Below, piece after piece: positions 1 through 64,000 of a DNA stretch of 64,000 nucleotides. How positions within the stretch are numbered: the first letter of the stretch is position 1; each line of letters begins with the position of its first letter. The notes under the pieces were generated by a model. The model was given only the letters and a program-made list of their open reading frames with translations. It was not told the origin of the DNA and ran no database searches. This DNA is from an uncultured Bacteroidales bacterium (GTDB taxonomy: Bacteria > Bacteroidota > Bacteroidia > Bacteroidales > JAGOPY01), in contig CAWGKX010000006.1 in the NCBI GenBank assembly GCA_963823285.1, positions 87,648 to 151,647 of the forward strand, in the 5' to 3' direction. The position numbers and the translations under genes are program-made.

Positions 1-1528
1 TGTGGCATTTACTGCAGGCCACATTCTGATGCTTTCCGTCAAGCGGGAACCTGGTCTTACTATGGTCAAAAACAGGGATCTTCCAGGCATTGGCATTGTG
101 GCACCTGTTGCAATCAGTAACGCCGTTTGCATCATCAAATTGCCTCGCGTGGATATCTTTATGGCAATTGGTACAGGTTGAGGTCAGGCCGGAAAATTTT
201 TGAACGACAGGTCCTTCAGCTTCTTTGGTGAAATGGCAGGTCCGGCATGTTTGATTCAGGTGGGCTCCCGTCAGTGCGAAATCAGTTTTTCCATGGTCGA
301 AATTAATTTCATGCCATGAATTGACAGTATGGCAGGCTTTGCAATCCGAATCAGGATAGAATTTCTTATCCAGGTAACCAACATGGATATCATTATGGCA
401 ATCAATACAACGGATCCCAATCTCGCGGAAACTCCATTTTTCTGATTTTTTATGACAAACAAAACAGGGTGTTGCAAGATGGGCGCCCTGTAATGGAAAT
501 GGGCTTTCGTTATGTTTTTCAATGGAATAGGAGAACAATGTGAACCCTTTTGTATCATGGCACGCGGAACAATCAGGTGATATTCCGTCTTTAGCGAACT
601 GGTTATGATGATAATCAATATGGCAATCGGTGCAGCGTGCAAATTTTACCGGATCGGTGAGCGCTGTTTTATGGCAGGATTTACAGGTGACGGTCTGATG
701 TTTATCTTCAAGTCTATAATCAGTCTTATTATGATCGAATCCTTTCATTCCCTGGATCGTATGAAACGATTCTTCATTATGGCACTGGCGGCAATCCGGT
801 CCGAACTTGTTTTTATGAGGGTCTGCATGGCAATCTGTACAGGCAGCAAATGGAATTCCGGTGAATTTCTGAACCTGTTTGCCATCTTTAATTTCCATTT
901 TATGGCATTTGATGCAATCAGTGGTCTGGTGTTTCCCGGCTAAAGCGTATTTTGTTTTACTGTGATCAAATTTTATGACCGGCTTAAAAGCATCAAATCC
1001 ATGACATTCCGCACAATTATTTGAAAGGCTTCCTTTGTGGAAATCAACGTGACAGCTCAGGCATGACGTACTTAGCCCCAGATAAGAAGCAATTTTTTTA
1101 TCTTTTATTTTCGGATCAGTTATGAATTCCGGTTTATGACAATCGGCACATTTCTTTTTTGCATGCGCCCCTTCCAGGTTATAACCGGCTAAGTTGTGAT
1201 TGAACTTTTCTTTTTCGAAACGGATAATTTCAAAGGTTCTGCCATGGTGATCATTATGGCAGCTAAAACAATCTTTCCCGGCTACACCGGAAGAAGAATG
1301 GTATCCTTTTTTCTGGTCAATACGTTGTTTTATTTCGGTATGGCAGGCAAGGCACTTCTCATTCGATACCTTATCTCCTAAGCTATGACATTGTGTGCAG
1401 TTGGACATGCCTTCCAGGCTGGAATGCACTTCTGACAAGTCACCGGGGGAAATTTGCGCAAGTATGCCATAATTGGAAAATACGGTCAGCCAAAATATTA
1501 TCACAAATATTCCGTAGCGTACTTTCAT
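1..1528 (-). CDS. Multiheme c-type cytochrome, N-terminal 509 codons (3' end lies beyond the left window edge)
   Basis: The gene is absent from the ORF track because it has no in-window stop. The reverse frame with codons at 2-4, 5-7 and so on is open from the ATG (rc of 1526-1528) to position 2. The N-terminus MKVRYGIFVIIFWLTVFSNYGILAQ looks like a signal peptide. I counted 19 in-frame CXXCH motifs, seen on the plus strand as RTG-RCA-N6-RCA. The His codons start at 2, 98, 161, 233, 329, 395, 452, 557, 620, 671, 779, 827, 902, 1001, 1049, 1136, 1256, 1340 and 1385. A recurring block of the form FDHxKTxFxLxGxHxxxxCxxCH is present. Confidence 0.85.
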   Translation of the reverse strand, partial: MKVRYGIFVIIFWLTVFSNYGILAQISPGDLSEVHSSLEGMSNCTQCHSLGDKVSNEKCLACHTEIKQRIDQKKGYHSSSGVAGKDCFSCHNDHHGRTFEIIRFEKEKFNHNLAGYNLEGAHAKKKCADCHKPEFITDPKIKDKKIASYLGLSTSCLSCHVDFHKGSLSNNCAECHGFDAFKPVIKFDHSKTKYALAGKHQTTDCIKCHKMEIKDGKQVQKFTGIPFAACTDCHADPHKNKFGPDCRQCHNEESFHTIQGMKGFDHNKTDYRLEDKHQTVTCKSCHKTALTDPVKFARCTDCHIDYHHNQFAKDGISPDCSACHDTKGFTLFSYSIEKHNESPFPLQGAHLATPCFVCHKKSEKWSFREIGIRCIDCHNDIHVGYLDKKFYPDSDCKACHTVNSWHEINFDHGKTDFALTGAHLNQTCRTCHFTKEAEGPVVQKFSGLTSTCTNCHKDIHARQFDDANGVTDCNRCHNANAWKIPVFDHSKTRFPLDGKHQNVACSKCH

Positions 1529-1555
1529 AAACGATCAGCTTTATATGTGATAAAG

Positions 1556-2887
1556 TTAATGCTTTAATATAGCCTCGCCAAACTTTTTTGTAATCTTGAG
1601 TCCCACTTTCTCCAGGAATTGTGTTGGAAGTTCGCCGCCGGCAAAGATATACACAAGGTCATTTTTTAAATTTACTTGTGATCCTTCTTTTTCCATTGCC
1701 AGCGTGACTTCATCTCTGTCTATTGCCACCGGACTTGTGTTGAACCTCACATCTACGCGTCCTTCTGCGATGGCATCGTTTATATTCTGATTATTCTTTG
1801 GTTTTAACCGGTTGAAAACATCGTTACGATAGGAGAGGACTACATTATTCTGCCCGGCAAGCAATAGTGCCGATTCAACGGCCGAATCACCCCCGCCAAC
1901 GACCAGGATATTCTTCCCCCTGATGTCTTCGGGCTCTAAAAGGCGGTAGGCCACTTTTTCCATTGTTTCGCCGGGAATGCCAAGTTTTCGCGGTGTCCCC
2001 CTTCGCCCGATCGTCAGCAGAACGAATTTGGTTTTGTATTCCTCCCCTGATAAGGTCACTACGTTAAAGTGACCATTTTCAGGAACAACTGCATCGACTT
2101 TTGAATTTTCTTTAATGACGATCTCGTTTTTATGCAGGACATCTTTCCATAATTCCAGTAATTCCGTTTTGCTGGTTTCGAAAAGCTTAATTTTTCCGAA
2201 CAGGGGAAGATCCATGGGCGAAGTCATTACAATCTTTGACCTTGGGAAAGTGTATACCGTCCCTCCCAATGTATCCTGTTCCAGGCAAACAAACTTGAAA
2301 TTGTGCATTTTTGCCGATAGGGAAGCGGAAATGCCGGCAGGGCCTGCCCCGATAATAACAAGGTCGTAATCGGCCTGATGATCCTTTTTAAATGCCTTTG
2401 AAATATTATCAACGGCTTGTTTACCTTGTATCACCGCATTTTTAATAAGCCCCATTCCTCCTAATTCACCGGCAATAAATATTCCCGTCACGTTTGTCTC
2501 GAAGTTCTGGTTGATATGCGGAAGATCCACGCCTCTTTTCTCGGTGCCGATTACAAGCGTAATAGCCTGTGTAGGGCAGGCATGAAAACAAGCGCCATGC
2601 CCGATGCAATGTGAAGCATTTATTGTAGTCGCTTTTCCATTCCTGATCCCCAGGATATCCTTTTCAGGGCAGGCCGTGATACAGGCGCCGCTTCCGATGC
2701 AGCTGTTAACGTCTACGACGGGGTGGAGGGATACCGGCTCGAATAGCCCTTCCTGCTTTGCCTTTTCTATCTTGGCTTCAACTTTTCTTGAGGACAGCTT
2801 CTTCTTTCTTAAATAGAAAAACACGACGACAACGCATAAAATCGCTGTCGAACCATATATCAATAGGCTTTCAACAGTAGATTCCAT
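1556..2887 (-). CDS. Membrane-anchored FAD/NAD(P)-dependent pyridine nucleotide-disulfide-type oxidoreductase with an N-terminal ferredoxin-like Fe-S domain
   Basis: The ORF track gives 1556..2911. I prefer the internal ATG at 2885-2887, which abuts the upstream stop at 2889 and starts at MESTVESLLIYGSTAILCVVVVFFYLRKKK (one TM helix). There are two ferredoxin-like motifs, CIGSGACITACP and CIGHGACFHACP. Two Rossmann motifs follow, DLVIIGAGPAGISASL and ILVVGGGDSAVESAL, as in thioredoxin-reductase-like flavoproteins. Confidence 0.75.
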   Translation of the reverse strand: MESTVESLLIYGSTAILCVVVVFFYLRKKKLSSRKVEAKIEKAKQEGLFEPVSLHPVVDVNSCIGSGACITACPEKDILGIRNGKATTINASHCIGHGACFHACPTQAITLVIGTEKRGVDLPHINQNFETNVTGIFIAGELGGMGLIKNAVIQGKQAVDNISKAFKKDHQADYDLVIIGAGPAGISASLSAKMHNFKFVCLEQDTLGGTVYTFPRSKIVMTSPMDLPLFGKIKLFETSKTELLELWKDVLHKNEIVIKENSKVDAVVPENGHFNVVTLSGEEYKTKFVLLTIGRRGTPRKLGIPGETMEKVAYRLLEPEDIRGKNILVVGGGDSAVESALLLAGQNNVVLSYRNDVFNRLKPKNNQNINDAIAEGRVDVRFNTSPVAIDRDEVTLAMEKEGSQVNLKNDLVYIFAGGELPTQFLEKVGLKITKKFGEAILKH

Positions 2888-2888
2888 T

Positions 2889-3758
2889 TTAAAATATCCA
2901 TCTGAATCCAAATGCCACAGTAACGCCGATATGGATTATCATGATTACAAACATGACAATCGCAAAAGGCAAATGTGCCACATGCCAGTATTTAAACAAA
3001 TTCTGCATGGTAACCAGTCTTTCGATCTTCCTGTTAAGGGCAATTTCATCTTTAACCAGACCAACTATTTTCGAATACTGTTCTCTCGGCAGTTGATTCT
3101 TTCTCAGAGCGGTTTTGACTTTCAGGATCGTATTCCGGTCGGTCCTCCTTTTCCTGAAATACAGGATAATGGCATTATCACTGTACAGTTCAACTTTTTT
3201 CCTTGTAGAATCAACAATTACATTGTAAGTTTGTTCATCCAGGTCATTCGCAAGGTTCAGGATCTGGCTCATGTCGCTTTTCAAATCCTTGACTTCACTA
3301 AGGCTTAATTCCCTTCCTTCAATCGTTCTTGGAATCTGGATATAGATGAACCTTCCTATGACGCCGCTTAGGAAAACTGCAACCATGCTCCAGAAACTGA
3401 CAGCTACCAGGCCACCAATCTTGAATGCGGAATGAAACAGTATCAGAACCGGGCCCAGGGTGCAAAGGAAAATATGAAATTCAAGCCAGTGCTTTAATTT
3501 GCCCAGGCGCATGAGCGACCTGCGCCTTTTCCTTATCATATAAGCGAAGACGCCAACCAGCATCAAAAATGAGCCAATGATCCCCAGGCCATGGCCCACA
3601 ATGCCGCTAGGTTTTAATGAATTATGATCTGCGTGGAAGAACCTCTGTTCCAGGCTCGTCAGGTAATAGGAAAAACCCCTGTAAGTCAGGAGAATAATTG
3701 TCAGGATAACAATCAGGGCAAATACGATGACATATATTTTATTAGCTAATCTGGACAT
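2889..3758 (-). CDS. Integral membrane protein of unknown function (His-containing TM helices)
   Basis: The 289-aa ORF has several long hydrophobic helices: VIVFALIVILTIILL, GLGIIGSFLMLVGVFAYMI, FHIFLCTLGPVLILFHSAF, LVAVSFWSMVAVFLSGVIG and LPFAIVMFVIMIIHIGVTVAF. It is tightly packed with the flavoprotein gene downstream. I recognise no family. Confidence 0.5.
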   Translation of the reverse strand: MSRLANKIYVIVFALIVILTIILLTYRGFSYYLTSLEQRFFHADHNSLKPSGIVGHGLGIIGSFLMLVGVFAYMIRKRRRSLMRLGKLKHWLEFHIFLCTLGPVLILFHSAFKIGGLVAVSFWSMVAVFLSGVIGRFIYIQIPRTIEGRELSLSEVKDLKSDMSQILNLANDLDEQTYNVIVDSTRKKVELYSDNAIILYFRKRRTDRNTILKVKTALRKNQLPREQYSKIVGLVKDEIALNRKIERLVTMQNLFKYWHVAHLPFAIVMFVIMIIHIGVTVAFGFRWIF

Positions 3759-3773
3759 AAAATATATTTATCC

Positions 3774-4397
3774 CTATTGAACTTCCACCTTGGCCCTTAC
3801 CTTTTTGATGATGTTCAGGGGGGTATCGGAGATTACCATATTCACCAACCATGCCGGGATGTTCCCGCCCGGATCGACAGAACCTTCAAGAGTAAGATGG
3901 ATCATTCCATCCGCCTCAGGTGTCATGGTCCATGACTGCCAGTAATTTTTAATCCGCACTTTGCCATGTTCTTCAGGGACGACATCCAGAAGAGGTGTGG
4001 CCATGACTTTGCGTACCCCCGTCACCGAATCATTCGTAATCACTGATTGAACGCACAGGTCGCGGTCTTCAAAAGGCCACTGCACATGATAAACCAGGTA
4101 ATATTTAATGTAATGCTCTTCCTTATAATCCAGCACTTTGATCTGGCTGATGGATTCATCCCACCAATCAAAGCTCTTTATATTCCCTATGACCAATCGC
4201 AACTTATCCATGGTGGTTTTAAGATCAACCTCGCCCCTGTATGATTTTACAGGGTTATTCTCATCATTGCGGGTATATATTTTAATTCCGTCGCGCTCTT
4301 TAATAAATTTCCAGTCCTGCCCGGAGAGCGAATTACTAAAAATCAGTGTGCAAATAATGGATATAAAATAAATGAGGAAAAATTTTTGCTTTCCCAT
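3774..4397 (-). CDS. Secreted START/SRPBCC-like lipid-binding domain protein
   Basis: The 207-aa ORF has the signal peptide MGKQKFFLIYFISIICTLIFSNSLSGQ. The pattern WKFIKERDGIKIYTR...YRGEVDL...W.....KVL......I.Y.......P...RD is what I associate with START domains. Confidence 0.6.
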   Translation of the reverse strand: MGKQKFFLIYFISIICTLIFSNSLSGQDWKFIKERDGIKIYTRNDENNPVKSYRGEVDLKTTMDKLRLVIGNIKSFDWWDESISQIKVLDYKEEHYIKYYLVYHVQWPFEDRDLCVQSVITNDSVTGVRKVMATPLLDVVPEEHGKVRIKNYWQSWTMTPEADGMIHLTLEGSVDPGGNIPAWLVNMVISDTPLNIIKKVRAKVEVQ

Positions 4398-4456
4398 CCT
4401 GTGAATTTTGTCTTATAACGTTATTCTTTGATAATCTTGTATCAAACAATAAATAA

Positions 4457-4837
4457 TCAATTATGGGGCTGAATGACTATGACCCTGGATCTGCGATTGA
4501 ACAGTCCGGAGTATGTATCTGTAACTTTCAGCACAACATTGAAGTTTTTAGGCTCGCTGCTGCTGTTATTGAAAGTATGCTGCGGTTCTCTTTCCGAAGA
4601 AGACTGTCCGTCGTCGAAATTCCATTCGAATTTGTCAGCATTTTCGGAAGAGTTTGTGAACTGAACGGTCACAGGAGCCGGCCCGTCATTCCCTGACCAG
4701 CTGAAACCTGCAATCGGGGTGTTCACATAATAATCAGGCGGATTCTCCTTTTTAGAGCAGGATATAACCAATGCCCATACCGCGACAAAGTTGATGAACA
4801 GTAAAAATGATCTGATTGCAATCGTGTTCTGCATCAT
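4457..4837 (-). CDS. Small PKD-domain lipoprotein
   Basis: The 126-aa ORF has a lipobox (LVISC). The PKD-like core is VQFTNSSENADKFEWNFDDGQSSSEREPQHTFNN...FNVVLKVTD. Confidence 0.65.
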   Translation of the reverse strand: MMQNTIAIRSFLLFINFVAVWALVISCSKKENPPDYYVNTPIAGFSWSGNDGPAPVTVQFTNSSENADKFEWNFDDGQSSSEREPQHTFNNSSSEPKNFNVVLKVTDTYSGLFNRRSRVIVIQPHN

Positions 4838-5059
4838 TGTTCAGGGTCATTTAAGATTGCAAAGATACGGTTAATAAAAGGAACTTTCAAACTGTCCATT
4901 TGCAATCATCGTGAAAATCTTTGTGTTTCCTGTGAGAAAATAAAGCCATACCTTTTTTCGTTATCTTCATTGTTCAAAAAAAATCATAGGAAACTGACGA
5001 GATTGACATATGCCTTAATGTCATGAAATTTTATAGTAAATCAACTAAAACTAAAAAAT

Positions 5060-5464
5060 ATGAAAAACAGATTTTATATGATCGTGATTGGCTTGCTGGT
5101 ATTGCAGATAATGGCCTGTACAACCACGGACAACACTGACCCCGGTGATCCCGTCACAAAATTTCTTGGTACCTGGAAAGTGACTGAAACCTGCCAGCGT
5201 ATGAATTATAATGTAGACATCCAGCAGGACCCGGGGAACAGCACACAGGTGCTCATCTATAATTTCGGAAATCCGGGCGCAGGCTATGATCCGGCAGTCG
5301 GGCTGGTTGTTTCGAATACGATAAATGTCGATTCCCAGACCATCGGAACAGGCTGGACAGTCAGCGGTACCGGAACCTATCAATCCAATGGGACTATTTC
5401 ATGGGTTTATGCGCTCATTGTACCCCCGAATAATTATAGCTGTACTGCCACATTCTCTAAATAA
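5060..5464 (+). CDS. Hypothetical lipoprotein
   Basis: The 134-aa ORF begins MKNRFYMIVIGLLVLQIMAC, with the Cys following a hydrophobic stretch. I recognise no family. Confidence 0.5.
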   Translation: MKNRFYMIVIGLLVLQIMACTTTDNTDPGDPVTKFLGTWKVTETCQRMNYNVDIQQDPGNSTQVLIYNFGNPGAGYDPAVGLVVSNTINVDSQTIGTGWTVSGTGTYQSNGTISWVYALIVPPNNYSCTATFSK

Positions 5465-5468
5465 CGGG

Positions 5469-5852
5469 CTATTCGACAGGCTTTTTGGTATCCTTATCAG
5501 GATGGGCCATGCTCTCCTGCTTGCTTAAATTGATGATCACCTGCTCGTAAATCCTGTTAAGCTCTTCCGCATGAAAAGCATAGTAGCACATGCTTTCTTC
5601 GAACATTTCCCTGTTCATCGAATGTTTTTTCAGCACGGAATCAAAATACTCGTCGGAAAGATGATTTACAGGTTGTTTTTTTTCTTTTGTAGCGGTGATG
5701 ATCCCGTCAATAACATGAAGATCGGTCAGAAGGGTTACCATGGTGTCGGCAGGCAAGACCAGATTCATGTTAAAAGCAGGTTCCGGAACTGTATGGTAAC
5801 AGGAGCCCAGGGTAATTAAGAGGAGAAGCCCGCCTAAGATCTTTGCCGTCAA
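5469..5852 (-). CDS. Hypothetical lipoprotein (possibly DUF4296-like)
   Basis: The 127-aa ORF has a lipobox (LGSC). Its start overlaps the recQ stop by 4 nt, which suggests translational coupling. The family assignment is from memory of the LLTDLHxxDG-type motif only. Confidence 0.45.
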   Translation of the reverse strand: MTAKILGGLLLLITLGSCYHTVPEPAFNMNLVLPADTMVTLLTDLHVIDGIITATKEKKQPVNHLSDEYFDSVLKKHSMNREMFEESMCYYAFHAEELNRIYEQVIINLSKQESMAHPDKDTKKPVE

Positions 5853-8047
5853 TTGCCAACCTCCGACATAAATTTGATCCGCATCAACCTGATCTCTTCT
5901 TCTGTAAATTCGTCTTCACCCAACTCAGCAAGCGCATCTTCGACTGAATCCGAATCAGCTTCACGGAAATAATCATAAATTTCTTCCTGGTGGTATTCGT
6001 CCACATATTCCTCGATATAATAATTGATATCGAGTTTTGTGCCGGAAGAAACTATCCTTTCGATCTCTGTTAATAGCTCGCCAATAGTCAGGCTTTTGGC
6101 AGTAGCAATATCTTCAAGCGCAAGTTTTCGGTCTATATTATGAATAATATAAACTTTCAGGCCTGACTTGTTTATGATGGACTTGACCACCATATCGTTG
6201 GGCCTGATAATATCGTTTTCTTCGACATACTGCTCAATCAGCTTCAGGAATGGCTCACCATATTTTTGAGCTTTACCGACGCCCACCCCGGTGATCTGGT
6301 GAAGTTCATCCTGTGTGATGGGATACTGGATAGCCATATCTTCCAGCGAGGGATCCTGGAAAATAACAAACGGAGGCAGATTTTCCTTCCGGGATATCTC
6401 TTTGCGAAGGTCTTTCAGTAACGAAAAAAGCGTCTTGTCGGCCGTGCTTGTTTTATGAGCTCCCTCGAGGATATCTTCGTCCTCTTCCAGATTATCATAA
6501 TCACGATCATGCGTAAGCATAACCGGGTAAGGTTTTTTCAGGAACCTGAAGCCTTCCTTGCTGACCTTCAGGATGCCGTAGTTCTCTATATCTTTAACAA
6601 GGAGCTGGCTGATGAGCGCCTGCCTGATGACAGCATTCCAGAATCTTTCATCTTCGTCAGCACCTTTGCCGAACTCCTCCAGCAGATTATGCTTATAAGA
6701 TTTCATCGTGGTCGAATTCTTGCCAACAAGGATATTGACGATGTGCTTGGCCTTAAATTGCTGCTTTACTGCCAGGACAGATTCGATAGCCAGTTTGATG
6801 AAATCTTTTCCTTCGAATTTTGCTTTTGGGTGCAGGCAATTATCGCAGGAACCGCAATTCTCCTTCGGATACTCTTCTCCAAAATAATGCAATAAGAGTT
6901 TATGACGGCATACGGCAGATTCAGCATACGCGACGGTTTCCTGCAGAAGTTCCTTAGCTATTTCCTGCTCGGCTACCGGTTTGTCTTTCATAAACTTTTC
7001 AAGCTTGAGGATATCGTCATAGCTGTAAAAAGCAATGCAATTTCCTTCACCGTCATCCCGGCCGACACGCCCGGTTTCCTGGTAATAGCTTTCCAGGCTC
7101 TTGGGCATATCATAATGGATCACATACCTGATGTCAGGTTTATCGATTCCCATTCCAAAAGCGATCGTAGCCACGATAACATCAACATCTTCCATCAGGA
7201 ACCTGTCCTGGTTCAACTTTCTGGTATTCGATTCAAGGCCGGCATGGTAGGGGAGCGCTTTGATCCCGTTTACCACAAGGCTTTCCGCCATTTCTTCGAC
7301 CTTTTTGCGGCTCATACAGTAAACGATCCCTGATTTCCCGGAATTCGCCTTGATATATTTTATGATATCCTTAACGACTGTTTCGGTTTTGGGCCTGATC
7401 TCATAATATAAGTTGGGCCGGTCAAATGAAGATTTAAATATTGTGGAATGGGGGATTTCCAGATTTTTGATGATATCCTGCTGTACTTTTGGCGTGGCAG
7501 TGGCCGTCAGGGCAATTACCGGAACATCCTGGCCGATTGTTTCGATGATTGGCCTGATCCTCCTGTATTCAGGCCTGAAGTCATGCCCCCATTCGGATAT
7601 GCAGTGAGCTTCATCAATAGCGTAGAAAGAGATATTTATGTTTCGCAGGAATTCGACATTCTCATCTTTAGTCAGAGATTCCGGTGCGACATAAAGCAGC
7701 TTGGTGCTCCCTTCAATCAGATCCTGCCTCACTTCTTTCATTTCAGCTTTACTAAGTGAAGAATTCATGAAATGTGCCAGGTTATGTTCCGTTCCAAAGT
7801 TGCGGAGATTGTCGACCTGGTTCTTCATAAGCGCAATCAGCGGTGAAACTATTATGGCAGTCCCTTCGCACATCATTGCGGGAAGTTGATAGCATAATGA
7901 CTTGCCTCCGCCCGTAGGCATTATTACAAACGTATCCTTTTTTGAAAGAAGGTGTTTGATAATTGCCTCCTGGTTTCCCTTAAAGTTGTCGAAGCCAAAA
8001 ACATCCTTCAGCACCTCCTTCATCAATGCTGCTTCCTTTACTATCAT
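5849..8047 (-). CDS. recQ: ATP-dependent DNA helicase RecQ
   Basis: The 732-aa ORF carries the helicase motifs MPTGGGKSLCYQLPA, DEAHCISEWGHDFRPEY, ALTATAT, FGMGIDKPDIRYVIHYD and YYQETGRVGRDG. It also has a Zn-binding CRHxxLLxYFGE...CxxCDNC block and a C-terminal HRDC-like region. An alternative start exists at Met9. Confidence 0.95.
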   Translation of the reverse strand: MIVKEAALMKEVLKDVFGFDNFKGNQEAIIKHLLSKKDTFVIMPTGGGKSLCYQLPAMMCEGTAIIVSPLIALMKNQVDNLRNFGTEHNLAHFMNSSLSKAEMKEVRQDLIEGSTKLLYVAPESLTKDENVEFLRNINISFYAIDEAHCISEWGHDFRPEYRRIRPIIETIGQDVPVIALTATATPKVQQDIIKNLEIPHSTIFKSSFDRPNLYYEIRPKTETVVKDIIKYIKANSGKSGIVYCMSRKKVEEMAESLVVNGIKALPYHAGLESNTRKLNQDRFLMEDVDVIVATIAFGMGIDKPDIRYVIHYDMPKSLESYYQETGRVGRDDGEGNCIAFYSYDDILKLEKFMKDKPVAEQEIAKELLQETVAYAESAVCRHKLLLHYFGEEYPKENCGSCDNCLHPKAKFEGKDFIKLAIESVLAVKQQFKAKHIVNILVGKNSTTMKSYKHNLLEEFGKGADEDERFWNAVIRQALISQLLVKDIENYGILKVSKEGFRFLKKPYPVMLTHDRDYDNLEEDEDILEGAHKTSTADKTLFSLLKDLRKEISRKENLPPFVIFQDPSLEDMAIQYPITQDELHQITGVGVGKAQKYGEPFLKLIEQYVEENDIIRPNDMVVKSIINKSGLKVYIIHNIDRKLALEDIATAKSLTIGELLTEIERIVSSGTKLDINYYIEEYVDEYHQEEIYDYFREADSDSVEDALAELGEDEFTEEEIRLMRIKFMSEVGN

Positions 8048-8221
8048 GCTCGCGTCCTAAAATTGAATATCTTTGTTAGTAAATTGAAGATATGTATAAC
8101 TATTGAACGTAGATTATATTTTTATAAATATACTAAAATTTGAAAAATGTTGAACAAATGGCGATTTTTAATATTTTTTAACAAATCGTCTGAAATTTAA
8201 ACGGATGAAAATCTGATCGTT

Positions 8222-9187
8222 TTGAAAACCAAGGAAGAAATCAAGAAAATCGCCCTGCGTACTATCGAGGCCGAAATGGATGCGATAAAGGATTTGCAAC
8301 ATGCTGTTAATGACGATTTTGTAAGCGTTGTTGAATCAATTATGGGATGCAAAGGCAGGGTGGTTATTACCGGGATCGGCAAGAGCGCGATCATCGCAAC
8401 CAAGATTGTTTCCACCTTAAATTCCACCGGCACGCCTGCTATTTTTATGCATGCAGCCGATGCAATTCATGGTGATTTAGGGATCATCCAGGAGAATGAC
8501 CTGGTAATTTGTATTTCAAAGAGTGGTGAAACACCTGAAATTAAAGTGTTGATCCCCCTGTTAAGACAATACGGGAATAAACTGGTGGGACTGGTCGGGA
8601 ATGCTCATTCTTACCTGGCTAAAACCGCTGATTTTGTACTGGATGCCACCGTTCCCAAAGAGGCCTGTCCTTATAACCTGGCTCCAACGGCAAGTTCTAC
8701 AGCCCAGATGGTCATAGGTGATGCACTGGCCGTTTCATTACTCGAGTGCCGGGGCTTTACCGCTGGCGATTTTGCCAGGCTGCACCCGGGCGGGGCTCTC
8801 GGAAAAAAGATGTACTTGCGCGTTTCCGACCTTTATGTCAACAATGAGGTCCCAAAGGTCGAAATGAATGCCGACATCCCAAAGGTCATTATGGAGATCT
8901 CAGCTAAAAGACTGGGTGCAACAGCCGTGATGGACAACGGTAAAATGGTCGGCATCATTACGGATGGTGACCTCAGGCGAATGCTGGAGAAAAATTCCAA
9001 TGTCTCAGGCATCACGGCAAGAGAGATCATGACGGTCAATCCTAAAATTATCCAGGCTGGCAGCCTGGTGGTAGAAGCGCTAACCCTCATGCGCAACCAT
9101 AACATTACCCAACTCCCGGTTTTTGATAAAGATAAGTACGTGGGAGTCATTCACTTGCATGATATATTGAAGGAAGGAATATTGTGA
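8222..9187 (+). CDS. kpsF: KpsF/GutQ-family arabinose-5-phosphate isomerase (SIS domain plus 2 CBS domains)
   Basis: The 321-aa ORF has a SIS motif (VVITGIGKSAIIATKIVSTLNSTGTPA...GD) followed by tandem CBS domains. It uses a TTG start at 8222, because the nearest upstream ATG runs straight into a stop. Confidence 0.85.
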   Translation: MKTKEEIKKIALRTIEAEMDAIKDLQHAVNDDFVSVVESIMGCKGRVVITGIGKSAIIATKIVSTLNSTGTPAIFMHAADAIHGDLGIIQENDLVICISKSGETPEIKVLIPLLRQYGNKLVGLVGNAHSYLAKTADFVLDATVPKEACPYNLAPTASSTAQMVIGDALAVSLLECRGFTAGDFARLHPGGALGKKMYLRVSDLYVNNEVPKVEMNADIPKVIMEISAKRLGATAVMDNGKMVGIITDGDLRRMLEKNSNVSGITAREIMTVNPKIIQAGSLVVEALTLMRNHNITQLPVFDKDKYVGVIHLHDILKEGIL

Positions 9188-9248
9188 ACAACTTGTGCTG
9201 GGGTTTTTTATCTTTAACAATGACCACCAGTTTTGCCCTTTAAATTTA

Positions 9249-11723
9249 ATGATGACCCGATATCGACATATCATTTTACTGATTGCTATTCAGACTGCAA
9301 TTTTTTTAGACGTTGCAGCCCAGCAAACGACGATTACCGGGAAAGTCACGGATTCTTCAGGGCAACCAATGCCGTTTGTAAGCGTTTTCTTCAAAAAATC
9401 CACAACAGGGACAACTACTGATGTGAAAGGATCATATAAATTGACAACGAGCCAGCCTGTCGATTCAATTTATGCAACATCCATAGGTTTTCTGACTCAG
9501 AAAATAGCCGTTAAAAAGGGCATCTCCCAGGTTATCAATTTTCATATGACCGAATCCACCACTAATTTGCCGGAAGTAGAGGTCAGAACAGAAGAGAGCC
9601 TGGTTAAAATACTGATGCGCCGTGTCATTAAAATGAAGGAATTCAATAATCCCGATAAGATAGAGTACTATCAATGTGAGCTCTACAATAAGATTCAGAT
9701 AGATATCAATAACCTGGATAAAAAAGTGCAGGACAGTAAGATATTTAAGCCGATCGATTTTGTTTTCCAGAATCTTGATACTAATGATCTGACTCATAAA
9801 GTTTATTTGCCGGCCCTGATGACTGAATCGCTGTCGGATTATTATTTCAGGAAATCCCCCCGGGCTACCCGCGAGATCATCAAAGCCAGCCAGATATCAG
9901 GTATTGAAAATCAAAGCCTTACTCAATACCTGGGCGGGATGTTCCTTAATCTCAATATTTATGACAACTACCTTAACGTGTTCGATAAGAATTTCGCCAG
10001 CCCGGTAGCTAATTTTGGATTATCCACTTATGAGTATTTCCTGGAAGATACGGTTTTGATCGATGGCAGAACCTGTTTCCAGGTCAGGTTTGAACCCAAA
10101 AGAAAACAGGAGCTGACATTTTACGGGACGATCTGGATCCAGGATACGACTTTTGCAGTTAAACAGGAAGATATGAGGGTGTCTGGGGATGCTAATTTCA
10201 ACTGGGTCAATGATTTTTACATCTCGCAAATTTATGATAAGGTAAATGGCCAATATTGGGCTCTGACACGTGATTTCCGCCTGGTCGATATGAACCCCTT
10301 CGAGGGAAATACCCTGAAAGCCATTGGCATTTTTGGCCACCGGACTTCGACTTATCACAACTATATCTTCGATCAGCCAAAAGCTGATGAATTTTATACG
10401 ACCCCCACGAATGTTGTTGTGGAAAACGAGGCTTATCACCGGGGTGATGACTGGTGGAAGCAAAACCGGCCCGACAGCCTTGAAAAGAAAGAGAAGCAGA
10501 TCTATACCATGGTCGATTCGGTCAAAAAAGTACCTGCTTACAAATATTATGAAAAAATAGGGTTCCTGCTCGGAACCGGGTACTGGATCAGCGGTAAGTT
10601 TGAAATCGGTCCGGTATATAAGTTTCTAAGCTTTAATGCAATAGAGGGCCTGCGGTTAAGGTTCGGAGGCAGGACAAGCAATAATTTCAGTAAAAAATTA
10701 ATGTTTGAAGGTCATATTGCCTATGGGACCAGGGATCAGAATTTCAAATATGGCTTTGGCATGCAGTACATGCTCGGCAAGAACCCCAGGCGGAGTGTCG
10801 GGATATATTATAATTATGATATGGAGCAGCTTGGCCAGGACCCGAACGCTTTCGCCGAAGATAATTTTTTTGCATCTTTCTTCAGGCGGACACCGGCCAA
10901 TAAATTAACCATGGTAAAAGAGTTCAAAATCTATTATGAACACGAATGGTTTACGGGTTTTTCAAATGCCATTAGATTTATACGCCGCGATGTTTATGCC
11001 CTGGGTGATGAGAAATTCATGATCAATGATAATGGCAGCACTTATGTCGACAATTCATTAGTATCCAATGAAATCCAGCTTTATACCCGATTTGCATACA
11101 GGGAAAGGTATCTCTACGGGGAGTTCGAACGTACTAATCTTGGTACAAAGTACCCGGTGCTGGAGCTGCTTTACGGTTATGGTATACCGGGATTTCCCGA
11201 CAGCGACGTGAATTATCACCGGTTGCAGTTCAAGGTCAGGCAATGGTTCAATGTGGCAAATATCGGCTGGTCGAAGTATATTGTCGAAGTAGGGAAGATA
11301 TGGGGAGTCCTTCCTTACCCGTTCCTGAAGATACATGAAGGTAACGAAACTTTCTTTTATTATCCCGAAGCGAGCAATATGATGAACTATTATGAGTTTA
11401 TCAGTGATACCTACGCACAGGCATATTATACCCATCATTTTGATGGTTTGTTCTTTAATAAGGTTCCTTTTTTGAGAAAACTGAAGTGGAGGGAGGTCAT
11501 CCAGGGCCGGGCAGTTTGGGGCAGCCTGACAGATGCCAATAAGAATTATTCGGTTTTTCCGTCTAACAGCGGAGAGGTCAGCAAGCCTTATTTTGAAGCC
11601 GGATTTGCCGTAGAGAATATTTTTAAGGTGGGAAGAATTGACGCTATTTGGAGGCTTTCTCACCTGGACAATCCGAATGCTGACCGGTTCAGGATATTTT
11701 TTTCATTTAATTTCGCATTCTAA
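9249..11723 (+). CDS. Large outer-membrane-associated protein with an N-terminal carboxypeptidase-regulatory-like domain (DUF5686-like)
   Basis: The ORF track gives 9195..11723. I prefer the ATG at 9249 ([25 protein letters not shown], a signal peptide). The segment [37 protein letters not shown] is CarboxypepD_reg-like. The DUF5686 name is from memory. Confidence 0.6.
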
Positions 11724-11737
11724 TACCTGGAGAGATT

Positions 11738-12464
11738 ATGATACTCAGGACCGAAAAAATCATCAAGAAATACAGGCAGAGGATTGTTGTCAATAATGTT
11801 ACCGTTGATGTAAAGCAGGGCGAAATTGTCGGCCTGCTGGGTCCAAACGGCGCCGGCAAAACAACTTCGTTTTATATCATTGTAGGATTGATAAAGCCAT
11901 TTTCGGGAAAGGTTTTCCTGGATAATGACGAGATAACCGAAGAACCGATGTACAAGAGGGCACAGCGTGGAATAGGCTATCTTGCCCAGGAAGCTTCAGT
12001 TTTCAGGAAACTCAGCGTGGAGGATAACATCAGGGCTGTCCTCGAATTCACGAAACTTTCAAAAATCCGGACAAAAAGAAAAACTCGAATCATTGCTCGA
12101 AGAGTTTGGCCTTACACTGGTGCGCAAAAGCCTGGGGATACAATTGTCGGGAGGCGAAAGGAGACGGACCGAAATCGCCCGTTCCCTGGCAGTAAATCCA
12201 AAATTTATCCTTCTTGATGAGCCTTTTGCCGGGGTGGATCCCATTGCTGTTGAAGACATCCAGGAGATCGTATCTCACTTGAAGGATAAAAATATCGGCG
12301 TTTTGATCACCGATCATAATGTACATGAAACCCTGTCCATTACCGATCGGTCTTATCTCTTATTCGAGGGAAAAGTACTGAAGTCGGGCACATCCCAGGA
12401 GCTTGCCGATGATGAGCAGGTCAGGAAAGTCTATTTGGGAGAAAAGTTTGAGTTGAGAAGATGA
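11738..12464 (+). pseudogene. lptB: LPS export ABC transporter ATP-binding protein LptB, split by a +1 frameshift as assembled
   Basis: Two overlapping ORFs (11738..12217 and 11982..12464) together carry Walker [10 protein letters not shown], the Q-loop, the signature LSGGERRR, Walker [10 protein letters not shown] and the H-loop. Removing one A from the A5 run at 12061-12065 gives ...[23 protein letters not shown]... and a 241-aa protein, the expected LptB size. Confidence 0.9.
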
Positions 12465-12477
12465 CATCGGCGAGAAT

Positions 12478-12514
12478 GAGATGGAGTCTCATTTTTGGGA
12501 TGAGACTCCATCTC
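12478..12514. terminator. Perfect 15-bp hairpin between convergent lptB and the 351-aa gene
   Basis: The arm gagatggagtctcat (12478-12492) and the arm atgagactccatctc (12500-12514) are exact reverse complements with a 7-nt loop. There is no clear U-tract on either strand. The hairpin overlaps the last codons of 12489..13544. Confidence 0.5.
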
Positions 12515-13544
12515 GGATCAACCTGATCTCAGACACCGCTTTCACCGCTCTGTCAGAAAAAAAATCGGCCGAAGGAAATAGCCGAAACACCCCGCCATCC
12601 ATATTTTTCGCATCTTCCACTATTATAACTTCAGCCTGGTCATTCCTGTTGAAAATCTCGCTGAAAGTGAAAACGCAACGATATCCATCCACGGCGGCAA
12701 ATACGAAATATCCTGTGCGAATATTCTCGCGGTCAATTTTAAAATATGGCTTCAGTACATCCTTCAAAAGATATCCCTGAAAAGGAGTAGTGCTGTGAAT
12801 GCCCCTTCCCCGCCCGTAGAAGATGGTTTCATATTTCAGTTTTTCTGCTGAGACCGGCACTTGATTGATGTCAGCAAGGAACTTATCACCATTATAAATT
12901 TTAATATCAGGCGACGACATCTGATTCAATTCCCGGTTTACAGGATATGATAAAGATGATGAAAAGACAGTTATTTTAACCGGGTCAGAGATATTTCTCT
13001 CGGTCAGAAGATCAGAACCGACAATGAGTTTGGTCTCTTCCGGCAATGGCCACAGGTCTTTGGTTTTCGAAGGAACGATACGGGCCACTTTTGTGGCAAT
13101 AATGATTTCATTCCGGTGTGCCGGGTAATAAATCTCACCCCAGCTTATCACTGCCGATTCACCTCTGTCGTTCTCCACTTTCACATAAATATCGATGATC
13201 GGAGGGAATTTGGCTTCATTTTTCTTTTTCAGGACGATACGATCAAGTATATCATAAAGCGAATAGCCATCATAGCGGTAAGCGCCGATAAAACAGTTCG
13301 AATCGCCCTGGGCCATCGCCTCCTTTATGACAATCGAGCGCAGCGGAAGCCCGGTAATATCTATAACTCCCGGATTTCCGATTTCACCGGCCATTTCGAT
13401 GGAGGTAGCCCCTTTCAGGCTGAAAGTTTCGGCGTCGTCATAAAAATCATTCGTAGTTTGCTGTGATTTTGCCGGATGGCTTAAGAGTGTCAGAACGATC
13501 ATAAGGTTAAAAATCTGAAAATATCTCATAATGAGCTTATTCAA
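12489..13544 (-). CDS. Secreted two-domain hypothetical protein adjacent to the tungstate-binding protein gene
   Basis: The 351-aa ORF has the signal peptide MNKLIMRYFQIFNLMIVLTLLSHPAKSQ. Two halves of roughly 150 aa share a GY(S/L)L(Y/K)D(I/V)L-type motif. This is faintly reminiscent of molybdopterin-oxidoreductase substrate domains, at low certainty. Confidence 0.45.
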   Translation of the reverse strand: MNKLIMRYFQIFNLMIVLTLLSHPAKSQQTTNDFYDDAETFSLKGATSIEMAGEIGNPGVIDITGLPLRSIVIKEAMAQGDSNCFIGAYRYDGYSLYDILDRIVLKKKNEAKFPPIIDIYVKVENDRGESAVISWGEIYYPAHRNEIIIATKVARIVPSKTKDLWPLPEETKLIVGSDLLTERNISDPVKITVFSSSLSYPVNRELNQMSSPDIKIYNGDKFLADINQVPVSAEKLKYETIFYGRGRGIHSTTPFQGYLLKDVLKPYFKIDRENIRTGYFVFAAVDGYRCVFTFSEIFNRNDQAEVIIVEDAKNMDGGVFRLFPSADFFSDRAVKAVSEIRLIRDGVSSQK

Positions 13545-13588
13545 AAATATATAAATTGATATAATTTGCTGATGGATAGATTAATGGC

Positions 13589-14584
13589 TTAGAATGTATC
13601 AATGGGTTCCGTCGTGTACTTATGCAAATAATCCGGCAGTGTGAGCTCTTTGGAACGTGGGATAGGGATCATTGGCTTAAGTCCGCATTCGTTCAAAATT
13701 TTGATTCCTTTATTATTATCCAGAAGATAATGGAGAAATGCTTCCGCGGCCGCCGGATTGGGCGCTTTATCAAGTTTAGTGATGGCATAAACAATAGATT
13801 CGCCCCTGACCTCAAGCTGGCTGGAAGGAGTGCTGCCCTTGACAGTGACTACGGCTTTCTGATAATGTTCGTTAAAATCCATTTTCTTTAGATTGATCTC
13901 ATCCGGCAGTTCCAGATATTTCAGATCATTCTGGACGGCAACTGACATGTAAATGAAAATATAATCTATCTCATTCAGTTCCAGTAGCGACAAGAGGTCT
14001 ACTTCTTTCGGACGTATATATTTCTGGTCTTTGGCGCATAATTTTTCACAGATACCAGTTTTGTTGAAATAAAGGTCTGCAAGTTGCATGACCATCACTG
14101 TGCGGTAACCGCACGGATCTGCGTCCTTTTCCGCCCGCCCGTAATGGACATCCGGATTTAGAAGGATTTCGGGCCAGTTTTTTGCAGAAATTTCATTCCC
14201 CAGTTTAGATTTGCTGTTATAAGCTATCACCATTTCATTGCTGGCGAAGGGCAGATACCAAGAAGTGTAATCAGGGATGAGAAGATTCTTTATAATCTTG
14301 TAATCGGAAGAAGCCATCAGGTCGCATGGTTTCTTCAGTTCTGTTATTTTCCTTGCGCAATCGACACTGCCGGCGGCTTCAAGAAGGACTTTCACGCCGG
14401 GGTATTCCTTTTCAAAATCCCTGGCTATTCTTTGAAACGGCACGGAAAGACTGCCTGCATGGAAAATGATGATGTCGCCTGAGATGATTGATTTTTCCAT
14501 ATTTTGTTGAGGATTACTGGTGTTTTTGCAAGATACCATCAAAATCAGTAACACAAAGGTATACGGGTATTTCATCATGGTCAT
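13589..14584 (-). CDS. Periplasmic solute-binding lipoprotein, WtpA/ModA-like (tungstate/molybdate)
   Basis: The 331-aa ORF has a lipobox (MVSC) and an IIIFHAGSLSVPF motif like WtpA-type oxyanion binders. It overlaps the ModE-like gene by 4 nt and sits next to AOR. Confidence 0.6.
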   Translation of the reverse strand: MTMMKYPYTFVLLILMVSCKNTSNPQQNMEKSIISGDIIIFHAGSLSVPFQRIARDFEKEYPGVKVLLEAAGSVDCARKITELKKPCDLMASSDYKIIKNLLIPDYTSWYLPFASNEMVIAYNSKSKLGNEISAKNWPEILLNPDVHYGRAEKDADPCGYRTVMVMQLADLYFNKTGICEKLCAKDQKYIRPKEVDLLSLLELNEIDYIFIYMSVAVQNDLKYLELPDEINLKKMDFNEHYQKAVVTVKGSTPSSQLEVRGESIVYAITKLDKAPNPAAAEAFLHYLLDNNKGIKILNECGLKPMIPIPRSKELTLPDYLHKYTTEPIDTF

Positions 14585-14964
14585 TTGATTTTTTTGGTTT
14601 TATTCTTAAACTCTTCATAGGCTTTTTCTACGGCGTCATCCATTTTCGTATGAAGACTATCATAAGCTTCCAGCAATTTTACAGCTTTATCGGTCAGATG
14701 GGATTCTCCGCCTGATTTACCCCCGCGCTGCCTGATAATCAGCTTATACCCCAGCAGACTTTCGGCTTTTTTAAGGTCGCCCCAGGCTTTCCGGTAACTG
14801 GTTTTCATCTCGTCTGCAGCGGCTTTCAAAGAACCTTTCTCCTTGATAAGCTGCAGGAGTTTATACCGGTCCTCCTCAATGATTCCCTCACCCGTTACAG
14901 ATGATAACCATAGTTTATAATTAAGGAATATCTCGAATTTGCTCGGTTTTAATCTGCCCGCCAT
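14581..14964 (-). CDS. ModE-N-terminal-like winged-helix regulator
   Basis: The 127-aa ORF contains LLQLIKEKGSLKAAADEMKTSYRKAWGDLKKAESLLGYKLIIRQRGGKSGG, which matches the ModE/LysR-type HTH pattern. Confidence 0.65.
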   Translation of the reverse strand: MAGRLKPSKFEIFLNYKLWLSSVTGEGIIEEDRYKLLQLIKEKGSLKAAADEMKTSYRKAWGDLKKAESLLGYKLIIRQRGGKSGGESHLTDKAVKLLEAYDSLHTKMDDAVEKAYEEFKNKTKKIK

Positions 14965-15058
14965 AAATGGTTTTCGATATGAGAAATTTTACATATCGTG
15001 ACAAAAATAGTTCAATGTGGGCAAAGAGCAAAATATTGAAGATAAAAAAAGTCCCCAA

Positions 15059-15086
15059 CTTAAACCTTAAACCTTAAACCTCAAAA
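15059..15086. repeat. 7-bp tandem repeat (CTTAAAC x3 plus one degenerate unit) abutting the AOR stop codon
   Basis: Direct reading gives cttaaac cttaaac cttaaac ctcaaaa. Confidence 0.8.
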
Positions 15087-17243
15087 CTACTCCTGCTTGT
15101 CTTTAATAAGCTCGATCAGCTCCGGCAGGTCCATCCCGAGTTTTTGCAGGTGCTCAATCTTTGGAACGCCGTTTTTCGTCCAGCCTCTTCTGAGATAAAC
15201 CGCGTCGAGCAGTTTTTCATACTGTTCTTCCCGGTATTTGCGGGTGATTTTCATTTTTTCTTCGGTGGATAAGCCATTTGGGTCAACACCGATCTTTTCC
15301 TTCATCTGCTTGTCATAGCGATCCGCCCTTGATTCGTATTCTTCCTTTGTGACAGGTCCTGCAGCGCGGTAAGGCTGGGCATCATATTTCCTGGTCCCGT
15401 ATCCCCTGCGCAGGTTGAAAATCCTCTGGAAATTATAAACCCGTTCCGACTGGCGGATCATTTCGGTTTTGTCGAAGGGCTTCCCGGTAACGGCTTTATA
15501 GATGGTCACATAATTATCGACATGTTCGGGAACCTTGGCCGGTTCATCGGTTTCGGCATTGTTCTCCGGCTCCACATCGTTCCATGGAAGTTTGCATAAA
15601 CCGACCAGGCCGAACCAGGTGCGGAACATCGGGAAATAGTGCAAGGCTTCGGCTTTCTTTTCAAAAGTGGGGATCTGGTTATTCACCATATCCATGAAGA
15701 TCAGCCAGGCTTCGTCATGCTGCGGACCTTTGTTGGTCATGGCAAAACCGCCCTGCTGGGCCAGCGATTCCTTGGAAACATACTCCGAATATTCCAGTCC
15801 TTTGATTTCCATGCCGATATCCTGGAGGAAAGCAGGATCGCCCCAACCGTTGTCGGCAAACAATTGCTTCATCCTCCTGATCCCCATCCCGGCGATCACT
15901 CCGAATCCTTCACCTCGTGCAAGCTGGTGAAGGCATTCCATGGCAGAATCCGCATTGCCGAAATTAAGTTTCAATCCGCCCGTGCGTTGTTCGTTCAAAA
16001 TACCGTTTTCATAACATTCCATCATGAATGCCATGAGCGTTCCCCATGAAATGGTGCAAATGCCGTAGGTATCGCAATAGAAATTGGCTTCAATAATATA
16101 ATCCGGGTTGAAAATCCCGCAATTGGAACCGAGACCACCTGCATTTTCATATTCCGGTCCGTCGACAATCACGCTTTCGCCTTTATAAGGCCCGGAGCGA
16201 ATAATGTAATTATCAACCCCTTTCGCGCATGACATGTTACAGCCCATCCAGCAGCCATCAGGAATTCCCTGGGTAAACCTGGATTTCCAGACTTCTGAAT
16301 GGATGAAATTGGCTTCCGGGGAGCTGCCATACTTGTAATTATGAGTAGGAAGAAGGTCATAGTCATTCATAATATTGGTCAGATGGGCAGTGCCTTTCGT
16401 GCGCATTTCGGCCTGTGAATCGTCAAGATCGCGCATTTCCTTATTGAAACGTTGTCCGCGCTCCATGATGGCTTCAAGATCAACGACATTATTCAGGTTG
16501 CCTTTTACTCCTGGTATCTTGGCCACAATTGCCTTGATTTTTTTATTGCGGAGGACCGTCCCTATACCGCCACGACCTGCCTGTTTCAGACGTACTTTTT
16601 TACGACGCGGATCATAGAAACTGAAATTCAGCATCCCGATCAGGGAATATTCGGCTGCCGTACCTGAGCAAACTACGGCAATATTTCTTTTATCCTTTTC
16701 ATCATCTGCATAAAGTTCAGTAAGGTATTCAGCCATAAGATGGGCATCCCTGATATCGGTTTTGATTTCACTGACAGTTACCTTATAATTGATGCCGTCT
16801 ATAAATATGATTACATCTTTTTCAGCTTTTCCCTGTAATTCAATGGCGTCAAAACCCGAGAACTTGAGGAAAGGCCCAAAATAGCCGCCGACATTGCTAT
16901 CTATAGGGATATCGGTCTGGGGTGAGATTGAGACGCAAATGGATTTGCCCGTGCCGGAATACTGAGTAATTCCGCCAATCGGGCCCGAAGATATATTTAT
17001 CTCGTTCTCAGGATCATCCCACTTTGTGTCCGGTTTGGTACCATCCCAGAGAAGCCGAAGCCCATAACCTCTTCCGCCGATAAACTTTTCCTTCATTAAA
17101 GGGGGAACCGGTTTTTCTTTAATCTCACCTGTTCCGACATTAATATATAATGTTTTGTCAGTGTAGCCTTTATCTAGAGGGGTCCAGTCATATGACCATT
17201 CATTCACTACATTCTGGGTTTTGGCGATAGTTGCGATATCCAT
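15087..17243 (-). CDS. aor: Aldehyde:ferredoxin oxidoreductase family protein (tungstopterin enzyme family), long form
   Basis: The 718-aa ORF carries blocks I associate with AOR: KFIGGRGYGLRLLW, GPEYENAGGLGSNCGI, FYCDTYGICTISWGTLMAFMMECYENGIL and NKGPQHDEAW. Confidence 0.85.
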   Translation of the reverse strand: MDIATIAKTQNVVNEWSYDWTPLDKGYTDKTLYINVGTGEIKEKPVPPLMKEKFIGGRGYGLRLLWDGTKPDTKWDDPENEINISSGPIGGITQYSGTGKSICVSISPQTDIPIDSNVGGYFGPFLKFSGFDAIELQGKAEKDVIIFIDGINYKVTVSEIKTDIRDAHLMAEYLTELYADDEKDKRNIAVVCSGTAAEYSLIGMLNFSFYDPRRKKVRLKQAGRGGIGTVLRNKKIKAIVAKIPGVKGNLNNVVDLEAIMERGQRFNKEMRDLDDSQAEMRTKGTAHLTNIMNDYDLLPTHNYKYGSSPEANFIHSEVWKSRFTQGIPDGCWMGCNMSCAKGVDNYIIRSGPYKGESVIVDGPEYENAGGLGSNCGIFNPDYIIEANFYCDTYGICTISWGTLMAFMMECYENGILNEQRTGGLKLNFGNADSAMECLHQLARGEGFGVIAGMGIRRMKQLFADNGWGDPAFLQDIGMEIKGLEYSEYVSKESLAQQGGFAMTNKGPQHDEAWLIFMDMVNNQIPTFEKKAEALHYFPMFRTWFGLVGLCKLPWNDVEPENNAETDEPAKVPEHVDNYVTIYKAVTGKPFDKTEMIRQSERVYNFQRIFNLRRGYGTRKYDAQPYRAAGPVTKEEYESRADRYDKQMKEKIGVDPNGLSTEEKMKITRKYREEQYEKLLDAVYLRRGWTKNGVPKIEHLQKLGMDLPELIELIKDKQE

Positions 17244-17457
17244 TACGTCAAATTTTTATTGTTAATTTTTTAGCAATACAAAAGTAGGAATTTTACTGCC
17301 AGGGAAGATGATTTAAAGTCTTTATTTTCAATATGCAAGATGATGCATAACGGATTGGCGCCAATTGTTTTTCATTCCCAAAGAGTTAACTGAATTATTG
17401 AAAAGCATCGAAATATAGACAGAACTTTTAAATGATTAATTTTGTCCAAATAATCTG

Positions 17458-18069
17458 ATGACTGTTTATAACCGGTCAATGACAATGAATGGCCAGCAAA
17501 TAAAACTCAAGTTGAAGGACAAGGCAGTCGGTATTGCCGGCTGCGGAGGGCTTGGCTCAAATTGTGCCACAGCCCTGGCAAGGGTGGGAGTGGGCTGCCT
17601 TGTTATCGCAGATTATGATAAGGTGGATCAATCTAACCTGAACAGGCAATATTTTTTCACCGACCAGGTTGGCATGGCCAAAGTAATTGCGCTCAAGGAA
17701 AATATTGGCAGGATTGATCCTTTGATAAAGGTAGAAACACATGAAGTATGCCTTGATGAGAAAAATATCCCTGAAATCTTTAAGAATTGCGATGTGATCG
17801 TGGAGGCATTCGATGTGGCGGAGATGAAGGAGTTAATCATTGAGACTGTCCTGGATAAAATGCCGGGCTTATATCTGGTTTGTGGCAGCGGACTTGCCGG
17901 ATGGGGTGAAAATGAATCAATTGGAATGACCAGGTCAGGCAAACTTTTTATATTCGGGGATGGTAGCAATGAAGTATCAGAAGACTATCCTCCGTTGGCA
18001 CCAAGGGTCGGTATCGTGGCGAATATGCAGGCAAACCAGGTGCTGGAAATCCTTTTAGGTAAAATGTAA
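17458..18069 (+). CDS. thiF: ThiF/MoeB-type E1-like adenylyltransferase (short form)
   Basis: The 203-aa ORF contains VGIAGCGGLGSNCATALARVGVGCLVIADYDKVDQSNLNRQ, the nucleotide-binding and NRQ motif. Confidence 0.75.
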   Translation: MTVYNRSMTMNGQQIKLKLKDKAVGIAGCGGLGSNCATALARVGVGCLVIADYDKVDQSNLNRQYFFTDQVGMAKVIALKENIGRIDPLIKVETHEVCLDEKNIPEIFKNCDVIVEAFDVAEMKELIIETVLDKMPGLYLVCGSGLAGWGENESIGMTRSGKLFIFGDGSNEVSEDYPPLAPRVGIVANMQANQVLEILLGKM

Positions 18070-18072
18070 AAA

Positions 18073-18276
18073 ATGGAAATCATTCTTAATAACAATAAGG
18101 AAATTCTGGAAGAAGAAAACCTGTCAGTTGCCGATCTTATCCGTATAAAAAACTTTACATTCAGGTTGCTGGTGACAAAAGTGAATGGTCAGCTTGTCAG
18201 AAAAGAGGACAGGGATAAGGTTTTGATAAAGGATGGGGATGAGGTGATGGTTATGCATTTGATCAGCGGTGGGTAA
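18073..18276 (+). CDS. thiS: ThiS/MoaD-like sulfur-carrier protein
   Basis: The 67-aa ORF has a beta-grasp-like sequence ending ...VMVMHLISGG, with a C-terminal Gly-Gly. It starts 4 nt after the thiF stop. Confidence 0.7.
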   Translation: MEIILNNNKEILEEENLSVADLIRIKNFTFRLLVTKVNGQLVRKEDRDKVLIKDGDEVMVMHLISGG

Positions 18277-18293
18277 AAATACAATCCGGATCA

Positions 18294-18357
18294 GGACTGT
18301 AAGAGGATAAGACGGTAAGACGGTAAGACTGTAGGACTGTAGGACTGTAAGATTAGG
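18294..18357. repeat. 8-bp tandem repeat, 8 units (consensus RGACKGTA)
   Basis: The units read ggactgta agaggata agacggta agacggta agactgta ggactgta ggactgta agattagg. An imperfect hairpin follows at about 18363-18389. The repeat lies between the convergent thiS and folC genes. Confidence 0.8.
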
Positions 18358-18407
18358 TCTATAGCACTTCGGCAACAACGAAGGTGCTACCACCAACAAA
18401 AACCAAA

Positions 18408-19670
18408 TCATTCCTGTCGGCAGCTTTTAATGCAGCCTAGGTAGGCATCTTGAACGGAAGTATAAACCTTTCCTTTTAATCCAAGTGAATTAGCTTTCTT
18501 CCTAAGCTCTTCAGCATCAAGTCCCCTGGGAATATTTGCTTTACAGAAATAATAGATGGCTGATGAAGGCAGCAAACGCAGGATTCCATCAACATCTTTA
18601 TCATTTACCATCCCAAAGACCCAGTGAAGCTTTTGGAATTTTTCCTGCTTTAACTGCTCAAGGATATACTTAATACCAGCTTCATTATGTCCGACGTCGC
18701 ATATTGTTATTGGTTTACGTGAAAGCACCTGCCATCTGCCCTGCAACCCGGTCTGCCGGATGACCTTCTTGAAGCCTTGCCTGATATGTTCATCTGAAAT
18801 AATGAACCCGGCTTCTTTCAGTAACTGCACAGTTTGATAACTGGTGATGATATTTTTTTCCTGGTAGATTCCCCTGAGCGGGCAATAAAACGGGATGCCA
18901 TCCCTGGGAATGGAGTCCCGGTTTTTAGCAAGTATTAAAAACGATCCATTTCTTCCTCCTGCTTTTTCAAATTTATAATGTTGATCTGCGAAAATAATGG
19001 GGGAGTTCAATTTACCAGCCCTGGCAAGGAAGACCTCTTTTACTTCCTCCTGAGTTTCGCCAATAACTACAGGAACGCCGGTCTTTATAATACCTGCTTT
19101 TTCTCCGGCTATCGCCGGCAGGTCATTGCCCAGCAATGCCGTATGATCTCTGCTGATATTGGTTATGACACTGACTAAAGGTGTTATCACATTTGTCGAA
19201 TCCAACCTGCCGCCCATACCGGTCTCTATGATAGCAATGTCAACCTTTTCTTTTGCAAAATATTGAAATGCCATTACAGCGGTATATTCAAAAAATGATG
19301 GGTCTAAATGCTCAAAGGCGTGTTTATTTTTTGTCACGAAGTCACAGACATATACCTTTGGAATTTTCTTTCCATTGAGCTTTATCCTTTCCCTGAAATC
19401 TTTAAGATGCGGGGAGGTATAAAGTCCTGTCTTATAACCTGCACTCTGTAGAATTGATGCTATAAGGTGTGAGGTTGATCCTTTGCCATTGGTCCCGGCA
19501 ATATGCGCCGATCTGAAATAGTTCTCCGGGTGTCCCGATAAAGTACACATGGCAATTGTCGTGTTCAGGTCGGCCCGGTAGGCGGCGGCACCAATCCTGT
19601 GGAACATAGGCAATTGAGCAAACAGGTAATCAACGGTCTGCCGGTAATTCATGCCAATTATTTCCCGCAT
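18408..19670 (-). CDS. folC: Bifunctional folylpolyglutamate synthase/dihydrofolate synthase
   Basis: The 420-aa ORF has the Mur-ligase-type P-loop HIAGTNGKGST, and also SPHL and IIETGMGGRLDSTN. The start may be at Met7 (MNYRQTVDYLF). Confidence 0.9.
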   Translation of the reverse strand: MREIIGMNYRQTVDYLFAQLPMFHRIGAAAYRADLNTTIAMCTLSGHPENYFRSAHIAGTNGKGSTSHLIASILQSAGYKTGLYTSPHLKDFRERIKLNGKKIPKVYVCDFVTKNKHAFEHLDPSFFEYTAVMAFQYFAKEKVDIAIIETGMGGRLDSTNVITPLVSVITNISRDHTALLGNDLPAIAGEKAGIIKTGVPVVIGETQEEVKEVFLARAGKLNSPIIFADQHYKFEKAGGRNGSFLILAKNRDSIPRDGIPFYCPLRGIYQEKNIITSYQTVQLLKEAGFIISDEHIRQGFKKVIRQTGLQGRWQVLSRKPITICDVGHNEAGIKYILEQLKQEKFQKLHWVFGMVNDKDVDGILRLLPSSAIYYFCKANIPRGLDAEELRKKANSLGLKGKVYTSVQDAYLGCIKSCRQE

Positions 19671-19679
19671 TCTGTTTTA

Positions 19680-20087
19680 TCATTTTGACAGAGTGGCCAG
19701 GATCACTTTATGTCGCGTCCCATTTTTCTTGTTGATTACATCGACAGCATCCAGAACAGTCAGTAAGTCCTGTACATTGACCGATTTATCAGCTTTCAAA
19801 ACAATGGTGCCTTCAGTCTGGCCAGCAAGTTTTTGTGCAATTTGGGATTGAAGCATATCCTTATTGACCTGGATTTCATCAACGAAGAAATTTTGCTCTG
19901 AATCAATGTAGACTGATAAAGTTTGTTGGGCAATGGTACTGTTGCTACTTGAAAGAAGAATTTTAATAAAGTTGGGTGCAACCAGGGTAGAGGTAATCAT
20001 GAAAAAGATCAGCAAAAGGAAAACAAGATCTGACATGGAAGCCAGGCTGAATGTAGCGCTGATTTTATTCCTGGTTCTTATAGCCAT
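19680..20087 (-). CDS. exbD: ExbD/TolR biopolymer transport protein
   Basis: The 135-aa ORF has the N-terminal TM SMSDLVFLLLIFFMITSTLV and a periplasmic domain with the typical IVLKADKSVNVQDLLTVLD segment. Confidence 0.85.
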   Translation of the reverse strand: MAIRTRNKISATFSLASMSDLVFLLLIFFMITSTLVAPNFIKILLSSSNSTIAQQTLSVYIDSEQNFFVDEIQVNKDMLQSQIAQKLAGQTEGTIVLKADKSVNVQDLLTVLDAVDVINKKNGTRHKVILATLSK

Positions 20088-20133
20088 ATCTTTTTATTCT
20101 CAAATTATGACAGGTTGATGGTGGGATAAGTGT

Positions 20134-20730
20134 TTATTTTACAGGTTCATGAAGCATATCCATGAACTCTGAAGTCTGCAGCTCAAGATTATGAACCAAT
20201 TTTTCAATCCTGGAAACCAGGATATTATAAAAGACATATGACAGGATTCCCACTATTAATCCGCCCACAGTTGTAATCAAAGCCTGGTAAATGCTAATTG
20301 AAAAAAGTTCAATATTAATGTTATTACCTGATTTTGACAAATCATAGAAAGTAATGGCGATACCGGTCACAGTACCAAGGAAGCCAAGCATTGGCGCAGC
20401 GCCGGCTATCATTGCCAGTCCGGCTACATTTTTTTCTAACCTGGCCACTTCGATGTTGCCTGAATTTTCAATAGCTGCATTGATATCACCCAGGGGTCTC
20501 CCTATACGTTTCAGTCCTTTTTCGATCATTCGGGCACCGGGACTTTCATTGGTTCTGCAGATAGAAAGTGCCGAATCAATCTGGTCGTTAGCCATGAAAT
20601 CCCTGATATTGTTCATGAAATGCTGATCATCCCTGATGGCCTTGTCGATGGTAAGATATCTTTCAATAAAGATATAAATGGCAATGACAAACATTAAGCT
20701 AAGTACTATCATCATCATTAATCCGGTCAT
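20134..20730 (-). CDS. exbB: MotA/TolQ/ExbB proton-channel protein
   Basis: The 198-aa ORF has 3 TM segments and the conserved GAAPMLGFLGTVTGI block. Confidence 0.85.
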   Translation of the reverse strand: MTGLMMMIVLSLMFVIAIYIFIERYLTIDKAIRDDQHFMNNIRDFMANDQIDSALSICRTNESPGARMIEKGLKRIGRPLGDINAAIENSGNIEVARLEKNVAGLAMIAGAAPMLGFLGTVTGIAITFYDLSKSGNNINIELFSISIYQALITTVGGLIVGILSYVFYNILVSRIEKLVHNLELQTSEFMDMLHEPVK

Positions 20731-20860
20731 AACATTTTCATTTATAATATTTTAAACTTCGAAAAAGCCAGATTGTCATAGCATGTCTAAAGATAAGTAA
20801 ATTTAATTAAGAGGATGAATGAATATTAATGGCTGATGAACAATTATTGCCTGAAAAATG

Positions 20861-20920
20861 TTAATCTGCGTTAATCCGGAGGATTTTCACCACAGATTAA
20901 CACAGATTAACGCAGATTAA
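20861..20920 (-). terminator. 16-bp perfect inverted repeat downstream of the 258-aa gene (probable operon terminator); the right arm lies within a 10-bp x3 tandem repeat
   Basis: The arm ttaatctgcgttaatc (20861-20876) is the exact reverse complement of gattaacgcagattaa (20905-20920). The right arm is part of cacagattaa cacagattaa cgcagattaa (20891-20920). The minus strand is U-rich just after the stem. Confidence 0.5.
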
Positions 20921-20939
20921 ATACAGAAAAACAAATTCT

Positions 20940-21716
20940 CTATCCAGAGATTCTTCTCCTGTAAATGAACAATGTAACCACTGTCATCAGTCCGATGCCC
21001 AGGAACAATGACCAGTTCGAAAGTGGTATCTTATGGCCGCAATTAGTGGATACACAGATGGTGCTCACGGGTTGACCAACAGAGTTTCCGTTAAAATTAT
21101 ATTCCCAGTTGAACTGGACGACGTTTTCGGTGGTTGGGGATGAATCTTGCTGACCGGTCTGATCGACAACCGTCATAACCACTCCGTCATCACCTTGCAG
21201 GTAACCTCCTGACAGGAAATCTTCCTGCAGGTCCCAGATAATGGGTGGACAGAAATTATCCACTCCTTCCAGTGCAACTGGATCTTTTACCCGGAAACAG
21301 ATATGGAATAACTTGGTCCACGTGGTAGTGGACAAAGAGATAGTCGCAGGGCCAAACACCTGGACCTGCCCGTTGAACCATTCCAGCGGGCCGGAAAGTC
21401 CGAAGAAAGACCCGCTACCGGGAGCTTGTTGCTCAACCACGGGAGGTTCCAGAACGTTATATCCATCCTGGAAGTCACCTATTGACAGGTATTCAAGGAT
21501 ATTGCCATCATAAAAGAAGCGGACATTCATCCCAAATAGCTTCTGCCCGGGAGTATCGGAAATAAATTCGACGTCCAGGCAATAGGTTTGGGTGGGACAG
21601 TCGTAAACCGGATTGGCAAAACGAACTGTCACCACAGGTAAAGCAGGTTGAGCCGCGACTTGAAATCCAGATAAAACCAGGATAAAAAGCACAGGCAGAT
21701 AGATTTTAGTTTTCAT
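20940..21716 (-). CDS. Cohesin-like domain protein with C-terminal TM/basic sorting-signal-like tail (copy A)
   Basis: The 258-aa ORF has the signal peptide MKTKIYLPVLFILVLSGFQVAAQ. Its module contains VRFFYDGNILEYLSIG, matching the xIxYDxxxLxFxG landmark of the other cohesin-like modules in the locus. The tail is IPLSNWSLFLGIGLMTVVTLFIYRRRISG. Confidence 0.6.
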   Translation of the reverse strand: MKTKIYLPVLFILVLSGFQVAAQPALPVVTVRFANPVYDCPTQTYCLDVEFISDTPGQKLFGMNVRFFYDGNILEYLSIGDFQDGYNVLEPPVVEQQAPGSGSFFGLSGPLEWFNGQVQVFGPATISLSTTTWTKLFHICFRVKDPVALEGVDNFCPPIIWDLQEDFLSGGYLQGDDGVVMTVVDQTGQQDSSPTTENVVQFNWEYNFNGNSVGQPVSTICVSTNCGHKIPLSNWSLFLGIGLMTVVTLFIYRRRISG

Positions 21717-23118
21717 AATATGCTTGTTTTATAATGATACAATAACATGACATTCTTTTGCAGGATAAATCCTGTGTTGGTTTGATAAGATTAAAGAATA
21801 TATGATCTTTCATGACCGTGGGAATTTAATTTTTGGGTACTGAAGAGAATTTACCATTGTTAAACTCCCAGGTGGTGCGATCGTTATAATTGCAGTCACC
21901 GTTGAGGTTGTAATCGCCGGTGCGATAACGGCCTGTAGTGCCATTCTGACCTTCCCAGTAGGTTCTGTCATCAAAGTTGATATCAGTAACAGAACTGGCA
22001 GGGATCACCTGCTGACCATTACCGGCATACATGGCGAAGATGCCCGGGAGGATCTCCTTCTGTCCGTAGCCTAATCCGGTGATAACATCGATATAACTCT
22101 GGACATTACGGAAGTCGAAAGTGAGGGTGTCATTGGCGATAGGCACCGGATCAGCAGACATGACAATCAGGTGATTACGATGTTCGATGACCAGGTAGTA
22201 GGAACTGTCTAAATTCAGGCTGCAGCAGTCAAAACCACCATCCACAAATTCGATATGGCCGTCGTTATGCAGTAGTGCAGCTTTGCGGCATAGATTTCCA
22301 CCTTCGGGGGCACTCCTGAGGGATACCAGCACCCAATCCACCACAGTGGCAGGATAGTTAGCAGTGCCAGGATTTGGGTTTCCATGAGAATCATATCCGA
22401 AGCCTTCAGTGCCGTTATAATTCCAGGGAGCACCAGAATAAGGCTGTCCCGGAGGAGTATATACGTTACCGGAAAAGACACTAAAGTATGTTTGACCCGG
22501 CAATATCTTCAGGTTGTTGAGACTGGTGCGCATGGGCACGGTATAAGTCTGGGTACCTCCCGGATTAATCGCAGCACCGTCAAGATATACCCAGGTTTTA
22601 ACAAACAGATCGCTGATGTTGATGATCTGCTGGCATGTCGCTGGATTACCGCAATTATCCTCAATCTCGTAGGTTCGAATGATTGTATTTCCGGATGGTA
22701 CATCACTCACCCAGATAAAGGAACCCTCATCGATACCGCAATTATCCGAGGCGGAACCACCGGCAGCGACGAAGGCTGCATAGTTGGCATACGGATCGGG
22801 TGCCGTGCATATCACAGAAAGGCCAGCAGGGCAGTTCAATGTGGGAGGCTCATTATCGCTTACAGTATAGGTGTAAGTCCAGTCGGCCGTTGTGGTTCCA
22901 TCGCAGGCGGTATAGCGGTATGTCCAGACAACCTGGCCTTCGCAAATAATCGGGTTAGGCGTTGTCACAGAGCCTACCAGAACGGAGGACACTGTTCTTC
23001 CGCATGCATCAGTAATATTAGCTGGGGCACCCGGATTCACTGCATCTACAGAGCAGGATACGGTGGATAATCCGTTAGCCGGCGGGGTAAGTCCGCTGGA
23101 GTAGATAACCGTGTAGGT
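20954..23118. repeat. Segmental duplication, copy A (partner 33866..36029)
   Basis: The two copies are collinear at a constant offset of 12912/12911 bp. They differ by a handful of substitutions and one 1-bp indel in the intergenic part. The segment covers the 258-aa gene, the intergenic spacer and the 3' 1.3 kb of the giant gene. Confidence 0.9.
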
Positions 23119-26100
23119 CTTGGTCCAGTCGGCCGTGGTGGTTCCGTTACAGGCAGTATAACGGTATCTCCAGACAATAGATCCATTGCAGGTCACCGGG
23201 TTGGGTGTTTGTTCCTTACCAATTAAGGTTGCCGAGACGGTACGTCCGCAGGCATCGGTAATATTGGCAGGGGCACCCGGATCGGTTGCATTGGACGGGC
23301 AGGAAACAGTGGCGGTGGTGTTGACCGGAGGGGTCAGACTACCGGAGTAAATAACCGTGTAGGTCTTGGTCCAGTCGGCCGTGGTGGTTCCGTCACATGC
23401 GGTATAACGGTATCTCCATACGATCGATCCATTGCAGTCCACCGGATCAGGTGATTGTTCTTTGCCAATTAAGGTTGCCGAGACGGTACGTCCGCAGGCA
23501 TCGGTAATGTTTTCCGGAGCCCCCGGATCGGTTGCATTGGACGGGCAGGAAACAGTGGCGGTGGTGTTAACCGGAGGGGTCAGACTACCGGAGTAAATAA
23601 CCGTGTAGGTCTTGGTCCAGTCGGCCGTAGTGGTTCCATCACAGGCGGTATAACGGTATCTCCAGACGATAGATCCGTTGCATGTCACCGGGTTGGGTGT
23701 TTGTTCCTTACCAATTAAGGTTGCCGAGACGGTACGTCCGCAGGCATCGGTAATGTTGGCAGGAGCGCCCGGGTCGGTTGCATTGGACGGGCAGGAAACA
23801 GTGGCAGTGGCGTTAACCGGAGGGGTTAGTCCGCCAGAGTAAATCACCGTGTAGGTCTTGGTCCAGTCGGCGGTGGTGGTTCCGTCACATGCGGTATAAC
23901 GGTATCTCCAGACGATCGATCCATTGCATGTCACCGGGTTGGGAGTTTGTTCCTCGCCGACTAAGGTTGCCGGGCCGGTAAGTCCGCAGGCATCGGTAAT
24001 GTTGGCAGGAGCGCCCGGGTCGGTTGCATCAGCCGGGCAGGAAACAGTGGCGGTGGCGTTAGCCGGAGGGGTAAGTCCGCCGGAGTAAATCACCGTGTAG
24101 GTCTTGGTCCAGTCGGCCGTAGTGGTTCCATCACAGGCGGTGTAACGGTATCTCCATACGATCGATCCGTTGCAGGTCACCGGGTTGGGTGTTTGTTCCT
24201 CGCCGACTAAGGTTGCCGAGACAGTGCGTCCGCAGGCATCGGTAATGTTGGCAGGCGCCCCTGGATCGGTTGCATTGGACGGGCAGGAAACAGTGGCGGT
24301 AGTGTTAACCGGAGGGGTAAGTCCGCCGGAGTAGATCACCGTGTAGGTCTTGGTCCAGTCGGCCGTTGTGGTTCCGTCACAGGCGGTATAACGGTATCTC
24401 CATACGATCGATCCGTTGCAGGTCACCGGGTTGGGTGTTTGTTCCTCGCCGACTAAGGTTGCCGAGACAGTGCGTCCGCAGGCATCGGTAATGTTGGCAG
24501 GCGCCCCTGGATCGGTTGCATTGGACGGGCAGGAAACAGTGGCAGTGGCGTTAGCCGGAGGGGTCAGGCCGCCAGAGTAGATCACCGTGTAGGTCTTGGT
24601 CCAGTCGGCCGTTGTGGTTCCATCACAGGCGGTATAACGGTATCTCCAGACGATCGATCCGTTGCAGGTCACCGGGTTGGGTGTTTGTTCTTCGCCAACT
24701 AAGGTTGCCGAGACAGTGCGTCCGCAGGCATCGGTAATGTTGGCAGGCACCCCAGGGTCGGTTGCATTGGACGGGCAGGAAACAGTGGCAGTGGCGTTAG
24801 CCGGAGGGGTCAGTCCGCCGGAGTAGATCACCGTGTAGGTCTTGGTCCAGTCGGCCGTTGTGGTTCCGTCACAGGCGGTATAACGGTATCTCCATACGAT
24901 CGATCCATTGCAGGTCACAGGGTTGGGTGTTTGTTCCTCACCGACTAAGGTTGCCGAAACGGTACGTCCGCAGGCATCGGTAATGTTGGCAGGAGCGCCC
25001 GGGTCGGTTGCATTGGACGGGCAGGAAACAGTGGCGGTGGTGTTAGCCGGAGGGATCAAGCCGCCGGAGTAAATAACCGTGTAGGTCTTGGTCCAGTCGG
25101 CCGTTGTGGTTCCATCACAGGCGGTATAACGGTATCTCCAGACGATCGATCCATTGCAGTCCACCGGGTTGGGTGTTTGTTCTTTCCCGACTAAGGTTGC
25201 CGGGACGGTACGTCCGCAGGCATCGGTAATATTGGCAGGAGCACCCGGATCGGATGCATTGGACGGGCAGGAAACAGTGGCGGTGGTGTTAACAGGAGGA
25301 GTAAGTCCGCCGGAGTAAATAACCGTGTAGGTCTTGGTCCAGTCGGCCGTTGTGGTTCCGTCACAGGCGGTATAACGGTATCTCCAGACAATAGATCCAT
25401 TGCAGGTCACCGGGTTGGGTGTTTGTTCCTTGCCAATTAAGGTTGCCGGGACGGTACGTCCGCAGGCATCGGTAATATTGGCAGGAGCGCCCGGGTCGGT
25501 TGCATTGGACGGGCAGGAAACAGTGGCGGTGGTGTTAGCCGGAGGGGTCAGGCCGCCGGAGTAGATAACCGTGTAGGTCTTGGTCCAGTCGGCCGTTGTG
25601 GTTCCATCACAGGCGGTATAACGGTATCTCCATAGGATCGATCCGTTGCATGTCACCGGATCAGGTGTTTGTTCCTCACCGACTAAGATTGCCGAGACGG
25701 TACGTCCGCAGGCATCGGTAATGTTTTCCGGAGTCCCCGGATCGATTGCATTGGACGGGCAGGAAACAGTGGCGGTGGCGTTAACCGGAGGGGTCAGTCC
25801 GCCGGAGTAAATAACCGTGTAGGTCTTAGTCCAGTCGGCCGTTGTGGTTCCATCACAGGCGGTATAACGGTATCTCCATACGATAGATCCATTGCAGTCC
25901 ACTGGGTTGGGTGTTTGTTCCTTACCAATTAAGGTTGCCGAGACGGTACGTCCGCAGGCATCGGTAATGTTGCCAGGAGCGCCCGGGTCGGTTGCATTGG
26001 ACGGGCAGGAAACAGTGGCGGTGGTGTTAGCCGGAGGGGTCAGTCCGCCGGAGTAGATAACCGTGTAGGTCTTGGTCCAGTCGGCCGTTGTGGTTCCATC

Positions 26101-29100
26101 ACAGGCGGTATAACGGTATCTCCATACGATCGATCCATTGCAGGTCACCGGGTTGGGAGTTTGTTCCTCACCGACTAAGATTGCCGAGACGGTACGTCCG
26201 CAGGCATCGGTAATGTTGCCAGGAGCGCCCGGGTCGGTTGCATTGGACGGGCAGGAAACAGTGGCGGTGGTGTTAACCGGCGGGGTCAGTCCGCCGGAGT
26301 ATATAACCGTGTAGGTCTTGGTCCAGTCGGCGGTGGTGGTTCCATCACAGGCGGTATAACGGTATCTCCATACGATCGATCCATTGCAGTCCACCGGATC
26401 AGGTGATTGTTCCTTACCGACTAAGGTGGCAGAGACGGTACGTCCGCAGGCATCAGTAATGTTTTCCGGAGCGCCCGGATCGGTTGCATTGGACGGGCAG
26501 GAAACAGTGGCGGTTGTGTTAACCGGAGGGGTCAGTCCGCCGGAGTAAATAACCGTGTAGGTCTTGGTCCAGTCGGCCGTGGTGATTTCGTCACAGGCGG
26601 TATAACGGTATCTCCATAGGATCGATCCGTTGCATGTCACCGGATCAGGTGTTTGTTCCTCACCGACTAAGGTTGCCGAGACAGTGCGTCCGCAGGCATC
26701 GGTAATGTTTTCCGGAGCGCCCGGATCGATTGCATTGGACGGGCAGGAAACAGTGGCGGTGGTGTTAACCGGCGGGGTAAGTCCGCCGGAGTAAATAACC
26801 GTGTAGGTCTTGGTCCAGTCGGCCGTTGTGGTTCCATCACAGGCGGTATAACGGTATCTCCATACGATAGATCCATTGCAGTCCACCGGATCAGGTGTTT
26901 GTTCCTCACCGACTAAGGTTGCCGAGACAGTGCGTCCGCAGGCATCGGTAATGTTTTCCGGAGTCCCCGGATCGGTTGCATTGGACGGGCAGGAAACAGT
27001 GGCGGTTGTGTTAACCGGAGGTGTCAGTCCGCCGGAGTAAATCACCGTGTAGGTCTTGGTCCAGTCGGCCGTTGTGATTTCGTCACAGGCGGTATAACGG
27101 TATCTCCAGACGATCAATCCATTGCAGTCCACCGGGTTGGGTGTTTGTTCTTTCCCGACTAAGGTTGCCGAGACGGTACGTCCGCAGGCATCGGTAATGT
27201 TGCCAGGAGCGCCCGGGTCGGTTGCATTGGACGGGCAGGAAACAGTGGCGGTGGTGTTAACCGGCGGGGTCAGTCCGCCGGAGTAAATAACCGTGTAGGT
27301 CTTGGTCCAGTCGGCCGTTGTGGTTCCATCACAGGCGGTATAACGGTATCTCCATACGATCAATCCATTGCAGTCCACCGGGTTGGGTGTTTGTTCCTTG
27401 CCAATTAAGGTTGCCGAGACGGTACGTCCGCAGGCATCGGTAATGTTGGCAGGAGCGCCCGGGTCGGTTGCATTGGACGGGCAGGAAACAGTGGCGGTGG
27501 TGTTAACCGGAGGGGTCAGTCCGCCGGAGTAAATAACCGTGTAGGTCTTGGTCCAGTCGGCCGTTGTGATTTCGTCACAGGCGGTATAACGGTATCTCCA
27601 GACGATCGATCCATTGCAGTCCACCGGGTTGGGTGTTTGTTCTTTCCCGACTAAGGTTGCCGAGACGGTACGTCCGCAGGCATCGGTAATGTTGCCAGGA
27701 GCGCCCGGGTCGGTTGCATTGGACGGGCAGGAAACAGTGGCGGTGGTGTTAACCGGAGGTGTCAGTCCGCCGGAGTAAATAACCGTGTAGGTCTTGGTCC
27801 AGTCGGCCGTTGTGATTTCGTCACAGGCGGTATAACGGTATCTCCAGACGATCGATCCATTGCAGTCCACCGGGTTGGGTGTTTGTTCTTTCCCGACTAA
27901 GGTTGCCGAGACGGTACGTCCGCAGGCATCGGTAATGTTGCCAGGAGCGCCCGGGTCGGTTGCATTGGACGGGCAGGAAACAGTGGCGGTGGTGTTAACC
28001 GGAGGTGTCAGTCCGCCGGAGTAAATAACCGTGTAGGTCTTGGTCCAGTCGGCCGTTGTGATTTCGTCACAGGCGGTATAACGGTATCTCCATACGATCG
28101 ATCCATTGCAGTCCACCGGATCAGGTGATTGTTCCTTACCGACTAAGGTGGCAGAGACGGTACGTCCGCAGGCATCAGTAATGTTTTCCGGAGCGCCCGG
28201 ATCGGTTGCATTGGACGGGCAGGAAACAGTGGCGGTTGTGTTAACCGGAGGTGTCAGTCCGCCGAAGTAAATCACCGTGTAGGTCTTGGTCCAGTCGGCC
28301 GTTGTGATTTCGTCACAGGCGGTATAACGGTATCTCCATACGATCGATCCGTTGCAGTTTACCGGATCAGGTGTTTGTTCCTTGCCAACTAAGGTTGCCG
28401 AGACGGTACGTCCGCAGGCATCGGTAATATTGGCAGGGGCACCCGGATCGGTTGCATTGGACGGGCAGGAAACAGTGGCGGTGGTGTTAACCGGAGGGGT
28501 CAGTCCGCCGGAGTAGATAACCGTGTAGGTCTTCGTCCAGTCGGCCGTGGTGATTCCATCACAGGCGGTATAACGGTATCTCCAGACGATCGATCCATTG
28601 CAGTCCACCGGATCAGGTGATTGTTCCTTACCGACTAAGGTGGCAGAGACGGTACGTCCGCAGGCATCGGTAATATTGGCAGGAGCACCCGGATCGGTTG
28701 CATTGGACGGGCAGGAAACAGTGGCGGTGGTGTTAACCGGAGGGGTCAGTCCGCCGGAGTAGATAACCGTGTAGGTCTTCGTCCAGTCGGCCGTGGTGAT
28801 TCCATCACAGGCGGTATAACGGTATCTCCAGACGATCGATTCATTGCAGTTCACCGGGTTGGGAGTTTGTTCCTTGCCGACTAAGGCTGCCGAGACGGTA
28901 CGTCCGCAGGCATCGGTAATGTTGGCAGGAGCACCCGGATCGGTTGCATTGGACGGGCAGGAAACAGTGGCGGTGGTGTTAACCGGAGGGGTCAGTCCGC
29001 CGGAGTATGTAATGGTATAGGTATAAGTCCATACAAATTCTAGGTTGGCACAATCCTTATAAGTGTAAATCCAGGTATAGGTTCCATTGCAGCCGGCATA

Positions 29101-32100
29101 GCTTCCGCCATTTGTTGGAGTCGGGACAGAAAGGATATTGCCGCATATATCTTTGACCACAGGCAGGGTAATAGGTGCTGTGGCATTGGCCAGACACTGA
29201 ACGGTACCGCCATTGGTTGAAACCGGTCCGCCGGACTCGGCAGGTGGAGTGGTATGAGTGAGGTTGAAAACCTGTGTGCATGTGTTGGGATTACTGCAGG
29301 AATCCGTTACCTGGTAAGTCCGCGTGACAGTTAATGCACATGTCCCTTCGACTGTCTGTCCTAAATAACTAAAGGTATAGATATCACCACAATTATCAGT
29401 GGCTGTTCCACCTGCAGCGCGAAATGCTCCTATGTTTGCATAAGGAGCTGGTAAGTCTGCAACGCACTGATAGCTTGAACTGCCGGGAGGACAGGTAATC
29501 GAAGGAGCTATTGAATCCTTCACCGTAATCGTCTGTGAGCAATCTGCGTGATTTCCGCTTTGGTCAGTGGCTCGGTAAGTTCGCGTAATAGTGAATTTAT
29601 TTGGGCACGTCTTATTTGTGATAACGTCTCCCTGCCATGTAATAAGAATATCAGCAGGTAGGGTACAATCGTCAGTCGCGGTCACAGAAGAAGTATTTTC
29701 CGGAGGTACTGCTGAAGCACAGGCAACAGTCAAATTCGCCGGGCATGTAATATTTGGCGCAGAGTTAGGTGGCAGCGTACTGAATGAAATATCATCTAAG
29801 CCAAAATCATTTCCTCCCGCAATGGTTTGAAGATCAACGATTCTTATTACTGCAGAAGTGTTGCTGCCTGAATTCCAAACAGAATAGAATCTATTCCAGA
29901 CGAAAGGTCCTGCAGTTGTGGTGGCTCCTGGAGGCAATTGAAAAGGATATCCCAGCAGAATGCCATTTATACTGAATTGCAAAAATGCGTACGTATTATT
30001 TGCCTGGTTTAAACTCATTGCCCAGGCGTTAAAATAGTAATTGGTGTTTGGTGTGACCGTAATATTCTCTTGCCATACTGTTATACCGGGAGAGACATTG
30101 CCATTTATAGCCATATAAAGGCCAGTGCCCGGGTTTGTGTGATCAGTACCGAAAAAATTGGTATGTTGTGCATTAGAATTAGGTGTAACTGCATAAAGTC
30201 CTTCAGGCACCAGATCTGCCGGAGCATAAATATATGCAGATGTAAAACCTGTATTTCCCGCCGTAAAGTTTCCATTCGTGACAAGTTCACCGCCAACATT
30301 AACGTCTTGTGTATTTGAGCATCCGCCCGCAGTTGTGACGGTAACAGTATAAATACCTGCCTGATGCGCAATAATGGATTGTGTGGTCTCTCCTGTATTC
30401 CATAAGTAAGAGGCAAATGCGGGATCGACCGTCAATTGAATATCGACATTTTGTATACAATTATTTGAATTTATTGTAAACGAGGGCGCTGTACCTCCCG
30501 ACACTGTCACAGTCACTGTTCCGCAGGCTGAATTCAGGTTACATGGACTGCCGGATTCATAGCGGCCCCAATATTGTGTAGTACCAGCTGGTGTTACTTT
30601 TAAATTATCTCCTGTCCCAACGAGAGTACCGCCGCAACTTCCGGTATACCATTTAATCGTTTGTGCGCCTCCTCCTGCGCCTCCGCCACCCCCGGTCAAA
30701 GAAAGAATAGAAAAGCCCCCGGTACAGATCGAAGCAGGACTGGCAGCAGCCGTTGGAGCGCCAATTGCAGCGCATGCTGCACCGATAGCAAAATCACCGA
30801 AACCGGATAGTCCTGTAGCTGTTGTAGATGTTGCAAGTGGGTTAGTTGTTGTTGGTGAAGTCCAGGCGGAAGAAAAGAATCTTTTAACTAAAAAGTTCGC
30901 AGTGATGTTCTTAGCTGAGGGATCTATATCAACCGGAGTTACCCAGCCAATAAAAGTAAATGTAGCAGTGTATGTTCCTATTGCAAGAGCGCCTCCTGCA
31001 GTTAAAGTCCAGTAACGGTTAACATCATTGGCAGGATCAATGCCTGAAGTATTAATATTAGGATGTTCAGTTTTAGTGTTTTTGGCTGTTAAAGTTCCGG
31101 CAACTGTTACATTTAGTGCCGTAATGGCGATAGGAGTGTAGCTAAGCGAATCTCCAATGTAAAACGTCTTGGATTGGCCGGCTCCGGTCCCTAATGTCCA
31201 CTCTAAATTTCCATAAACATACAAGCCGGCTCCTGCTCCAACCACACTTGCAGCTGTGCCAAGAGTCAGTTTATTTGCTCCTGTCGTGATTTTTCCGCTT
31301 GTGAAGGTGAGTATACCTGTAACAGTTGCATTCACCCCATTTAGCTTAACTCCCCCGGTATTATCGATGGTTAAATTAGTAAATGTCGTCGCACTTGAAC
31401 CGCTTATAGTCTGTGCTCCTCCATTGAAAACTATAGTACCTGTGTTTGCGGTAAATGTGCCATTGTTTGTCCAGTCACCGACTAAACTAAGTGTATTTAT
31501 CGAACCAAGCAATATCCCGCCTGTGTTTATAGTAAGCTTACTCGCTGTTGAAGCAGCATTGACGGTTATTGTATGCCCGCTGAGAATGGTAATGGAAATG
31601 GCGGCATTGGTAGGTACAACGGACGAAGTCACCCATATGACATTATCGGTTGAGATTTCCCAAGTATTTGCAGTGTTCCAGTTACCTGTGATCCTTGAAC
31701 GAAAATAATTGGCAAAAGGTTCACCGATCTGGAAATCACTGAAACTCGTAAGCCCCGTAGCTTGTGTAGTCGTCGCCGTTCTTGTCCCGGTAGTTGTTGA
31801 GTTCCATACGGAAGAAGCGAACCTTTGAATGATGAAGTTCGCAGTATTAGCTCCGGCATCCAGATCACCGGGGTTAATAAAAGTAAACGTGGCGTTATAA
31901 TTCGATAAAACAAGCCCTCCACCGGAGGCTAATGTCCAGTAACGATTAACTGATCTTATTGGTGCAATGTTGGAGCTGCCAATGTTCGGATGATCGCCGG
32001 CAGTTGTGCGCGCCATTGTAGTTCCGGGAGTGGTCACACTATTGAAAGTAATGGAAACCGGTGTATAAGCCGTCTCATCACCGATTGCAAAATTTTTGGT

Positions 32101-33465
32101 TGTTGTACCTGCTGGAATTGTCCATTCTAAATTTCCAATTACCCATCCTGTACCTCCACCGACAACAGTTGCCGATGAACCAAGCGTTAACTTAAAGAAT
32201 GGACCTGAAGTTATATTCCCACTGGTGAATGTAAGCGTGCCGTTCACAATTTCGCCAAATGAATCTACCAATGAGACCCCGGTGGCATTGTTGACTATCA
32301 AATTATTAAAGGCTGTCACTGTGAGGCCTGTAATAAACTGCTGAGCAGTACCATTGAAAGTCACCGTTCCGGTCCCGGCTGTGAAAGTCCCGTCATTTCC
32401 AAAATCACCGCCCAGGGTCAGATTAAAATTACCCGTATTTAAACTCCCGTTGACTATTTCGAGATTGACTGCGGCATTAAATGTTTTTGCCCCATTTAGC
32501 GTGATAACACCGGTATTTGTAATGATCACCCCACCGGTTGCCGCAAAAGGTGTTATCCATTCCAGCCCTGCCGTACGCGAACTGGCTGTATTGTATTGCA
32601 AAGTTGCTGCCGCGCCGTAAGTCGGTGCTACAGAAGCAGTAGCAGTTCCTTCCATGGAGAGGATACCTCCCACAGTCACTCCGGTTGTAGTTTTTATATT
32701 CGAACCGGGACCACCGGAAAGTGTTAGATTAGTATACGTTGATGGTTTGACAGTTTGTGCCCCGGTTCTGCTATAATTGACCGTTGCCCCGGTTCCGTTG
32801 AAAGTTGTTGTAAATACTCCGCTGTTCCCGGTCGTTCCGAATGGCGTTGCACCACCAAGCACTAAGTTGGGATTGAAATTTCCTAAAGTCAAAGTTGCTA
32901 TACAAGCTGCATTGCTCGCTGTAACGGGTGTAATTGTCCCGTTTACAGTTACCATTCCGCTATTTTCTATGAACGAGGAATTATCTGAAAATGTGCCGGA
33001 TCTGCTGCTTGTAATGGTCAAATTGCCTGTAATAGTAAAATTCAGGATAGTTGAGGTCATTATAGTTGTTCTGGTACCCGTCGGTGTAACAGCAGTGCCA
33101 ACATTTGCTGATGCACAGGCTAATGTCCCGGCACCTTCTATTAAACAAGCAGTATTTCCTCCTGCTGCACTGTTTAAAGTCACGGCATTTGTAACTGTAA
33201 CCGTGATTCCGCTGTTAATATTTAGAGTTGCAATAGCCCCGTTAAAAGTAATTGAGAGACAGGTAGTAGTCACATCGCCTGTCAGGGTAATTCCGTTCGG
33301 AATTACCACATCATCGCCTGAACCGGGAACACCGGTTGGTGTCCAGGTACTTCCGGTATTCCAGTTTCCTGTAAATGCAGTTTTAGTAATTGCATGCGTC
33401 AATGAAACTGTAAATAATAAAATTAGTACAGTCAGTGCTGCTTTTAACAAAGAACTCGTCTTCAT
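21826..33465 (-). CDS. Giant secreted adhesin-like protein (about 3879 aa): beta-helix-like head, CBM-like domain, HYR-like Cys domains, 25 x 82-aa repeats, conserved C-terminal module with dockerin-like end
   Basis: One uninterrupted ORF runs 21826..33549. I prefer Met29 (ATG at 33463-33465), which gives the signal peptide MKTSSLLKAALTVLILLFTVSLTHA. No T9SS C-terminal domain is recognisable at the C-terminus (...GDYNLNGDCNYNDRTTWEFNNGKFSSVPKN). Confidence 0.9.
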   Translation of the reverse strand: MKTSSLLKAALTVLILLFTVSLTHAITKTAFTGNWNTGSTWTPTGVPGSGDDVVIPNGITLTGDVTTTCLSITFNGAIATLNINSGITVTVTNAVTLNSAAGGNTACLIEGAGTLACASANVGTAVTPTGTRTTIMTSTILNFTITGNLTITSSRSGTFSDNSSFIENSGMVTVNGTITPVTASNAACIATLTLGNFNPNLVLGGATPFGTTGNSGVFTTTFNGTGATVNYSRTGAQTVKPSTYTNLTLSGGPGSNIKTTTGVTVGGILSMEGTATASVAPTYGAAATLQYNTASSRTAGLEWITPFAATGGVIITNTGVITLNGAKTFNAAVNLEIVNGSLNTGNFNLTLGGDFGNDGTFTAGTGTVTFNGTAQQFITGLTVTAFNNLIVNNATGVSLVDSFGEIVNGTLTFTSGNITSGPFFKLTLGSSATVVGGGTGWVIGNLEWTIPAGTTTKNFAIGDETAYTPVSITFNSVTTPGTTMARTTAGDHPNIGSSNIAPIRSVNRYWTLASGGGLVLSNYNATFTFINPGDLDAGANTANFIIQRFASSVWNSTTTGTRTATTTQATGLTSFSDFQIGEPFANYFRSRITGNWNTANTWEISTDNVIWVTSSVVPTNAAISITILSGHTITVNAASTASKLTINTGGILLGSINTLSLVGDWTNNGTFTANTGTIVFNGGAQTISGSSATTFTNLTIDNTGGVKLNGVNATVTGILTFTSGKITTGANKLTLGTAASVVGAGAGLYVYGNLEWTLGTGAGQSKTFYIGDSLSYTPIAITALNVTVAGTLTAKNTKTEHPNINTSGIDPANDVNRYWTLTAGGALAIGTYTATFTFIGWVTPVDIDPSAKNITANFLVKRFFSSAWTSPTTTNPLATSTTATGLSGFGDFAIGAACAAIGAPTAAASPASICTGGFSILSLTGGGGGAGGGAQTIKWYTGSCGGTLVGTGDNLKVTPAGTTQYWGRYESGSPCNLNSACGTVTVTVSGGTAPSFTINSNNCIQNVDIQLTVDPAFASYLWNTGETTQSIIAHQAGIYTVTVTTAGGCSNTQDVNVGGELVTNGNFTAGNTGFTSAYIYAPADLVPEGLYAVTPNSNAQHTNFFGTDHTNPGTGLYMAINGNVSPGITVWQENITVTPNTNYYFNAWAMSLNQANNTYAFLQFSINGILLGYPFQLPPGATTTAGPFVWNRFYSVWNSGSNTSAVIRIVDLQTIAGGNDFGLDDISFSTLPPNSAPNITCPANLTVACASAVPPENTSSVTATDDCTLPADILITWQGDVITNKTCPNKFTITRTYRATDQSGNHADCSQTITVKDSIAPSITCPPGSSSYQCVADLPAPYANIGAFRAAGGTATDNCGDIYTFSYLGQTVEGTCALTVTRTYQVTDSCSNPNTCTQVFNLTHTTPPAESGGPVSTNGGTVQCLANATAPITLPVVKDICGNILSVPTPTNGGSYAGCNGTYTWIYTYKDCANLEFVWTYTYTITYSGGLTPPVNTTATVSCPSNATDPGAPANITDACGRTVSAALVGKEQTPNPVNCNESIVWRYRYTACDGITTADWTKTYTVIYSGGLTPPVNTTATVSCPSNATDPGAPANITDACGRTVSATLVGKEQSPDPVDCNGSIVWRYRYTACDGITTADWTKTYTVIYSGGLTPPVNTTATVSCPSNATDPGAPANITDACGRTVSATLVGKEQTPDPVNCNGSIVWRYRYTACDEITTADWTKTYTVIYFGGLTPPVNTTATVSCPSNATDPGAPENITDACGRTVSATLVGKEQSPDPVDCNGSIVWRYRYTACDEITTADWTKTYTVIYSGGLTPPVNTTATVSCPSNATDPGAPGNITDACGRTVSATLVGKEQTPNPVDCNGSIVWRYRYTACDEITTADWTKTYTVIYSGGLTPPVNTTATVSCPSNATDPGAPGNITDACGRTVSATLVGKEQTPNPVDCNGSIVWRYRYTACDEITTADWTKTYTVIYSGGLTPPVNTTATVSCPSNATDPGAPANITDACGRTVSATLIGKEQTPNPVDCNGLIVWRYRYTACDGTTTADWTKTYTVIYSGGLTPPVNTTATVSCPSNATDPGAPGNITDACGRTVSATLVGKEQTPNPVDCNGLIVWRYRYTACDEITTADWTKTYTVIYSGGLTPPVNTTATVSCPSNATDPGTPENITDACGRTVSATLVGEEQTPDPVDCNGSIVWRYRYTACDGTTTADWTKTYTVIYSGGLTPPVNTTATVSCPSNAIDPGAPENITDACGRTVSATLVGEEQTPDPVTCNGSILWRYRYTACDEITTADWTKTYTVIYSGGLTPPVNTTATVSCPSNATDPGAPENITDACGRTVSATLVGKEQSPDPVDCNGSIVWRYRYTACDGTTTADWTKTYTVIYSGGLTPPVNTTATVSCPSNATDPGAPGNITDACGRTVSAILVGEEQTPNPVTCNGSIVWRYRYTACDGTTTADWTKTYTVIYSGGLTPPANTTATVSCPSNATDPGAPGNITDACGRTVSATLIGKEQTPNPVDCNGSIVWRYRYTACDGTTTADWTKTYTVIYSGGLTPPVNATATVSCPSNAIDPGTPENITDACGRTVSAILVGEEQTPDPVTCNGSILWRYRYTACDGTTTADWTKTYTVIYSGGLTPPANTTATVSCPSNATDPGAPANITDACGRTVPATLIGKEQTPNPVTCNGSIVWRYRYTACDGTTTADWTKTYTVIYSGGLTPPVNTTATVSCPSNASDPGAPANITDACGRTVPATLVGKEQTPNPVDCNGSIVWRYRYTACDGTTTADWTKTYTVIYSGGLIPPANTTATVSCPSNATDPGAPANITDACGRTVSATLVGEEQTPNPVTCNGSIVWRYRYTACDGTTTADWTKTYTVIYSGGLTPPANATATVSCPSNATDPGVPANITDACGRTVSATLVGEEQTPNPVTCNGSIVWRYRYTACDGTTTADWTKTYTVIYSGGLTPPANATATVSCPSNATDPGAPANITDACGRTVSATLVGEEQTPNPVTCNGSIVWRYRYTACDGTTTADWTKTYTVIYSGGLTPPVNTTATVSCPSNATDPGAPANITDACGRTVSATLVGEEQTPNPVTCNGSIVWRYRYTACDGTTTADWTKTYTVIYSGGLTPPANATATVSCPADATDPGAPANITDACGLTGPATLVGEEQTPNPVTCNGSIVWRYRYTACDGTTTADWTKTYTVIYSGGLTPPVNATATVSCPSNATDPGAPANITDACGRTVSATLIGKEQTPNPVTCNGSIVWRYRYTACDGTTTADWTKTYTVIYSGSLTPPVNTTATVSCPSNATDPGAPENITDACGRTVSATLIGKEQSPDPVDCNGSIVWRYRYTACDGTTTADWTKTYTVIYSGSLTPPVNTTATVSCPSNATDPGAPANITDACGRTVSATLIGKEQTPNPVTCNGSIVWRYRYTACNGTTTADWTKTYTVIYSSGLTPPANGLSTVSCSVDAVNPGAPANITDACGRTVSSVLVGSVTTPNPIICEGQVVWTYRYTACDGTTTADWTYTYTVSDNEPPTLNCPAGLSVICTAPDPYANYAAFVAAGGSASDNCGIDEGSFIWVSDVPSGNTIIRTYEIEDNCGNPATCQQIINISDLFVKTWVYLDGAAINPGGTQTYTVPMRTSLNNLKILPGQTYFSVFSGNVYTPPGQPYSGAPWNYNGTEGFGYDSHGNPNPGTANYPATVVDWVLVSLRSAPEGGNLCRKAALLHNDGHIEFVDGGFDCCSLNLDSSYYLVIEHRNHLIVMSADPVPIANDTLTFDFRNVQSYIDVITGLGYGQKEILPGIFAMYAGNGQQVIPASSVTDINFDDRTYWEGQNGTTGRYRTGDYNLNGDCNYNDRTTWEFNNGKFSSVPKN
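22873..29022 (-). repeat. Coding tandem array: 25 units of 246 bp (82 aa)
   Basis: The landmark ggagta[ag]ataaccgtgtaggtcttggtccagtcggc recurs at 23098, 23344, 23590 ... 29002, and (29002-23098)/246 = 24. Translation gives 24 near-identical units of the form TYTVIYSGGLTPPVNTTATVSCPSNATDPGAPANITDACGRTVSATLVGKEQTPNPVTCNGSIVWRYRYTACDGTTTADWTK, plus one divergent C-terminal unit. Confidence 0.95.
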
Positions 33466-33785
33466 AAAAATAAATCTTTTGGTATTTTTTTCAATGGCTC
33501 TTGTTTTGACGCTGCCATCAACCTGGGGAAAAGAGTAAATATTTTTCATGATTTTCTTTTTGGATTTAATACTTGGATCTTTTTTTATTGCAGGGGGGAA
33601 AATTCATTGAAACTATTAATTACGGGGGTGATAATGAATCACTGATTGAAGCTTCAAAATGGACATAATGATTCAAAAACCAGTAAGTGCTGAAAATCAT
33701 AATATTAGATAAAAAAAATTGTAATTATAAATTGGTTAATGACTTAGACTAAGGAAAGGTACAAAATATTTTAATACACAGCACA

Positions 33786-33830
33786 AAAAATATAAAAAAA
33801 AGCGCAAAAACATGAAATGTTAATGCGCTT
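33786..33830 (-). terminator. Rho-independent terminator after the copy-B 258-aa gene
   Basis: The stem aagcgca (33800-33806) pairs with tgcgctt (33824-33830). An inner stem pairs aacat with atgtt. On the minus strand a U-rich tract follows (plus-strand A-run 33786-33800). Confidence 0.75.
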
Positions 33831-33851
33831 CAGATAATAAATCTTAATGAT

Positions 33852-34628
33852 TTATGAACTCATCCTTCTCCTGTAAATGAACAATGTAACCACTGTCATC
33901 AGTCCGAGGCCCAGGAACAATGACCAGTTCGAAAGTGGTATCTTATGGCCGCAATTAGTGGACACACAGATGGTGCTCACGGGTTGACCAACAGAGTTTC
34001 CGTTAAAATTATATTCCCAGTTGAACTGGACGACGTTTTCGGTGGTTGGGGATGAATCTTGCTGACCGGTCTGATCGACAACCGTCATAACCACTCCGTC
34101 ATCACCTTGCAGGTAACCTCCTGACAGGAAATCTTCCTGCAGGTCCCAGATAATGGGTGGACAGAAATTATCCACTCCTTCCAGTGCAACTGGATCTTTT
34201 ACCCGGAAACAGATATGGAATAACTTGGTCCACGTGGTAGTGGACAAAGAGATAGTCGCAGGGCCAAACACCTGGACCTGCCCGTTGAACCATTCCAGCG
34301 GGCCGGAAAGGCCGAAGAAAGACCCGCTACCGGGAGCTTGTTGCTCAACCACGGGAGGTTCCAGAACGTTATATCCATCCTGGAAGTCACCTATTGACAG
34401 GTATTCAAGGATATTACCATCATAAAAGAAGCGGGCATTCATCCCAAATAGCTTCTGCCCGGGAGTATCGGAAATAAATTCGACGTCCAGGCAATAGGTT
34501 TGGGTGGGACAGTCGTAAACCGGGTTGGCAAAACGAACTGTCACCACAGGTAAAGCAGGTTGAGCCGCGACTTGAAATCCTGATAAAACCAGGATAAAAA
34601 GCACAGGCAGATAGATTTTAGTTTTCAT
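33852..34628 (-). CDS. Cohesin-like domain protein with C-terminal TM/basic tail (copy B)
   Basis: The 258-aa ORF differs from copy A at only a few residues: V65A, LGIGL to LGLGL, and the C-terminus RRRMSS versus RRRISG. Confidence 0.6.
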   Translation of the reverse strand: MKTKIYLPVLFILVLSGFQVAAQPALPVVTVRFANPVYDCPTQTYCLDVEFISDTPGQKLFGMNARFFYDGNILEYLSIGDFQDGYNVLEPPVVEQQAPGSGSFFGLSGPLEWFNGQVQVFGPATISLSTTTWTKLFHICFRVKDPVALEGVDNFCPPIIWDLQEDFLSGGYLQGDDGVVMTVVDQTGQQDSSPTTENVVQFNWEYNFNGNSVGQPVSTICVSTNCGHKIPLSNWSLFLGLGLMTVVTLFIYRRRMSS

Positions 34629-36029
34629 AATATGCTTATTTTATAATGATACAATAAATTGACATTCTTTGCAGGATAAATCCTGTGTTGGTTTGATAAG
34701 ATTAAAGAATATATGATCTTTCATGACCGTGGGAATTTAATTTTTGGGTACTGAAGAGAATTTACCATTGTTAAACTCCCAGGTGGTGCGGTCGTTATAA
34801 TTGCAGTCGCCGTTGAGGTTGTAATCGCCGGTGCGATAACGGCCTGTAGTGCCATTCTGACCTTCCCAGTAGGTTCTGTCATCAAAGTTGATATCAATAA
34901 CAGAACTGGCAGGGATCACCTGCTGACCATTACCGGCATACATGGCGAAGATGCCCGGGAGGATCTCCTTCTGTCCGTAGCCTAATCCGGTGATAACATC
35001 GATATAACTCTGGACATTACGGAAGTCGAAAGTGAGGGTGTCATTGGCGATAGGCACCGGATCAGCAGACATGACAATCAGGTGATTACGATGTTCGATG
35101 ACCAGGTAGTAGGAACTGTCGAAATTCAGGCTGCAGCAATCAAAACCACCATCCACAAATTCCACATGGCCGTCGTTATGCAGTAGTGCAGCTTTGCGGC
35201 ATAGATTTCCGCCTTCCGGGGCACTCCTGAGGGATACCAGCACCCAATCCACCACAGTGGCAGGATAGTTAGCAGTGCCAGGATTTGGGTTTCCATGAGA
35301 ATCATATCCGACGCCTTCAGTGCCGTTATAATTCCAGGGAGCACCAGAATAAGGCTGTCCCGGAGGAGTATATACGTTACCGGAAAAGACACTAAAGTAT
35401 GTTTGACCCGGCAATATCTTCAGGTTGTTGAGACTGGTGCGCATGGGCACGGTATAAGTCTGGGTACCTCCCGGATTAATCGCAGCACCGTCAAGATATA
35501 CCCAGGTTTTAACAAACAGATCGCTGATGGTGATGATCTGCTGGCATGTCACAGGATTACCGCAATTATCCTCAATCTCGTAGGTTCGTATGATTGTATT
35601 TCCGGATGGTACATCACTCACCCAGATAAAGGAACCCTCATCGATACCGCAATTATCCGAGGCGGAACCACCGGCAGCGACGAAGGCTGCATAGTTGGCA
35701 TACGGATCAGGGGCCGTGCATATCACAGAAAGGCTATCAGGGCAGTTCAATGTAGGAGGCTCATTATCGCTTACAGTATAGGTGTAAGTCCAGTCGGCCG
35801 TTGTGGTTCCATCGCAGGCGGTATAGCGGTATGTCCAGACAACCTGGCCTTCGCAAATAATCGGGTTAGGCGTTATCTGAGAGCCTACCAGAACTGGGGA
35901 CGCTGTTCTTCCGCATGCATCAGTAATATTAGCTGGGGCACCCGGATTCACTGCATCTACAGAGCAGGATACGGTGGATAATCCGTTAGCCGGCGGGGTA
36001 AGTCCGCTGGAGTAGATAACCGTGTAGGT
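33866..36029. repeat. Segmental duplication, copy B (partner 20954..23118)
   Basis: See copy A. Confidence 0.9.
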
Positions 36030-39000
36030 CTTGGTCCAGTCGGCCGTGGTGGTTCCGTTACAGGCTGTATAACGGTACCTCCAGACAATTGATCCGTTGC
36101 ATGTCACCGGGTTGGGAGTTTGTTCCTTGCCAATTAAGGTTGCCGAGACGGTACGTCCGCAGGCATCGGTAATGTTGGCAGGAGCGCCCGGATCGGTTGC
36201 ATTGGACGGGCAGGAAACAGTGGCGGTGGTGTTAGCCGGCGGGGTCAGTCCGCCGGAGTAGATAACCGTGTAGGTCTTGGTCCAGTCGGCCGTTGTGGTT
36301 CCGTTACAGGCGGTATAACGGTATCTCCATACGATCGATCCATTGCAGGTCACCGGGTTCGGTGTTTGTTCTTTACCAATTAAGGTTGCCGAGACGGTAC
36401 GTCCGCAGGCATCGGTAATGTTGGCAGGAGCGCCCGGATCGGTTGCATTGGACGGGCAGGAAACAGTGGCGGTGGTGTTAACAGGAGGAGTAAGTCCGCC
36501 GGAGTAAATAACCGTGTAGGTCTTGGTCCAGTCGGCCGTTGTGGTTCCGTTACAGGCAGTATAACGGTATCTCCAGACGATAGATCCGTTACAGGTCACC
36601 GGGTTGGGTGTTTGTTCCTTGCCGACTAAGGTTGCCGAGACGGTACGTCCGCAGGCATCGGTAATGTTGGCAGGAGCGCCCGGATCGGTTGCATTGGACG
36701 GGCAGGAAACAGTGGCGGTGGTGTTGACCGGAGGTGTAAGTCCACCAGAGTAGATAACCGTGTAGGTCTTGGTCCAGTCGGCCGTTGTGGTTCCGTCACA
36801 GGAAGTATAACGGTATCTCCAGACAATCGATCCGTTGCATGTCACCGGGTTGGGTGTTTGTTCCTTGCCAATTAAGGTTGCCGAGACGGTACGTCCGCAG
36901 GCATCGGTAATGTTGGCAGGAGCGCCCGGGTCGGTTGCATTGGACGGGCAGGAAACAGTGGCGGTAGCGTTAGCCGGCGGGGTCAATGCGCCGGAGTAAA
37001 TAACCGTGTAGGTGTAAGTCCAGACATACTCGAGGTTGGCACAATCCTTATACGTGTAGGTATATGTTCTGGAACCACTGCAGGTCAGTGGGTCCGGACT
37101 ATCAACGATCACTGGTGTAGGAGCCGGGAGAATATTTCCGCAAACATCTTTGACCACGGGAAGTGCCGGTGCAGCCGTCAGGCACTCAACGGTGCTGGAA
37201 GTTGCAACTGGTCCGCCAAACTGAGTTGGAGCCGTAGTATGCATAATTGTAATTGTCTGAGTACAGGTTTGCTGGTGAAGGCAAGTATCCTTTATTCCAT
37301 AAGTACGGGTTATGACTTCAGGACATGTATTACCGTCTGAATCGTCACTTATCCAGGCAAATGAGGATATCAGGATGCCGCTTAAATCATCCGATGCTGA
37401 ACCACCGGCAGCGACAAAGGCAGCATAGTCCGGATAAACATCTGGAACTGTGCATTGGGCCGTTAGTGGGCCAGGGCAGTTCATAACTGGTGGCGCATTG
37501 TCAGGGTAGAAAGTTTCTCCTTTAACAGAACTATATCCACATTCATTTTGTGCCCTGACTCTAACATTAAATGAAGTGACATTGTTGGGAACTGATAATA
37601 TGATTTTTCTGAGGAATTGGCCGGTTCCGCTCTGCTGCGTTCCAAGAACAACCGGGCTGTCCCATTCCCAAAAATAATTTTGCGCACCGAGTACTACTGA
37701 AGCTTCAATAAGGACATCTGTGTTCCCGGATATTAAACTGTCCGGAAAACAGATTCCATTGGGCATTGTTATATCCGCCGGCGGATCGGGAGGAAGAGTC
37801 GTGGTTTGAAATAGGGGAGAAGTCCAGATATTAGTTCCACAAGCATTTACTGTGGTTATTGATACGGTAATAGGTGTGCTTCCTATGAATAACCGGACAA
37901 ATCTTGTTCCCTGGCCTGAAATTATTTGCCAGCCGTCCGAAACTACCCAATTATATGAAATGGCCCCCTGTACATCATTCACGCTGAAGTCAGCAATCGA
38001 ACCGATGCAGGCAGGGTTAGGACCTGTAATTTCAATTGGTGGACCCGGAGGGCCAATAGAGTACAGTATAAATTTATCAGAATTTATGATTACATCACAA
38101 TCAACAGTTGAAATTTTAACAAGAGTAATAGTTGTACTATCGGTAATAGGTATGGTTTTGGTATCCGAAATATTTGGGCTGTTCACAATTTGCGACTGCT
38201 CAGTCCCTCCGTTAATCTTGTAATAATAAGTCCAGGGAAAAATATTCCCCAGGTAATTAACTGTAAATGTAATGTTGACAGGTGTATGTTCTGGAGTGCC
38301 GCAAACATCGGGCGTTACCGTGAGCGATCCGGTTGGAAGGACTATCGAATTGCCGTTAAAACTATCAGATGCAACATAGCAGTTTGTATTATTTAAATTT
38401 TCTTCACTGGCAGCAGAAACTAACCTGAAAATTTTATTTCCTATCGAACCAATAGCAAGATCTATATAAGCATTAGCAAAATCAGGTATAGGGCTTCCTA
38501 TATTCACCCAGTTTGATGTGTTAATATCGGCTTCCTGCCACTGAAAAACATAAGGAATATCAGGAGGGATGCTCCCGGAAGTAATCGTGCCTTGAAGCCT
38601 GATTAGTCCGGTTGTGCAATAATCAGTGGAAATTCTCTCATACCCGATCGTAAACGGAATAAATGGCCGGAATGTGATATCATCAATAGCTAAGTCGTTG
38701 CCACACCCGCCATCTCCATTATTTCTTAATATGATAAATATGCTATCCTGATTTTGAGGCACGATGAAGATTATAGAAGTTGAATTCCAGGTTAGAGTTG
38801 TTGTTGCATTTACAACACCTGTATTAGTTTGCGCGAGTAATTTAGCGCCGTTACATGCAGTCCCGCCAACTGGTAAAAGAGAATTGGCTTCATCATCACC
38901 CGGGTTTTTATCCCATATTTCATAACGGATATTAATTGGAAGACCGCTGCCTCCGCATGCGGTCGGCTTAAGTACATTAGCATAATATGATTTGTATTCA

Positions 39001-39806
39001 AACTGGGATCCGTAACACAATCCGGTAATGGTACGCTTATAAAACAAGCCTTTTCTCAAGGTCGCATTAACTACCAGCATCATTCCGTTCACATCTCCCG
39101 CAGTATGATCAGGACCGTCATGCCAGGCTATGTCAGAACCATCACCTCCGTTTGGACTATGAACATATCTTGGATTAGTCGAAAGCGCATAACCACCATC
39201 ATCCATTTGACTCGACCATGAAGTGCAAGGTACTGATGTTCTTAGCCTGTATCTTTCCCAATGACCAATTTTCCATGTTCCACATACATTGTACCATCTG
39301 ACAAGTGTACCGGAGCAGCTTCCAGGGTTCGGACCGGTCCAGGTAGTTCCGGTTAAACACCATGTATAAGCGGGATTATTTAAGTAAGTGCCGGTATAAG
39401 GCGTACCGGTTAACACTGATACCGGAAAAAAAACCCATTCAGTAACACCTTGTTCATTGGCAGGAAGTGTAAGTGCATGAGACACCTCTAATGTCGGTGG
39501 AACGCTGGTTATCCAGCCAGATCCCGAACATGTCCTGGGCCAAAACCAGAATATATTTCCAATGGTACCTCTACCGCCAATTTCTCCACGATATTGATTA
39601 ACATCCTGTCCGGCAGGAACCGTTCCAAAGTCCTCTGTGAAAAGAGGGGGTCCGTATGTTTGAGCCTGAACCTGGTAGATACCTGTCAGGCTATAAAAAA
39701 TCAGTGTCAGCACCAATATATTCATTGCCGCTGACCTCCTGATAATAGAATTCAGATACTTTACCTTGATTGGACTTGACTTAAGGCTGAGTTGATTTCT
39801 TTTCAT
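34737..39806 (-). CDS. Giant secreted adhesin-like paralog (about 1689 aa): different head, 5 x 82-aa repeats, same C-terminal module
   Basis: The ORF track gives 34737..39890. I prefer Met29 (ATG at 39804-39806), giving MKRNQLSLKSS...MNILVLTLIFYSLTGIYQVQAQ. The C-terminal 430 aa are nearly identical to those of the 3879-aa protein. Confidence 0.9.
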   Translation of the reverse strand: MKRNQLSLKSSPIKVKYLNSIIRRSAAMNILVLTLIFYSLTGIYQVQAQTYGPPLFTEDFGTVPAGQDVNQYRGEIGGRGTIGNIFWFWPRTCSGSGWITSVPPTLEVSHALTLPANEQGVTEWVFFPVSVLTGTPYTGTYLNNPAYTWCLTGTTWTGPNPGSCSGTLVRWYNVCGTWKIGHWERYRLRTSVPCTSWSSQMDDGGYALSTNPRYVHSPNGGDGSDIAWHDGPDHTAGDVNGMMLVVNATLRKGLFYKRTITGLCYGSQFEYKSYYANVLKPTACGGSGLPINIRYEIWDKNPGDDEANSLLPVGGTACNGAKLLAQTNTGVVNATTTLTWNSTSIIFIVPQNQDSIFIILRNNGDGGCGNDLAIDDITFRPFIPFTIGYERISTDYCTTGLIRLQGTITSGSIPPDIPYVFQWQEADINTSNWVNIGSPIPDFANAYIDLAIGSIGNKIFRLVSAASEENLNNTNCYVASDSFNGNSIVLPTGSLTVTPDVCGTPEHTPVNITFTVNYLGNIFPWTYYYKINGGTEQSQIVNSPNISDTKTIPITDSTTITLVKISTVDCDVIINSDKFILYSIGPPGPPIEITGPNPACIGSIADFSVNDVQGAISYNWVVSDGWQIISGQGTRFVRLFIGSTPITVSITTVNACGTNIWTSPLFQTTTLPPDPPADITMPNGICFPDSLISGNTDVLIEASVVLGAQNYFWEWDSPVVLGTQQSGTGQFLRKIILSVPNNVTSFNVRVRAQNECGYSSVKGETFYPDNAPPVMNCPGPLTAQCTVPDVYPDYAAFVAAGGSASDDLSGILISSFAWISDDSDGNTCPEVITRTYGIKDTCLHQQTCTQTITIMHTTAPTQFGGPVATSSTVECLTAAPALPVVKDVCGNILPAPTPVIVDSPDPLTCSGSRTYTYTYKDCANLEYVWTYTYTVIYSGALTPPANATATVSCPSNATDPGAPANITDACGRTVSATLIGKEQTPNPVTCNGSIVWRYRYTSCDGTTTADWTKTYTVIYSGGLTPPVNTTATVSCPSNATDPGAPANITDACGRTVSATLVGKEQTPNPVTCNGSIVWRYRYTACNGTTTADWTKTYTVIYSGGLTPPVNTTATVSCPSNATDPGAPANITDACGRTVSATLIGKEQTPNPVTCNGSIVWRYRYTACNGTTTADWTKTYTVIYSGGLTPPANTTATVSCPSNATDPGAPANITDACGRTVSATLIGKEQTPNPVTCNGSIVWRYRYTACNGTTTADWTKTYTVIYSSGLTPPANGLSTVSCSVDAVNPGAPANITDACGRTASPVLVGSQITPNPIICEGQVVWTYRYTACDGTTTADWTYTYTVSDNEPPTLNCPDSLSVICTAPDPYANYAAFVAAGGSASDNCGIDEGSFIWVSDVPSGNTIIRTYEIEDNCGNPVTCQQIITISDLFVKTWVYLDGAAINPGGTQTYTVPMRTSLNNLKILPGQTYFSVFSGNVYTPPGQPYSGAPWNYNGTEGVGYDSHGNPNPGTANYPATVVDWVLVSLRSAPEGGNLCRKAALLHNDGHVEFVDGGFDCCSLNFDSSYYLVIEHRNHLIVMSADPVPIANDTLTFDFRNVQSYIDVITGLGYGQKEILPGIFAMYAGNGQQVIPASSVIDINFDDRTYWEGQNGTTGRYRTGDYNLNGDCNYNDRTTWEFNNGKFSSVPKN
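35784..37013 (-). repeat. Coding tandem array: 5 units of 246 bp (82 aa)
   Basis: This is the same unit as in 22873..29022. There are 4 canonical units (36030-37013) and the same divergent terminal unit (35784-36029). Confidence 0.9.
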
Positions 39807-40187
39807 GATTTTGGCATTTGGGTTTTTAAAAAACGATTTTTGTCTACGGCAGATAGAAGGGATAGGGAGGTTAGCCGAGAAATAAAACAATATATTCTAA
39901 GGAGGAGATAATGACCAGCTTATTATAAGAATAAATTTTAAAAAAATAAAATTCCTGAATCGAATCATATTGATATTCAACAATTTGGGTTTAATCGACT
40001 TGGCTATGATTGCTTTACACAGCAATAACAATGTAAATATAGAATATTATTATTTAAAAAACAAATTAAAATGGCAAAATTTATTAAAGGGAATGCAATT
40101 TTATTTGCCATTAAGGATAATATGGTGATAATTCGGGGTACAATAAAAATGTAACCCAGGTGCTGGAGATATCCAATTTAAGATTTC

Positions 40188-40223
40188 ATAAAAAATCCCC
40201 TTTCAATTAATAATGAAAGGGGA
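40188..40223 (-). terminator. Rho-independent terminator after the 77-aa gene
   Basis: A 10-bp stem pairs tcccctttca (40196-40205) with tgaaagggga (40214-40223), with the 8-nt loop attaataa. On the minus strand it is followed by UUUUUUAU. Confidence 0.75.
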
Positions 40224-40287
40224 TTCACGGTTAAATAAAACGGGGATATTGTCAGATAACCTGATTTATCAACCAGTACAAAATCTA

Positions 40288-40521
40288 TTATTCTACCAGT
40301 TTCTTCCTCGCATTGTAAATTTTCTTACTGCCATAGCCTGCAGCAAGGGAAAGCAGGATTATCAAACCGCTTCCAATGGGAGCATAACCTCCGACGGGAG
40401 TATTACCCCCGCCGATTGACGGGTCGCCGCCCGGCATAGGTTGCGCCATTAAACTGTTCAATGCCACTGTCAGGGTGATGAAGAAAACCGTCAGGAGAAC
40501 TATTTTTATCGCTTTTTTCAT
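40288..40521 (-). CDS. 77-aa mini-protein: signal peptide, Gly/Pro-rich linker, C-terminal TM plus basic tail
   Basis: The sequence is MKKAIKIVLLTVFFITLTVALNSLMAQ-PMPGGDPSIGGGNTPVGGYAPIGSG-LIILLSLAAGYG-SKKIYNARKKLVE. It is the last gene before a terminator in the cohesin operon. Confidence 0.55.
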   Translation of the reverse strand: MKKAIKIVLLTVFFITLTVALNSLMAQPMPGGDPSIGGGNTPVGGYAPIGSGLIILLSLAAGYGSKKIYNARKKLVE

Positions 40522-40578
40522 AGCTTTTATTTTTATCGTTTACAAATGTACTAATTATCTTAAGCTTTTCGCGTCAAG

Positions 40579-43041
40579 TTATTTAACGAATATTTTCTTC
40601 GTCACCGCGGTATTATCGGAAATGACTTTCACAATATAAACGGCATTTCCTACCGGCACGGAAATAACATTCATGCCATTGGTTGCATCTGTGCGGCTGA
40701 TTTCCTGTCCAAGTATATTGTAGATCACTATCTTACCTCTCACTCCCTGGAAGTCCACATAAACATTGAGATTAACTGCGTAAATGCTGTTAACTTCCGA
40801 TGCCGGGTTGTCGCCGATACCCTGATATTCGGTAAAATGCACTCTGAAACGTTCAGCGGTGCCTTCTGCGGCGGTAAAGGTATAGCTTGTCGTTTCACGC
40901 AGGTTGATTTTTTGACCGGTCAGCAAGTCTTCAAGATAAATCGGCGTCGAAGCATCGAAGCTCTCAATATTTGACGCGGTGAGGGTATATTCACCCGCAA
41001 TCGGTGCATTCACACCCAGGATTACCACAGGGGTCTCCGTAATATTATTGAAAGTGTTGATGGCCATTTTGTCATTTGCCAGAATAGTATAAGCCTGCGC
41101 AGCCGAATCAGCCATAAGTTTGGGGGCATCATATTCATAATCGAGCCCGCTGGAAGCGTTTTCATTGAAATAAATTACCGTTTCATCATTGACTTCGCCA
41201 TTAGATACTGTCAGGCTCAAGCGATTCAGCATATTTTCCTCAGTTTTATAGAAAACCTGAGTACTATGGGTACGGACAGCATTGCTGACACCAAGTGTTC
41301 CGGCGGTTGAAGCGTTAACAAAAAAGCCATGTGCGGCGGGAATATATTGTGTTACCCCGTTTGTACCGCCGGACCCGACAGTATAGGTACCATTTGTACT
41401 TCCGTTCCAAACTGTATAGGCATTGGTGGTAAGACCAGTCTTTGTCCAGCCGGTAGTAGCTGCCCAGTCAACTGCTGACGGGTAAGGGTTTCCTACAAAA
41501 TTCCAGCCGTCTCCGGTTTTTGTGAGAGCTATGCTGTTGTTGCCAGTATTAAGTACGCCGTTATATGAAGTGGTTGTGTCTCCAACCGGAACCCAACCCT
41601 GGTGCCATGGATTGATGCTTGAGGTCCATTCGGCATACCCTTTCATCAGGACTAAAGGCGTTGTTTCAACTGAGATAAATGTGTTCCAGCCACTGGCCGC
41701 TTCATTGTAAGTATATAACCATGTATGCAGGAATACGTTTGCTGTGGCTGAAGTGACCGGTTGGCTGACATACCACCAGCGGTCGGCCAGGAGGAAACGC
41801 TTAACGGTTGCATTTCCGGTAACGGTACCATAGGTAATCAGTGATCCGTCACCACCTGATTGCTGGGAATCAATAATAAGGCCGCCTGAGCCGGAAATTG
41901 CAAGATCATGGGCATAACCGTTATCGCCGTTGATGATCGTGGGTGTGCCTGCAGTGATAGACACATTGTGTCCTGCATCAGGAATGAATCCTTGTGTCCA
42001 GCTTGCCCGGGCGTGCCAGTCCGAAGAACTGCCTCCCCAGGTAAGCGTTGAATGATGGCTCCCAGGTGTCATATCCACAGCCATCGCGGGGCTGATCACC
42101 CATTCCGAAGTTGTAAGCGTTGTGTTTGGACTGGTGATATTATAATGACGGACAGCATGCTTTCCTGTGTAATCAAACCCGGAAGTCGTGCCGTTGTATA
42201 CATCTATGGAAGTTCCCGTAGTATAATCGCCGTATGTTGTAAGCAGGTAATTCGTTGACCCGCCCGTACCGACAAGCGCAGAAACCACCGTGGGCGTAAA
42301 ATCAACATTGTCGACAGCGACCGTATACTTTGCGCCGGCTGCAAAACTTCCTGTCAGTTGAAGGCTTGAACTGCCGTTAAAATTTAAATACCAGGCATAA
42401 CTGCTATCTGCAAAACTAACTGCTGTTGCACCTGCATTGTAAATTTCAATAAAATTGGTAGTGGTATTGGACGGATCCCCGATTTCGGAAAACAGCAATG
42501 CGAGATTAGGGTTTAGCGGCAGGTACGTTAATTTATTTGCAGCATTAACAGGTGCATATAGATTCGGAGTACCACCGGAAGCTGCTGTAAACCAAACTTG
42601 GCCGGTTCCCATCATGGAAATTTGAAAATTAATACCGGCATTGCCGCCATTATTTACAATAGGAATAGAAATAGTCAATATTTTAGAATAGGTTGTCAAT
42701 ACGTTTGAACGGTTAGAGAAAGAAAAATTGTTCGCAGTAATATACAACCTGCTTGTAGTATTATTTGAAACATTCACAGTATAAAATGGCGTAAGCAAAC
42801 CTCCTTGGGTTACGGTAGCAGTCCCGGCAATATTTGTTCCAAATCCTGCTGTGCTGTAATTGATATAGAGCTCTAAAGCGCCAAGCCAGGTCGAGCTAAC
42901 ATCTGATTTCATTTCAATATCAAAGACCAGGTTACCGCCCGAGATCTTCATATTTGTATATTTAAAGGTTACAGAGGCAGCAAAAACATTAAAAGTTGCC
43001 AGGAATGATAGGCTAAGAAGAAGTATTTTTATTTTTTTCAT
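40579..43041 (-). CDS. Secreted protein: weak N-terminal cohesin-like module, lamin-tail-like domain, T9SS type-A C-terminal sorting domain
   Basis: The 820-aa ORF has the signal peptide MKKIKILLLSLSFLATFNVFAA. The segment LLFSEIGDPSNTTTNFIEIYNAGATAVSF is LTD-like. The C-terminus ...IVIYNILGQEISRTDATNGMNVISVPVGNAVYIVKVISDNTAVTKKIFVK is a typical Por secretion tail. Confidence 0.7.
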   Translation of the reverse strand: MKKIKILLLSLSFLATFNVFAASVTFKYTNMKISGGNLVFDIEMKSDVSSTWLGALELYINYSTAGFGTNIAGTATVTQGGLLTPFYTVNVSNNTTSRLYITANNFSFSNRSNVLTTYSKILTISIPIVNNGGNAGINFQISMMGTGQVWFTAASGGTPNLYAPVNAANKLTYLPLNPNLALLFSEIGDPSNTTTNFIEIYNAGATAVSFADSSYAWYLNFNGSSSLQLTGSFAAGAKYTVAVDNVDFTPTVVSALVGTGGSTNYLLTTYGDYTTGTSIDVYNGTTSGFDYTGKHAVRHYNITSPNTTLTTSEWVISPAMAVDMTPGSHHSTLTWGGSSSDWHARASWTQGFIPDAGHNVSITAGTPTIINGDNGYAHDLAISGSGGLIIDSQQSGGDGSLITYGTVTGNATVKRFLLADRWWYVSQPVTSATANVFLHTWLYTYNEAASGWNTFISVETTPLVLMKGYAEWTSSINPWHQGWVPVGDTTTSYNGVLNTGNNSIALTKTGDGWNFVGNPYPSAVDWAATTGWTKTGLTTNAYTVWNGSTNGTYTVGSGGTNGVTQYIPAAHGFFVNASTAGTLGVSNAVRTHSTQVFYKTEENMLNRLSLTVSNGEVNDETVIYFNENASSGLDYEYDAPKLMADSAAQAYTILANDKMAINTFNNITETPVVILGVNAPIAGEYTLTASNIESFDASTPIYLEDLLTGQKINLRETTSYTFTAAEGTAERFRVHFTEYQGIGDNPASEVNSIYAVNLNVYVDFQGVRGKIVIYNILGQEISRTDATNGMNVISVPVGNAVYIVKVISDNTAVTKKIFVK

Positions 43042-43109
43042 AGCTTTTTTATTTATAATTATATTGATTAATTCGAATATCTGTTAAAGGTAATATTATT
43101 TTTTAATGC

Positions 43110-45380
43110 TTAAGGTACCTGTGTTCCACTTCCGACATTGGGTAGCCACATGAAGTACAAGTCAAAATTCGAGACCTGGCCGTCTAAATTATAGTCTCCC
43201 GCATTATACCCCGCAAAACCAACTTCGGGCAGCCAGACAAAATAGAGGTCAAAATTTGAAACCTGGCCATCTGCATTTCCATCGGCAGCATACATGCCAA
43301 AGCCTCCGGACAGAACTTTTTGCCCGTTAAGGTAGGCCTGGCTCTGGGCCGTCGTGAAATCATAAGTGTATATTCCACCGACCGTTGGAACAGGTGTGGC
43401 TGACATCATGCTCAGGTGGTTGCGATGGTAGACTACTACATAAACATCTTTGGTGAATACCATCGGGAACAATACATAACTCGATCCATCCATCCCGACG
43501 ATCGAACCATTGTCCAGGATGAAAGCAGCCTTTTCTGCAACGATTGAATCGGCAGTGGCACTGCTTGCCGGACCTGTAGTTTCACGAACCTGTAAGATGA
43601 CCCAGTCAACGACATTAGTATTTGGAATCGAGCTGACATTTTCCGATCCTGTGTAGGTCCATGGCGCTCCGCTATAAGGTTGTGCTAATGGAAGAAACCC
43701 TGATGCATCTAATGTGGTATTCATCGTGGTCCCATTGAACGGACCTTCCAGGATAGCTTTGATGTTGAAGAGCGTGCCGGTGATCACTGCACCGTCAATA
43801 AAAGTAACGGGTATGATTGAAAGGTCGGTTTGTGCGAATTCACAGCCGGCATCAAAAGTAAGGTCACTCTCGCCGCCATTATACATGAAATGCATGGTGA
43901 GCAAAATGTCATCATCATTAATTGTAAGACCGTTAAAATCGCTCCACTGGATACCTATGTGGGAATTGCCCATATCATTGATAAAATAGCCTGTCAATGT
44001 ACCGGGAGTACTACCCGTAAATGTTAAAACTTCATCATTATATCCGATGAACATGGAGATGGCGCCGGGGTCCATAAGGCCAAAATTCTTGCCGCTGATC
44101 GGGAAATCTATCGTTTGTCCGACTGTTCCGGTTTTTGTAGGCATGCTGATTTCAGGTCCTGCAGGCAGGGGAGCTATGCTTCCGTCATTATATGTAACCG
44201 GGAAAAGGACAAGGGCAATGTCGGTCATTTCGCATCCGCCTTCAAACGTGATCGGGCTTGCGCCGAAATGATAATTAAAGTTGAGAGTAAGAAGTGTCCC
44301 ATCGATAAGCGCCCCGCCGGGGTTAGACCAGGTTATCCCAATCAGTCCGTCCCCCATCAGGTTTGCAGAAGCGCCACTGATTGAACCGCCCGTTATTCCC
44401 GTAAAAGTGAGATGAGCCGGGTTGAAACCGATATGCAGGGTAATCGCTCCCATCATATTGGGATCAAAACCGGCTGCTGTAATGGGAATTCCAATCGAAT
44501 TGCCAGGAGTTTCAACTGCATCGCTTATTGTCAACTGGTAAGCTGTGGACAGGGGCTCAACTTTTCCGTTATTAAAAGAAACAACAGGGTTGGTAAGGTC
44601 TGTGTAAGCAATTTCACAACCAGCCGTAAAGACAAAATCTGAAGCTTTGGTACCATCATAATTAAAATTCAGCGTAAGGAACGTTGTATTAAGATCTCCA
44701 CCGTTCGGGTCTGAATATGCAACATTGATCTTGCCTGAAGTATTATCTCCGCTGATAAGCAGTCCGGTCAAAGTAGTTGAATAGCCTGTAAATTGAAGTA
44801 CCGATGCATCAAAATCGATATACAACGAGACAGCTCCGGCATCTTCCGTAAAGCCGGCTCCAGTAACACCAACAGAAATGGGCCCGGCGGTAGCAAGCAA
44901 ATCATCGATTGTGATGCTTGCTATGCCTGCGTTTGGGCCAATACTCCCATTAGTATAGATAACCGGAATGGGATTCAGTGCATTGTCTGTGAATTCACAG
45001 CCAGGGTCGAAAGTCAGGTTGCACATGCCCCCGAGAGTGCTGTACTGAAAAGTCAGCGTCAGTAATGTGCCATTAATATCCGCACCGCCGGGATCAGTCC
45101 ATTGAATGCCGACCTGGTGGCTTGCGCCCATATTATTGATGATATATCCGGCAAATCCCGGATTTGTGGATGATGACCCTGTGAATGTCAAGACATTCGG
45201 ATCATACCCTATAAAAAGCGATACTGCGCCGACATTTGTCGGCAGTCCTGCGACATCAATATCGAAAGATACAGATTCGCCGGGATTTGCTGTGAGTGAT
45301 TCAATTTGAGCTGTTTGTGCTTTCAAATTAAATGACCAAGCCAGAAGTACAGTTAGTAAAAGGTAAATTTTCCTATTCAT
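43110..45380 (-). CDS. Scaffoldin-like protein: 4 cohesin-like modules, conserved module and tandem dockerin repeats
   Basis: The 756-aa ORF has the signal peptide MNRKIYLLLTVLLAWSFNLKAQ. Four modules of roughly 125 aa carry the landmarks LFIGYDPNVLTFTG, LYIDFDASVLQFTG, LHIGFNPAHLTFTG and MFIGYNDEVLTFTG. The C-terminus has two Ca-loop-like segments, DGNADGQVSNFD and DYNLDGQVSNFD. Confidence 0.75.
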   Translation of the reverse strand: MNRKIYLLLTVLLAWSFNLKAQTAQIESLTANPGESVSFDIDVAGLPTNVGAVSLFIGYDPNVLTFTGSSSTNPGFAGYIINNMGASHQVGIQWTDPGGADINGTLLTLTFQYSTLGGMCNLTFDPGCEFTDNALNPIPVIYTNGSIGPNAGIASITIDDLLATAGPISVGVTGAGFTEDAGAVSLYIDFDASVLQFTGYSTTLTGLLISGDNTSGKINVAYSDPNGGDLNTTFLTLNFNYDGTKASDFVFTAGCEIAYTDLTNPVVSFNNGKVEPLSTAYQLTISDAVETPGNSIGIPITAAGFDPNMMGAITLHIGFNPAHLTFTGITGGSISGASANLMGDGLIGITWSNPGGALIDGTLLTLNFNYHFGASPITFEGGCEMTDIALVLFPVTYNDGSIAPLPAGPEISMPTKTGTVGQTIDFPISGKNFGLMDPGAISMFIGYNDEVLTFTGSTPGTLTGYFINDMGNSHIGIQWSDFNGLTINDDDILLTMHFMYNGGESDLTFDAGCEFAQTDLSIIPVTFIDGAVITGTLFNIKAILEGPFNGTTMNTTLDASGFLPLAQPYSGAPWTYTGSENVSSIPNTNVVDWVILQVRETTGPASSATADSIVAEKAAFILDNGSIVGMDGSSYVLFPMVFTKDVYVVVYHRNHLSMMSATPVPTVGGIYTYDFTTAQSQAYLNGQKVLSGGFGMYAADGNADGQVSNFDLYFVWLPEVGFAGYNAGDYNLDGQVSNFDLYFMWLPNVGSGTQVP

Positions 45381-45426
45381 ATCATTAAATTTTAATTATT
45401 TGCATATATCATTAGTTTATATTATA

Positions 45427-47121
45427 TCAATTGATTTTCACTATTTTTTTCTGTCCGGTAATTGATTTTCCTTTATATGTCCCGTTCAGTTTGAGAAAAT
45501 AAACACCCGCCTGTAATCCCGAAAGATCCAGCTCTGATTCAACCGACATTTTCTTTTGATCAGTATAAAAAGATGACATGAGCATGCCGCGAATATCATA
45601 AATACTTACAAGACACCGGGAATAGCCATCAGGCAAGTTTATCCTGATGTTATCGCGGAATGGGACAGGATGAACACTGAATAAATTAATTTGCTCAGGA
45701 GCATCGATGAAAGTGAGTGTATCGACAGTCAGGGTTGCTGCAAATGAATAAACAGTGCAATACTGATTATTAAGACGGCAGGAGTACTGGTATCCGTTAA
45801 TATCATAATTAGACGGATTGATGGTCAGGGTCGGGGTATATATATTATAATAAGGTATAACCTCGGTAAGGCTTGTCCATGAATTCCCCCCATCAGTGCT
45901 AACCTGCCACAAATACTCATCAGTTCCGGAAGCTTCTACAGAGAATATCGCTTCTGACGGCTCAGTTACGGTTTCATCCTGAGGTTGAGTTATAATTTGC
46001 GGAACAGGATGCTGGCTGATCTCACCATTATTCAGAGTAATATCAATTGGATTGGAGTAAGAGTTGATAACCTCCGTGCCCGGTTCAAAAGCAATAATAT
46101 GATCCCCGGACACATAGTCAAATCTTAGGTCGAACAATTTTCCGCTGGTAACTGACACCGGGCTGGTGTATTCCCAATGAATAATAATACCGGGCGGATC
46201 CGCCAGAGGCGAGGTCGTCAGGTTGCCTGGAATGAGATCAGGATAGATATTCTCAAGATCCATAAAGGCAAGATAAGCTGTATCAAAGGATATATTGAAA
46301 GTGAACTCTACAACATCATAAAAGTCGCCTACGAAAAGTGGCTCAGTTACTTCATTGCCAGGGCATGTAATTGCCAGTCCCAGCGTGGCGACCGGAAATG
46401 CAAGGGCTACTTCGAGAAGTGCCGTATCCGTAATTACTATGCAATTATTTACCGTCAGCACACACCGGTAATTATTACCATTGAAACTAAGGGTCACATC
46501 ATGAATGGTCAGGGTGTCGGTAGTCACACCTGAATAAATATCGTTATTTTGCAGGTCATTCCAGCTGGAGCCGGCATATTCCTGCCACTGATAGTCGGGG
46601 TTACCCAGGGCGGTGACTGAGAATATCACATCGTTATCCGGGTAAGATTGAACGCTATCTGGTTGGTCAATAATCTGGATGCTGTTGCCGATACTTCCGT
46701 TGTATGTATCGAGAGGAATGATCTCAAGGTTAATGTTTGCAATTTCGGTACCGGGGTCAAAAGTCAGCAATGTTGTATCGCCCAGAAAAGTGAAACTGAG
46801 ATCAAAAAGTTTTTCGCCGGATATGGTAAAAGGTATGGTGCTGCTATAAACGAGCCTTACCTGTCCATTGAGAGTATAAGAGGTAATTCCGGCTGGGATG
46901 GATGGATTGATATTTTGTATCGATAAGAAATCTGCTGCATTGGTATCATAACCAACAAAGAAAGTCATAGCTCCTATATCATTGAAGCCAGTTACGTCAA
47001 GAGGGACCAGGACATTTTGCCCCGTGCAGGAGCCGATATTTCCTAAAGTTGCCGTTGCGTTTTGAGACTTCATAATTATTGGTTGTAAAAGAAGGATCAA
47101 TATGATTATTTTAATTCGCAT
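45427..47121 (-). CDS. Secreted protein: 2 cohesin-like modules alternating with 2 Ig-like domains, T9SS type-A C-terminal domain
   Basis: The 564-aa ORF has the cohesin landmarks FFVGYDTNAADFLSI and FNISFDTAYLAFMDL. The Ig-like units contain YQWQ/YLWQ...W..L......TLTI......NG..Y.C. The C-terminus is ...VSIYDIRGMLMSSFY...GVYFLKLNG...KIVKIN. Confidence 0.7.
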   Translation of the reverse strand: MRIKIIILILLLQPIIMKSQNATATLGNIGSCTGQNVLVPLDVTGFNDIGAMTFFVGYDTNAADFLSIQNINPSIPAGITSYTLNGQVRLVYSSTIPFTISGEKLFDLSFTFLGDTTLLTFDPGTEIANINLEIIPLDTYNGSIGNSIQIIDQPDSVQSYPDNDVIFSVTALGNPDYQWQEYAGSSWNDLQNNDIYSGVTTDTLTIHDVTLSFNGNNYRCVLTVNNCIVITDTALLEVALAFPVATLGLAITCPGNEVTEPLFVGDFYDVVEFTFNISFDTAYLAFMDLENIYPDLIPGNLTTSPLADPPGIIIHWEYTSPVSVTSGKLFDLRFDYVSGDHIIAFEPGTEVINSYSNPIDITLNNGEISQHPVPQIITQPQDETVTEPSEAIFSVEASGTDEYLWQVSTDGGNSWTSLTEVIPYYNIYTPTLTINPSNYDINGYQYSCRLNNQYCTVYSFAATLTVDTLTFIDAPEQINLFSVHPVPFRDNIRINLPDGYSRCLVSIYDIRGMLMSSFYTDQKKMSVESELDLSGLQAGVYFLKLNGTYKGKSITGQKKIVKIN

Positions 47122-47154
47122 TCTTCTTTTCAGATACCGTCATTTCAATTAAAG

Positions 47155-47202
47155 TTTTAAAAAAGATAAAACCGAAGAGGGGAAAAAGGTTCCCCTCTTC
47201 GG
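47155..47202 (-). terminator. Rho-independent terminator after the Cys-rich repeat gene
   Basis: A 12-bp perfect stem pairs ccgaagagggga (47172-47183) with tcccctcttcgg (47191-47202). On the minus strand it is followed by UUUUAUCUUUUUU. Confidence 0.8.
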
Positions 47203-47214
47203 AAAATTTATAGA

Positions 47215-50200
47215 TTAATGTGAAATAACCATTCTCTGGGTTGAGATGAAGTCACGGCTTTCACCGTCGACAGTGATCTTATAGATGTACACGCCGGTTG
47301 CGAGGCCAGCAGCGCTGAACTCAACGGTGTAGGATCCTGCAGATTGCGTAGCATCTACGAGAACTGCGATTTCCTGGCCGAGCATATCAAGTACGCTCAG
47401 TTTCACCTTGCCGCTTTCAGGCATAGTGTATTCTATGAAGGTCGAGGTGCTGAACGGGTTAGGCCTGTTGCTGCTCAGGAAGTAATCTGTTGCAGCCGGT
47501 TCGGTTGTAACACCGAAGGTTTTCAGGGTAACCGGTTCGATGACGGTTGCTGACGGATCGGCAAATTCAGAGCCATAACCGATTCTGAACATTGATTCGG
47601 TGGCAGCGATCGGAGCGATGGCTTTTATCTTCAGGGTCAGCACGGCATCATTGTCAGCCAGAACCATCGGGTTCAGGTTGCTCCATGCGACGCTTACGTT
47701 ACCGGAAGATAAGTTATAGACCATACCATCCGCTGAAACCACATCAACAACATCAAATAATGAGGCGTTGTATTCGAGGTTCAGGGTGATAGCGCCGAAC
47801 TGATTTGCTTTGGCAATACGGATCGGTAAGTTGAATACCTGTCCGGTTACCACGTTCATTGTACCGTCTTTAACCAGGTCAATAGCCGGAGCGGTTTTAC
47901 CGGAATTCGGGATATTGGACCTGTTAGCGTCACCTTCGTTCAATGCAAGGATGTTATATGTCCCAGCAGTGGAGCTCATAGTAGGATCGAACGCCCAATC
48001 GCCTGTCGGGAAGTAGTTCACCATTCCGATAGCGCGTTGTTTGATCCACAGAGCATCTGTGGAATTGATGACAAGGTTACCATTGACATTCATGGCTAAG
48101 CCTACAATTGTATCATAGACAAATCCACCGGGCAGACTACCGATTTGCTTCAACTGAACTGCCAGAGCGTCGGTAGCATTAGCGCCAAACCATGGTGCAC
48201 TGTAGGTTGCAGTGATACCAAATTCGGTTTCACAATTTAGATATGGGATTTCATAATAACCCATACCACCGCCTTCGACATCATTGAATGAAGTTGTGGA
48301 TTGAACAGGGATACCACCGTTCCACAACTGGATCTCCACTCCGTTAAGAGGCGTCAATCCATTGTTGTGATAATTAACATATCCGGATAGTGTGCAAGGT
48401 CCGAGTGTACCGGCCGGGTAAATCTGGATCGGCATTTCATCATAGTTGCAGCAACCGGTGCAGGTGTCATACACTGTTAAGGTAATTTCACCTATACCGC
48501 CGTTGATGTTGTAATCAGTCCACAGCACTTCGATGCATTCTGTTCCCTGTCCGCTCTGGATGATTCCGCAATGTTCAGCGGTCCAGGTATAGAGCAGGCA
48601 TGTTTGATCGAATTCCGGAGGACAAACGTTGCAGTATTCACTTACCATTCCGACTTCAGCAAAGCCCGGATGGTCAGTATTCATATCAACTATGTCAGCA
48701 CAAGGCTTGTGGTTTACGTAGAACTTCCATTCTTCGGTAGTCGTACATTGTTCAGGTGATGTGATAGTCAGATACAGGCGGGCGGTGTCGCAGCATTCGC
48801 CGAAGCAAATGTTAATGAAGTCACTGCCTCTCCAGCATTCAGCTTCGCAATCGTACCACAGAGGTTCAGCCTGGAAGGTGCTTCCGGCAGGGCCGATAAA
48901 GCTCCATTCGTAGGTATAACCCGGGATCGGCCCTGGCAAGCAGAAGCAATTCCAATCAATACTGAAGGTCACGCATGATTCAGCACAAACTGTCAGAACC
49001 TCCTCACCTGGATACAGGCACGTTTCGAAGCACTCAGGACAATACTCGGGACCGATACTGCGGGATGGTCCTATAATCTGTTCACCGTCAAAGAATCCAC
49101 CGCATTCGTTAGCCGGATCGAAATAACCCATAAGCGGAACTTCTGCCGGTTTCTTCTTGAATTCAATATAAACGGTATCATAGCCTATGCAGAATCCTGA
49201 AGCATTCACCCAGATGAATCCATAGGTTCCGTAATTTATGCCTAGGCAATCGTCATCGCATACACAAATCTGTGCATTCGGATCGAATACATCTGATATA
49301 CTGTAGCACGGGTAGTATTGCAGAGCAAAGTCATCACCCGGGCAAGGATCTACCGGCGGTACGTAATTATAGAACAGCCAATAGGATTCGCTTTGACCCT
49401 GAGTGCAGTTACTTGCCGTATAAGGCACTGCCTCCATAGTATAGCAAGGTCCGCAGACTGAAGCATCGTCGCCGGCTTCCGGAACAGGGGTTTCAACGAA
49501 CTGGACAAAGATGTCGACAAATGAATAGCAATAGTAATCTTTGTCTGGTGGTTTGTTGATTTCGTTCCAACGGACGGTGTAACATCCAAAGTTCGAAACA
49601 CACATTTCGGTATAAGGATTGGTATCGTCGGCAAATGTAACTTCAGCGGGATCGCCGGTTGGTCCTGAAACGTAGGTCCAGTGGGCCATATCGAAGAAGT
49701 TCGGGCATTCGCCTTCACTTGTTCCAAAGTACTGGTATTTGACAACACCAGCTTCAGCCAAATTAATGCAGAGCGAATCGCAAGGAGCTATCAGATCCTT
49801 ATCTCTGGCAATTGCATTAGGCTGCTCGAGCAGGTCGAACAGGACTGTATCCGAATCGGTGCAATTTTCAGCAGCATTCCACGCAGTCCAGATAAAGACA
49901 AAGCGTCCTGGCTCGTTGAAACAGACTTCGGTTTGCGGATCATTGAGATCGGTGAATGTCACTTCGCCCGGTCCGCATGACTTGGTCCAGATGCCATACA
50001 TGCTATAGCAGAATTCCAGACTGCCTGTCATGTCAAAGCAATAAGTGGAGAATGCAATATCAACGCATTCATGCACATCCTCGCCGGCATCGGCAACTGG
50101 TTGTTCGAAGATAAAGACACTTACTGTGTCCGAGCCTTCGCAAAATCCATCTTCATTTCCATTGAATTCAGTGAACTTGAAGACATATTTGCCATAGGGG

Positions 50201-52158
50201 CAGGGTCCGCATTTGTCAACCACAACATTAGCCGTTTCCGTCGTGCCGTTAGTAATAGTGACGGCACATCCGGGTACCTGGGGTTGTGAGACAAGTGTCC
50301 AGGAATACCAGTTATTATAATTTACACCTAAGTCACCGCAGAAATCAGTACCTACGCCAACCAGGGTAAATGCAAACTCATTGCAGAGTAGTTGATCTTC
50401 ACCTGCTTCCACTTCAACGGGCTGCCATATCCATACTGAAACAGTATCGGTATCTTCACAGACCATATGGAAAATCACCGCACCTGCAACGTCTTCGTAA
50501 TAACCATTTAGCTGAGTCACAATGAAGATGTATTCGCCAAATGGGCACGAATTGCAATCATCGATACTGACTATTGGATCAATACTATGATTATCGTCGA
50601 AAGTTACAATGCACTGATCGGGTTGTTGATACAACTGCCAGGTAATACTGTAAGCGTTTCCTTCGAAACAGGGGATGTCAATCGCTCCATCGAGACCAAA
50701 CTCGAATATGTTGCATAATGACTGATCATCACCTGCATTAACGGAAGGTTGCTCGGAGATGAAGATTCTGACAAAGGCAGAGTCTACGCATCCTTCAAAT
50801 ATACCTTCGTCATTTATTATTCCGTTGTATTCGGTCCACATGAAGGTATACCAGCCATAAGGACACTCAACGCCTTCGGGATCGATATCAACGGTTGTTT
50901 CCGGGTTGTCCGGGCTAGCAATTATCACGTCATCCGAAGGGCCTTCTTTCAGTGACCATACACCCCAGGTGAAATAGTTTGTGTCAGCCGCGCCACAGAA
51001 ATCTGTAGGAACAGCATTCAGTGTGAAAGCGAAGGTGTTGCAAAGTTCCTGATCAGGACCGGCATTAGCATCCGGTTGCTCGAAGTTCCATACAGTAACA
51101 CAATCAGTTCCGGTACAAACCTCAACGAACTGGCCGGCGTCATTATAATAGCCATTTGACTGGGTTAGGCAGAAGATGTATTTACCATAAGGGCAAGAAT
51201 CGCCGCAGTCCTGGCTGATAGTAATACTAGGTTCAAGTTCATTAGGAGAATCAATTGTCACCAGGCATGTACCCGGAGCAGAAGTCTTTTCCCAGTTGTA
51301 CTTTACTACTGTATTTTCATAGCATGGATCGTCGGCTACTCCATATAATGTGAATGCAAACGTATTGCAGAAAATCATATCATCGCCTGCATCAGGTTCC
51401 GGCGTTTCAAAAATGTATACCGTAACCGTATCAGTGACAGAACAATGATTATCGGCTTCCCACAGTGTATCAGGTATGCCGGTAATTGTATTTTCTACAA
51501 TCTTCACATTAAGTTCATGCCATACGAAAACATAAGGGCCATAGGGGCAATCATCAGGCTCGCAGTCAGTGACGTTTACAGTTGTTCCGGGATCCAGCAT
51601 GTCAAAACCAACAACACAGTCATTCGGCTGACTTACCAGTTCCCACCATGTATGGCTCCAGTAATTGACACCTTCTTCACCGCAGTATACAAAAGGAACT
51701 GCAGCAAGGGTAAAGCCGAAAGTATTGCATATATGCTGGTCAGGCCCTGCATTTGCCTCCGGCTGTTCGTAGAACCGGATTGTCATAGTGTCCGCGTCAG
51801 AACAAAGCCCGTTCACAACCCCCAGCTGGACTTGATATTCGCCAAAGGAGCAAACCTCTTCATCACGGCAGACCGGGGTCGATTCAACCTGAACTCCGTT
51901 ATTATCGAGGAATGTCAGATCAGCAGGACCGCTTATCTGCACCCATGAAAACGCGTAGCTCGGGGACTGTTCATAACAACCCACCAGACCTGTCGAACCC
52001 ACCAGTGAATAATAGCAAAGATCATTGCAGACATTCACATCTGGTCCGGCATCAGCGATAGGCTGGCAGTAAAATTCAATATAAACCCATGCTGTATCAG
52101 GGCATCCCGTGGTAATTTCATCCTTTAAAGTTTGCGTAATTACCTGGAGCTTGTACAA
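47215..52158 (-). CDS. Cys-rich repeat protein, C-terminal 1647-aa fragment: about 8 x 115-aa Cys-rich units, dockerin-like segment, cohesin-like module, T9SS type-A C-terminal domain
   Basis: The ORF has no signal peptide and only a TTG at its 5' end, and probably continues from 52169..53005 (see findings). The units are marked by (A/P)xAG(P/D/E)D...C and CPYGxYxF. The dockerin-like segment NVNGNLVINSTDALWIKQRAIG lies at 48025-48090. The cohesin-like module with ITLNLEYNASLFDVVDV lies at about 47509-47886. The C-terminus is ...KLSVLDMLGQEIAVLVD...GVYIYKITVDG.... Confidence 0.75.
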   Translation of the reverse strand: MYKLQVITQTLKDEITTGCPDTAWVYIEFYCQPIADAGPDVNVCNDLCYYSLVGSTGLVGCYEQSPSYAFSWVQISGPADLTFLDNNGVQVESTPVCRDEEVCSFGEYQVQLGVVNGLCSDADTMTIRFYEQPEANAGPDQHICNTFGFTLAAVPFVYCGEEGVNYWSHTWWELVSQPNDCVVGFDMLDPGTTVNVTDCEPDDCPYGPYVFVWHELNVKIVENTITGIPDTLWEADNHCSVTDTVTVYIFETPEPDAGDDMIFCNTFAFTLYGVADDPCYENTVVKYNWEKTSAPGTCLVTIDSPNELEPSITISQDCGDSCPYGKYIFCLTQSNGYYNDAGQFVEVCTGTDCVTVWNFEQPDANAGPDQELCNTFAFTLNAVPTDFCGAADTNYFTWGVWSLKEGPSDDVIIASPDNPETTVDIDPEGVECPYGWYTFMWTEYNGIINDEGIFEGCVDSAFVRIFISEQPSVNAGDDQSLCNIFEFGLDGAIDIPCFEGNAYSITWQLYQQPDQCIVTFDDNHSIDPIVSIDDCNSCPFGEYIFIVTQLNGYYEDVAGAVIFHMVCEDTDTVSVWIWQPVEVEAGEDQLLCNEFAFTLVGVGTDFCGDLGVNYNNWYSWTLVSQPQVPGCAVTITNGTTETANVVVDKCGPCPYGKYVFKFTEFNGNEDGFCEGSDTVSVFIFEQPVADAGEDVHECVDIAFSTYCFDMTGSLEFCYSMYGIWTKSCGPGEVTFTDLNDPQTEVCFNEPGRFVFIWTAWNAAENCTDSDTVLFDLLEQPNAIARDKDLIAPCDSLCINLAEAGVVKYQYFGTSEGECPNFFDMAHWTYVSGPTGDPAEVTFADDTNPYTEMCVSNFGCYTVRWNEINKPPDKDYYCYSFVDIFVQFVETPVPEAGDDASVCGPCYTMEAVPYTASNCTQGQSESYWLFYNYVPPVDPCPGDDFALQYYPCYSISDVFDPNAQICVCDDDCLGINYGTYGFIWVNASGFCIGYDTVYIEFKKKPAEVPLMGYFDPANECGGFFDGEQIIGPSRSIGPEYCPECFETCLYPGEEVLTVCAESCVTFSIDWNCFCLPGPIPGYTYEWSFIGPAGSTFQAEPLWYDCEAECWRGSDFINICFGECCDTARLYLTITSPEQCTTTEEWKFYVNHKPCADIVDMNTDHPGFAEVGMVSEYCNVCPPEFDQTCLLYTWTAEHCGIIQSGQGTECIEVLWTDYNINGGIGEITLTVYDTCTGCCNYDEMPIQIYPAGTLGPCTLSGYVNYHNNGLTPLNGVEIQLWNGGIPVQSTTSFNDVEGGGMGYYEIPYLNCETEFGITATYSAPWFGANATDALAVQLKQIGSLPGGFVYDTIVGLAMNVNGNLVINSTDALWIKQRAIGMVNYFPTGDWAFDPTMSSTAGTYNILALNEGDANRSNIPNSGKTAPAIDLVKDGTMNVVTGQVFNLPIRIAKANQFGAITLNLEYNASLFDVVDVVSADGMVYNLSSGNVSVAWSNLNPMVLADNDAVLTLKIKAIAPIAATESMFRIGYGSEFADPSATVIEPVTLKTFGVTTEPAATDYFLSSNRPNPFSTSTFIEYTMPESGKVKLSVLDMLGQEIAVLVDATQSAGSYTVEFSAAGLATGVYIYKITVDGESRDFISTQRMVISH

Positions 52159-52168
52159 TCCGCAATCT

Positions 52169-53005
52169 TCACACGGTCAGTGGATACTGGCCAGAGACAT
52201 CAGGACCGTCAAATTCAACAGGATCAGGTACCGGGTAACCCTCGCAATACGGCAGAGGACCTTGCAATGTCCATAAAGTCGGAAATGTAAGATTAGCGGG
52301 ACCATTAATAGTAAAATCATACAAAGTGGTCAATCCGCAAACATCGGAAGAAGTCAATTCCAATGTATCCGGGCCATAGAAATTATATTCAGTTTCAACG
52401 AATGCATACTCCACTAATGTCGGATTTATCAAAGGATCCCAAGTATATCGGAATAAATAAGTACCGGGTTTATTGACATAAAACGGCATACTGTAAAGGG
52501 TAGTATCATAGAATATGGGCCAGGCAGCCCCGGCTGGTTTAGACTGACATGTCCAACGTCCACTTCCGTCAAGGGGGCAACAAGGCGGAACCAAGCAGGT
52601 GCTATTATCGACACGTGCTTCAGCTGAACCAAAACTATATCCATTATGAACTCCGCCATCTGGATCAATATACACGTCAGAAGGGTTATAGCAGCGAGGG
52701 AAGGCCAAAATAGAATAGGTGCAGCCCGTTGAACTGCGTCCGCCATTGCCATTTTTTTGTTTTACAACAAAAGTTCCTTCTTCAGCTTGAATATTCAGGT
52801 ACGCATAAAATCCGGGAGAAAGCTCGATCGTACCTATCGCAGGATTATCCATGGCCTCAATCAACTGCTCGTCGGTAGCCACTTTCACGGCCTTGCCCTG
52901 TTGGGCGTAGGTCGTAAATCCGACCAAGACCATGGCTAAAACCAGCAGTATTGCCTTGAGAGGCACTAGCAGGCATTTGTGTTTTAATTCGTAGTTTGTT
53001 TCCAT
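52169..53005 (-). CDS. N-terminal 278-aa fragment (signal peptide plus first Cys-rich unit) of the same Cys-rich repeat protein
   Basis: The signal/TM segment is CLLVPLKAILLVLAMVLVGFTTYAQQ. The ORF ends ...WTLQGPLPYCEGYPVPDPVEFDGPDVSGQYPLTV*, 10 nt upstream of the next ORF in another frame. Confidence 0.65.
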   Translation of the reverse strand: METNYELKHKCLLVPLKAILLVLAMVLVGFTTYAQQGKAVKVATDEQLIEAMDNPAIGTIELSPGFYAYLNIQAEEGTFVVKQKNGNGGRSSTGCTYSILAFPRCYNPSDVYIDPDGGVHNGYSFGSAEARVDNSTCLVPPCCPLDGSGRWTCQSKPAGAAWPIFYDTTLYSMPFYVNKPGTYLFRYTWDPLINPTLVEYAFVETEYNFYGPDTLELTSSDVCGLTTLYDFTINGPANLTFPTLWTLQGPLPYCEGYPVPDPVEFDGPDVSGQYPLTV

Positions 53006-53323
53006 AATAATAGAATTTTAATTAATAATTAGTGTTTCAATTTCAGAATTGTCTATAAATTATTGATTATAAATTATTTTGCTTGGCGCTGAAGGTTTAA
53101 TTACTTTTTTTCTAAGAATTAAACAATGGATGTTTTCACATCCAACTACAAATTTATAACATTTAAAAACAAAATCCAAATAAATAATAAAAAAAACAAA
53201 AAAAAACACGATCCTAAAAGTTTTTTTTACTCAATGTAAATTTAAGTAAAAATTTTAAGATAAAGAAATCAAAGATACAGACGGACGCATCTGAATCTTA
53301 ACATTCGTGTTAAATTATCGTTA

Positions 53324-54409
53324 TTAAAGCGGGACGGATCGCTTATCTGCCTGTGGCTGGTAAATCGCGCCGCCGGAATGATCCAGCCGGCTACCTGTAA
53401 CCGAATGAAGAACGTTTGGCTCACCACGCCACCTGAGCACTCCGAGGAAGGCAAAAACAAGCGCTTCTTTAAAATCTATCCATGTCTCAGCCGGAACGAT
53501 CCAGTTATGATTACCTGAATCATTGATCCTTTCCATAAGGAACTTGTTATAGGCGCCGCCTCCCGTGACCAATATTTTTAGCGGATAGTCCGTATTCAAT
53601 GCCTGGTTGACCTGCTGTGCAATGTGTTCGCAAACCGTCCTCAAGAGGTTATTGGCGGGTTCGCCCAAGATATTAATCAATGGAAGAAATTCATGCTCGA
53701 GCCATTCGCGTCCCAGGGACTTAGGCCATTTTTGATGATAATACCCGAGGTTATTCAGCTGTTTCAGCAAGCCGTGAACGACCTCGCCTGAGCCGGCCTT
53801 TTCTCCGTCTTTGTCAAAGTCCATTCCCAGGATAGCAGCCAGCCTGTTAAGTATTATGTTGACCGGGCATATATCAAAAGCGATCCTTTGTCCATCATGT
53901 TCCATAGAAATGTTGGCAAATCCTCCTAAATTCAGGCAGGCGTCGAAGCCAGGAAAAAGGAGACGGTCGCCAACTGGAACAAGCGGGGCACCCTGTCCCC
54001 CCAGGGCCACATCAACAGAGCGAAAATCACAAATGACAGGAAATCCGGTTTCTGCAGCGATAGCGCTGCCGGAGCCTGCCTGGACCGTCAGTCCATGACC
54101 GGGCTGATGAAAAACCGTATGACCATGAGATGCAATGAGATCAGGCCGGAACCGGGTGCTTTCAAGAAAGTTGCGTGTCAGTCTGCCAATGAGGTGACCA
54201 TATTCAACGTTGATATACGAAAAGGCAAGGGCATCAGTTTTTGGCAAGCCTGCAAGTTTTTCTTTCCATTCCGTTGAATAAGGATAGGTATGGCTGAATA
54301 ATATTTTAAAAGACCAATTCCCATTTTCCAGGACAAATTCACAGGCGGCGATATCCAGGCCATCGAGCGAGGTGCCGGACATCAGGCCGATGGCGTTGTA
54401 TTTATGCAT
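53324..54409 (-). CDS. anmK: Anhydro-N-acetylmuramic acid kinase
   Basis: The 361-aa ORF has the N-terminus IGLMSGTSLDGLDIA, plus VALGGQGAPLVP and LVTGGGAYN motifs. Its start codon directly abuts the murF stop. Confidence 0.85.
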   Translation of the reverse strand: MHKYNAIGLMSGTSLDGLDIAACEFVLENGNWSFKILFSHTYPYSTEWKEKLAGLPKTDALAFSYINVEYGHLIGRLTRNFLESTRFRPDLIASHGHTVFHQPGHGLTVQAGSGSAIAAETGFPVICDFRSVDVALGGQGAPLVPVGDRLLFPGFDACLNLGGFANISMEHDGQRIAFDICPVNIILNRLAAILGMDFDKDGEKAGSGEVVHGLLKQLNNLGYYHQKWPKSLGREWLEHEFLPLINILGEPANNLLRTVCEHIAQQVNQALNTDYPLKILVTGGGAYNKFLMERINDSGNHNWIVPAETWIDFKEALVFAFLGVLRWRGEPNVLHSVTGSRLDHSGGAIYQPQADKRSVPL

Positions 54410-55704
54410 TCAGAAGAGCTTGGTCAGGTATTCCAATTGCATTTTACGCGACCCTTTTATGAGGATCATCTTTCCGGATAGCGGATGATTCCGGAACCAT
54501 TTTTCAGCCTCATGGATGTTTGCAAAACAGATTTCATGGCCACCATTCGCTGCCTGGCTGAAATTTTCGCCCACGACAAATACTTTGCCAATAGATAAGT
54601 TTCTCACCAGGTCGATGATTTCGCGGTGTTCCCTGAGGCTATTTTCCCCTAGCTCCATCATATCTCCTAAGATAATCATTTTCGAATTGGCATCAATTTT
54701 ATGAAAATTATTCAGGGCTGCTTTCATGCTTGAAGGATTGGCATTATATGCATCGAGAACAAGGACATTCCGATCTGTCCGGATCCATTGAGACCGATTA
54801 TTATCGGGATTATAATCACCGATTGATTTGTCGATCTGCACAGGGCTTACTCCAAAATACAAACCTATACTGACAGCGGCCATGACATTTTCAAAGTTAT
54901 AATCGCCATATAGCCTGGTGCTGACAGAACCTGTTTGATGGCCAGCAGACCAGGTGACCGCCAGATAAGGGTCTCTTTCAAGTATTTCACCTTTACAGGT
55001 GGCATTTTCATCTGATCCGTAGGTCGATAGTCCTCATTCCCCCGGAGAGTTTTTGAAGAAGCGGGTCATCCAGGTTTATGAATATAAGTCCGTTATTTTG
55101 CCTGATAAAATCGTAGAGTTCAGATTTAGCCCTGATCAACGCCTTCAAAACTGCCAAACCCTTCCAGGTGAGCTTTACCGATATTGGTGATGAGGCCAAA
55201 ATCCGGCCTGGCTATATGGCATAATGCGCTGATTTCTCCCGGATGATTGGCGCCCATTTCGACCACTGCAAAATCGGTATCTTTTTGAATGGAAAGGATC
55301 GTAAGGGGAACCCCGATGTGGTTATTAAGATTTCCCTGGGTCATCACAGTTTTATAGGCGGAAGATAAAACCCTTCCGATGAGCTCTTTAGTAGTGGTTT
55401 TCCCGTTGGACCCGGTGATGCCTATAATTTTCGCCGTGATATTCCGGCGATGGATAACAGCAAGTTGCTGCAAGGCCTGCAGGGTATCCGGAACCAGGAG
55501 AACCGGTCTCCCGGCCATTTTGGAAGGGTCATCAATAACGGCAAAGGCAGCATTTTTTTCGAGAGCTTCCGCGGCAAACTGATTTCCGTCGAAATGGTCT
55601 CCTTTAAATGCAAAGAATATGGATTCAGGAATGACATTTCTCGAATCGGTGGAAATCCCCGGAAACCGTAGAAAGTAATTGTATATTTCTTTAGGGGTCG
55701 TCAT
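54410..55704 (-). pseudogene. murF: UDP-N-acetylmuramoyl-tripeptide--D-alanyl-D-alanine ligase MurF, interrupted by two +1 frameshifts as assembled
   Basis: Three collinear pieces lie in three frames. The first (55126..55704) runs MTTPKEIYNYF...ITGSNGKTTTKE...ITNIGKAHLEGFGSFEGV. The second (55008..55199) contains IRAKSELYDFIRQNNGLIFINLDDPLLQKLSGGMRTID. The third is open from 55033 to 54410 and runs YGSDENATCKGE...DAYNANPSSMKAAL...ILGDMMELGE.... Removing one base near 55135-55140 and one C (plus-strand gg at 55022-55023) restores a 430-aa MurF. Confidence 0.9.
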
Positions 55705-55785
55705 CGTATCAAGCAGATATACAAAGATAAAAAACCCCATGCTGCAAATACAGCATGGGGCATTAATAAATCTCTTAACAGGATA

Positions 55786-57258
55786 TTACTTGCCTTTCAT
55801 AGGGTCGCCGGTGCGTATCATGGCGCAGCGGAAGCCAACCCAGTTGGTAGCGGCAGTTTCATCCAGGAAGCGGCGAGTACCCGGGCTGAGGAAATAGGGA
55901 CCATCCTTCCAGGATCCACCCTTAACCACTCTTGATTTATCCGTGATCAGGGAGGTCACGCCATATTCATACATATCACTGGTAGTATTTTTCCCCGGGT
56001 CTGTCAGCCAGTCACCGTTAATATTTGATTGGTAGTCGCCATCAGTATAATTGATATTATCAGCTTTGCGATAATTAGTCCGGTTCATGCTTTCTTCTAC
56101 TGTAACAGGTATGCGGGGCATCTTACCAAGGCTGTCGGCCGGGAGGAGGAATCCGTCGGCATCGGTAGCCGGCTTGGTGAAAATATTACCACGGAAAGGC
56201 GCATAATCGGCAACATCTTCCGGGGAGAGGGGACGATATACGTCCAGGGTCCATTCCGCGACATTGCCAGCCATATTATACAGGCCATAATCATTTGGCC
56301 AGTAAGATCCAACAGGAGCAGGCAGGTCAGCGCCATCATTCAGGTTGCCGGAAACGCCCATATAATCTCCTTCCGATCTTTTAAAATTAGCTATGAAGCT
56401 GCCGTAATATTTTTTCTGGTCTGTACGCAGGAGGTTTCCATTCCATGGGTAGATTCTTCTTTCCACCACTCTTTCATAAATAGTATTGCCGATAAGGCCC
56501 AAAGCTGCAAATTCCCACTCAGCCTCGGTTGGGAGCCTGTATTTCGGCAGGAGGATGCCATCCTCCATTGAGACCGGACGTTCGCCCGTGCTATTGGGGT
56601 CAAGATTAGGCTTATTTTTATTGACAAGGCCAACATACTGGCCGGCAAGGTAAGCATCCGTATTAAAATTTTCGCGGTTTTTCTGGTCAGGGTCGTAGTC
56701 GAGTATACCTTCTTTAATAAGTATCATCTCATTAACGCGGTCGGTTCTCCAAAGGCAGAAATCATTTGCCTGCAACCAGTTAACACCGACGACCGGATAA
56801 TCATGATAAGCGGGATGGCGGAGGTAATTTTCCACGAGCGGCTCATTATAGGCAAGTTTTTCCCTCCAGACAAGCGTATCCGGGCGGGCATTGTGCACCA
56901 CTGCCGGGAAATCCTGTCCGAATACGCGGTTGAGCCAGTAAAGGTATTCGAGGTAGGCCAGGTTGCTTACTTCGGTCTGGTCCATGTAAAATGACGGGAC
57001 GGTAACTTTACGGGGAACATTATCCCATTCATAGGTAAGGTTTTCACTATTGGCACCCATGACAAAGGAACCACCTTCAATTAATACTAATCCAGGACCA
57101 GTTGCCTGTTCTCTGGCGGACGAGACTTCAAAGCCACCCATCTGAGGGTCATTATATTGCCAACCTGTAGTTCGGGAGGCTTCCTTTTTACAGGAGGACA
57201 TCATCGCAAGCAAGACGCCTGCAAGAAAAACTGCACTCAAAATCCTGAATCTGATCAT
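55786..57258 (-). CDS. gldJ: Gliding-motility/T9SS lipoprotein GldJ (SUMF1/FGE-fold)
   Basis: The 490-aa ORF has a lipobox (MSSC). The segment TTGWQYNDPQMGGFEVSSAREQATGPGLVLIEGGSFVMG and the following VTVPSFYMDQTEVSN match my memory of GldJ rather than GldK. The gene is adjacent to porU, as in Flavobacterium johnsoniae. Confidence 0.75.
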   Translation of the reverse strand: MIRFRILSAVFLAGVLLAMMSSCKKEASRTTGWQYNDPQMGGFEVSSAREQATGPGLVLIEGGSFVMGANSENLTYEWDNVPRKVTVPSFYMDQTEVSNLAYLEYLYWLNRVFGQDFPAVVHNARPDTLVWREKLAYNEPLVENYLRHPAYHDYPVVGVNWLQANDFCLWRTDRVNEMILIKEGILDYDPDQKNRENFNTDAYLAGQYVGLVNKNKPNLDPNSTGERPVSMEDGILLPKYRLPTEAEWEFAALGLIGNTIYERVVERRIYPWNGNLLRTDQKKYYGSFIANFKRSEGDYMGVSGNLNDGADLPAPVGSYWPNDYGLYNMAGNVAEWTLDVYRPLSPEDVADYAPFRGNIFTKPATDADGFLLPADSLGKMPRIPVTVEESMNRTNYRKADNINYTDGDYQSNINGDWLTDPGKNTTSDMYEYGVTSLITDKSRVVKGGSWKDGPYFLSPGTRRFLDETAATNWVGFRCAMIRTGDPMKGK

Positions 57259-57289
57259 ATGAGGTAAACATTAATTTTCGACATAATAA

Positions 57290-58294
57290 CTAAAAGCCCG
57301 GGGCATTTATTGCACGAAGCCTTCGCTTTTTTTCTATGCAATTGAACTGCCACGCGAGTGAAATTTCGTGAGCCCCGCCAGTATTGCTTTTCAGCTTGGA
57401 GATGGTAATATCATAACTATAACCGATTTTAAGGTTTTTATAGTTGATCCCTACTAATACTATGACAGCATCGGCATTCTCAAAGTTGTGCCTGAACCAG
57501 GTCCCGATCACAATCGGAAGGCGAACGACATAAAGACCTGCGTTGATCTGGTGGAAATCACCCTGCTGTTGATAGAGCAAATTGGGAGCGATATAAAACT
57601 TAGGCTCAGTATCTTCCGCGAATCCTGCTCCACCTTTATCAAGATTTATATTTACCCCTACATGCCCGGTGATCTTCATCGGCAATTTATTTGAGTTAGC
57701 CGTATAGAAAGCCAGATTTGGTTCTGTCAGGTGACTGACGGCAACACCGCCATATAAGATTCCTTTCCAGCCAAATGCAACTCCGGTTGAAAAGTCGGGC
57801 ACAACGACCGAAGTGTTGTCGGGCGGGTTTTCGGATGTGGGCAATATAAAACCCTGCTGTGGGTCGATCTGGTCGCCGAACTGCAATAAATTCCAGTTCA
57901 ATGATTTCTGGAGGAAAGTTGCCTGGAGGGCCAGATTGAAATACAGATTTTCGGCGGCCCTGAAGCTGAAAGCATAGATCAGGCTGGCCTGTGTAGTTTT
58001 AAGAATTCCATCGCCGGCGTTGTCCATGTTCAATAAAACGCCGATTCCGCCATGGAGCTTATTAACATACTGATCAAATGAAGCGTTGTAACTGACGAAG
58101 CTTTTTGCCAGTCCTGGCCATTGATTGCGGTAGTTTATTACCGCTCTCGGGCAAATTCCAGCTCCAGCCATGGCTGGGTTCAGATATACGGGATTAGCGT
58201 AGAACTGGGAGAATTCAGGGTCCTGAGCATAACCCTGAGTGGTGAACAAAATGATTGTTACAACCGTTAATGCAAGTAGAATTCTATGCGACAT
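57290..58294 (-). CDS. Type IX secretion system membrane protein, PorP/SprF family
   Basis: The ORF track gives 57290..58321. I prefer Met10 (MSHRILLALTVVTIILFTTQGYAQ). The hallmark N-terminus QDPEFSQFYANPVYLNPAMAG is present. Confidence 0.8.
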   Translation of the reverse strand: MSHRILLALTVVTIILFTTQGYAQDPEFSQFYANPVYLNPAMAGAGICPRAVINYRNQWPGLAKSFVSYNASFDQYVNKLHGGIGVLLNMDNAGDGILKTTQASLIYAFSFRAAENLYFNLALQATFLQKSLNWNLLQFGDQIDPQQGFILPTSENPPDNTSVVVPDFSTGVAFGWKGILYGGVAVSHLTEPNLAFYTANSNKLPMKITGHVGVNINLDKGGAGFAEDTEPKFYIAPNLLYQQQGDFHQINAGLYVVRLPIVIGTWFRHNFENADAVIVLVGINYKNLKIGYSYDITISKLKSNTGGAHEISLAWQFNCIEKKRRLRAINAPGF

Positions 58295-58466
58295 CAATCC
58301 AGCCTTAAAATGAGGGTACAAGTATACAATAAATTTTTAATTCAAAATATTTTTTTTGCAATATTTACCTTGTACAATATAAGGGATGACGAATCGTTTT
58401 TCTTTTAATATTGCATAATTATTGCAGATGCTATATATCCCATTAATTTTTACCAATAAGCCAGCC

Positions 58467-61400
58467 ATGAGACTATCGGGATTGATTTTTATTTTTACCC
58501 TGGTTTCGCTGTGCCTGGTTGCCGGGGAAAACAGCTATCACAGGACAATTTCCTGGAAAAGCCTGGAAAAGATCCCTGTAAATGAAGCCGATAGTTTGGT
58601 AAAGGCTTATTTTGATGGCGCCATTTATAATAAGGAAAACTGCTGCCTTCCTTTTTACAGTGAGACTTTTCCTTTAGCCGCCACAACCTCAGGAATTTCA
58701 GCAGCCATTGCCAATCCTGTTTTTGACGTTGCCCCGGAAGGCTTTGAAAAAATTGCCGGCCTTGGCCAGGTGAAAAATGATATAGAATTGACGGCATTTA
58801 TCAGTTATGAGAGGAAGAAGCCTTTTGCCAACTGTTCCTTCTTGCCTGTCAGGATAAATCCTTACAACGGACAGTTTGAAATACTTATTTCTTTCGATAT
58901 CGTTATCAATTCAAAGGAGGATGATGCAGCACGGCATTCTTTAAAAACCAATTATGCTTCAAATTCAGTTTTAGCTTCCGGCAACTGGTACAAAATATCT
59001 GTCGTCGAGACAGGCATTCACCAGATTACATACAGCGACCTTCAGAAAATGGGAATAAATCCTTCGTCGATCGATCCGAGGAATATACGTTTATATGGAA
59101 ATGGAGGAGGGATGCTTCCGGAATCGCTTGCGGATTTCAGGCATGATGACCTGGCCGAAAACAATATTTTTGTTTCGGGTGAAAGCGACGGGCGTTTTGA
59201 TCAGCAGGATTATATACTTTTCTACGGGGAATCGCCCCATATATGGAAATATCAATCGTTCACCCAGTCGTTCAATCATGAACAAAATATTTACAGTGAT
59301 TCCACTTATTATTTTTTAACTGCAGACCTTGGCCCCGGGAAGAGGGTGGCAGTTATGCCGGCCGTCACCGAGCCACCTAACGTTTATGTCAGCAAATTCA
59401 CCGATTATGCCTATCATGAACTGGACCTGTTTAATCTTTCCAATATCGGAAGGGTATGGTATGGAGAAGTTTTCGACGTATCGACATCATACAATTTCGA
59501 TTATAATTTTCCCAACGTCGATATTACGGCTCCTGCATATTTCAGGGCTTATGTGGCTGCAAATTCTGATGTTGCCACTTCCTTCAAATTTTTCAACGGA
59601 AATGACCAGATCATGTCGGCCAATATCGCGGGCATTCCTCAGAACAATCCCAATGCACCGGCTGCAAAGCCTTATGTGGGCAGCGATTGGTTTAACCCTT
59701 CATCAGATAATATCAATATCCGGATCAATTATAACAAGGTAAGTTCGAGTTCCATCGGTTGGCTGAACTATTTTGAGCTGAATGTAGTACGAAACCTTGT
59801 TTTTTCCGGAGCCCAGATGTCGTTCCGTGACCCGGCCTCATTTGCACCGGGAGCCATAGCCGAATTTACCCTGGGCAATGCCGGCCAGAATGTCCAGGTA
59901 TGGAATGTCACCGATCCGACGAATGCGGAAAAGATCGAAACGGTTCAATCCGGCGGTAACCTGGTATTTCGTTCTCACCAGGATACCCTTACGGAATTCA
60001 TTGCTTTTAACGGCGACAGTTACCTGCCCATCAATTTCACCGGGAAAATCGCCAATCAGAACCTGCATGCTTCAGGGCCAAGGGATTTGATCATTATCTC
60101 AAATCCGCTGTTCAAGGAGCAGGCCGGACGGCTTGCCGCATTTCATGAGCAGGCTGATGGCATGACGGTGCTGGTCGCTGATCTTGGCCAGGTATACAAT
60201 GAATTTTCTTCAGGGGCACAGGACATTACTGCCATCAGAAATTTTATGAAATTATTATACGACACCGCCCCTGCGGGACAAGAGCCAAAATACCTGTTGC
60301 TTTTCGGCGATGCTTCATTTGATTATAAGGACAGGATAAAGAACAATACCAATATGGTTCCGACCTGGGAAGATGAAGAATCCCTGAATATGGTTTATTC
60401 CATAGCGTCGGACGATTATTACGGATTCCTGGACGGGCCGGGCGACAACATGCTGGATATAGGGATAGGGCGAATGCCGGTTCAGACAGTGGACCAGGCC
60501 ACGACCGGCGTCGATAAGATCATCCATTATGCGACGAATACGCCGGTTGTGATGAAAGACTGGCGTAATTACCTGTGTTTTGTGGCTGATGACGAAGAAG
60601 GAAACATGTTCATCAATCAGGCGGAAGAAATGATTTCTTATATCGATACCAATTACGCGGTTTATAATATTGATAAGATATACCTGGACGCATTTCCGCA
60701 GATCTCCACACCTGGCGGGCAGAGGGCCCCGGACGTCAACGAGGCCATCAACAGCAGGATCGATAAAGGATGCCTGATCATGAATTACACAGGTCATGGG
60801 GGAGAAGTAGGATGGGGTACAGAGCGTTTCCTGGAAAATTCCGATATCAACTCATGGACCAATTATGACCACATGCCGATATTTATCACGGCCACCTGTG
60901 AGTTCAGCAGGTATGATGACCCGGAGCGGGTATCTGCAGGCGAATATACTTACCTGAATCCAAACGGCGGAGCGATCGCCATGTTCACTACTGCCAGGGC
61001 GACCTTTGGCGGATCGAATTTCAACCTGAACACGGCACTTTATGAATACCTTTTTGAAGAAAACGGAGGTGATTATTATAAATTCGGGGATGTTATCCGG
61101 CTGGCAAAAAACAGGGGAGGTGTCGATGGCAATGATAAAAAATTCATCCTGCTGGGTGATCCGGCCCTTCACCTTGCCTATCCGATGAATGAAGTGGTCA
61201 CTACAAAGATCAATGACGAGGATGTGACCGATAACCCCGATACGTTACAGGCATTGAAAAAGATGACGGTCGAAGGTCAGGTGCAGACATCTTTAAGAGG
61301 ATATTCGGGATTCAACGGAACTGTTTATACTACAGTCTTCGACAAACCTTCAAAAGTTACGACACTGGCCACTGATCCTGACAGTTACGCACAAACTTTT

Positions 61401-62264
61401 GACTTGCAGAACAATATTCTTTATAAAGGTAAAGCCCAGGTCGTTGATGGCAAATTCAGCTTTACTTTCGTCGTACCGAAAGATATTGCCTACCAGTATG
61501 GTTTCGGCAAGATCAGCTATTATGCTGCAAATGAGACCGAAGACGCCCATGGATTCTTCAGCAATATCCTGGTGGGCGGGCTTGATCAATCCGTTAACCC
61601 GGATACGACAGGCCCGAAAGTTAAATTATATATGAATGATACAAATTTCGTTTTTGGCGGAATTACTGATGAAAGCCCTGTTATGCTTTCTTACGTGAGC
61701 GATTCGAACGGGATTAACACGGTAGGTTCCGGCATCGGGCATGATATCGTGGCTATTCTGGATGGAAACAGCGATAAGCCCATCATCCTTAATGATTTTT
61801 ATGAATCAGACCTTAATAGTTACACCAAAGGGACAATACGTTATCCTTTCCATAATCTGGCGAAAGGCCTGCATACGCTGTCCATTAAGGTATGGGATGT
61901 GTTCAACAACAGCGCTGATGCTTACCTTGAGTTCAATGTCGTTATGTCTGATAAATTTGTCATAAGTGATTTGATGAATTATCCCAACCCTTTCACAGAA
62001 GGTACTTCCTTTGTTTTTTCGCATAACCAGGCAGAAGGCAGCCTTGATGTAAACATCAGTATTTACAATATGGCCGGACAGGTCGTCAAAACTTTCCAGC
62101 AGAACATTACCCCGACAGGCTACCGATCAGAGCCGATATACTGGAATGGCCTTGACAATTCAGGCTCTCCGTTAGCAAAAGGTTTGTACCTTTACCGGTT
62201 TAATGTCAGGAGTGAAAATGGCCAGACGGATGGTAAAACCGGGAAGCTGATCCTGATCAGATAA
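58467..62264 (+). CDS. porU: T9SS sortase-like C25 (gingipain-family) peptidase PorU
   Basis: The ORF track gives 58422..62264. I prefer Met16 (MRLSGLIFIFTLVSLCLVAG). The C25 catalytic-type motifs NYTGHGGE (His) and FITATCEFS (Cys) are present. The C-terminus LDVNISIYNMAGQVVKTF...GLYLYRFNV...GKLILIR is a T9SS C-terminal domain. Confidence 0.85.
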   Translation: MRLSGLIFIFTLVSLCLVAGENSYHRTISWKSLEKIPVNEADSLVKAYFDGAIYNKENCCLPFYSETFPLAATTSGISAAIANPVFDVAPEGFEKIAGLGQVKNDIELTAFISYERKKPFANCSFLPVRINPYNGQFEILISFDIVINSKEDDAARHSLKTNYASNSVLASGNWYKISVVETGIHQITYSDLQKMGINPSSIDPRNIRLYGNGGGMLPESLADFRHDDLAENNIFVSGESDGRFDQQDYILFYGESPHIWKYQSFTQSFNHEQNIYSDSTYYFLTADLGPGKRVAVMPAVTEPPNVYVSKFTDYAYHELDLFNLSNIGRVWYGEVFDVSTSYNFDYNFPNVDITAPAYFRAYVAANSDVATSFKFFNGNDQIMSANIAGIPQNNPNAPAAKPYVGSDWFNPSSDNINIRINYNKVSSSSIGWLNYFELNVVRNLVFSGAQMSFRDPASFAPGAIAEFTLGNAGQNVQVWNVTDPTNAEKIETVQSGGNLVFRSHQDTLTEFIAFNGDSYLPINFTGKIANQNLHASGPRDLIIISNPLFKEQAGRLAAFHEQADGMTVLVADLGQVYNEFSSGAQDITAIRNFMKLLYDTAPAGQEPKYLLLFGDASFDYKDRIKNNTNMVPTWEDEESLNMVYSIASDDYYGFLDGPGDNMLDIGIGRMPVQTVDQATTGVDKIIHYATNTPVVMKDWRNYLCFVADDEEGNMFINQAEEMISYIDTNYAVYNIDKIYLDAFPQISTPGGQRAPDVNEAINSRIDKGCLIMNYTGHGGEVGWGTERFLENSDINSWTNYDHMPIFITATCEFSRYDDPERVSAGEYTYLNPNGGAIAMFTTARATFGGSNFNLNTALYEYLFEENGGDYYKFGDVIRLAKNRGGVDGNDKKFILLGDPALHLAYPMNEVVTTKINDEDVTDNPDTLQALKKMTVEGQVQTSLRGYSGFNGTVYTTVFDKPSKVTTLATDPDSYAQTFDLQNNILYKGKAQVVDGKFSFTFVVPKDIAYQYGFGKISYYAANETEDAHGFFSNILVGGLDQSVNPDTTGPKVKLYMNDTNFVFGGITDESPVMLSYVSDSNGINTVGSGIGHDIVAILDGNSDKPIILNDFYESDLNSYTKGTIRYPFHNLAKGLHTLSIKVWDVFNNSADAYLEFNVVMSDKFVISDLMNYPNPFTEGTSFVFSHNQAEGSLDVNISIYNMAGQVVKTFQQNITPTGYRSEPIYWNGLDNSGSPLAKGLYLYRFNVRSENGQTDGKTGKLILIR

Positions 62265-62329
62265 TAAAAGTTTTTTTAATTTGCAGGCAACTATTTATGG
62301 TGATAAGGTGTCTACATGATAAATAATTC

Positions 62330-64000
62330 ATGAGAAAATTCTGCTTATACCGCACATTGATCCTATTACTCGCTTTATCCCTTTCTGCGGGGGTCACAGG
62401 ACAGGGGCAGGATTTTACAATCAGCGAGAAGTTGCAGTGGCAGCCGTCAAAGCAATTATTCCCGGGACATTCCATACTATGTTTTGAAGGGGCCGTGAAT
62501 CATGACAGCCTTGGATTCTTGCCGGTTTACCAGAATACTTTTCCAGCAGCGATGACCGGGAAAGTGTCGGGGATTAAATTGTCTGATGAAGTTTATGAAC
62601 CGGTCGAAATGGATGAACCTGGCAGTTTCCCTGACCTGGACCTGATAGGTTCAGAGCCAAAGATATTCATATCGACTTTTACGGAACGGAAAGTTCCCAG
62701 TCAGGCTCTGATTCTTCTTCCGCTGAGGAAAGCAAAGGGAAAAGAAGGATTTGAGAAACTGGTTTCATTTAAAATAAGGATGAGCCTAACGGCTGATCAA
62801 CTTGCAGGACCAGAAAGAGAAACTTCATTGAGAAACAATGCAGAACATTCAGTCTTACAGACCGGTGACTGGTACCGCATAGCGGTGAAAGAGACCGGGA
62901 TCCACAGGCTTAATTACCAGGACCTCGTCGACATGGGGATCAACCCGGATCAGGTCGATCCACGCAACATCAGGATATACGGGAACGGCGCCGGCATGCT
63001 GGAGGAGGCCAATTCGCTGCCCAGGACGGATGACCTGATGGAAAATTCCATTTTTGTAAGCGGGGAAGCAGACGGCCGTTTCGATCCTGCGGATTATATC
63101 CTCTTTTACGGTGAAAGCCCGGTATACATCAAGTATAATGCCTTTTATCTTCAGTATGAACATGAAGTCAATCTCTATACCGACCGGACTTATTATTTCC
63201 TGACGGTAAGCGGAAGCCCCGGGAAGAGGATCCGGCAGGCAGAGGAAGTGGCAGGTGAGCCGACCAATGAGGTTTATAATTTCCAGGACATTGCTTTTCA
63301 CGAAAAGGATTCGTTGAACCTGATCAAATCAGGTAAATTATGGTATGGCGAAGTATTTAATACCCAACTTGATTATAATTTCCCTTTTAAACTGACCGGT
63401 ATCGACCTTTCCGAGCCGTTATATCTGAAAGTCAGCCTGGCCGGTAGATCGACGACCTCTACGAATTTCGACCTTTATGCTGACGGCAGCTTAATCACAG
63501 AGTTGGATGTCCCTTCCGTGACAATAGGCACACAAATTTATGCGAAGCCAATCACGTCCAATTATGAAATGTTTTATGCAAATGATGAAAATGTAGACAT
63601 CGATATTTCTTTTGTAAAACCCGGAAGCATTGATATAGCGTGGTTGGATTACATTGAGCTTAATTATATCCGTCGCCTGGATTTTCCGGGGGGGCAGCTC
63701 AGTTTCAGGGACATGAGGCCGGTAAGTGCCGGCAATATTGCCCGATATCATATACAAACATCCAAACAAGGCGAGAGCATCTGGGAAGTCACAGATCCCG
63801 GCAATATCACGGAACAACAGATCACAAATGAATCAGGAGGTATATCAATAAAAGCGCCCTCTGATATTCTTAAGGAATTTATCGCCTTTGACGGCACACA
63901 GTTTTTTACGCCTGAATTTATAAACAAGGTTGAGAACCAGGATTTACACAGCCTGCAACCCGTCGATTATGTCATTGTCACCAATCCGTTGTTCCTGGAC
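62330..64000 (+). CDS. Second PorU-like C25-family protein, N-terminal 557 codons (runs off the right window edge)
   Basis: This gene is absent from the ORF track because it has no in-window stop. The ATG at 62330 opens a frame that stays open to 64000. It begins MRKFCLYRTLILLLALSLSAGVTGQ. The segment TGDWYRIAVKETGIHRLNYQDLVDMGINPDQVDPRNIRIYGNGAGML...FVSGEADGRFDPADYILFYGES parallels PorU residues SGNWYKISVVETGIHQITYSDLQKMGINPSSIDPRNIRLYGNGGGML...FVSGESDGRFDQQDYILFYGES. Confidence 0.8.
   Translation, partial: MRKFCLYRTLILLLALSLSAGVTGQGQDFTISEKLQWQPSKQLFPGHSILCFEGAVNHDSLGFLPVYQNTFPAAMTGKVSGIKLSDEVYEPVEMDEPGSFPDLDLIGSEPKIFISTFTERKVPSQALILLPLRKAKGKEGFEKLVSFKIRMSLTADQLAGPERETSLRNNAEHSVLQTGDWYRIAVKETGIHRLNYQDLVDMGINPDQVDPRNIRIYGNGAGMLEEANSLPRTDDLMENSIFVSGEADGRFDPADYILFYGESPVYIKYNAFYLQYEHEVNLYTDRTYYFLTVSGSPGKRIRQAEEVAGEPTNEVYNFQDIAFHEKDSLNLIKSGKLWYGEVFNTQLDYNFPFKLTGIDLSEPLYLKVSLAGRSTTSTNFDLYADGSLITELDVPSVTIGTQIYAKPITSNYEMFYANDENVDIDISFVKPGSIDIAWLDYIELNYIRRLDFPGGQLSFRDMRPVSAGNIARYHIQTSKQGESIWEVTDPGNITEQQITNESGGISIKAPSDILKEFIAFDGTQFFTPEFINKVENQDLHSLQPVDYVIVTNPLFLD

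What the first reader, a model, noticed from the sequence alone, without database searches (positions are those of the whole stretch)
1..3758. High-density multiheme cytochrome built from tri-heme modules, in an operon with an Fe-S flavoprotein and a membrane protein
The visible 509 aa contain 19 CXXCH motifs. The spacings between consecutive motifs, in aa, are 15, 28, 40 / 29, 16, 33 / 25, 16, 36 / 17, 21, 35 / 19, 22, 32 / 24, 21, 32. That is six successive groups of three hemes, each spanning 73-83 aa. Each group contains an FDHxKTxFxLxG(A/K)HxxxxCxxCH block.

This is reminiscent of polymerised tri-heme c7-type domains, known from Geobacter multi-domain cytochromes. The gene continues beyond the window, so the heme count is a minimum.

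Upstream in the same orientation, and tightly packed, are a TM-anchored ferredoxin-like/FAD-NAD(P) oxidoreductase and a His-containing polytopic membrane protein.

Inference. The three could form an NAD(P)H-to-periplasm (or outward) electron conduit. Such a module is unusual for Bacteroidota and is not obviously a standard respiratory complex.
Basis: partly seen in the sequence, partly recalled or inferred. Interest (0 to 1): 0.6.

Follow-up and report, generated by a model that had tools for sequence, protein, structure and literature searches.

The report
Giant heme wire across cell envelope
These three genes are the inner half of a five-gene, 33-to-84-heme "electrical cable" found in hundreds of uncultured anaerobic Bacteroidales, and it appears to carry electrons from cytoplasmic NAD(P)H to the outside of the cell without using the usual quinone pool.

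Summary
Window 1528..1 (- strand) encodes 509 aa with 19 CXXCH motifs at exactly the reported spacings. The full gene is 533-534 aa with 20 hemes, so only about 24 aa are missing.

The protein has an N-terminal tri-heme unit, five 73-78-aa c7-like tri-heme modules and a two-heme end. Twenty invariant extra His imply that all hemes are bis-His, so it is a wire and not an enzyme.

The two upstream genes are a membrane-anchored ferredoxin-like/FAD/NAD(P) flavoprotein and a 5-TM protein of no known family. They precede the cytochrome in the same order in 68 of 68 relatives. Beyond the window edge, relatives carry a second cytochrome (13-64 hemes) and a ~540-aa putative outer-membrane barrel.

The membrane protein has the W-x3-H-x13-H (TM3 and TM5) and SGxxG (TM4) signature of the predicted di-heme-b protein of "PCC3" clusters (He et al. 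2017).

Best reading: this is a PCC3-like trans-envelope conduit with an added NAD(P)H-oxidising entry module.

It is widespread in Bacteroidales, not rare. It has been noticed in MAG papers but never characterised. It is a new variant of a known, so far only predicted, kind.

The parts
1..1528 (-). Periplasmic multiheme cytochrome c. The window holds the first 509 of about 534 codons, with 19 of 20 CXXCH. A Sec signal peptide is followed by the invariant mature N-terminus QISPG.
   Evidence: There are 20 invariant non-motif His for 20 hemes.
1457..1528 (-). Signal peptide (aa 1-24, ...GILA|QISPG). It contains no lipobox Cys.
   Evidence: Read directly from the sequence. Q25-I-S-P-G is invariant in 60 homologues and conserved in a Gemmatimonadales relative.
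1211..1456 (-). N-terminal tri-heme unit (aa 25-106; hemes 1-3). Its layout differs from the modules, and its best Pfam match is class III cytochrome c (c3). It is the proposed docking end toward the membrane protein.
   Evidence: The docking role is inference.
77..1210 (-). Five tandem c7-like tri-heme modules, M1-M5 (aa 107-184, 185-261, 262-334, 335-407, 408-484).
   Evidence: Module alignment. Cytochrome_C7 is the best Pfam hit for each module, at 19.7-30.5 bits. The predicted secondary structure repeats in each module.
2..76 (-). Start of the terminal, two-heme, partial module M6 (aa 485-509). Its last ~24 aa and heme 20 lie beyond the window edge.
1556..2887 (-). Membrane-anchored Fe-S flavoprotein (443 aa). 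It has an N-terminal TM helix followed by RKKK, a ferredoxin-like domain with two cluster motifs, and a TrxR/YpdA/FNR-like FAD + NAD(P) domain without a CxxC disulfide.
2573..2722 (-). Ferredoxin-like domain with motifs CIGSGACITACP and CIGHGACFHACP. The second Cys of each motif is replaced, by Ser/Thr in the first and by an invariant His in the second.
   Evidence: Conserved in 69/69 orthologues. The His is also kept in distant relatives L085 and L089.
1589..2359 (-). FAD/NAD(P)-binding two-Rossmann domain (GAGPAG at aa 180; GGGDSA at aa 331).
   Evidence: Pyr_redox_3 at 139.5 bits. The closest PDB entries are YpdA/Bdr 7A7B and TrxR-type ferredoxin-NADP reductase 3AB1.
2889..3758 (-). Inner-membrane protein (289 aa) with 5 TM helices and a ~100-aa cytoplasmic helical insert. 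It has no Pfam, NCBIfam or PDB relative. It is the proposed di-heme cytochrome b.
3432..3488 (-). TM3 motif W91-x3-H95-x13-H109.
   Evidence: It matches the PCC3 inner-membrane-protein signature of He et al. 2017.
3354..3368 (-). TM4 motif S131-G-V-I-G135 (SGxxG).
2931..2987 (-). TM5 motif W258-x3-H262-x13-H276.
3774..4397 (-). START-domain protein with a signal peptide, 15 nt upstream of the membrane gene. It is a lineage-specific neighbour, probably co-transcribed here but not part of the conserved system.
   Evidence: Pfam START 26.9 bits. It is adjacent only in the closest relatives L001, L004 and L005.
4457..4837 (-). Small PKD-domain protein. It is a lineage-specific neighbour.
4860..4867 (-). 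TATCTTTG, a match to the Bacteroidetes -7 promoter consensus TAnnTTTG, 23 nt upstream of the PKD gene. It is a possible start of the transcript that runs into the cluster.
   Evidence: This is weak evidence: the motif occurs at chance frequency in the window (49 observed vs 48 expected).

Best explanation
The three genes are the cytoplasmic-membrane and periplasmic half of a five-gene, PCC3-like trans-envelope electron conduit.

Proposed path:
1. The flavoprotein sits on the cytoplasmic face, held by one TM helix. It takes a hydride from NAD(P)H on FAD and passes single electrons through its two Fe-S clusters. One cluster is His-ligated, which is typical of an exit cluster.
2. The 5-TM protein binds two b hemes between TM3 and TM5: H95/H262 near the cytoplasm and H109/H276 near the periplasm. 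It carries the electrons across the membrane without the quinone pool.
3. The 20 bis-His c hemes of the cytochrome form a fixed-length wire across the periplasm. They are arranged as an N-terminal unit, five c7-like tri-heme modules and a two-heme end.
4. Beyond the window edge, a second cytochrome of variable length (13-64 hemes) and a ~540-aa outer-membrane barrel take the electrons to extracellular acceptors such as Fe(III)/Mn(IV) minerals, humics, conductive particles or partner cells.

This would let fermentative Bacteroidales dispose of reducing equivalents.

Shown here: gene content, motifs, module structure, conservation and synteny.
Inferred: heme b binding, protein contacts, the donor, the direction of flow and the acceptor.
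For: Cytochrome:
- 19 of 20 CXXCH motifs lie in the window, and 20 invariant extra His imply all hemes are bis-His, with no open catalytic site.
- It is built of c7-like modules and has a signal peptide without a lipobox.
- Its heme count is fixed: 20 in 94 and 23 in 26 of the 120 best homologues, 20 in 62 and 18-19 in 3 of the 65 related loci counted, and 20 also in a Gemmatimonadales relative.

Membrane protein:
- AF2 gives a confident 5-TM model (pLDDT 89.5).
- H109, H262 and H276 are invariant, and H95 and H259 more than 90% conserved, in 63 sequences down to 28% identity.
- The W-x3-H-x13-H motif occurs on TM3 and TM5, and SGxxG on TM4. This is the signature that He et al. 2017 tied to two b hemes.
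- The positive-inside rule places the RKRRR loop and the 100-aa insert in the cytoplasm, which gives one His pair per membrane face (sequence).

Flavoprotein:
- It has a TM helix, a ferredoxin-like domain and a TrxR-type ferredoxin-NADP-reductase-like domain, and no CxxC.

Linkage:
- The membrane and flavoprotein genes lie upstream in 68/68 loci, and the barrel lies downstream in 59/59 loci that have enough flank.
- The five components persist when the gene order changes: flavoprotein-IMP-MHC-MHC-barrel in L085, and a divergently transcribed flavoprotein in Gemmatimonadales L089.

Second cytochrome and barrel:
-. The barrel candidates have a signal peptide, a C-terminal Phe in 62/65, at least 14 amphipathic beta segments, and sub-threshold OMP_b-brl, Porin_4 or DUF2490 hits.

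Field context:
- A Lentimicrobium MAG with a '61 + 20 heme' porin-cytochrome cluster was recovered only in incubations with conductive carbon particles (PMC13013709).
Against: - There are no experimental data for any component.
- Heme b binding rests on motifs only. Foldseek found no solved structure resembling the model (best E 0.2), and the PDB profile search found nothing. I could not measure His-His distances in the model.
- The barrel and the second cytochrome lie outside the window. In this genome only the first 777 aa of the next gene are documented. The barrel fold is supported only indirectly.
- PCC3 in iron oxidisers is proposed to work inward and through quinones.
- Some relatives have the membrane protein next to the cytochrome with no flavoprotein between them (L084, L088). 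The flavoprotein is therefore not obligatory for the family.
- The choice between NADH and NADPH, and the use of NAD(P)H at all, is inferred from Rossmann motifs.
- Outward electron flow through two b hemes would dissipate membrane potential, so the pathway would not conserve energy by itself.
Confidence: 0.55

Rival explanations
1. The hardware is the same but runs in the opposite direction. The conduit takes electrons from extracellular donors (Fe(II), reduced humics, cathodes, Fe(0), syntrophic partners) into the cell. The flavoprotein then reduces NAD(P)+ or an internal acceptor.
For: PCC3 was discovered in Fe(II) oxidisers and modelled as an uptake route. Multiheme wires are reversible in principle. 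Some Prolixibacter strains corrode Fe(0) (title and abstract seen).
Against: Electrons entering against an inside-negative membrane potential, and rising to the NAD(P)+ couple (-320 mV), would need very low-potential donors. No energy-coupling subunit is encoded in the cluster. The carriers are mostly MAGs assigned to Bacteroidales-type anaerobic lineages, whose cultured relatives are largely fermenters, and they would gain from an electron sink.
Confidence: 0.15
2. The 5-TM protein is a quinol/quinone-reactive cytochrome b, as originally proposed for PCC3. It links the cytochromes to the menaquinone pool. The flavoprotein is then an accessory NAD(P)H:quinone-type feeder, or a regulatory or protective partner, rather than a direct donor to heme b.
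For: He et al. 2017 proposed a quinone-active role for this protein type. Relatives L084 and L088 lack the flavoprotein next to the membrane protein. In L088 the cytoplasm-side ligand H95 is replaced by Tyr, as if only that variant had lost the cytoplasmic input site.
Against: The flavoprotein is retained in 68/68 Bacteroidales loci, usually 1-3 nt from the membrane gene, and across three different gene arrangements in at least two phyla. It has its own TM anchor and a His-ligated cluster suited to inter-protein transfer. No quinone-site motif was identified.
Confidence: 0.2
3. The system serves only the periplasm. The cytochromes act as an electron store (capacitor) or reduce soluble periplasmic substrates. 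The ~540-aa protein is an unrelated outer-membrane protein or a substrate porin.
For: The barrel fold and the surface exposure of the second cytochrome were not demonstrated here. High heme counts have been suggested to store charge.
Against: All 20 hemes appear to be bis-His, so there is no catalytic site. The ~540-aa gene follows the second cytochrome in 59/59 loci. The heme number of the second cytochrome is highly variable (13-64), while that of the first is near-constant (20 in 62 of 65 loci). This fits one constrained span and one unconstrained span.
Confidence: 0.05

Closest known systems
PCC3 porin-cytochrome gene cluster (He et al. 2017, Front Microbiol, PMC5566968; Gallionellaceae pangenome, PMC10734462). 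It is predicted from genomes and not characterised biochemically.
   Same: - It has four of the five parts: a porin, a very large extracellular cytochrome of variable heme number (10-63), a periplasmic cytochrome of about 21 hemes whose count changes in steps of three (21/24/27 there; 20/23 here), and a ~300-aa inner-membrane protein.
- That inner-membrane protein has 5 TM helices, SGxxG on TM4 and W-x3-H-x13-H on TM3 and TM5. All three features are present in the window protein.
   Different: - PCC3 was described in Alpha-, Beta- and Gammaproteobacteria and modelled as quinone-linked, mostly for Fe(II) oxidation. Neither paper mentions a flavoprotein.
- Here a TM-anchored Fe-S flavoprotein is co-encoded in every Bacteroidales locus examined and in a Gemmatimonadales one.
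- Sequence homology to the proteobacterial proteins was not tested, because no reference sequences were available.
Geobacter sulfurreducens polymerised c7 cytochromes (GSU1996 dodecaheme, PDB 3OV0; PpcA-type c7)
   Same: Both have tandem ~75-aa tri-heme c7-type domains that form a linear heme wire. 3OV0 is the best solved-structure match (E 1.7e-5). Pfam Cytochrome_C7 is the best family for each module.
   Different: - Similarity is weak (27 bits).
- The NCBIfam 'nanowire_3heme' domain model is not reached (17.3 vs 40 bits).
- Here all hemes appear to be bis-His, whereas to my knowledge GSU1996 has a His-Met heme in each domain.
- The N-terminal and C-terminal units are different.
- The genomic context is a dedicated trans-envelope cluster.
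MtrCAB (Shewanella) and OmaB/OmbB/OmcB Pcc (Geobacter) porin-cytochrome conduits
   Same: The logic is the same: a periplasmic multiheme cytochrome, an outer-membrane barrel and an outer cytochrome are encoded together.
   Different: - There is no family membership. DmsE/MtrA TIGR03508 scores 37 vs a cut-off of 192 bits, and the barrel gives no MtrB_PioB hit.
- The heme counts are 20 plus 13-64, instead of 10 + 10 or 8 + 12.
- Those systems draw on quinol dehydrogenases encoded elsewhere (CymA, ImcH, CbcL). This cluster carries its own inner-membrane module.
Hmc/Tmc transmembrane redox complexes of Desulfovibrio
   Same: A c3-type multiheme cytochrome in the periplasm is coupled through a membrane cytochrome b to a cytoplasmic Fe-S protein. 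This links periplasmic and cytoplasmic redox chemistry in a single operon.
   Different: The HmcA equivalog model is far from reached (30 vs 400 bits). The membrane and cytoplasmic subunits are unrelated: there is no HdrD/CCG protein, and a flavoprotein takes its place. No outer-membrane part exists in Hmc/Tmc.
Eukaryotic and bacterial ferric-reductase-domain oxidoreductases (NOX, FRE, STEAP; Pfam PF01794)
   Same: The overall chemistry is the same: NAD(P)H to FAD to two stacked b hemes, held by His pairs 13-14 residues apart on TM3 and TM5, to an acceptor on the far side of the membrane.
   Different: There is no detectable sequence or Foldseek similarity. The flavin/NAD(P) part is a separate TrxR-like polypeptide with an interposed Fe-S domain, not a fused FNR-like domain. 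There are 5 TM helices, not 6.

Membership tests
Cytochrome c7 / class III multiheme cytochromes (Pfam PF14522, PF14537, PF02085) | The score reaches the Pfam gathering threshold. | tested here: met
   PF14522 scores 72.6 bits (cut-off 24.8) in 4 stretches. PF14537 scores 58.0 and PF02085 scores 34.6. Taken singly, only module M1 exceeds the cut-off (30.5 bits); M2-M5 score 19.7-23.1.
Cytochrome c7 / class III multiheme cytochromes | About 70-aa units that each carry three CXXCH hemes with His distal ligands. | tested here: met
   There are five modules of 73-78 aa. Each has 3 CXXCH and 3 invariant extra His (FDH, GxH, CH-x-D-x-H).
Geobacter 'nanowire' c7 tri-heme domain (NCBIfam TIGR04257) | The score reaches the curated cut-off (40 bits). 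| tested here: not met
   17.3 bits.
HmcA hexadecaheme (NF045713) and DmsE/MtrA decaheme (TIGR03508) | The score reaches the curated cut-off. | tested here: not met
   30.2 vs 400 bits, and 37.4 vs 192.2 bits.
PCC3 cluster (He et al. 2017) | An inner-membrane protein of ~300 aa with five TM helices, SGxxG on TM4 and W-x3-H-x13-H on TM3 and TM5. | tested here: met
   The protein is 289 aa. The AF2/DSSP model shows five membrane helices. The motifs are W91..H95..H109, S131GVIG and W258..H262..H276, conserved in 63 homologues. The definition was read.
PCC3 cluster (He et al. 2017) | A periplasmic cytochrome of about 21 hemes with a low residue-to-heme ratio. | tested here: met
   It has 20 hemes in 533 aa (about 26 aa per heme) and a signal peptide with no lipobox.
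PCC3 cluster (He et al. 2017) | An adjacent second, larger and repeat-rich (extracellular) cytochrome. | tested here: met
   It lies outside the window. The same genome has a next gene of at least 777 aa overlapping the cytochrome gene by 22 nt. Relatives carry 13-64 hemes. Its extracellular location was not tested.
PCC3 cluster (He et al. 2017) | An adjacent outer-membrane beta-barrel porin. | tested here: inconclusive
   A ~540-aa protein follows in 59/59 loci. It has a signal peptide, a C-terminal Phe in 62/65, at least 14 amphipathic beta segments and is Tyr-rich. It gives only sub-threshold porin/OMP Pfam hits in 7/40 members and no PDB hit.
PCC3 cluster (He et al. 2017) | Sequence homology to the proteobacterial PCC3 proteins (for example Sideroxydans ES-1). 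| not tested
Named hits of distant membrane-protein relatives were from Bacteroidota and Gemmatimonadales only.
Ferric reductase transmembrane domain (FRD, PF01794; NOX/FRE) | A Pfam match and a 6-TM fold. | tested here: not met
   There was no Pfam or NCBIfam hit at E <= 0.01. The protein has five TM helices. Foldseek gave no NOX, STEAP or cytochrome b match.
Ferric reductase transmembrane domain (FRD, PF01794; NOX/FRE) | Two His pairs spaced 13-14 residues apart on TM3 and TM5. | tested here: met
   H95/H109 and H262/H276.
TrxR-like two-dinucleotide-binding flavoproteins (YpdA/Bdr, TrxR-type ferredoxin-NADP reductase) | FAD and NAD(P) Rossmann motifs, with the Pfam Pyr_redox_3 / Pyr_redox_2 thresholds reached. 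| tested here: met
   Scores are 139.5 and 97.0 bits. The motifs are GAGPAG and GGGDSA. The closest PDB entries are 7A7B and 3AB1.
YpdA bacillithiol-disulfide reductase (TIGR04018) / thioredoxin reductase (TIGR01292) | The equivalog cut-off is reached and, for TrxR, a redox-active CxxC is present. | tested here: not met
   Scores are 147.8 vs 339.9 bits and 78.1 vs 343.5 bits. There is no CxxC outside the ferredoxin-like domain.
2x[4Fe-4S] bacterial ferredoxin domain | Two CxxCxxCxxxCP motifs (8 Cys). | tested here: not met
   The Pfam Fer4 families are matched. However, both motifs lack the second Cys: it is Ser/Thr in motif 1 and an invariant His in motif 2, in 69/69 orthologues. The cluster types (3Fe-4S? 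His-ligated 4Fe-4S?) cannot be determined from sequence.

The most novel reading that the evidence does not exclude
Anaerobic, largely fermentative Bacteroidales (and some Gemmatimonadota) possess a self-contained, quinone-independent 'NOX-like' export line. NAD(P)H passes electrons to FAD, then to two unusual Fe-S clusters, then to two b hemes in a protein of a previously unclassified fold. A monomeric 20-heme periplasm-spanning ruler and a 13-64-heme extracellular cable passing through a new type of porin complete the line. This would be a fifth, previously unrecognised component and a different energetic logic for PCC3-type conduits. It would make hundreds of uncultured Bacteroidales species candidate electroactive organisms in sediments, digesters and lakes.
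Probability: 0.35. Interest if true: 0.8.

Novelty: new variant of a known kind. Interest (0 to 1): 0.66.

Why it matters
Extracellular electron transfer is understood mechanistically in only a few Proteobacteria and Desulfobacterota, and there it always starts from quinol dehydrogenases.

This cluster would be different. It would be a complete, genetically compact conduit from a cytoplasmic pyridine nucleotide to the cell exterior, in a phylum usually treated as fermentative.

Three consequences follow:
- It offers an explanation for why Bacteroidales and Lentimicrobiaceae are enriched on anodes and conductive particles.
- It assigns a testable function to two large families of 'hypothetical proteins': more than 7,000 membrane-protein clusters and about 2,900 clusters at 50% identity.
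- It provides natural single-polypeptide heme wires of 20 to 64 hemes, with a modular tri-heme design whose length varies in whole modules. That is attractive for bioelectronics.

The fixed heme count of the periplasmic cytochrome, set against the free variation of the outer one, is a directly testable 'molecular ruler' hypothesis.

Tried and rejected
- Foldseek of the membrane-protein model against the PDB gave no meaningful match (best E 0.2, TM <= 0.28). Foldseek of the cytochrome model gave no match at all. Structure comparison therefore neither confirms nor refutes the heme-b or c7 assignments.
- Profile searches of the PDB with the membrane-protein and barrel alignments gave only coiled-coil noise or nothing.
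- The window's own contig could not be extended with DNA. The 421-kb record was not returned, and the Logan contig came without sequence. I used the 85%-identical syntenic locus L001/L002 as a proxy.
- The sigma-70 promoter and terminator scan is uninformative for Bacteroidota. The Bacteroidetes -7 motif occurs at chance frequency in the window, so the proposed promoter at 4860-4867 is only a suggestion.
- Four further look-ups of distant membrane-protein relatives gave mixed returns. L086 and L087 were too short or uninformative. L084 and L088 are short, but they show the membrane gene next to the cytochrome with no flavoprotein between them.
- I rejected a catalytic multiheme reductase (no heme lacks a distal His), a disulfide reductase role for the flavoprotein (no CxxC), and membership in the Mtr, Hmc or Geobacter nanowire families (curated cut-offs not met).

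Full report
**1. What is in the window**

On the - strand an ORF starts at 1528 (ATG) and runs off the left edge. All 38 cysteines are in CXXCH motifs. With the protein's own composition only about 0.24 such motifs would be expected by chance (my arithmetic).

The N-terminus is a Sec signal peptide (...GILA|QISPG) with no lipobox. Upstream on the same strand lie two genes:
- A flavoprotein gene at 1556-2887 (443 aa from the ATG; a TTG at 2911 would give 451 aa but would overlap the preceding gene).
- A membrane-protein gene at 2889-3758 (289 aa).

The gaps are 27 nt and 1 nt.

**2. The cytochrome**

More than 4,900 protein clusters are homologous. Of the 120 best, 94 have 20 hemes (529-543 aa) and 26 have 23 hemes (about 605 aa, exactly one extra module). 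The copy from this same genome on a Logan contig is called at 534 aa. The window therefore lacks only about 24 aa and one heme.

Aligning the parts gives:
- An N-terminal tri-heme unit (aa 25-106).
- Five 73-78-aa modules (aa 107-484) with the pattern F-[DN]-H-x8-G-x-H-x4-CxxCH ... CxxCH-x-D-x-H ... CxxCH.
- A final two-heme partial module.

In a 60-sequence alignment, exactly 20 non-motif His are invariant. That is one distal ligand per heme. All hemes should be bis-His, which marks a pure electron-transfer protein rather than an enzyme.

Family evidence:
- Pfam Cytochrome_C7 passes its threshold for the whole protein (72.6 bits). It is the top family for each of the five modules, covering almost the whole 67-position profile.
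- The closest solved structure by profile search is the Geobacter c7 polymer GSU1996 (3OV0, E 1.7e-5), followed by a c7-like domain protein and HmcA.
- The curated models for the Geobacter nanowire domain, HmcA and DmsE/MtrA are not reached.
- An AF2 model (pLDDT 76; about 79 in the modular part) has the same secondary-structure string in every module.
- Foldseek found nothing in the PDB.

**3. The neighbours**

*Flavoprotein.* It has an N-terminal TM helix followed by RKKK, which places the rest of the protein in the cytoplasm. Next come a ferredoxin-like domain and a TrxR/YpdA/FNR-like FAD + NAD(P) domain without a redox-active CxxC. Both ferredoxin motifs are non-canonical in all 69 orthologues examined: C-I-x-[ST]-G-A-C-x-x-A-C-P and C-[IV]-G-H-G-A-C-F-H-A-C-P. 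The His variant persists in distant relatives.

*Membrane protein.*
- It has no Pfam, NCBIfam or PDB relative. It has more than 7,000 homologues, nearly all unnamed or labelled 'hypothetical', and about 2,900 clusters at 50% identity.
- AF2 gives a confident model (pLDDT 89.5, pTM 0.79) with five membrane helices and a ~100-aa helical insert before TM5. Foldseek finds no similar solved structure.
- Across 63 sequences down to 28% identity, H109, H262 and H276 are invariant and H95 and H259 nearly so.
- The motifs are W91-x3-H95-x13-H109 on TM3, S131-G-x-x-G135 on TM4 and W258-x3-H262-x13-H276 on TM5.
- By the positive-inside rule, the RKRRR loop and the long insert are cytoplasmic. H95/H262 then lie near the cytoplasmic face and H109/H276 near the periplasmic face. 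This is the classical geometry for two stacked b hemes.

**4. The cluster is larger than the window shows**

The 85%-identical, fully syntenic locus L001/L002 continues with two more genes:
- A 1,013-aa cytochrome with 40 CXXCH, overlapping the first cytochrome gene by 22 nt.
- A 542-aa protein without any Pfam domain.

The same genome's Logan contig shows a next gene of at least 777 aa with the same 22-nt overlap.

- The membrane and flavoprotein genes precede the cytochrome in 68 of 68 loci with enough upstream sequence.
- The ~540-aa gene follows in 59 of 59 loci with enough downstream sequence.
- The first cytochrome has 20 hemes in 62 of the 65 loci counted (18-19 in the other three), while the second ranges from 13 to 64.

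The ~540-aa proteins have signal peptides, end in Phe in 62 of 65 cases, show at least 14 amphipathic beta segments, are Tyr-rich, and give only sub-threshold OMP/porin hits. An outer-membrane barrel is likely but not proven.

The five components persist when the gene order changes:
- Flavoprotein-membrane-MHC17-MHC9-446 aa in L085.
- A divergently transcribed flavoprotein next to membrane-MHC20-MHC16-528 aa in a Gemmatimonadales MAG.

Two short contigs show the membrane protein next to the cytochrome without the flavoprotein between them (L084, L088). In L088 the cytoplasm-side His95 is replaced by Tyr.

**5. Mechanism**

*Shown:* the parts, motifs, modularity and linkage.

*Inferred:* NAD(P)H reduces FAD. 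Electrons pass through two Fe-S clusters to the cytoplasm-side heme b, then to the periplasm-side heme b. From there they pass to heme 1 of the cytochrome, whose mature N-terminus QISPG...H35 is invariant and may be the docking end. They then travel along 20 c hemes, pass to the second cytochrome and the barrel, and reach an extracellular acceptor.

By analogy with the ~12-nm, 12-heme GSU1996 (from my own knowledge), 20 hemes would span roughly 20 nm, about the width of a periplasm. The constant heme number of cytochrome 1, set against the free variation of cytochrome 2, fits one constrained span and one unconstrained span. The same idea has been raised for PCC3.

Outward electron flow through two b hemes would dissipate membrane potential. 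The likely pay-off is redox balancing of fermentation, not proton pumping.

**6. Comparison with what is known**

The closest described system is 'PCC3' (He et al. 2017). It comprises a porin, an extracellular cytochrome (median 34 hemes), a periplasmic cytochrome (median 21 hemes) and a ~300-aa inner-membrane protein. That protein has five TM helices, SGxxG on TM4 and W-x3-H-x13-H on TM3 and TM5, and was proposed to bind two b hemes and to talk to quinones.

In Gallionellaceae the periplasmic cytochrome has 21, 24 or 27 hemes. These are steps of three, as here.

PCC3 is known only from genome analysis and modelling. It was described in Proteobacteria, and neither paper mentions a flavoprotein.

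For Bacteroidota, the literature I could search contains three relevant mentions:
- 'Putative novel PCCs' in lake MAGs.
- A seven-gene cytochrome cluster in an anode-enriched MAG.

None describes the inner-membrane module.

I therefore class the finding as a new variant of a known, predicted kind. It is uncharacterised, and it has an added component that changes the proposed electron source.

**7. Limits**

- Nothing here is experimental.
- Heme b binding, subunit contacts, the donor, the direction of flow and the acceptor are all inferences.
- The barrel and the second cytochrome lie outside the window.
- Homology to proteobacterial PCC3 proteins, as opposed to shared motifs, was not tested.

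Noticed in passing
window 21826-33549 (-) and 34737-39806 (-): A 3,907-aa ORF contains about 25 tandem 246-nt (82-aa) repeats at roughly 88-100% identity (22828-29031). A paralogous 1,689-aa ORF carries 5 more copies (35739-37022); Pfam assigns it HYR_4C x6 plus PKD_6. These are probably giant surface adhesins, and the repeat number clearly differs between the two paralogues.
   Followed up: partly
window 20940-21716 (-) and 33852-34628 (-): Two 258-aa ORFs begin with the same 30 residues, carry a signal peptide and have no Pfam family. One lies immediately downstream of each giant repeat ORF. The unit 'giant protein + small partner' appears to be duplicated.
   Followed up: partly
window 40579-51786 (-): A run of large secreted proteins includes two with cohesin domains (43110-45380, 45427-47121) and two with type IX secretion C-terminal sorting domains (45427-47121, 47215-51786). 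This is consistent with a Bacteroidota host.
   Followed up: partly
window 2573-2722 (-), flavoprotein aa 56-105: Both ferredoxin-type motifs lack the second cysteine, replaced by Ser/Thr in the first and by an invariant His in the second, in 69/69 orthologues. This suggests a 3Fe-4S or hetero-ligated cluster plus a His-ligated 4Fe-4S cluster. Distant relatives (L085, L089) have a canonical first motif but keep the His.
   Followed up: partly
window ~2470-2530 (-), flavoprotein aa ~120-140: The segment ETNVTGIFIAGELGG resembles the FAD-binding 'GD' motif that normally lies at the C-terminal end of TrxR-like enzymes. Here it lies N-terminal to the first GxGxxG. This may be a circular permutation of the flavin domain. 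It was seen by eye only, and the HMMER sub-alignment was not significant.
   Followed up: no
L084 (Logan ERR14837235) and L088 (GCA_976565105.1): These variants have the membrane protein next to the same cytochrome family but no flavoprotein between them. L084 has a 964-aa molybdopterin oxidoreductase upstream and a 182-aa TPR-like protein in between. In L088 the cytoplasm-side His95 is Tyr and His259 is Asn. The cytoplasmic input module may be exchangeable.
   Followed up: partly
L001 6747-7586 vs window 3759-3773: The 85%-identical relative has a Methyltransf_21 gene inserted between the START-domain gene and the membrane-protein gene. In the window those two genes are only 15 nt apart. The upstream boundary of the operon therefore differs between close relatives.
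   Followed up: no
L003 / L015 (contig_8413, 1.68 Mb): In this long-read MAG the membrane-protein and flavoprotein genes, and an unrelated Cpn60 gene, are broken into fragments. This is most likely homopolymer sequencing error rather than pseudogenisation.
   Followed up: no
L001 16555-21602 and L002 9516-14599: Directly downstream of the five-gene cluster, the closest relative encodes a protein of more than 2,360 aa with NosD/beta-helix, PKD, SprB, CHU_C and type IX secretion tail domains. Whether it is functionally linked to the conduit is unknown.
   Followed up: no
window 1642-1649 (-): A second TATCTTTG match to the Bacteroidetes -7 promoter consensus lies inside the 3' end of the flavoprotein gene, about 114 nt upstream of the cytochrome start. 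It could be an internal promoter for the cytochrome genes or a chance match.
   Followed up: no

Follow-up and report, generated by a model that had tools for sequence, protein, structure and literature searches.

Duplicated giant-protein modules with predicted cohesin- and X-dockerin-like partners in an uncultured Bacteroidales bacterium

The window, a 64,000-nucleotide stretch of a contig from an uncultured Bacteroidales bacterium, carries on its minus strand two copies of a two-gene module. Each consists of a gene encoding a giant protein and, directly downstream, a gene encoding a 258-aa candidate anchor, here termed cohX. Counted from the ATG before the signal peptide in the open reading frame list and translations, giant G1 has 3879 aa (21826..33465) and giant G2 has 1689 aa (34737..39806). 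The translated anchor genes lie at 20940..21716 (copy A, after G1) and 33852..34628 (copy B, after G2; cohX HMM E 1.5e-129), both on the minus strand. Between G1 and anchor A is a spacer of 109 nt (21717..21825, minus strand), which measures 108 nt in copy B. An earlier note on this DNA had assigned each copy its own terminator, and both sites fold as strong hairpins: one 3′ of anchor gene A (20860..20911, minus strand; 19-bp stem, RNA fold -33.9 kcal/mol, z -6.5 versus shuffles) and a GC-rich hairpin followed by a U-run 3′ of anchor gene B, upstream of the G1 promoter region (33799..33831, minus strand; RNA fold z -3.4). Both are likely terminators; a simple terminator consensus scan flagged neither.

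Self-BLASTN confirmed the near-identical, collinear duplicate described in the earlier note, aligning window positions 20950-24112 with 33862-37023 (3163 nt, 96.3% identity, a single gap). The offset between the copies shifts from 12912 to 12911 past a 1-bp indel in the spacer (21756/34667), exactly as had been reported. Identity reaches 98-99% across the 258-aa gene, the spacer and the final 261 codons of each giant; the two 258-aa genes differ at 14 nt and 4 residues, and the 261-codon tails at 10 of 783 nt. Binned by 100 nt, the copies are 95-100% identical between 20954 and ~23160 and 89-96% identical across the common 246-bp repeats up to ~24110/37023, where identity collapses; in both copies, the binned DNA outside 20950 and outside 24112 is unrelated. 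We infer that the two copies may owe their near-identity to gene conversion among older tandem paralogues and not to a fresh duplication; a recent duplication with later head replacement may also account for it. In a distant relative, an independent metagenome contig (L142) has the order tail gene, anchor, gene with a G1-like head, which is only a hint of gene conversion because the contig is short.

The two giants share a plan and differ in their heads. G1 runs from a signal peptide through a Thr/Gly-rich, internally duplicated head, an Ig_7 domain and an HYR-like cap into ~25 HYR_4C repeats, a second HYR-like cap and an X-dockerin-like tail; G2 has a signal peptide, a Cys/Trp-rich head, PKD_6 domains, an HYR-like cap, ~5 HYR_4C repeats, a cap and an X-dockerin-like tail. 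Tandem Repeats Finder counted 24.1 copies of the 246-bp unit (an 82-aa HYR_4C repeat by Pfam) in G1 (23074..29007, minus strand) versus 4.2 in G2 (35985..37013, minus strand), where the G1/G2 similarity has its upstream limit at the array end. Together with 28 versus 6 Pfam HYR_4C matches, these values come close to the 25 versus 5 stalk repeats originally counted. BLASTP also bore out that the two heads are unrelated and that G1 has an internal duplication in its head (286 aa at 49% identity, E 6e-40). A jelly-roll or CBM-like domain common to both heads, also claimed, was unsupported: the BLASTP overlap comprised the terminal GND..DDI.F motif only, and the head regions concerned had no Pfam match even at E<=10. 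Neither giant matched a type A, B or C type IX sorting-domain model in Pfam or NCBIfam.

The anchor consists of a signal peptide (cleavage at about A22/Q23), a cohesin-fold domain (~residues 27-215), a Cys-containing linker, the motif IPLSNW, a transmembrane helix and RRR. Its AlphaFold model (mean pLDDT 90.7) upheld the guess that it is cohesin-like: the top 23 Foldseek matches in the PDB were all cohesins (prob 1.0, E 2e-5 to 1e-3), at moderate target-normalised TM-scores of 0.42-0.60. At the sequence level, cohX had no match in Pfam or NCBIfam, with Pfam Cohesin and Dockerin_1 absent even at E<=10; a profile search of cohX and the tail against the PDB found nothing, and hhalign detected no relationship between the cohX family profile and a neighbouring 564-aa protein with a canonical Cohesin domain. 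cohX stands apart as a compact family of its own, to which 383 of 1.84 billion cluster representatives belong, and its C-terminal motif is conserved in 40 homologues. In Bacteroidales the anchors finish with IP[LV]SNW, a transmembrane helix and RRR and have no sorting domain; those of Saprospiraceae carry a type-A sorting domain of type IX secretion at the C-terminus. With its signal peptide, C-terminal helix and RRR, the Bacteroidales anchor resembles a type-I protein of the inner membrane that faces the periplasm.

At the other end of the putative pair, the 261-aa tails of G1 (21829..22611, minus strand) and G2 (34740-35522, minus strand) are X-dockerin-like, with a beta-sandwich 'X' module and two helices bearing Ca-loop motifs. 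The tail model (mean pLDDT 88.4, pTM 0.89) places two helices at the C-terminus, and its six best PDB matches were all type-II X-module-dockerin dyads (4u3s_B, 4wi0_B, 4fl4 and 2b59_B; prob 0.99-1.0), with the seventh dropping to prob 0.47, a result in keeping with the dockerin-like tail proposed in the earlier note. The tail contains a duplicated segment, N[FY][DN]DRT[YT]WE..NG. Its second Ca loop, DxNxNGDxNxxD, is 85-100% conserved at D233, N235, N237, D239, N241 and D244 across 54 homologues; the first is degenerate. As with cohX, the tail matched neither Pfam Cohesin nor Dockerin_1 even at E<=10.

Linkage between tail and cohX was assessed from both directions. Across 55 assessable distinct tails at loci sampled by the tail only, 34 had a cohX ORF starting no more than 200 bp downstream, a count that rose to 41 at 600 bp; for 11 tail genes, no cohX was detected in the 1.2-9.9 kb available downstream. 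When loci in GTDB genomes were instead sampled by cohX, 22 small anchors were assessable, all within 700 bp downstream of a tail gene (7/7 with the transmembrane-RRR terminus and 15/15 short anchors with a type IX-like sorting domain), and the anchor is likewise downstream of a tail gene at L001, L003 and L005. The cohX domain also opens large multi-domain proteins, mostly not directly after a tail gene. The strict pairing originally proposed thus holds for single-domain anchors in all 22 cases, and for 41 of 55 in reverse, and fails for the large multi-domain proteins. In six proteins one polypeptide begins with cohX and finishes with the tail, some proteins hold 3-7 cohX copies, and at three loci (L054, L049 and L137) genes form chains of the type A (tail), B (cohX...tail), C (cohX...). 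Tails occur on HYR, cadherin-like, Ig and other bodies; giants elsewhere, some at syntenic loci, have tails 56-68% identical and no head in common with G1 or G2. Such varied bodies and unshared heads support the suggested cassette design, in which a conserved tail and partner accompany variable bodies.

Each module is probably an adhesin and anchor pair joined by a cohesin-dockerin-type plug and socket, with predicted binding between the two. The giant would be exported by its Sec signal, with its variable binding head carried on a rod of HYR_4C Ig-like repeats that contain disulfides and an X-module-dockerin dyad at its C-terminus. The next downstream gene would supply a single-cohesin protein whose C-terminus is fixed to the cell envelope, in Bacteroidales through IP[LV]SNW and a transmembrane helix with an Arg cluster, in Saprospiraceae through a type IX type-A sorting domain. 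Calcium-loaded dockerin helices of the tail would bind this cohesin, so that the giant would be tethered non-covalently to the cell. What the computation shows is the predicted folds of both partners, the Ca-loop motif, gene linkage that spans two orders, bodies that vary and anchors with alternative termini. The earlier proposal that dockerin-like tail and cohesin-like anchor function together is backed by folds and linkage; physical binding, its calcium dependence and a surface location are what we infer. A surface adhesin role is hard to square with the predicted inner-membrane position of the Bacteroidales anchor and with the lack of a type IX sorting domain in the giants.

The window also holds four canonical Cohesin domains plus PorU, PorP and GldJ. 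A 756-aa protein (43110..45380, minus strand) has two canonical Pfam Cohesin domains (E 2.6e-25) and a divergent copy of the tail (tail HMM E 1.3e-27, residues 555-761 of the stop-to-stop ORF 43113-45395), making it the third tail-bearing protein of the window and a possible adaptor scaffoldin. Directly downstream lies the gene for an 820-aa protein with a type IX type-A sorting domain (40579..43041, minus strand; TIGR04183 30.1 bits versus a cutoff of 23), which may be a third anchor because its N-terminus weakly resembles the cohX start (hhalign A3 versus A1, prob 75%, E 2.6e-5, 68 columns including the signal peptide); we regard this as a lead only. Proteins of 564 aa and 1647 aa (45427..52158, minus strand) each combine a canonical Cohesin domain (Pfam) with a type IX type-A sorting domain (TIGR04183 32.4 and 36.2 bits) and are predicted to be surface-displayed cohesins offering alternative docking sites. 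The type IX genes encode GldJ (55786-57258, minus strand; NCBIfam 460 bits), a PorP/SprF family protein (57290-58321, minus strand; NCBIfam T9SS_PorP_fam 232 bits) and the PorU sortase (58422-62264, plus strand; NCBIfam T9SS_sortase PorU 1357 bits).

These other nearby cohesins could be the true partners of the tails. The giants would then dock onto the canonical cohesins of the 564-aa, 1647-aa and 756-aa proteins, and the 258-aa protein would act as, for example, a periplasmic holding receptor or assembly factor before export. Four Pfam Cohesin domains do lie within 20 kb, two on type-A sorting-domain proteins that would be surface-displayed, the 258-aa protein is predicted at the inner membrane and the giants have no sorting domain of their own. 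We nevertheless consider this unlikely: the linkage is to cohX, with anchors after tail genes at 22/22 loci in two orders, the Saprospiraceae cohX anchors themselves bear a type IX sorting domain, and the 756-aa protein's own divergent tail suggests a separate specificity. We give still less credence to a secretion or attachment pair like type-B sorting domain and PorP/SprF, in which the small protein would serve mainly to export the giant, possibly via type IX in trans, and not simply to tether it. Its gene logic fits, as a giant surface protein with a conserved C-terminal domain precedes a dedicated small gene, Saprospiraceae partners have the type-A sorting domain that their giants do not, and PorU, PorP and GldJ lie within the window; however, the small protein has a predicted cohesin fold rather than a PorP-like beta-barrel, type A, B and C sorting-domain models all go unmatched in the giants, and Bacteroidales partners have no sorting domain of any kind. 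The type IX system is not known to co-transport complexes.

Adjacency might also reflect operon organisation without direct interaction, with the fold matches a generic beta-sandwich resemblance, as TM-scores of only 0.5-0.6 and the absence of sequence-level kinship with cohesin or dockerin families would allow. The top matches are uniform (23/23 cohesins and 6/6 X-dockerin dyads) rather than mixed beta-sandwiches, a canonical Ca loop is conserved in the tail alongside a duplicated helix segment, and both halves of a known interacting pair recur together, including in single polypeptides and gene chains; we consider this reading very improbable. Harder yet to credit is an assembly artefact, in which two strain variants were set side by side or a repeat-induced misjoin produced the tandem. 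The contig apparently comes from a metagenome assembly, an exact database match to the small protein exists on one contig only (421 kb), and long near-identical repeats are prone to assembly errors; yet the copies are 1.3-1.8% different plus one indel, each has a different complete in-frame head, its own terminator and unrelated flanks, and the independent L142 contig shows a tail gene and anchor followed by a gene with a G1-like head.

Several known systems resemble the adhesin and anchor pair in part. In type-B systems of Bacteroidota, the gene for a giant repetitive surface adhesin has a dedicated small partner gene behind it, which the adhesin requires for surface attachment, as for SprB/SprF of Flavobacterium johnsoniae, a type IX type-B sorting-domain protein with a cognate PorP/SprF-like gene. 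Host phylum and gene layout agree with the modules here, whereas here the partner is predicted to have a cohesin fold, anchored by a transmembrane helix or a type-A sorting domain, instead of a PorP beta-barrel, and the giants match no type IX sorting-domain model. The canonical Cohesin (PF00963) and type IX sorting-domain proteins of the window have a cohesin fold like that predicted for cohX, are predicted to be displayed at the surface and lie at the same locus, and one bears the divergent copy of the giants' tail, but the Pfam model recognises them and not cohX. The tail's best structural matches come from Acetivibrio (Clostridium) thermocellum CipA-SdbA and A. cellulolyticus ScaA-ScaB (PDB 2B59, 4FL4, 4U3S), type II systems in which an X module likewise packs on a two-helix dockerin that forms the very C-terminal end of a large protein. 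There the dockerin docks to the cohesin of a cell-anchored protein, as is predicted here. Their anchors use SLH domains on a Gram-positive wall, whereas here the X module, at ~200 aa, has about twice the length, the first Ca loop is degenerate and the cargo is not an enzyme scaffoldin.

By analogy, the closest known counterpart is the cttA-scaE pair of Ruminococcus flavefaciens, in which the gene for an adhesin with an X-dockerin adjoins that for a single cohesin with a C-terminal sorting signal, and the CttA-ScaE complex is load-bearing in cell adhesion (PMC4081043, PMC4266597). The two systems agree in gene order, domain order and predicted folds: the gene for an adhesin, which has binding modules at its N-terminus and an X-module-dockerin at its C-terminus, lies directly upstream of that for a small single-cohesin protein that ends in a sorting or anchor signal (motif, hydrophobic helix, basic tail), although adhesin-to-cell fixation is a prediction here. 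Unlike the Gram-positive Firmicute R. flavefaciens, the present host is a diderm Bacteroidota with type IX secretion; in place of LPXTG, the anchor has either IP[LV]SNW followed by a transmembrane helix and RRR or the sorting domain of type IX secretion; an HYR-repeat giant without recognisable CBMs forms the cargo, and the modules go undetected by Pfam Cohesin/Dockerin models or PDB sequence search. The X-dockerin-like fold on the giants and the cohesin-like fold on the following gene are why we liken the pair to the joint by which cellulosome bacteria attach proteins to the cell, and of which tail and cohX look like an undescribed Gram-negative version. Because they would form a self-contained plug-and-socket connector, tail and anchor could be combined with any head and any stalk length.

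The two giant surface-protein genes, G1 (3879 aa) and G2 (1689 aa), are each followed by a gene for a 258-aa anchor protein, here called cohX. These genes lie in tandem on the minus strand, where the 5' to 3' order is G2 (34737-39806), a 108-nt spacer, cohX copy B (33852-34628), a hairpin terminator, ~300 nt, G1 (21826-33465), a 109-nt spacer, cohX copy A (20940-21716), a strong hairpin, exbB and exbD. Self-BLASTN aligned 20950-24112 to 33862-37023 (96.3% identity, one gap), bearing out the near-identical duplication described in an earlier note, whose offsets, 1-bp indel and protein lengths we reproduced. Identity per 100-nt bin is 95-100% to ~23160 and 89-96% across the shared 246-bp repeats, after which it is lost. 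Between the two cohX copies there are 14 differences in 777 nt (4 residues changed); the final 261 codons of the giants, hereafter the tail (residues 3619-3879 of G1), show 10 in 783 nt, and the repeat-proximal 1.5 kb of G1 and G2 differs by 6.4%. Antisense to the duplicated tail region are two 228-aa plus-strand ORFs of equal length (22384-23070 and 35295-35981), most likely by-products of the duplication and not genes.

Outside this shared portion, the giants diverge in both length and content. Tandem Repeats Finder counted 24.1 copies of the 246-bp repeat in G1 versus 4.2 in G2, and Pfam matched HYR_4C 28 times in G1 versus 6 times in G2. Their heads are unrelated, as had been claimed, and that of G1 is internally duplicated (49% over 286 aa); a CBM-like domain said to be common to both heads drew no support from BLAST or Pfam. 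RNA folding recovered the hairpin terminator previously proposed after each anchor copy, and a consensus terminator scan flagged neither of the two. The hairpin after copy A (20880-20925, minus strand) consists of three 10-nt units in tandem, TTAATCTGCG, TTAATCTGTG and TTAATCTGTG, paired with their complement.

To the structure of the tail, an AlphaFold model built from the tail alignment (mean pLDDT 88.4, pTM 0.89) assigns a beta-sandwich followed by two helices at residues 213-222 and 242-251. Its best six PDB matches are type-II X-dockerin dyads (4u3s_B, 4wi0_B, 4fl4, 2b59_B), at probability 0.99-1.0 over 166-173 aligned columns; the seventh match falls to 0.47. In this model a beta-sandwich X module comes first and a two-helix dockerin packs against it. 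Within the final 55 residues a segment is duplicated, N[FY][DN]DRT[YT]WE..NG, and before its second copy lies a textbook calcium loop, D233-x-N-x-N-G-D-x-N-x-x-D244, with 85-100% conservation; the first loop is degenerate (D208/D210/N212/D214/D215). We identified 259 C-terminal homologues of the tail, on proteins whose bodies are of HYR, cadherin-like, Ig and other types, in Bacteroidales, Prolixibacteraceae, Lewinellaceae and Saprospiraceae.

The downstream partner gave a matching picture. The AlphaFold model of cohX, made from an alignment of 40 sequences (mean pLDDT 90.7), retrieved cohesins at every one of Foldseek ranks 1-23 against the PDB (probability 1.0, E 2e-5 to 1e-3), with target-normalised TM scores of 0.42-0.60 over the same 23 matches. 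The 258-aa protein is therefore predicted to have a cohesin fold superimposable on solved cohesins.

Neither protein could be placed in a known sequence family. Pfam yielded no match at E<=10 for cohX (including Cohesin, PF00963) or for the tail (including Dockerin_1, PF00404), and NCBIfam yielded none for either. Profile searches of the PDB were likewise empty, at E<=10 for the cohX alignment and for solved dockerins with the tail alignment; hhalign found no relationship between cohX and a neighbouring canonical-cohesin protein (probability 2.5%). As judged from these searches, cohX is a family of its own. Its 259 database homologues are all unnamed or 'hypothetical', and an exhaustive HMM search found only 383 members among 1.84 billion cluster representatives. 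Short-contig cohX genes 42-51% identical to those of the window also occur in MAGs labelled Thermoanaerobaculia (L024, L056) and Omnitrophota (L066); binning contamination is a likelier source of these non-Bacteroidota members than a truly wider distribution.

In mature cohX the cohesin-fold domain leads through a Cys-containing linker to an IP[LV]SNW motif that hardly varies, followed by a hydrophobic helix, also conserved, and YRRR. Among 40 homologues, conservation is 90% or more at P230, W234, L238, I240, G241, L242, M243 and R254, and the transmembrane helix of the Bacteroidales anchors is unusually conserved in the same alignment. This C-terminus fits the tripartite pattern of sorting signals (short motif, hydrophobic helix, basic cluster), and a regular-expression scan of ~1 Mb of fetched loci found IP[LV]SNW on cohX proteins only (28 of 28). 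The LPXTG_anchor model scored 12-16 bits (cutoff 15.9), matching the transmembrane-plus-basic part only, and curated models gave no IPTL-, PEP- or other CTERM match. Anchors from Saprospiraceae terminate differently by domain models: a 415-aa class matches Por_Secre_tail at 42.6 bits, and three examples of a 337-aa class gave 28.3, 21.8 and no match against TIGR04183 (cutoff 23). Saprospiraceae anchors thus appear to end in a type IX type-A sorting domain, and Bacteroidales anchors in the transmembrane helix plus RRR (TM-RRR) signal.

The earlier note had proposed that each giant is strictly paired with its own anchor, and we examined this in both directions, sampling cohX in one genome per GTDB species and, in metagenome contigs, the tail alone. 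Each of the 7 assessable TM-RRR anchors, all from Bacteroidales, starts no more than 700 bp downstream of a tail gene, as do all 15 short (~337-aa) anchors with a type IX-like C-terminus from Saprospiraceae and Lewinellaceae, so that small anchors follow a tail gene in 22 of 22 cases. Starting instead from 61 distinct tails, 55 of them assessable, we found a cohX ORF beginning within 200 bp downstream in 34, a number that rises to 41 when the limit is 600 bp. No cohX was found for 11 of the 55, several of which are tandem tail-gene arrays. At two loci, L146 and L159, one anchor comes after two tail genes, and tandem tail genes may share one anchor in this way. This conserved adjacency to a dockerin-like tail marks cohX, indirectly, as a putative dockerin binder. 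All cohX and tail members we encountered are annotated as hypothetical or just as HYR-domain-containing.

Several loci vary this arrangement. One locus, recovered from ~12 digester and sludge metagenomes (L147-L158), has up to three tandem tail genes and no cohX within the sequence covered. Related genes of ~510-530 aa lie directly after a tail gene on two unrelated contigs (L101 2360-3961 and L144 1519-3045) and have similar C-termini; in L144 the insert separates the tail gene from its anchor, now 2.8 kb away. This gene may be a mobile insertion. A Bacteroidales MAG (L008 3-1621) has two TM-RRR anchor genes in tandem before exbB, on a contig that begins inside the first and so leaves their giants out of view.

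Beyond small anchors, cohX also opens large multi-domain proteins, and 2-7 copies per protein occur. Six proteins carry both, with cohX N-terminal and the tail C-terminal; those from Saprospiraceae include L054 3765-16646, L049 1-12221 from a Haliscomenobacter MAG, L137 3-8429 and L064 196-3339. In L054, L049 and L137, the genes themselves form chains in the order tail, cohX-to-tail, cohX. Such a distribution would be the behaviour of a generic connector pair. Because N-terminal cohX and C-terminal tail share one polypeptide and the genes are ordered likewise, these arrangements suggest that the connector chains giant proteins head to tail; the result, if this is true, would be a modular adhesin fibre or 'adhesosome'.

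Tandem duplication of such a module is in itself ordinary paralogue biology, and relatives inform how the two copies came to be so alike. Three syntenic loci (L001, L003 and L005) carry a single module in the order giant, anchor, exbB, exbD, ..., Mur ligase, thiS, thiF, AFOR; the positional counterparts of the giants in these relatives have 64-68% identical tails and do not share the head. On metagenome contig L142, a tail gene and a TM-RRR anchor gene are followed by a gene that begins with a sequence 70% identical to the G1 head. The L142 tail is only 56% identical to that of the window, and tandem modules therefore exist in a lineage this distant. For that reason it is plausible that the 98-99% identity of the window copies stems from gene conversion of their 3' halves, extending from the last codons of the anchor into the repeat array. 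It is also possible that a recent duplication was followed by replacement of a head, since L142 is short and its second module lies outside the contig. An artefact of assembly is unlikely as the source of the tandem copies, because they diverge by 1.3-1.8%, encode intact, distinct ORFs and have separate terminators.

Across 15 distinct loci, exbB-exbD (19680-20730 in the window) directly follows the TM-RRR anchor gene in 10, and we did not retain ExbB-ExbD as a functional partner, which this frequency leaves unproven; its position looks like synteny rather than a functional requirement. Between exbD and the Mur-ligase-like gene, relatives have an additional gene for 271-292 aa, of unknown family, which is absent from the window (junction 19670/19680). 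At 54410-55740 a Mur ligase is split into a 204-aa ORF (N-terminal and middle domains) and a 157-aa ORF (C-terminal domain) with ~240 nt between them, which could reflect a frameshift, a pseudogene or a sequencing error.

Upstream of G2, between it and a set of type IX secretion genes, a four-gene run (40579-52158) looks like a small scaffoldin system. Its products are a 1647-aa protein combining PKD, a canonical Cohesin and a type-A type IX sorting domain; a 564-aa protein in which a canonical Cohesin and Ig come with that same sorting domain; a 756-aa protein that joins two Cohesin domains to a divergent X-dockerin-like tail (HMM E 1.3e-27); and an 820-aa protein that carries a type-A type IX sorting domain. 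Between the N-terminus of this last protein and the start of cohX there is a weak resemblance (hhalign 75%, from a 3-sequence profile), and a homologue search with that N-terminus returned one match. That the 756-aa and 820-aa genes form a third pair of tail gene then anchor gene is only a lead.

The type IX genes comprise gldJ (55786-57258, minus strand), a PorP/SprF-family gene (57290-58321, minus strand) and the sortase gene porU (58422-62264, plus strand; 1357 bits), and they lie <16 kb from where G2 starts, with the nearest cohesin gene ~3.6 kb away. Because the window encodes PorU, PorP/SprF and GldJ, its host has a type IX system and belongs to the Bacteroidota. Proteins neighbouring the giants match type IX sorting-domain models; G1 and G2 match none of TIGR04183, TIGR04131, NF033708 or Pfam Por_Secre_tail and CHU_C. 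We rejected the giants as type IX cargo, as no available sorting-domain model matches them.

Joints of the cohesin-dockerin type have been described mainly in Gram-positive cellulosome systems, and their great strength and their specificity make them prized as protein connectors. The folds of our models, the calcium-loop motif of the tail, and the gene linkage and modularity of the giant/anchor pair suggest how such a joint might operate here. The giant would be a rod of disulfide-rich Ig-like repeats that is exported by Sec and bears a variable head; through its C-terminal X-dockerin, and with calcium, it would dock into the cohesin of the anchor made by the neighbouring gene, and the docked anchor would tether the giant to the envelope. 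We infer the binding of tail to cohX, its calcium dependence and its location. The cohesin/dockerin idea of the earlier note thus gains support, as a predicted interaction, from structure prediction and from gene linkage across two orders. These lines of evidence support cohX and the tail as a predicted pair that anchors giant adhesins in Bacteroidota through a sequence-cryptic cohesin/X-dockerin joint.

The closest precedent is the cttA-scaE pair of R. flavefaciens, in which an X-dockerin adhesin gene directly precedes the gene for a single-cohesin protein with a terminal sortase signal, and the CttA-ScaE complex carries the mechanical load of adhesion (PMC4081043, PMC4266597). The window likewise has an adhesin gene with an X-dockerin-like tail, then a gene for an anchor with a single cohesin fold, across spacers of 109 and 108 nt. 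It differs in that the anchor motif is IP[LV]SNW instead of an LPXTG sortase signal, and the host is a member of the Bacteroidota and not a Gram-positive bacterium. A full-text literature search on cohesin-dockerin topics and the IPTL-CTERM sorting signal found no description of the cohX/tail pair.

The site of tethering is harder to reconcile with this mechanism. With a signal peptide and, at the C-terminus, a transmembrane helix plus RRR, the anchor is predicted to sit in the inner membrane with its cohesin in the periplasm, and this topology, together with giants that have no type IX signal, sits badly with the proposed tethering. In Saprospiraceae, the cohesin partner may supply a type IX sorting domain in trans, the giants being exported as a complex. 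The IP[LV]SNW-TM-RRR terminus may itself be a new sorting signal, functionally interchangeable with the type IX sorting domain, and the nearby surface cohesins are possible final docking sites of the giants. The broadest reading, that Bacteroidota own a sequence-cryptic cohesin/X-dockerin connector with an undescribed integration into the diderm envelope that also daisy-chains giants, strikes us as improbable in its entirety.

The cohX/tail pair points to a separate pair of families, invisible to current domain models, that apparently fastens giant, head-swappable adhesins, possibly in chains, to the cell in Bacteroidales and Saprospiraceae. If the binding is true, it would offer a new orthogonal connector pair for protein engineering and raise the question of how very large proteins without a type IX signal reach the surface, and a recurrent unannotated gene pair of wastewater, sediment and digester Bacteroidota would gain a function.

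Follow-up and report, generated by a model that had tools for sequence, protein, structure and literature searches.

Does a Bacteroidales locus with T9SS cargo also draw on a second means of sorting proteins to the cell envelope? The question is raised by a 64-kb stretch of DNA from an uncultured Bacteroidales bacterium (the window), in which an earlier note had described tripartite C-terminal tails, each consisting of a short motif, one transmembrane (TM) helix and a basic cluster, on two 258-aa proteins and a 77-aa mini-protein. All of these tails can be seen in the translations. The note had regarded them as possible exosortase-type sorting signals, with a sortase signal or a simple membrane anchor as the alternatives. 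From the analysis presented here, uncultured Bacteroidales appear to rely on the tail of the 258-aa proteins (tail A), in addition to T9SS, for the anchoring of a cohesin-like receptor that giant surface proteins would bind.

The tails and their genomic setting

Components and cargo of T9SS are encoded in the window. NCBIfam models TIGR03524, TIGR03519 and NF033707 identify GldJ (55786-57258, minus strand), PorP/SprF (57290-58321, minus strand) and the PorU sortase (58422-62264, plus strand), respectively. Three surface proteins of the cohesin family carry a type A T9SS C-terminal domain (CTD) (TIGR04183/PF18962 and PF00963; 820 aa at 40579-43041, 564 aa at 45427-47121 and 1647 aa at 47215-52158, all on the minus strand), and encoded among them is a 756-aa protein (43110-45380, minus strand) that has four cohesin domains and a weakly dockerin-like end. 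The 258-aa and 77-aa proteins themselves match none of the models for T9SS CTDs of types A, B and C (TIGR04183, TIGR04131 and NF033708).

The first 258-aa protein, copy A, is encoded at 20940..21716 on the minus strand and ends ...CGHKIPLSNWSLFLGIGLMTVVTLFIYRRRISG. Its translation divides into a signal peptide (residues 1-23; leader MKTKIYLPVLFILVLSGFQVAAQ, called by inspection), a cohesin-like beta-sandwich with a closing C-x4-C loop (approximately residues 27-226) and tail A (residues 227-258). The span 20940-21030, to which attention had originally been drawn, comprises the stop codon and the final ~29 codons; the complete tail lies at 20943..21038 (minus strand) and reads GHK-IPLSNW-SLFLGIGLMTVVTLFIY-RRR-ISG. 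Within it, IPLSNW occupies 21012-21029, the TM helix 20961-21014 and the RRR basic cluster 20952-20960, and residues 235-257 of the protein are modelled as a helix by AF2. Copy B (33852..34628, minus strand) ends ...FLGLGLMTVVTLFIYRRRMSS, with its tail at 33855-33950 on the minus strand terminating in RRRMSS, such that both tails stop three residues past RRR. The two genes differ at 14 of 777 nucleotides. A blastn comparison of the window with itself revealed a segmental duplication of 3163 bp at 96.3% identity (20950-24112 and 33862-37023), which contains ~2.3 kb from the 3' end of a giant gene, the 258-aa gene and the spacer between the two. Since both tails fall within this duplication, they represent a single observation by descent.

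An ExbB/TolQ-like gene (20134-20730, minus strand) lies directly downstream of copy A and is followed by an ExbD gene (19680-20087, minus strand), both recognized by NCBIfam. An ExbB-ExbD pair downstream of a tail-A gene is conserved at loci L004, L008, L074, L076 and L115.

Tail A is conserved and modular

Homologues of the 258-aa protein number 259, and among the 120 that were listed for it the tail is kept in 119. Mean column identity reaches 68% over the tail as against 35% over the whole protein, and within the tail either no variation or conservation of 90% and above is seen at P, W, L, I, G, L, M and R. The signature of the tail begins with [IV]P[LVI]S[ND]W and continues with a conserved helix (..L.IGLM..) and RRR; all 37 aligned tails possess [IV]P[LVI]S[ND]W, a hydrophobic helix of 18-19 residues and R[RK][RK]. 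On the evidence of these alignments, such conservation is unlike that of a generic membrane anchor.

The earlier note had asked whether other proteins share the tail. They do. A profile built from the tail alone (32 positions) was used in an exhaustive search of 1.84 billion (1.84e9) representative proteins at E<=1e-3, and returned 40 matches, every one of which ends 0-11 residues from the C-terminus of a protein of between 43 and 1807 aa. In 32 of the 40 the 258-type domain is absent, and the tail forms the C-terminal end of an unrelated protein. These cargo proteins include P0128 (two cohesin domains with DUF11 and GEVED), P0151 (six GEVED domains with PKD and cadherin), P0154 (choice-of-anchor J) and P0149 (GEVED). 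N-terminal leaders were recognized by inspection on the complete tail-A proteins P0128, P0131, P0136, P0146, P0149, P0153, P0154, P0156, P0157, P0159 and P0161. A word-indexed search for homologues, with an alignment of the tail (42 aa) as query, gave 32 candidates, none of which scored. In the six-frame translation of ~1.06 Mb, true tails scored 44-64 bits on the tail profile and the best other segment 9.5; the tail of copy A scored 63-78 bits. Tail A, like the tail of the 77-aa protein described below (tail B), is far beyond chance.

Over the window and the flanks that were retrieved, each locus carries tail A on a single protein family, represented in the window by the two paralogues. Several tail-A families in one genome are seen in relatives, and there only through accession series.

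Relationship to catalogued sorting signals

The 258-aa proteins as a whole match no Pfam or NCBIfam family, and tail A falls below the cutoff of every curated CTERM model, including PEP-CTERM (TIGR02595), PEPxxWA, IPTL, MYXO, Loki, Heimdall and PVV. Below threshold, isolated tails match 13 NCBIfam families, all but two of which are models of C-terminal sorting signals or sortase substrates (LPXTG_anchor, Heimdall, LAVTG, IPTL, Loki, MYXO, PVV and PEPxxWA being among the models concerned). IPTL was matched by 3 of 37 tails (best E=3.1e-4) and PEPxxWA by 1 of 37 (E=0.15).

The LPXTG model TIGR01167 deserves separate mention. Isolated tails score 15.6-18.8 bits against it, around its cutoff of 15.9; the alignment is restricted to model positions 9/10-31/34, which we interpret as its helix and basic segment. 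Inspection of ...HKIPLSNW... reveals no LPXTG, the whole proteins have no TIGR01167 match and no sortase was seen in the window. The suggestion of a sortase-type signal was thus abandoned because the motif is absent and the helix alone aligns.

A second tail on the 77-aa protein

The mini-protein (40288..40521, minus strand) consists of a signal peptide, a Gly/Pro linker and tail B (YAPIGSGLIILLSLAAGYGSKKIYNARKKLVE; nucleotides 40291-40386, minus strand), with only ~20 residues separating signal peptide and tail. Its 136 homologues of ~77 aa are conserved from end to end and syntenic, a syntenic copy being present in L074. Against the NCBIfam model PID_CTERM (NF046080) the protein scores 23.2 bits (E=4.4e-5) and the isolated tail 25.1 bits, where the cutoff is 26; residues 48-69 align to model positions 2-23 of 25. 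The same model is matched at E<=0.01 by 48 of 50 family members (best E=1.4e-6), and the family has P-[IV]-G at the position of the P-I-D that defines the PID-CTERM signature.

The profile of tail A does not detect tail B, nor does the reverse hold, and layout is all that they have in common. One common class for both was rejected because their profiles do not cross-detect. From its sequence, we propose that tail B is another signal of this general type, bordering on the PID-CTERM class. Exosortase X (NF046081) may be the cognate enzyme of PID-CTERM, judging by its adjacent accession number alone. A literature search found nothing on PID-CTERM and mentions of IPTL-CTERM in passing only.

A cohesin-like ectodomain beside giant proteins

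What might such a tail anchor? The earlier description of the ectodomain of the 258-aa protein as cohesin-like is borne out by its predicted fold. In Foldseek searches with the AF2 model (pLDDT 85.9), the best 25 PDB matches are all cohesin modules, with E-values from 2e-6 to 1e-3; TM-scores of about 0.5 (target-normalized) and identities of 9-16% indicate likeness at the level of the fold only, and the ectodomain has no match to Pfam Cohesin (PF00963). The ectodomain is thus predicted to fold as a cohesin.

Each copy has a giant gene directly upstream. A 3907-aa repeat protein (21826..33549, minus strand) precedes copy A and a 1717-aa protein (34737..39890, minus strand) precedes copy B. Both giants end in the same C-terminal module, which in the 3907-aa protein is formed by the last 75 aa (DINFDDRTYWE...GDYNLNGDCNYNDRTTWEFNNGKFSSVPKN; nucleotides 21829-22053, minus strand; profile score 152.9 bits) and in the 1717-aa protein lies at nucleotides 34740-34964 on the minus strand (154.9 bits). 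No T9SS CTD was detected in the 3907-aa protein, and its last 324 aa match no NCBIfam family. A gene ending in this module is positioned 12-123 bp upstream of the cohesin-like gene at 10 of 11 Bacteroidales loci, as well as at both copies in the window. At L115 a related giant itself bears tail A, and in homologues from Saprospiraceae a T9SS CTD stands in place of the tail.

The module has no Pfam or NCBIfam match and no detected sequence similarity to dockerins, and its best PDB sequence match is an F-type lectin (E=0.09). The name 'dockerin' for this module was downgraded in consequence. We propose that the cohesin-like module most likely binds the C-terminal module of the giant encoded immediately upstream, which would make the 258-aa protein the anchor that ties a giant adhesin-like protein to the cell.

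A candidate exosortase in related Bacteroidales

A sorting signal of this type calls to mind a dedicated enzyme, and the earlier note had accordingly asked for exosortase genes. A scan of most ORFs of 120 aa or more in the 64-kb window, together with a screen for proteins with many predicted TM helices, revealed no exosortase, rhomboid or CPBP gene. A candidate is found elsewhere, in related Bacteroidales MAGs that also encode tail proteins.

At L080, an ORF at 8333-8962, which lies 270 bp downstream of the tail-A gene P0149, scores 43.6 bits against TIGR04178 (cutoff 23), and its homologue P0319 scores 25.4 against a Pfam Exosortase_EpsH cutoff of 25.7. The same arrangement of tail-A gene and exosortase recurs in L111-L113 and L081. 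The candidate is ~200 aa long and an unclassified small 4-TM partner is encoded alongside it. Over 23 homologues VECTAYNF, N.LRFFAMGY and HDY.WN are invariant, so too the Cys, Arg and His, and NCBI names members of the cluster 'exosortase/archaeosortase family protein [Bacteroidales bacterium]'. The candidate lies under the cutoff of every named Xrt subfamily (34 vs 86 for XrtH; 30 vs 170 for XrtX) and does not match TIGR04128 (XrtF); the partner has no match at all.

A common accession series or locus-tag prefix links tail proteins with the exosortase in two or more related MAG lineages. Accessions of the tail-A protein P0154 (HNQ82923, HOX78511, HPI86717 and HPM93069) belong to the same series as those of the exosortase (HNQ83377, HOX78789, HPI85757 and HPM91415). 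Likewise, the tail-A giant P0130 is M0Q51_11595 and the exosortase partner M0Q51_04495, and the P0130 locus is syntenic with the window at 68-88% protein identity.

Adjacency of tail-A gene and exosortase is limited to one or two closely related lineages. At 10 other loci the exosortase follows pyrB-pyrI with no tail gene, and among 30 metagenome exosortase loci a tail-A gene is nearby only in L081. Other tail-A neighborhoods (L077-L079, L117 and the contigs of P0156 and P0161) have no adjacent exosortase. Our literature search returned papers that name both exosortase and Bacteroidales, none of them apparently about such a system.

Discussion

Tail A is, in our judgment, probably a modular protein-sorting signal of the PEP-CTERM/exosortase type that belongs to an uncatalogued class and provides a cohesin-like anchor for a giant protein. 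We favor this reading because the tail recurs on unrelated proteins, an exosortase occurs in relatives, the ectodomain has a predicted cohesin fold and a T9SS CTD replaces the tail in Saprospiraceae. The original exosortase-type proposal is therefore supported by the modularity of the tail, the exosortase-family genes in relatives, the proximity of tail B to PID-CTERM and the predicted fold of the ectodomain; what has changed is that the tails form two classes, neither of which reaches a curated cutoff.

In the scheme that we propose, Sec would export the 258-aa protein by means of its N-terminal signal peptide, and the tail helix would retain it for a time in the inner membrane, its basic cluster facing the cytoplasm. 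The short exosortase-family enzyme, with its invariant Cys, Arg and His, and the small 4-TM partner may then recognize the tail. By removing the tail, this candidate enzyme could direct the protein to the envelope or the surface of the cell. To our knowledge, outer-membrane crossing by exosortase substrates has not been established in any system.

A signal peptide, one C-terminal helix and a positive-inside cluster are equally the topology of a bitopic inner-membrane protein, and no exosortase is encoded within the 64-kb window. The tails might on these grounds be plain, unprocessed anchors that were spread by domain shuffling and leave the ectodomains in the periplasm. We regard this as unlikely. 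Motif and helix are conserved over 32 unrelated proteins to an extent that passive anchors seldom show. Surface proteins are where the cargo domains (cohesin, GEVED, PKD/cadherin and choice-of-anchor J) are typically encountered, and an exosortase-family gene both adjoins a tail gene and is present in MAGs with tail proteins. Furthermore, the orthologous domains of Saprospiraceae carry a T9SS CTD and therefore function outside the outer membrane there. It is less probable still that the signal is cut by another intramembrane protease, either a rhomboid-type rhombosortase or a CPBP/Rce1-like glutamic protease of the kind that has been proposed for MYXO-CTERM or Synerg-CTERM systems. A few tails do match MYXO-CTERM models weakly, exosortase adjacency is confined to one lineage, and in L117 an Rce1-like/CPBP gene lies 5.4 kb upstream of the tail-A gene P0146. 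Five unrelated genes separate the two, however, and CPBP proteases are ubiquitous, whereas in L080, L081 and L111-113 the exosortase is the direct neighbor of the tail gene, at 270 bp, and the two co-occur within MAGs. As for a rhombosortase, the tails lack a GlyGly motif, and no GlyGly-CTERM or rhombosortase match was seen.

The ExbB/ExbD genes invite a different thought, namely that the helix docks the protein onto a membrane complex, with the downstream ExbB/ExbD-type proton channel as the candidate, and thereby couples an assembly in the periplasm or at the surface to an energized motor. In the window and the five loci named above, the tail-A gene is directly upstream of ExbB-ExbD(-TonB-like), a position held whatever the N-terminal part (258-aa cohesin, 692-aa protein or 1326-aa giant). 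All six loci nevertheless belong to one syntenic block of related MAGs with 68-88% identity, and the adjacency is therefore effectively one evolutionary observation. The tail-A genes of L077, L080 and L117 are not beside ExbB/ExbD, and the layout of the tail and its weak library matches are those of sorting signals; we consider docking very improbable.

How, then, does the sorting signal that we favor compare with known systems? PEP-CTERM sorting by exosortases (EpsH/XrtA and other Xrt subfamilies) was reportedly described in Gram-negative bacteria by Haft et al. in 2006 and 2012. Its substrates resemble tail-A proteins in having a signal peptide together with a Pro motif, TM helix and Arg-rich cluster at the extreme C-terminus, and in that the tail occurs on unrelated secreted or surface proteins. 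Common to both is also a polytopic exosortase with conserved Cys and Arg in the same genomes, sometimes adjoining a substrate gene (here, in the relatives). The differences are equally clear. Tail A has [IV]P[LVI]S[ND]W as its motif in place of PEP, and the PEP-CTERM model has no match; the candidate enzyme, compared with the named Xrt enzymes, is a ~200-aa short form that passes the generic TIGR04178 alone; and exosortase and 4-TM partner follow pyrB-pyrI, not an exopolysaccharide locus, in a T9SS-bearing Bacteroidales host. Closest in motif logic is IPTL-CTERM (TIGR04174), in which I-P-(T)-L-S-x-W-(G/A) runs straight into the TM helix and then the basic cluster. Tail A differs in a Pro-to-Trp spacing one residue shorter, and all matches lie below the 20.5-bit cutoff, with no match for the window's own tail. 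IPTL-CTERM is annotated outside Bacteroidota, for example on a Methylomirabilis S-layer protein (PMC8671808).

XrtF and the exosortase F system-associated protein of Flavobacteriia offer a likeness within the phylum, since there too a short exosortase of Bacteroidota is encoded next to a small membrane partner, with T9SS alongside. In F. johnsoniae, deletion of xrtF or of the partner gene impairs surface colonization and biofilm formation, and according to the same study the XrtF substrates do not resemble PEP-CTERM and await identification (PMC10936215). In the present system, by contrast, a candidate substrate signal is at hand. A further likeness concerns the cargo and not the enzyme. ScaE of Ruminococcus flavefaciens is a single-cohesin anchoring scaffoldin, composed of a cohesin and LPXTG. 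It resembles the 258-aa protein as a small one-cohesin protein with a C-terminal sorting or anchoring signal, encoded beside genes for large proteins with a dedicated C-terminal docking module (here a putative one), but the host here is diderm, the signal is of exosortase type in place of LPXTG/sortase and the partner module is not a recognizable dockerin.

It is tempting to speculate further, although with considerably more reserve, that in uncultured anaerobic Bacteroidales these components could constitute a second, T9SS-independent route of surface anchoring, in which a 'VPxSNW-CTERM' signal is served by the short exosortase and its 4-TM partner. The main task of this route would be to attach the cohesin-like receptor to the cell, where it would capture the C-terminal module of the giants. 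The giants might then need no export or anchoring signal of their own and would form part of what is possibly a Gram-negative analogue of sortase-anchored cellulosome scaffoldins. On the same tentative reading, the anchor may be exchangeable in evolution, either with a T9SS CTD, as in Saprospiraceae, or by fusion of the tail to the giant, as in L115.

Neither tail A nor the short exosortase is represented in NCBIfam r20 or Pfam, and because no model exists the proteins that contain them are now annotated as 'hypothetical'. The substrates and roles of Bacteroidota exosortases are essentially unknown, the F. johnsoniae XrtF study (PMC10936215) being the sole experimental paper that we found. What is gained here is a searchable signal, a candidate pair of enzyme and partner, and a defined cargo whose neighboring gene encodes a plausible binding partner, and the question thereby becomes testable in a phylum where display on the cell surface is usually put down to T9SS alone. 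Moreover, the pairing of genes for a cohesin-like domain and a C-terminal module, in Bacteroidales and Saprospiraceae alike, may be a means of assembling very large surface proteins.

Conserved C-terminal tails on two protein families

The locus is of Bacteroidales type, with nearly all genes on the minus strand, and carries two copies of a gene for a 258-aa protein (copy A, 20940..21716; copy B, 33852..34628; both minus strand). Each product has an N-terminal signal peptide and a C-terminal tail, tail A, ending ...CGHKIPLSNWSLFLG(I/L)GLMTVVTLFIYRRR(ISG/MSS). The earlier note had proposed that this tail, and that of a 77-aa protein (tail B), might be exosortase-type sorting signals; its coordinates for the former, 20940-21030, correspond to the stop codon and last ~29 codons of copy A, and its 77-aa sequence was reproduced exactly by translating the ORF at 40288..40521 (minus strand). 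Copies A and B differ at 14 of 777 nt. Both lie within a 3163-bp segmental duplication (20950-24112 versus 33862-37023, 96.3% identity) that also reaches into the 3' end of the upstream giant gene, and their identical tails therefore represent one observation by descent.

Searches returned 259 homologues of the 258-aa protein (250-313 aa, without a Pfam domain), and tail A is terminal in 119 of the 120 listed. Conservation in the tail is roughly double that in the rest of the protein (mean column identity 68%, versus 35% overall), with its residues P, W, L, I, G, L, M and R either unchanged throughout or ≥90% conserved. A local profile scored 44-82 bits on true tails and at most 9.5 bits on any other segment of a ~1.06 Mb six-frame translation. 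Homologues of the 77-aa protein number 136, most by far being 76-85 aa long, with conservation over the full length, signal peptide and final residue included (consensus AQPMPGGDPSGGGxNxPVGGYAP[IV]GSGLIILLALGAGYGSKKVYNARKKLVE); its gene keeps its position in the syntenic locus L074, and many homologues (P0166, P0172, P0219 and others) have a precomputed match to Pfam PF28310. Neither tail profile detects the other tail, and the two thus belong to different classes.

Tail A as a C-terminal module of unrelated proteins

In operational terms, a sorting signal is defined by being short, strongly conserved and placed at the very C-terminus of surface-type proteins that have signal peptides but are unrelated to each other. 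Judged by its sequence distribution, tail A fits this definition. A tail-only HMMER profile of 32 positions, searched against 1.84 billion representative proteins (E<=1e-3), gave 40 matches, all at the extreme C-terminus of proteins of 43 to 1807 aa, and 32 of the 40 lack the 258-type domain. The carriers include P0128 (692 aa; two cohesins, DUF11/DUF7507 and a GEVED-like region), P0151 (1807 aa; six GEVED plus PKD and cadherin-like domains), P0149 (512 aa; GEVED), P0130 (1326 aa; a giant repeat protein), P0154 (1060 aa; choice-of-anchor J, a family named for occurring with alternative sorting signals) and several small proteins with ordinary signal peptides. They share the consensus [IV]P[LVI]S[ND]W[AS][LI][FY][LI][AG]IGL[IM]...F..[YFW]R[RK][RK].

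Scans of the whole 258-aa protein against NCBIfam and Pfam gave no match to tail A. Isolated tails (n=37) gave weak NCBIfam matches to 13 families, of which 11 are C-terminal sorting-signal or sortase-substrate models. LPXTG_anchor matched 31 of the 37, with alignments starting at model position 9/10, which we take to be the helix and basic part of the model; Heimdall-CTERM matched seven, LAVTG five, IPTL-CTERM three (best E=3.1e-4), Loki-CTERM three, and MYXO-CTERM, PVV-CTERM and PEPxxWA-CTERM one or two each. The 77-aa protein scored 23.2 bits whole, and 25.1 bits as an isolated tail, against NCBIfam PID-CTERM (NF046080; cutoff 26), which 48 of 50 members of its family match (best E=1.4e-6). 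By these scores tail B is a borderline PID-CTERM signal, its motif reading P-[IV]-G rather than the P-I-D suggested by the name of the model.

A candidate exosortase and its partner

No exosortase, rhomboid or CPBP gene was found within the 64-kb window. At the related locus L080, a 209-aa polytopic protein is encoded 270 bp downstream of the tail A gene P0149; it scores 43.6 bits against the exosortase/archaeosortase signature TIGR04178 (cutoff 23) and below cutoff on XrtH, XrtX, pacearchaeosortase and ArtE. Its homologue P0319 reaches 25.4 against Pfam Exosortase_EpsH (gathering score 25.7). VECTAYNF, N.LRFFAMGY and HDY.WN are invariant among 23 homologues of this short exosortase. Its stop codon is overlapped at every locus by the start codon of a conserved partner of 172-180 aa with ~4 TM helices (L080, 8959-9492; also L083-L114), which belongs to no Pfam or NCBIfam family; the pair recalls the arrangement of XrtF and its XrtF-associated protein. 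L111-L113 and L081 show the same order of pyrI, tail A gene, exosortase and partner, with 82% identity for the exosortase of L081. At ten other loci, exosortase and partner directly follow pyrB-pyrI without a tail gene.

Shared accession series further connect tail and enzyme. P0154 (HNQ82923, HOX78511, HPI86717, HPM93069), P0319 (HNQ83377, HOX78789, HPI85757, HPM91415) and the partner (HNQ83378, HOX78790, HPI85756) fall in the same accession series, and we infer that these series represent four Bacteroidales MAG assemblies. Likewise, P0130 (M0Q51_11595) and the exosortase partner (M0Q51_04495) have a common locus-tag prefix and hence belong to the same MAG. L115, where P0130 is encoded, shows synteny to the window (tail A gene, ExbB, ExbD, TonB-like, FolC, ThiS, ThiF, AFOR, HTH and WtpA, at 68-88% protein identity); a close relative with a window-type locus therefore has both tail A and the enzyme.

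A cohesin-like cargo encoded next to giant proteins

AlphaFold2 (35-sequence alignment) confidently modelled the 258-aa protein as a beta-sandwich (pLDDT 85.9) and, C-terminal to it, a helix (residues 235-257). In a Foldseek search of the PDB, the 25 best matches were cohesin modules without exception (E 2e-6 to 1e-3), so the 'cohesin-like' ectodomain proposed earlier is borne out at fold level, with no match to Pfam Cohesin. Among GTDB genomes, the short tail-bearing form is limited to MAGs of Bacteroidales type, one of which is labelled simply as Bacteroidota. In Saprospiraceae and Lewinellaceae, large proteins begin with a 258-type domain, and ~415-aa forms carry this domain followed by a T9SS CTD instead of the tail.

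The giants upstream of copies A and B (3907 and 1717 aa) end in a conserved ~75-aa module (21829-22053 and 34740-34964, minus strand; DINFDDRTYWE...GDYNLNGD.N[FY]NDR..WE.NNGKF[ST]SVPRN). No T9SS CTD was detected in them (last 324 aa of the 3907-aa protein, within the duplication common to the 1717-aa protein). The cohesin-like gene is preceded, at a distance of 12-123 bp, by a module-ending gene at 10 of 11 Bacteroidales loci and at both window copies, and the pairing recurs at eight other loci, mostly of Saprospiraceae type (12-220 bp across both groups; pairs in L001, L003-L008, L010, L013, L022, L028, L032, L040, L046, L052, L057, L074, L075 and the window). The same genomic slot in L115 is occupied by a related giant to which tail A is fused; two of its segments are 30-38% identical to the 3907-aa protein. 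Together, fold, gene pairing, CTD swap and this fusion point to an adaptor role for the 258-aa protein, in which the cohesin-like domain would hold the giant's C-terminal module and the tail would attach both proteins to the cell. The downstream protein of the L052 pair has the module at its own C-terminal end, pointing to possible head-to-tail chains of giants. We call the module dockerin-like by analogy only: it matches no Pfam or NCBIfam family, and its best PDB sequence match is an F-type lectin (E=0.09).

The 3907-aa ORF contains ~30 tandem copies of a ~82-aa Cys-containing repeat (22800-33000, minus strand; ...GGLTPPVNTTATVSCPSNATDPGAPANITDACGRTVSATLVGKEQTPNPV.CNGSIVWRYRYTACDG.TTADWTKTYTVIYS...; period ~246 bp, copies ~87-90% identical at the DNA level); relatives are annotated HYR_4C. 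Arrays of this kind easily collapse or expand during assembly. Elsewhere, two housekeeping genes are interrupted: lptB (plus strand, 11738-12464) is split into overlapping frames (11738-12217, model positions 2-116; 11982-12464, 105-239), and murF (minus strand, 54410-55740) into two pieces with ~85 residues missing between them (55126-55740, 1-173; 54410-54883, 259-417); either assembly-indel frameshifts or pseudogenes would account for these splits. A 1647-aa T9SS-CTD protein (47215-53005 region, minus strand) has many copies of a ~100-110-aa Cys-rich module (…C..CPYG.Y.F…), and a 278-aa protein encoded ahead of it resembles it in composition; apart from the CTD, no family assignment was found for either.

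A proposed route and its alternatives

We propose that tail A proteins would be exported by Sec and held transiently in the inner membrane by the tail, its basic cluster cytoplasmic. The short exosortase and its partner would then recognise the P-x-S-N-W motif and helix, cleave, and transfer the protein to an envelope acceptor, so that the cohesin-like receptor may be displayed on the surface. This route would run parallel to T9SS, for which the window encodes GldJ, PorP/SprF and PorU and which is used by cohesin proteins neighbouring the 258-aa genes. Tail B may be a second exosortase-type signal, in which case processing would leave no more than a ~20-residue Gly/Pro peptide.

Plain anchoring in the inner membrane by an unprocessed tail would fit the topology; nevertheless, we consider it unlikely, as it does not account for how conserved and modular the tail is, for cargos of surface type, for the exchange with a T9SS CTD or for the exosortase link. 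Processing by another protease class, CPBP or rhombosortase, is quite improbable: an Rce1-like gene does lie 5.4 kb from one tail gene, although this evidence is much weaker than that for the exosortase. There is, finally, the ExbB/ExbD neighbourhood. A tail A gene always lies immediately upstream of ExbB-ExbD(-TonB-like)-FolC-ThiS-ThiF-AFOR, in the window (19680-20730, minus strand) and in L004, L008, L074, L076 and L115, with a variable N-terminal part (258-aa cohesin form, 692-aa form or 1326-aa giant); in L074, L076 and L115 a 271-291-aa gene, absent from the window and with weak TonB matches in L074 only, separates ExbD from FolC. Docking of the tail to ExbB/ExbD would explain this adjacency, yet it is confined to one syntenic block and contradicted by tail genes elsewhere, making such a role most improbable.

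The exosortase-type system proposed for tail A falls within the well-known exosortase/CTERM paradigm and is not a new kind of system. Tail A itself is recognised by neither NCBIfam release 20 nor Pfam, and the candidate enzyme is above cutoff for the generic exosortase signature only. Our literature search found no published exosortase system in Bacteroidales, nor anything on PID-CTERM; for XrtF of F. johnsoniae, the substrates are reported as still to be found (PMC10936215). The added interest lies in the way a putative exosortase-type signal, within an organism that uses T9SS, would be linked both with a cohesin-like anchor and with giant surface proteins.
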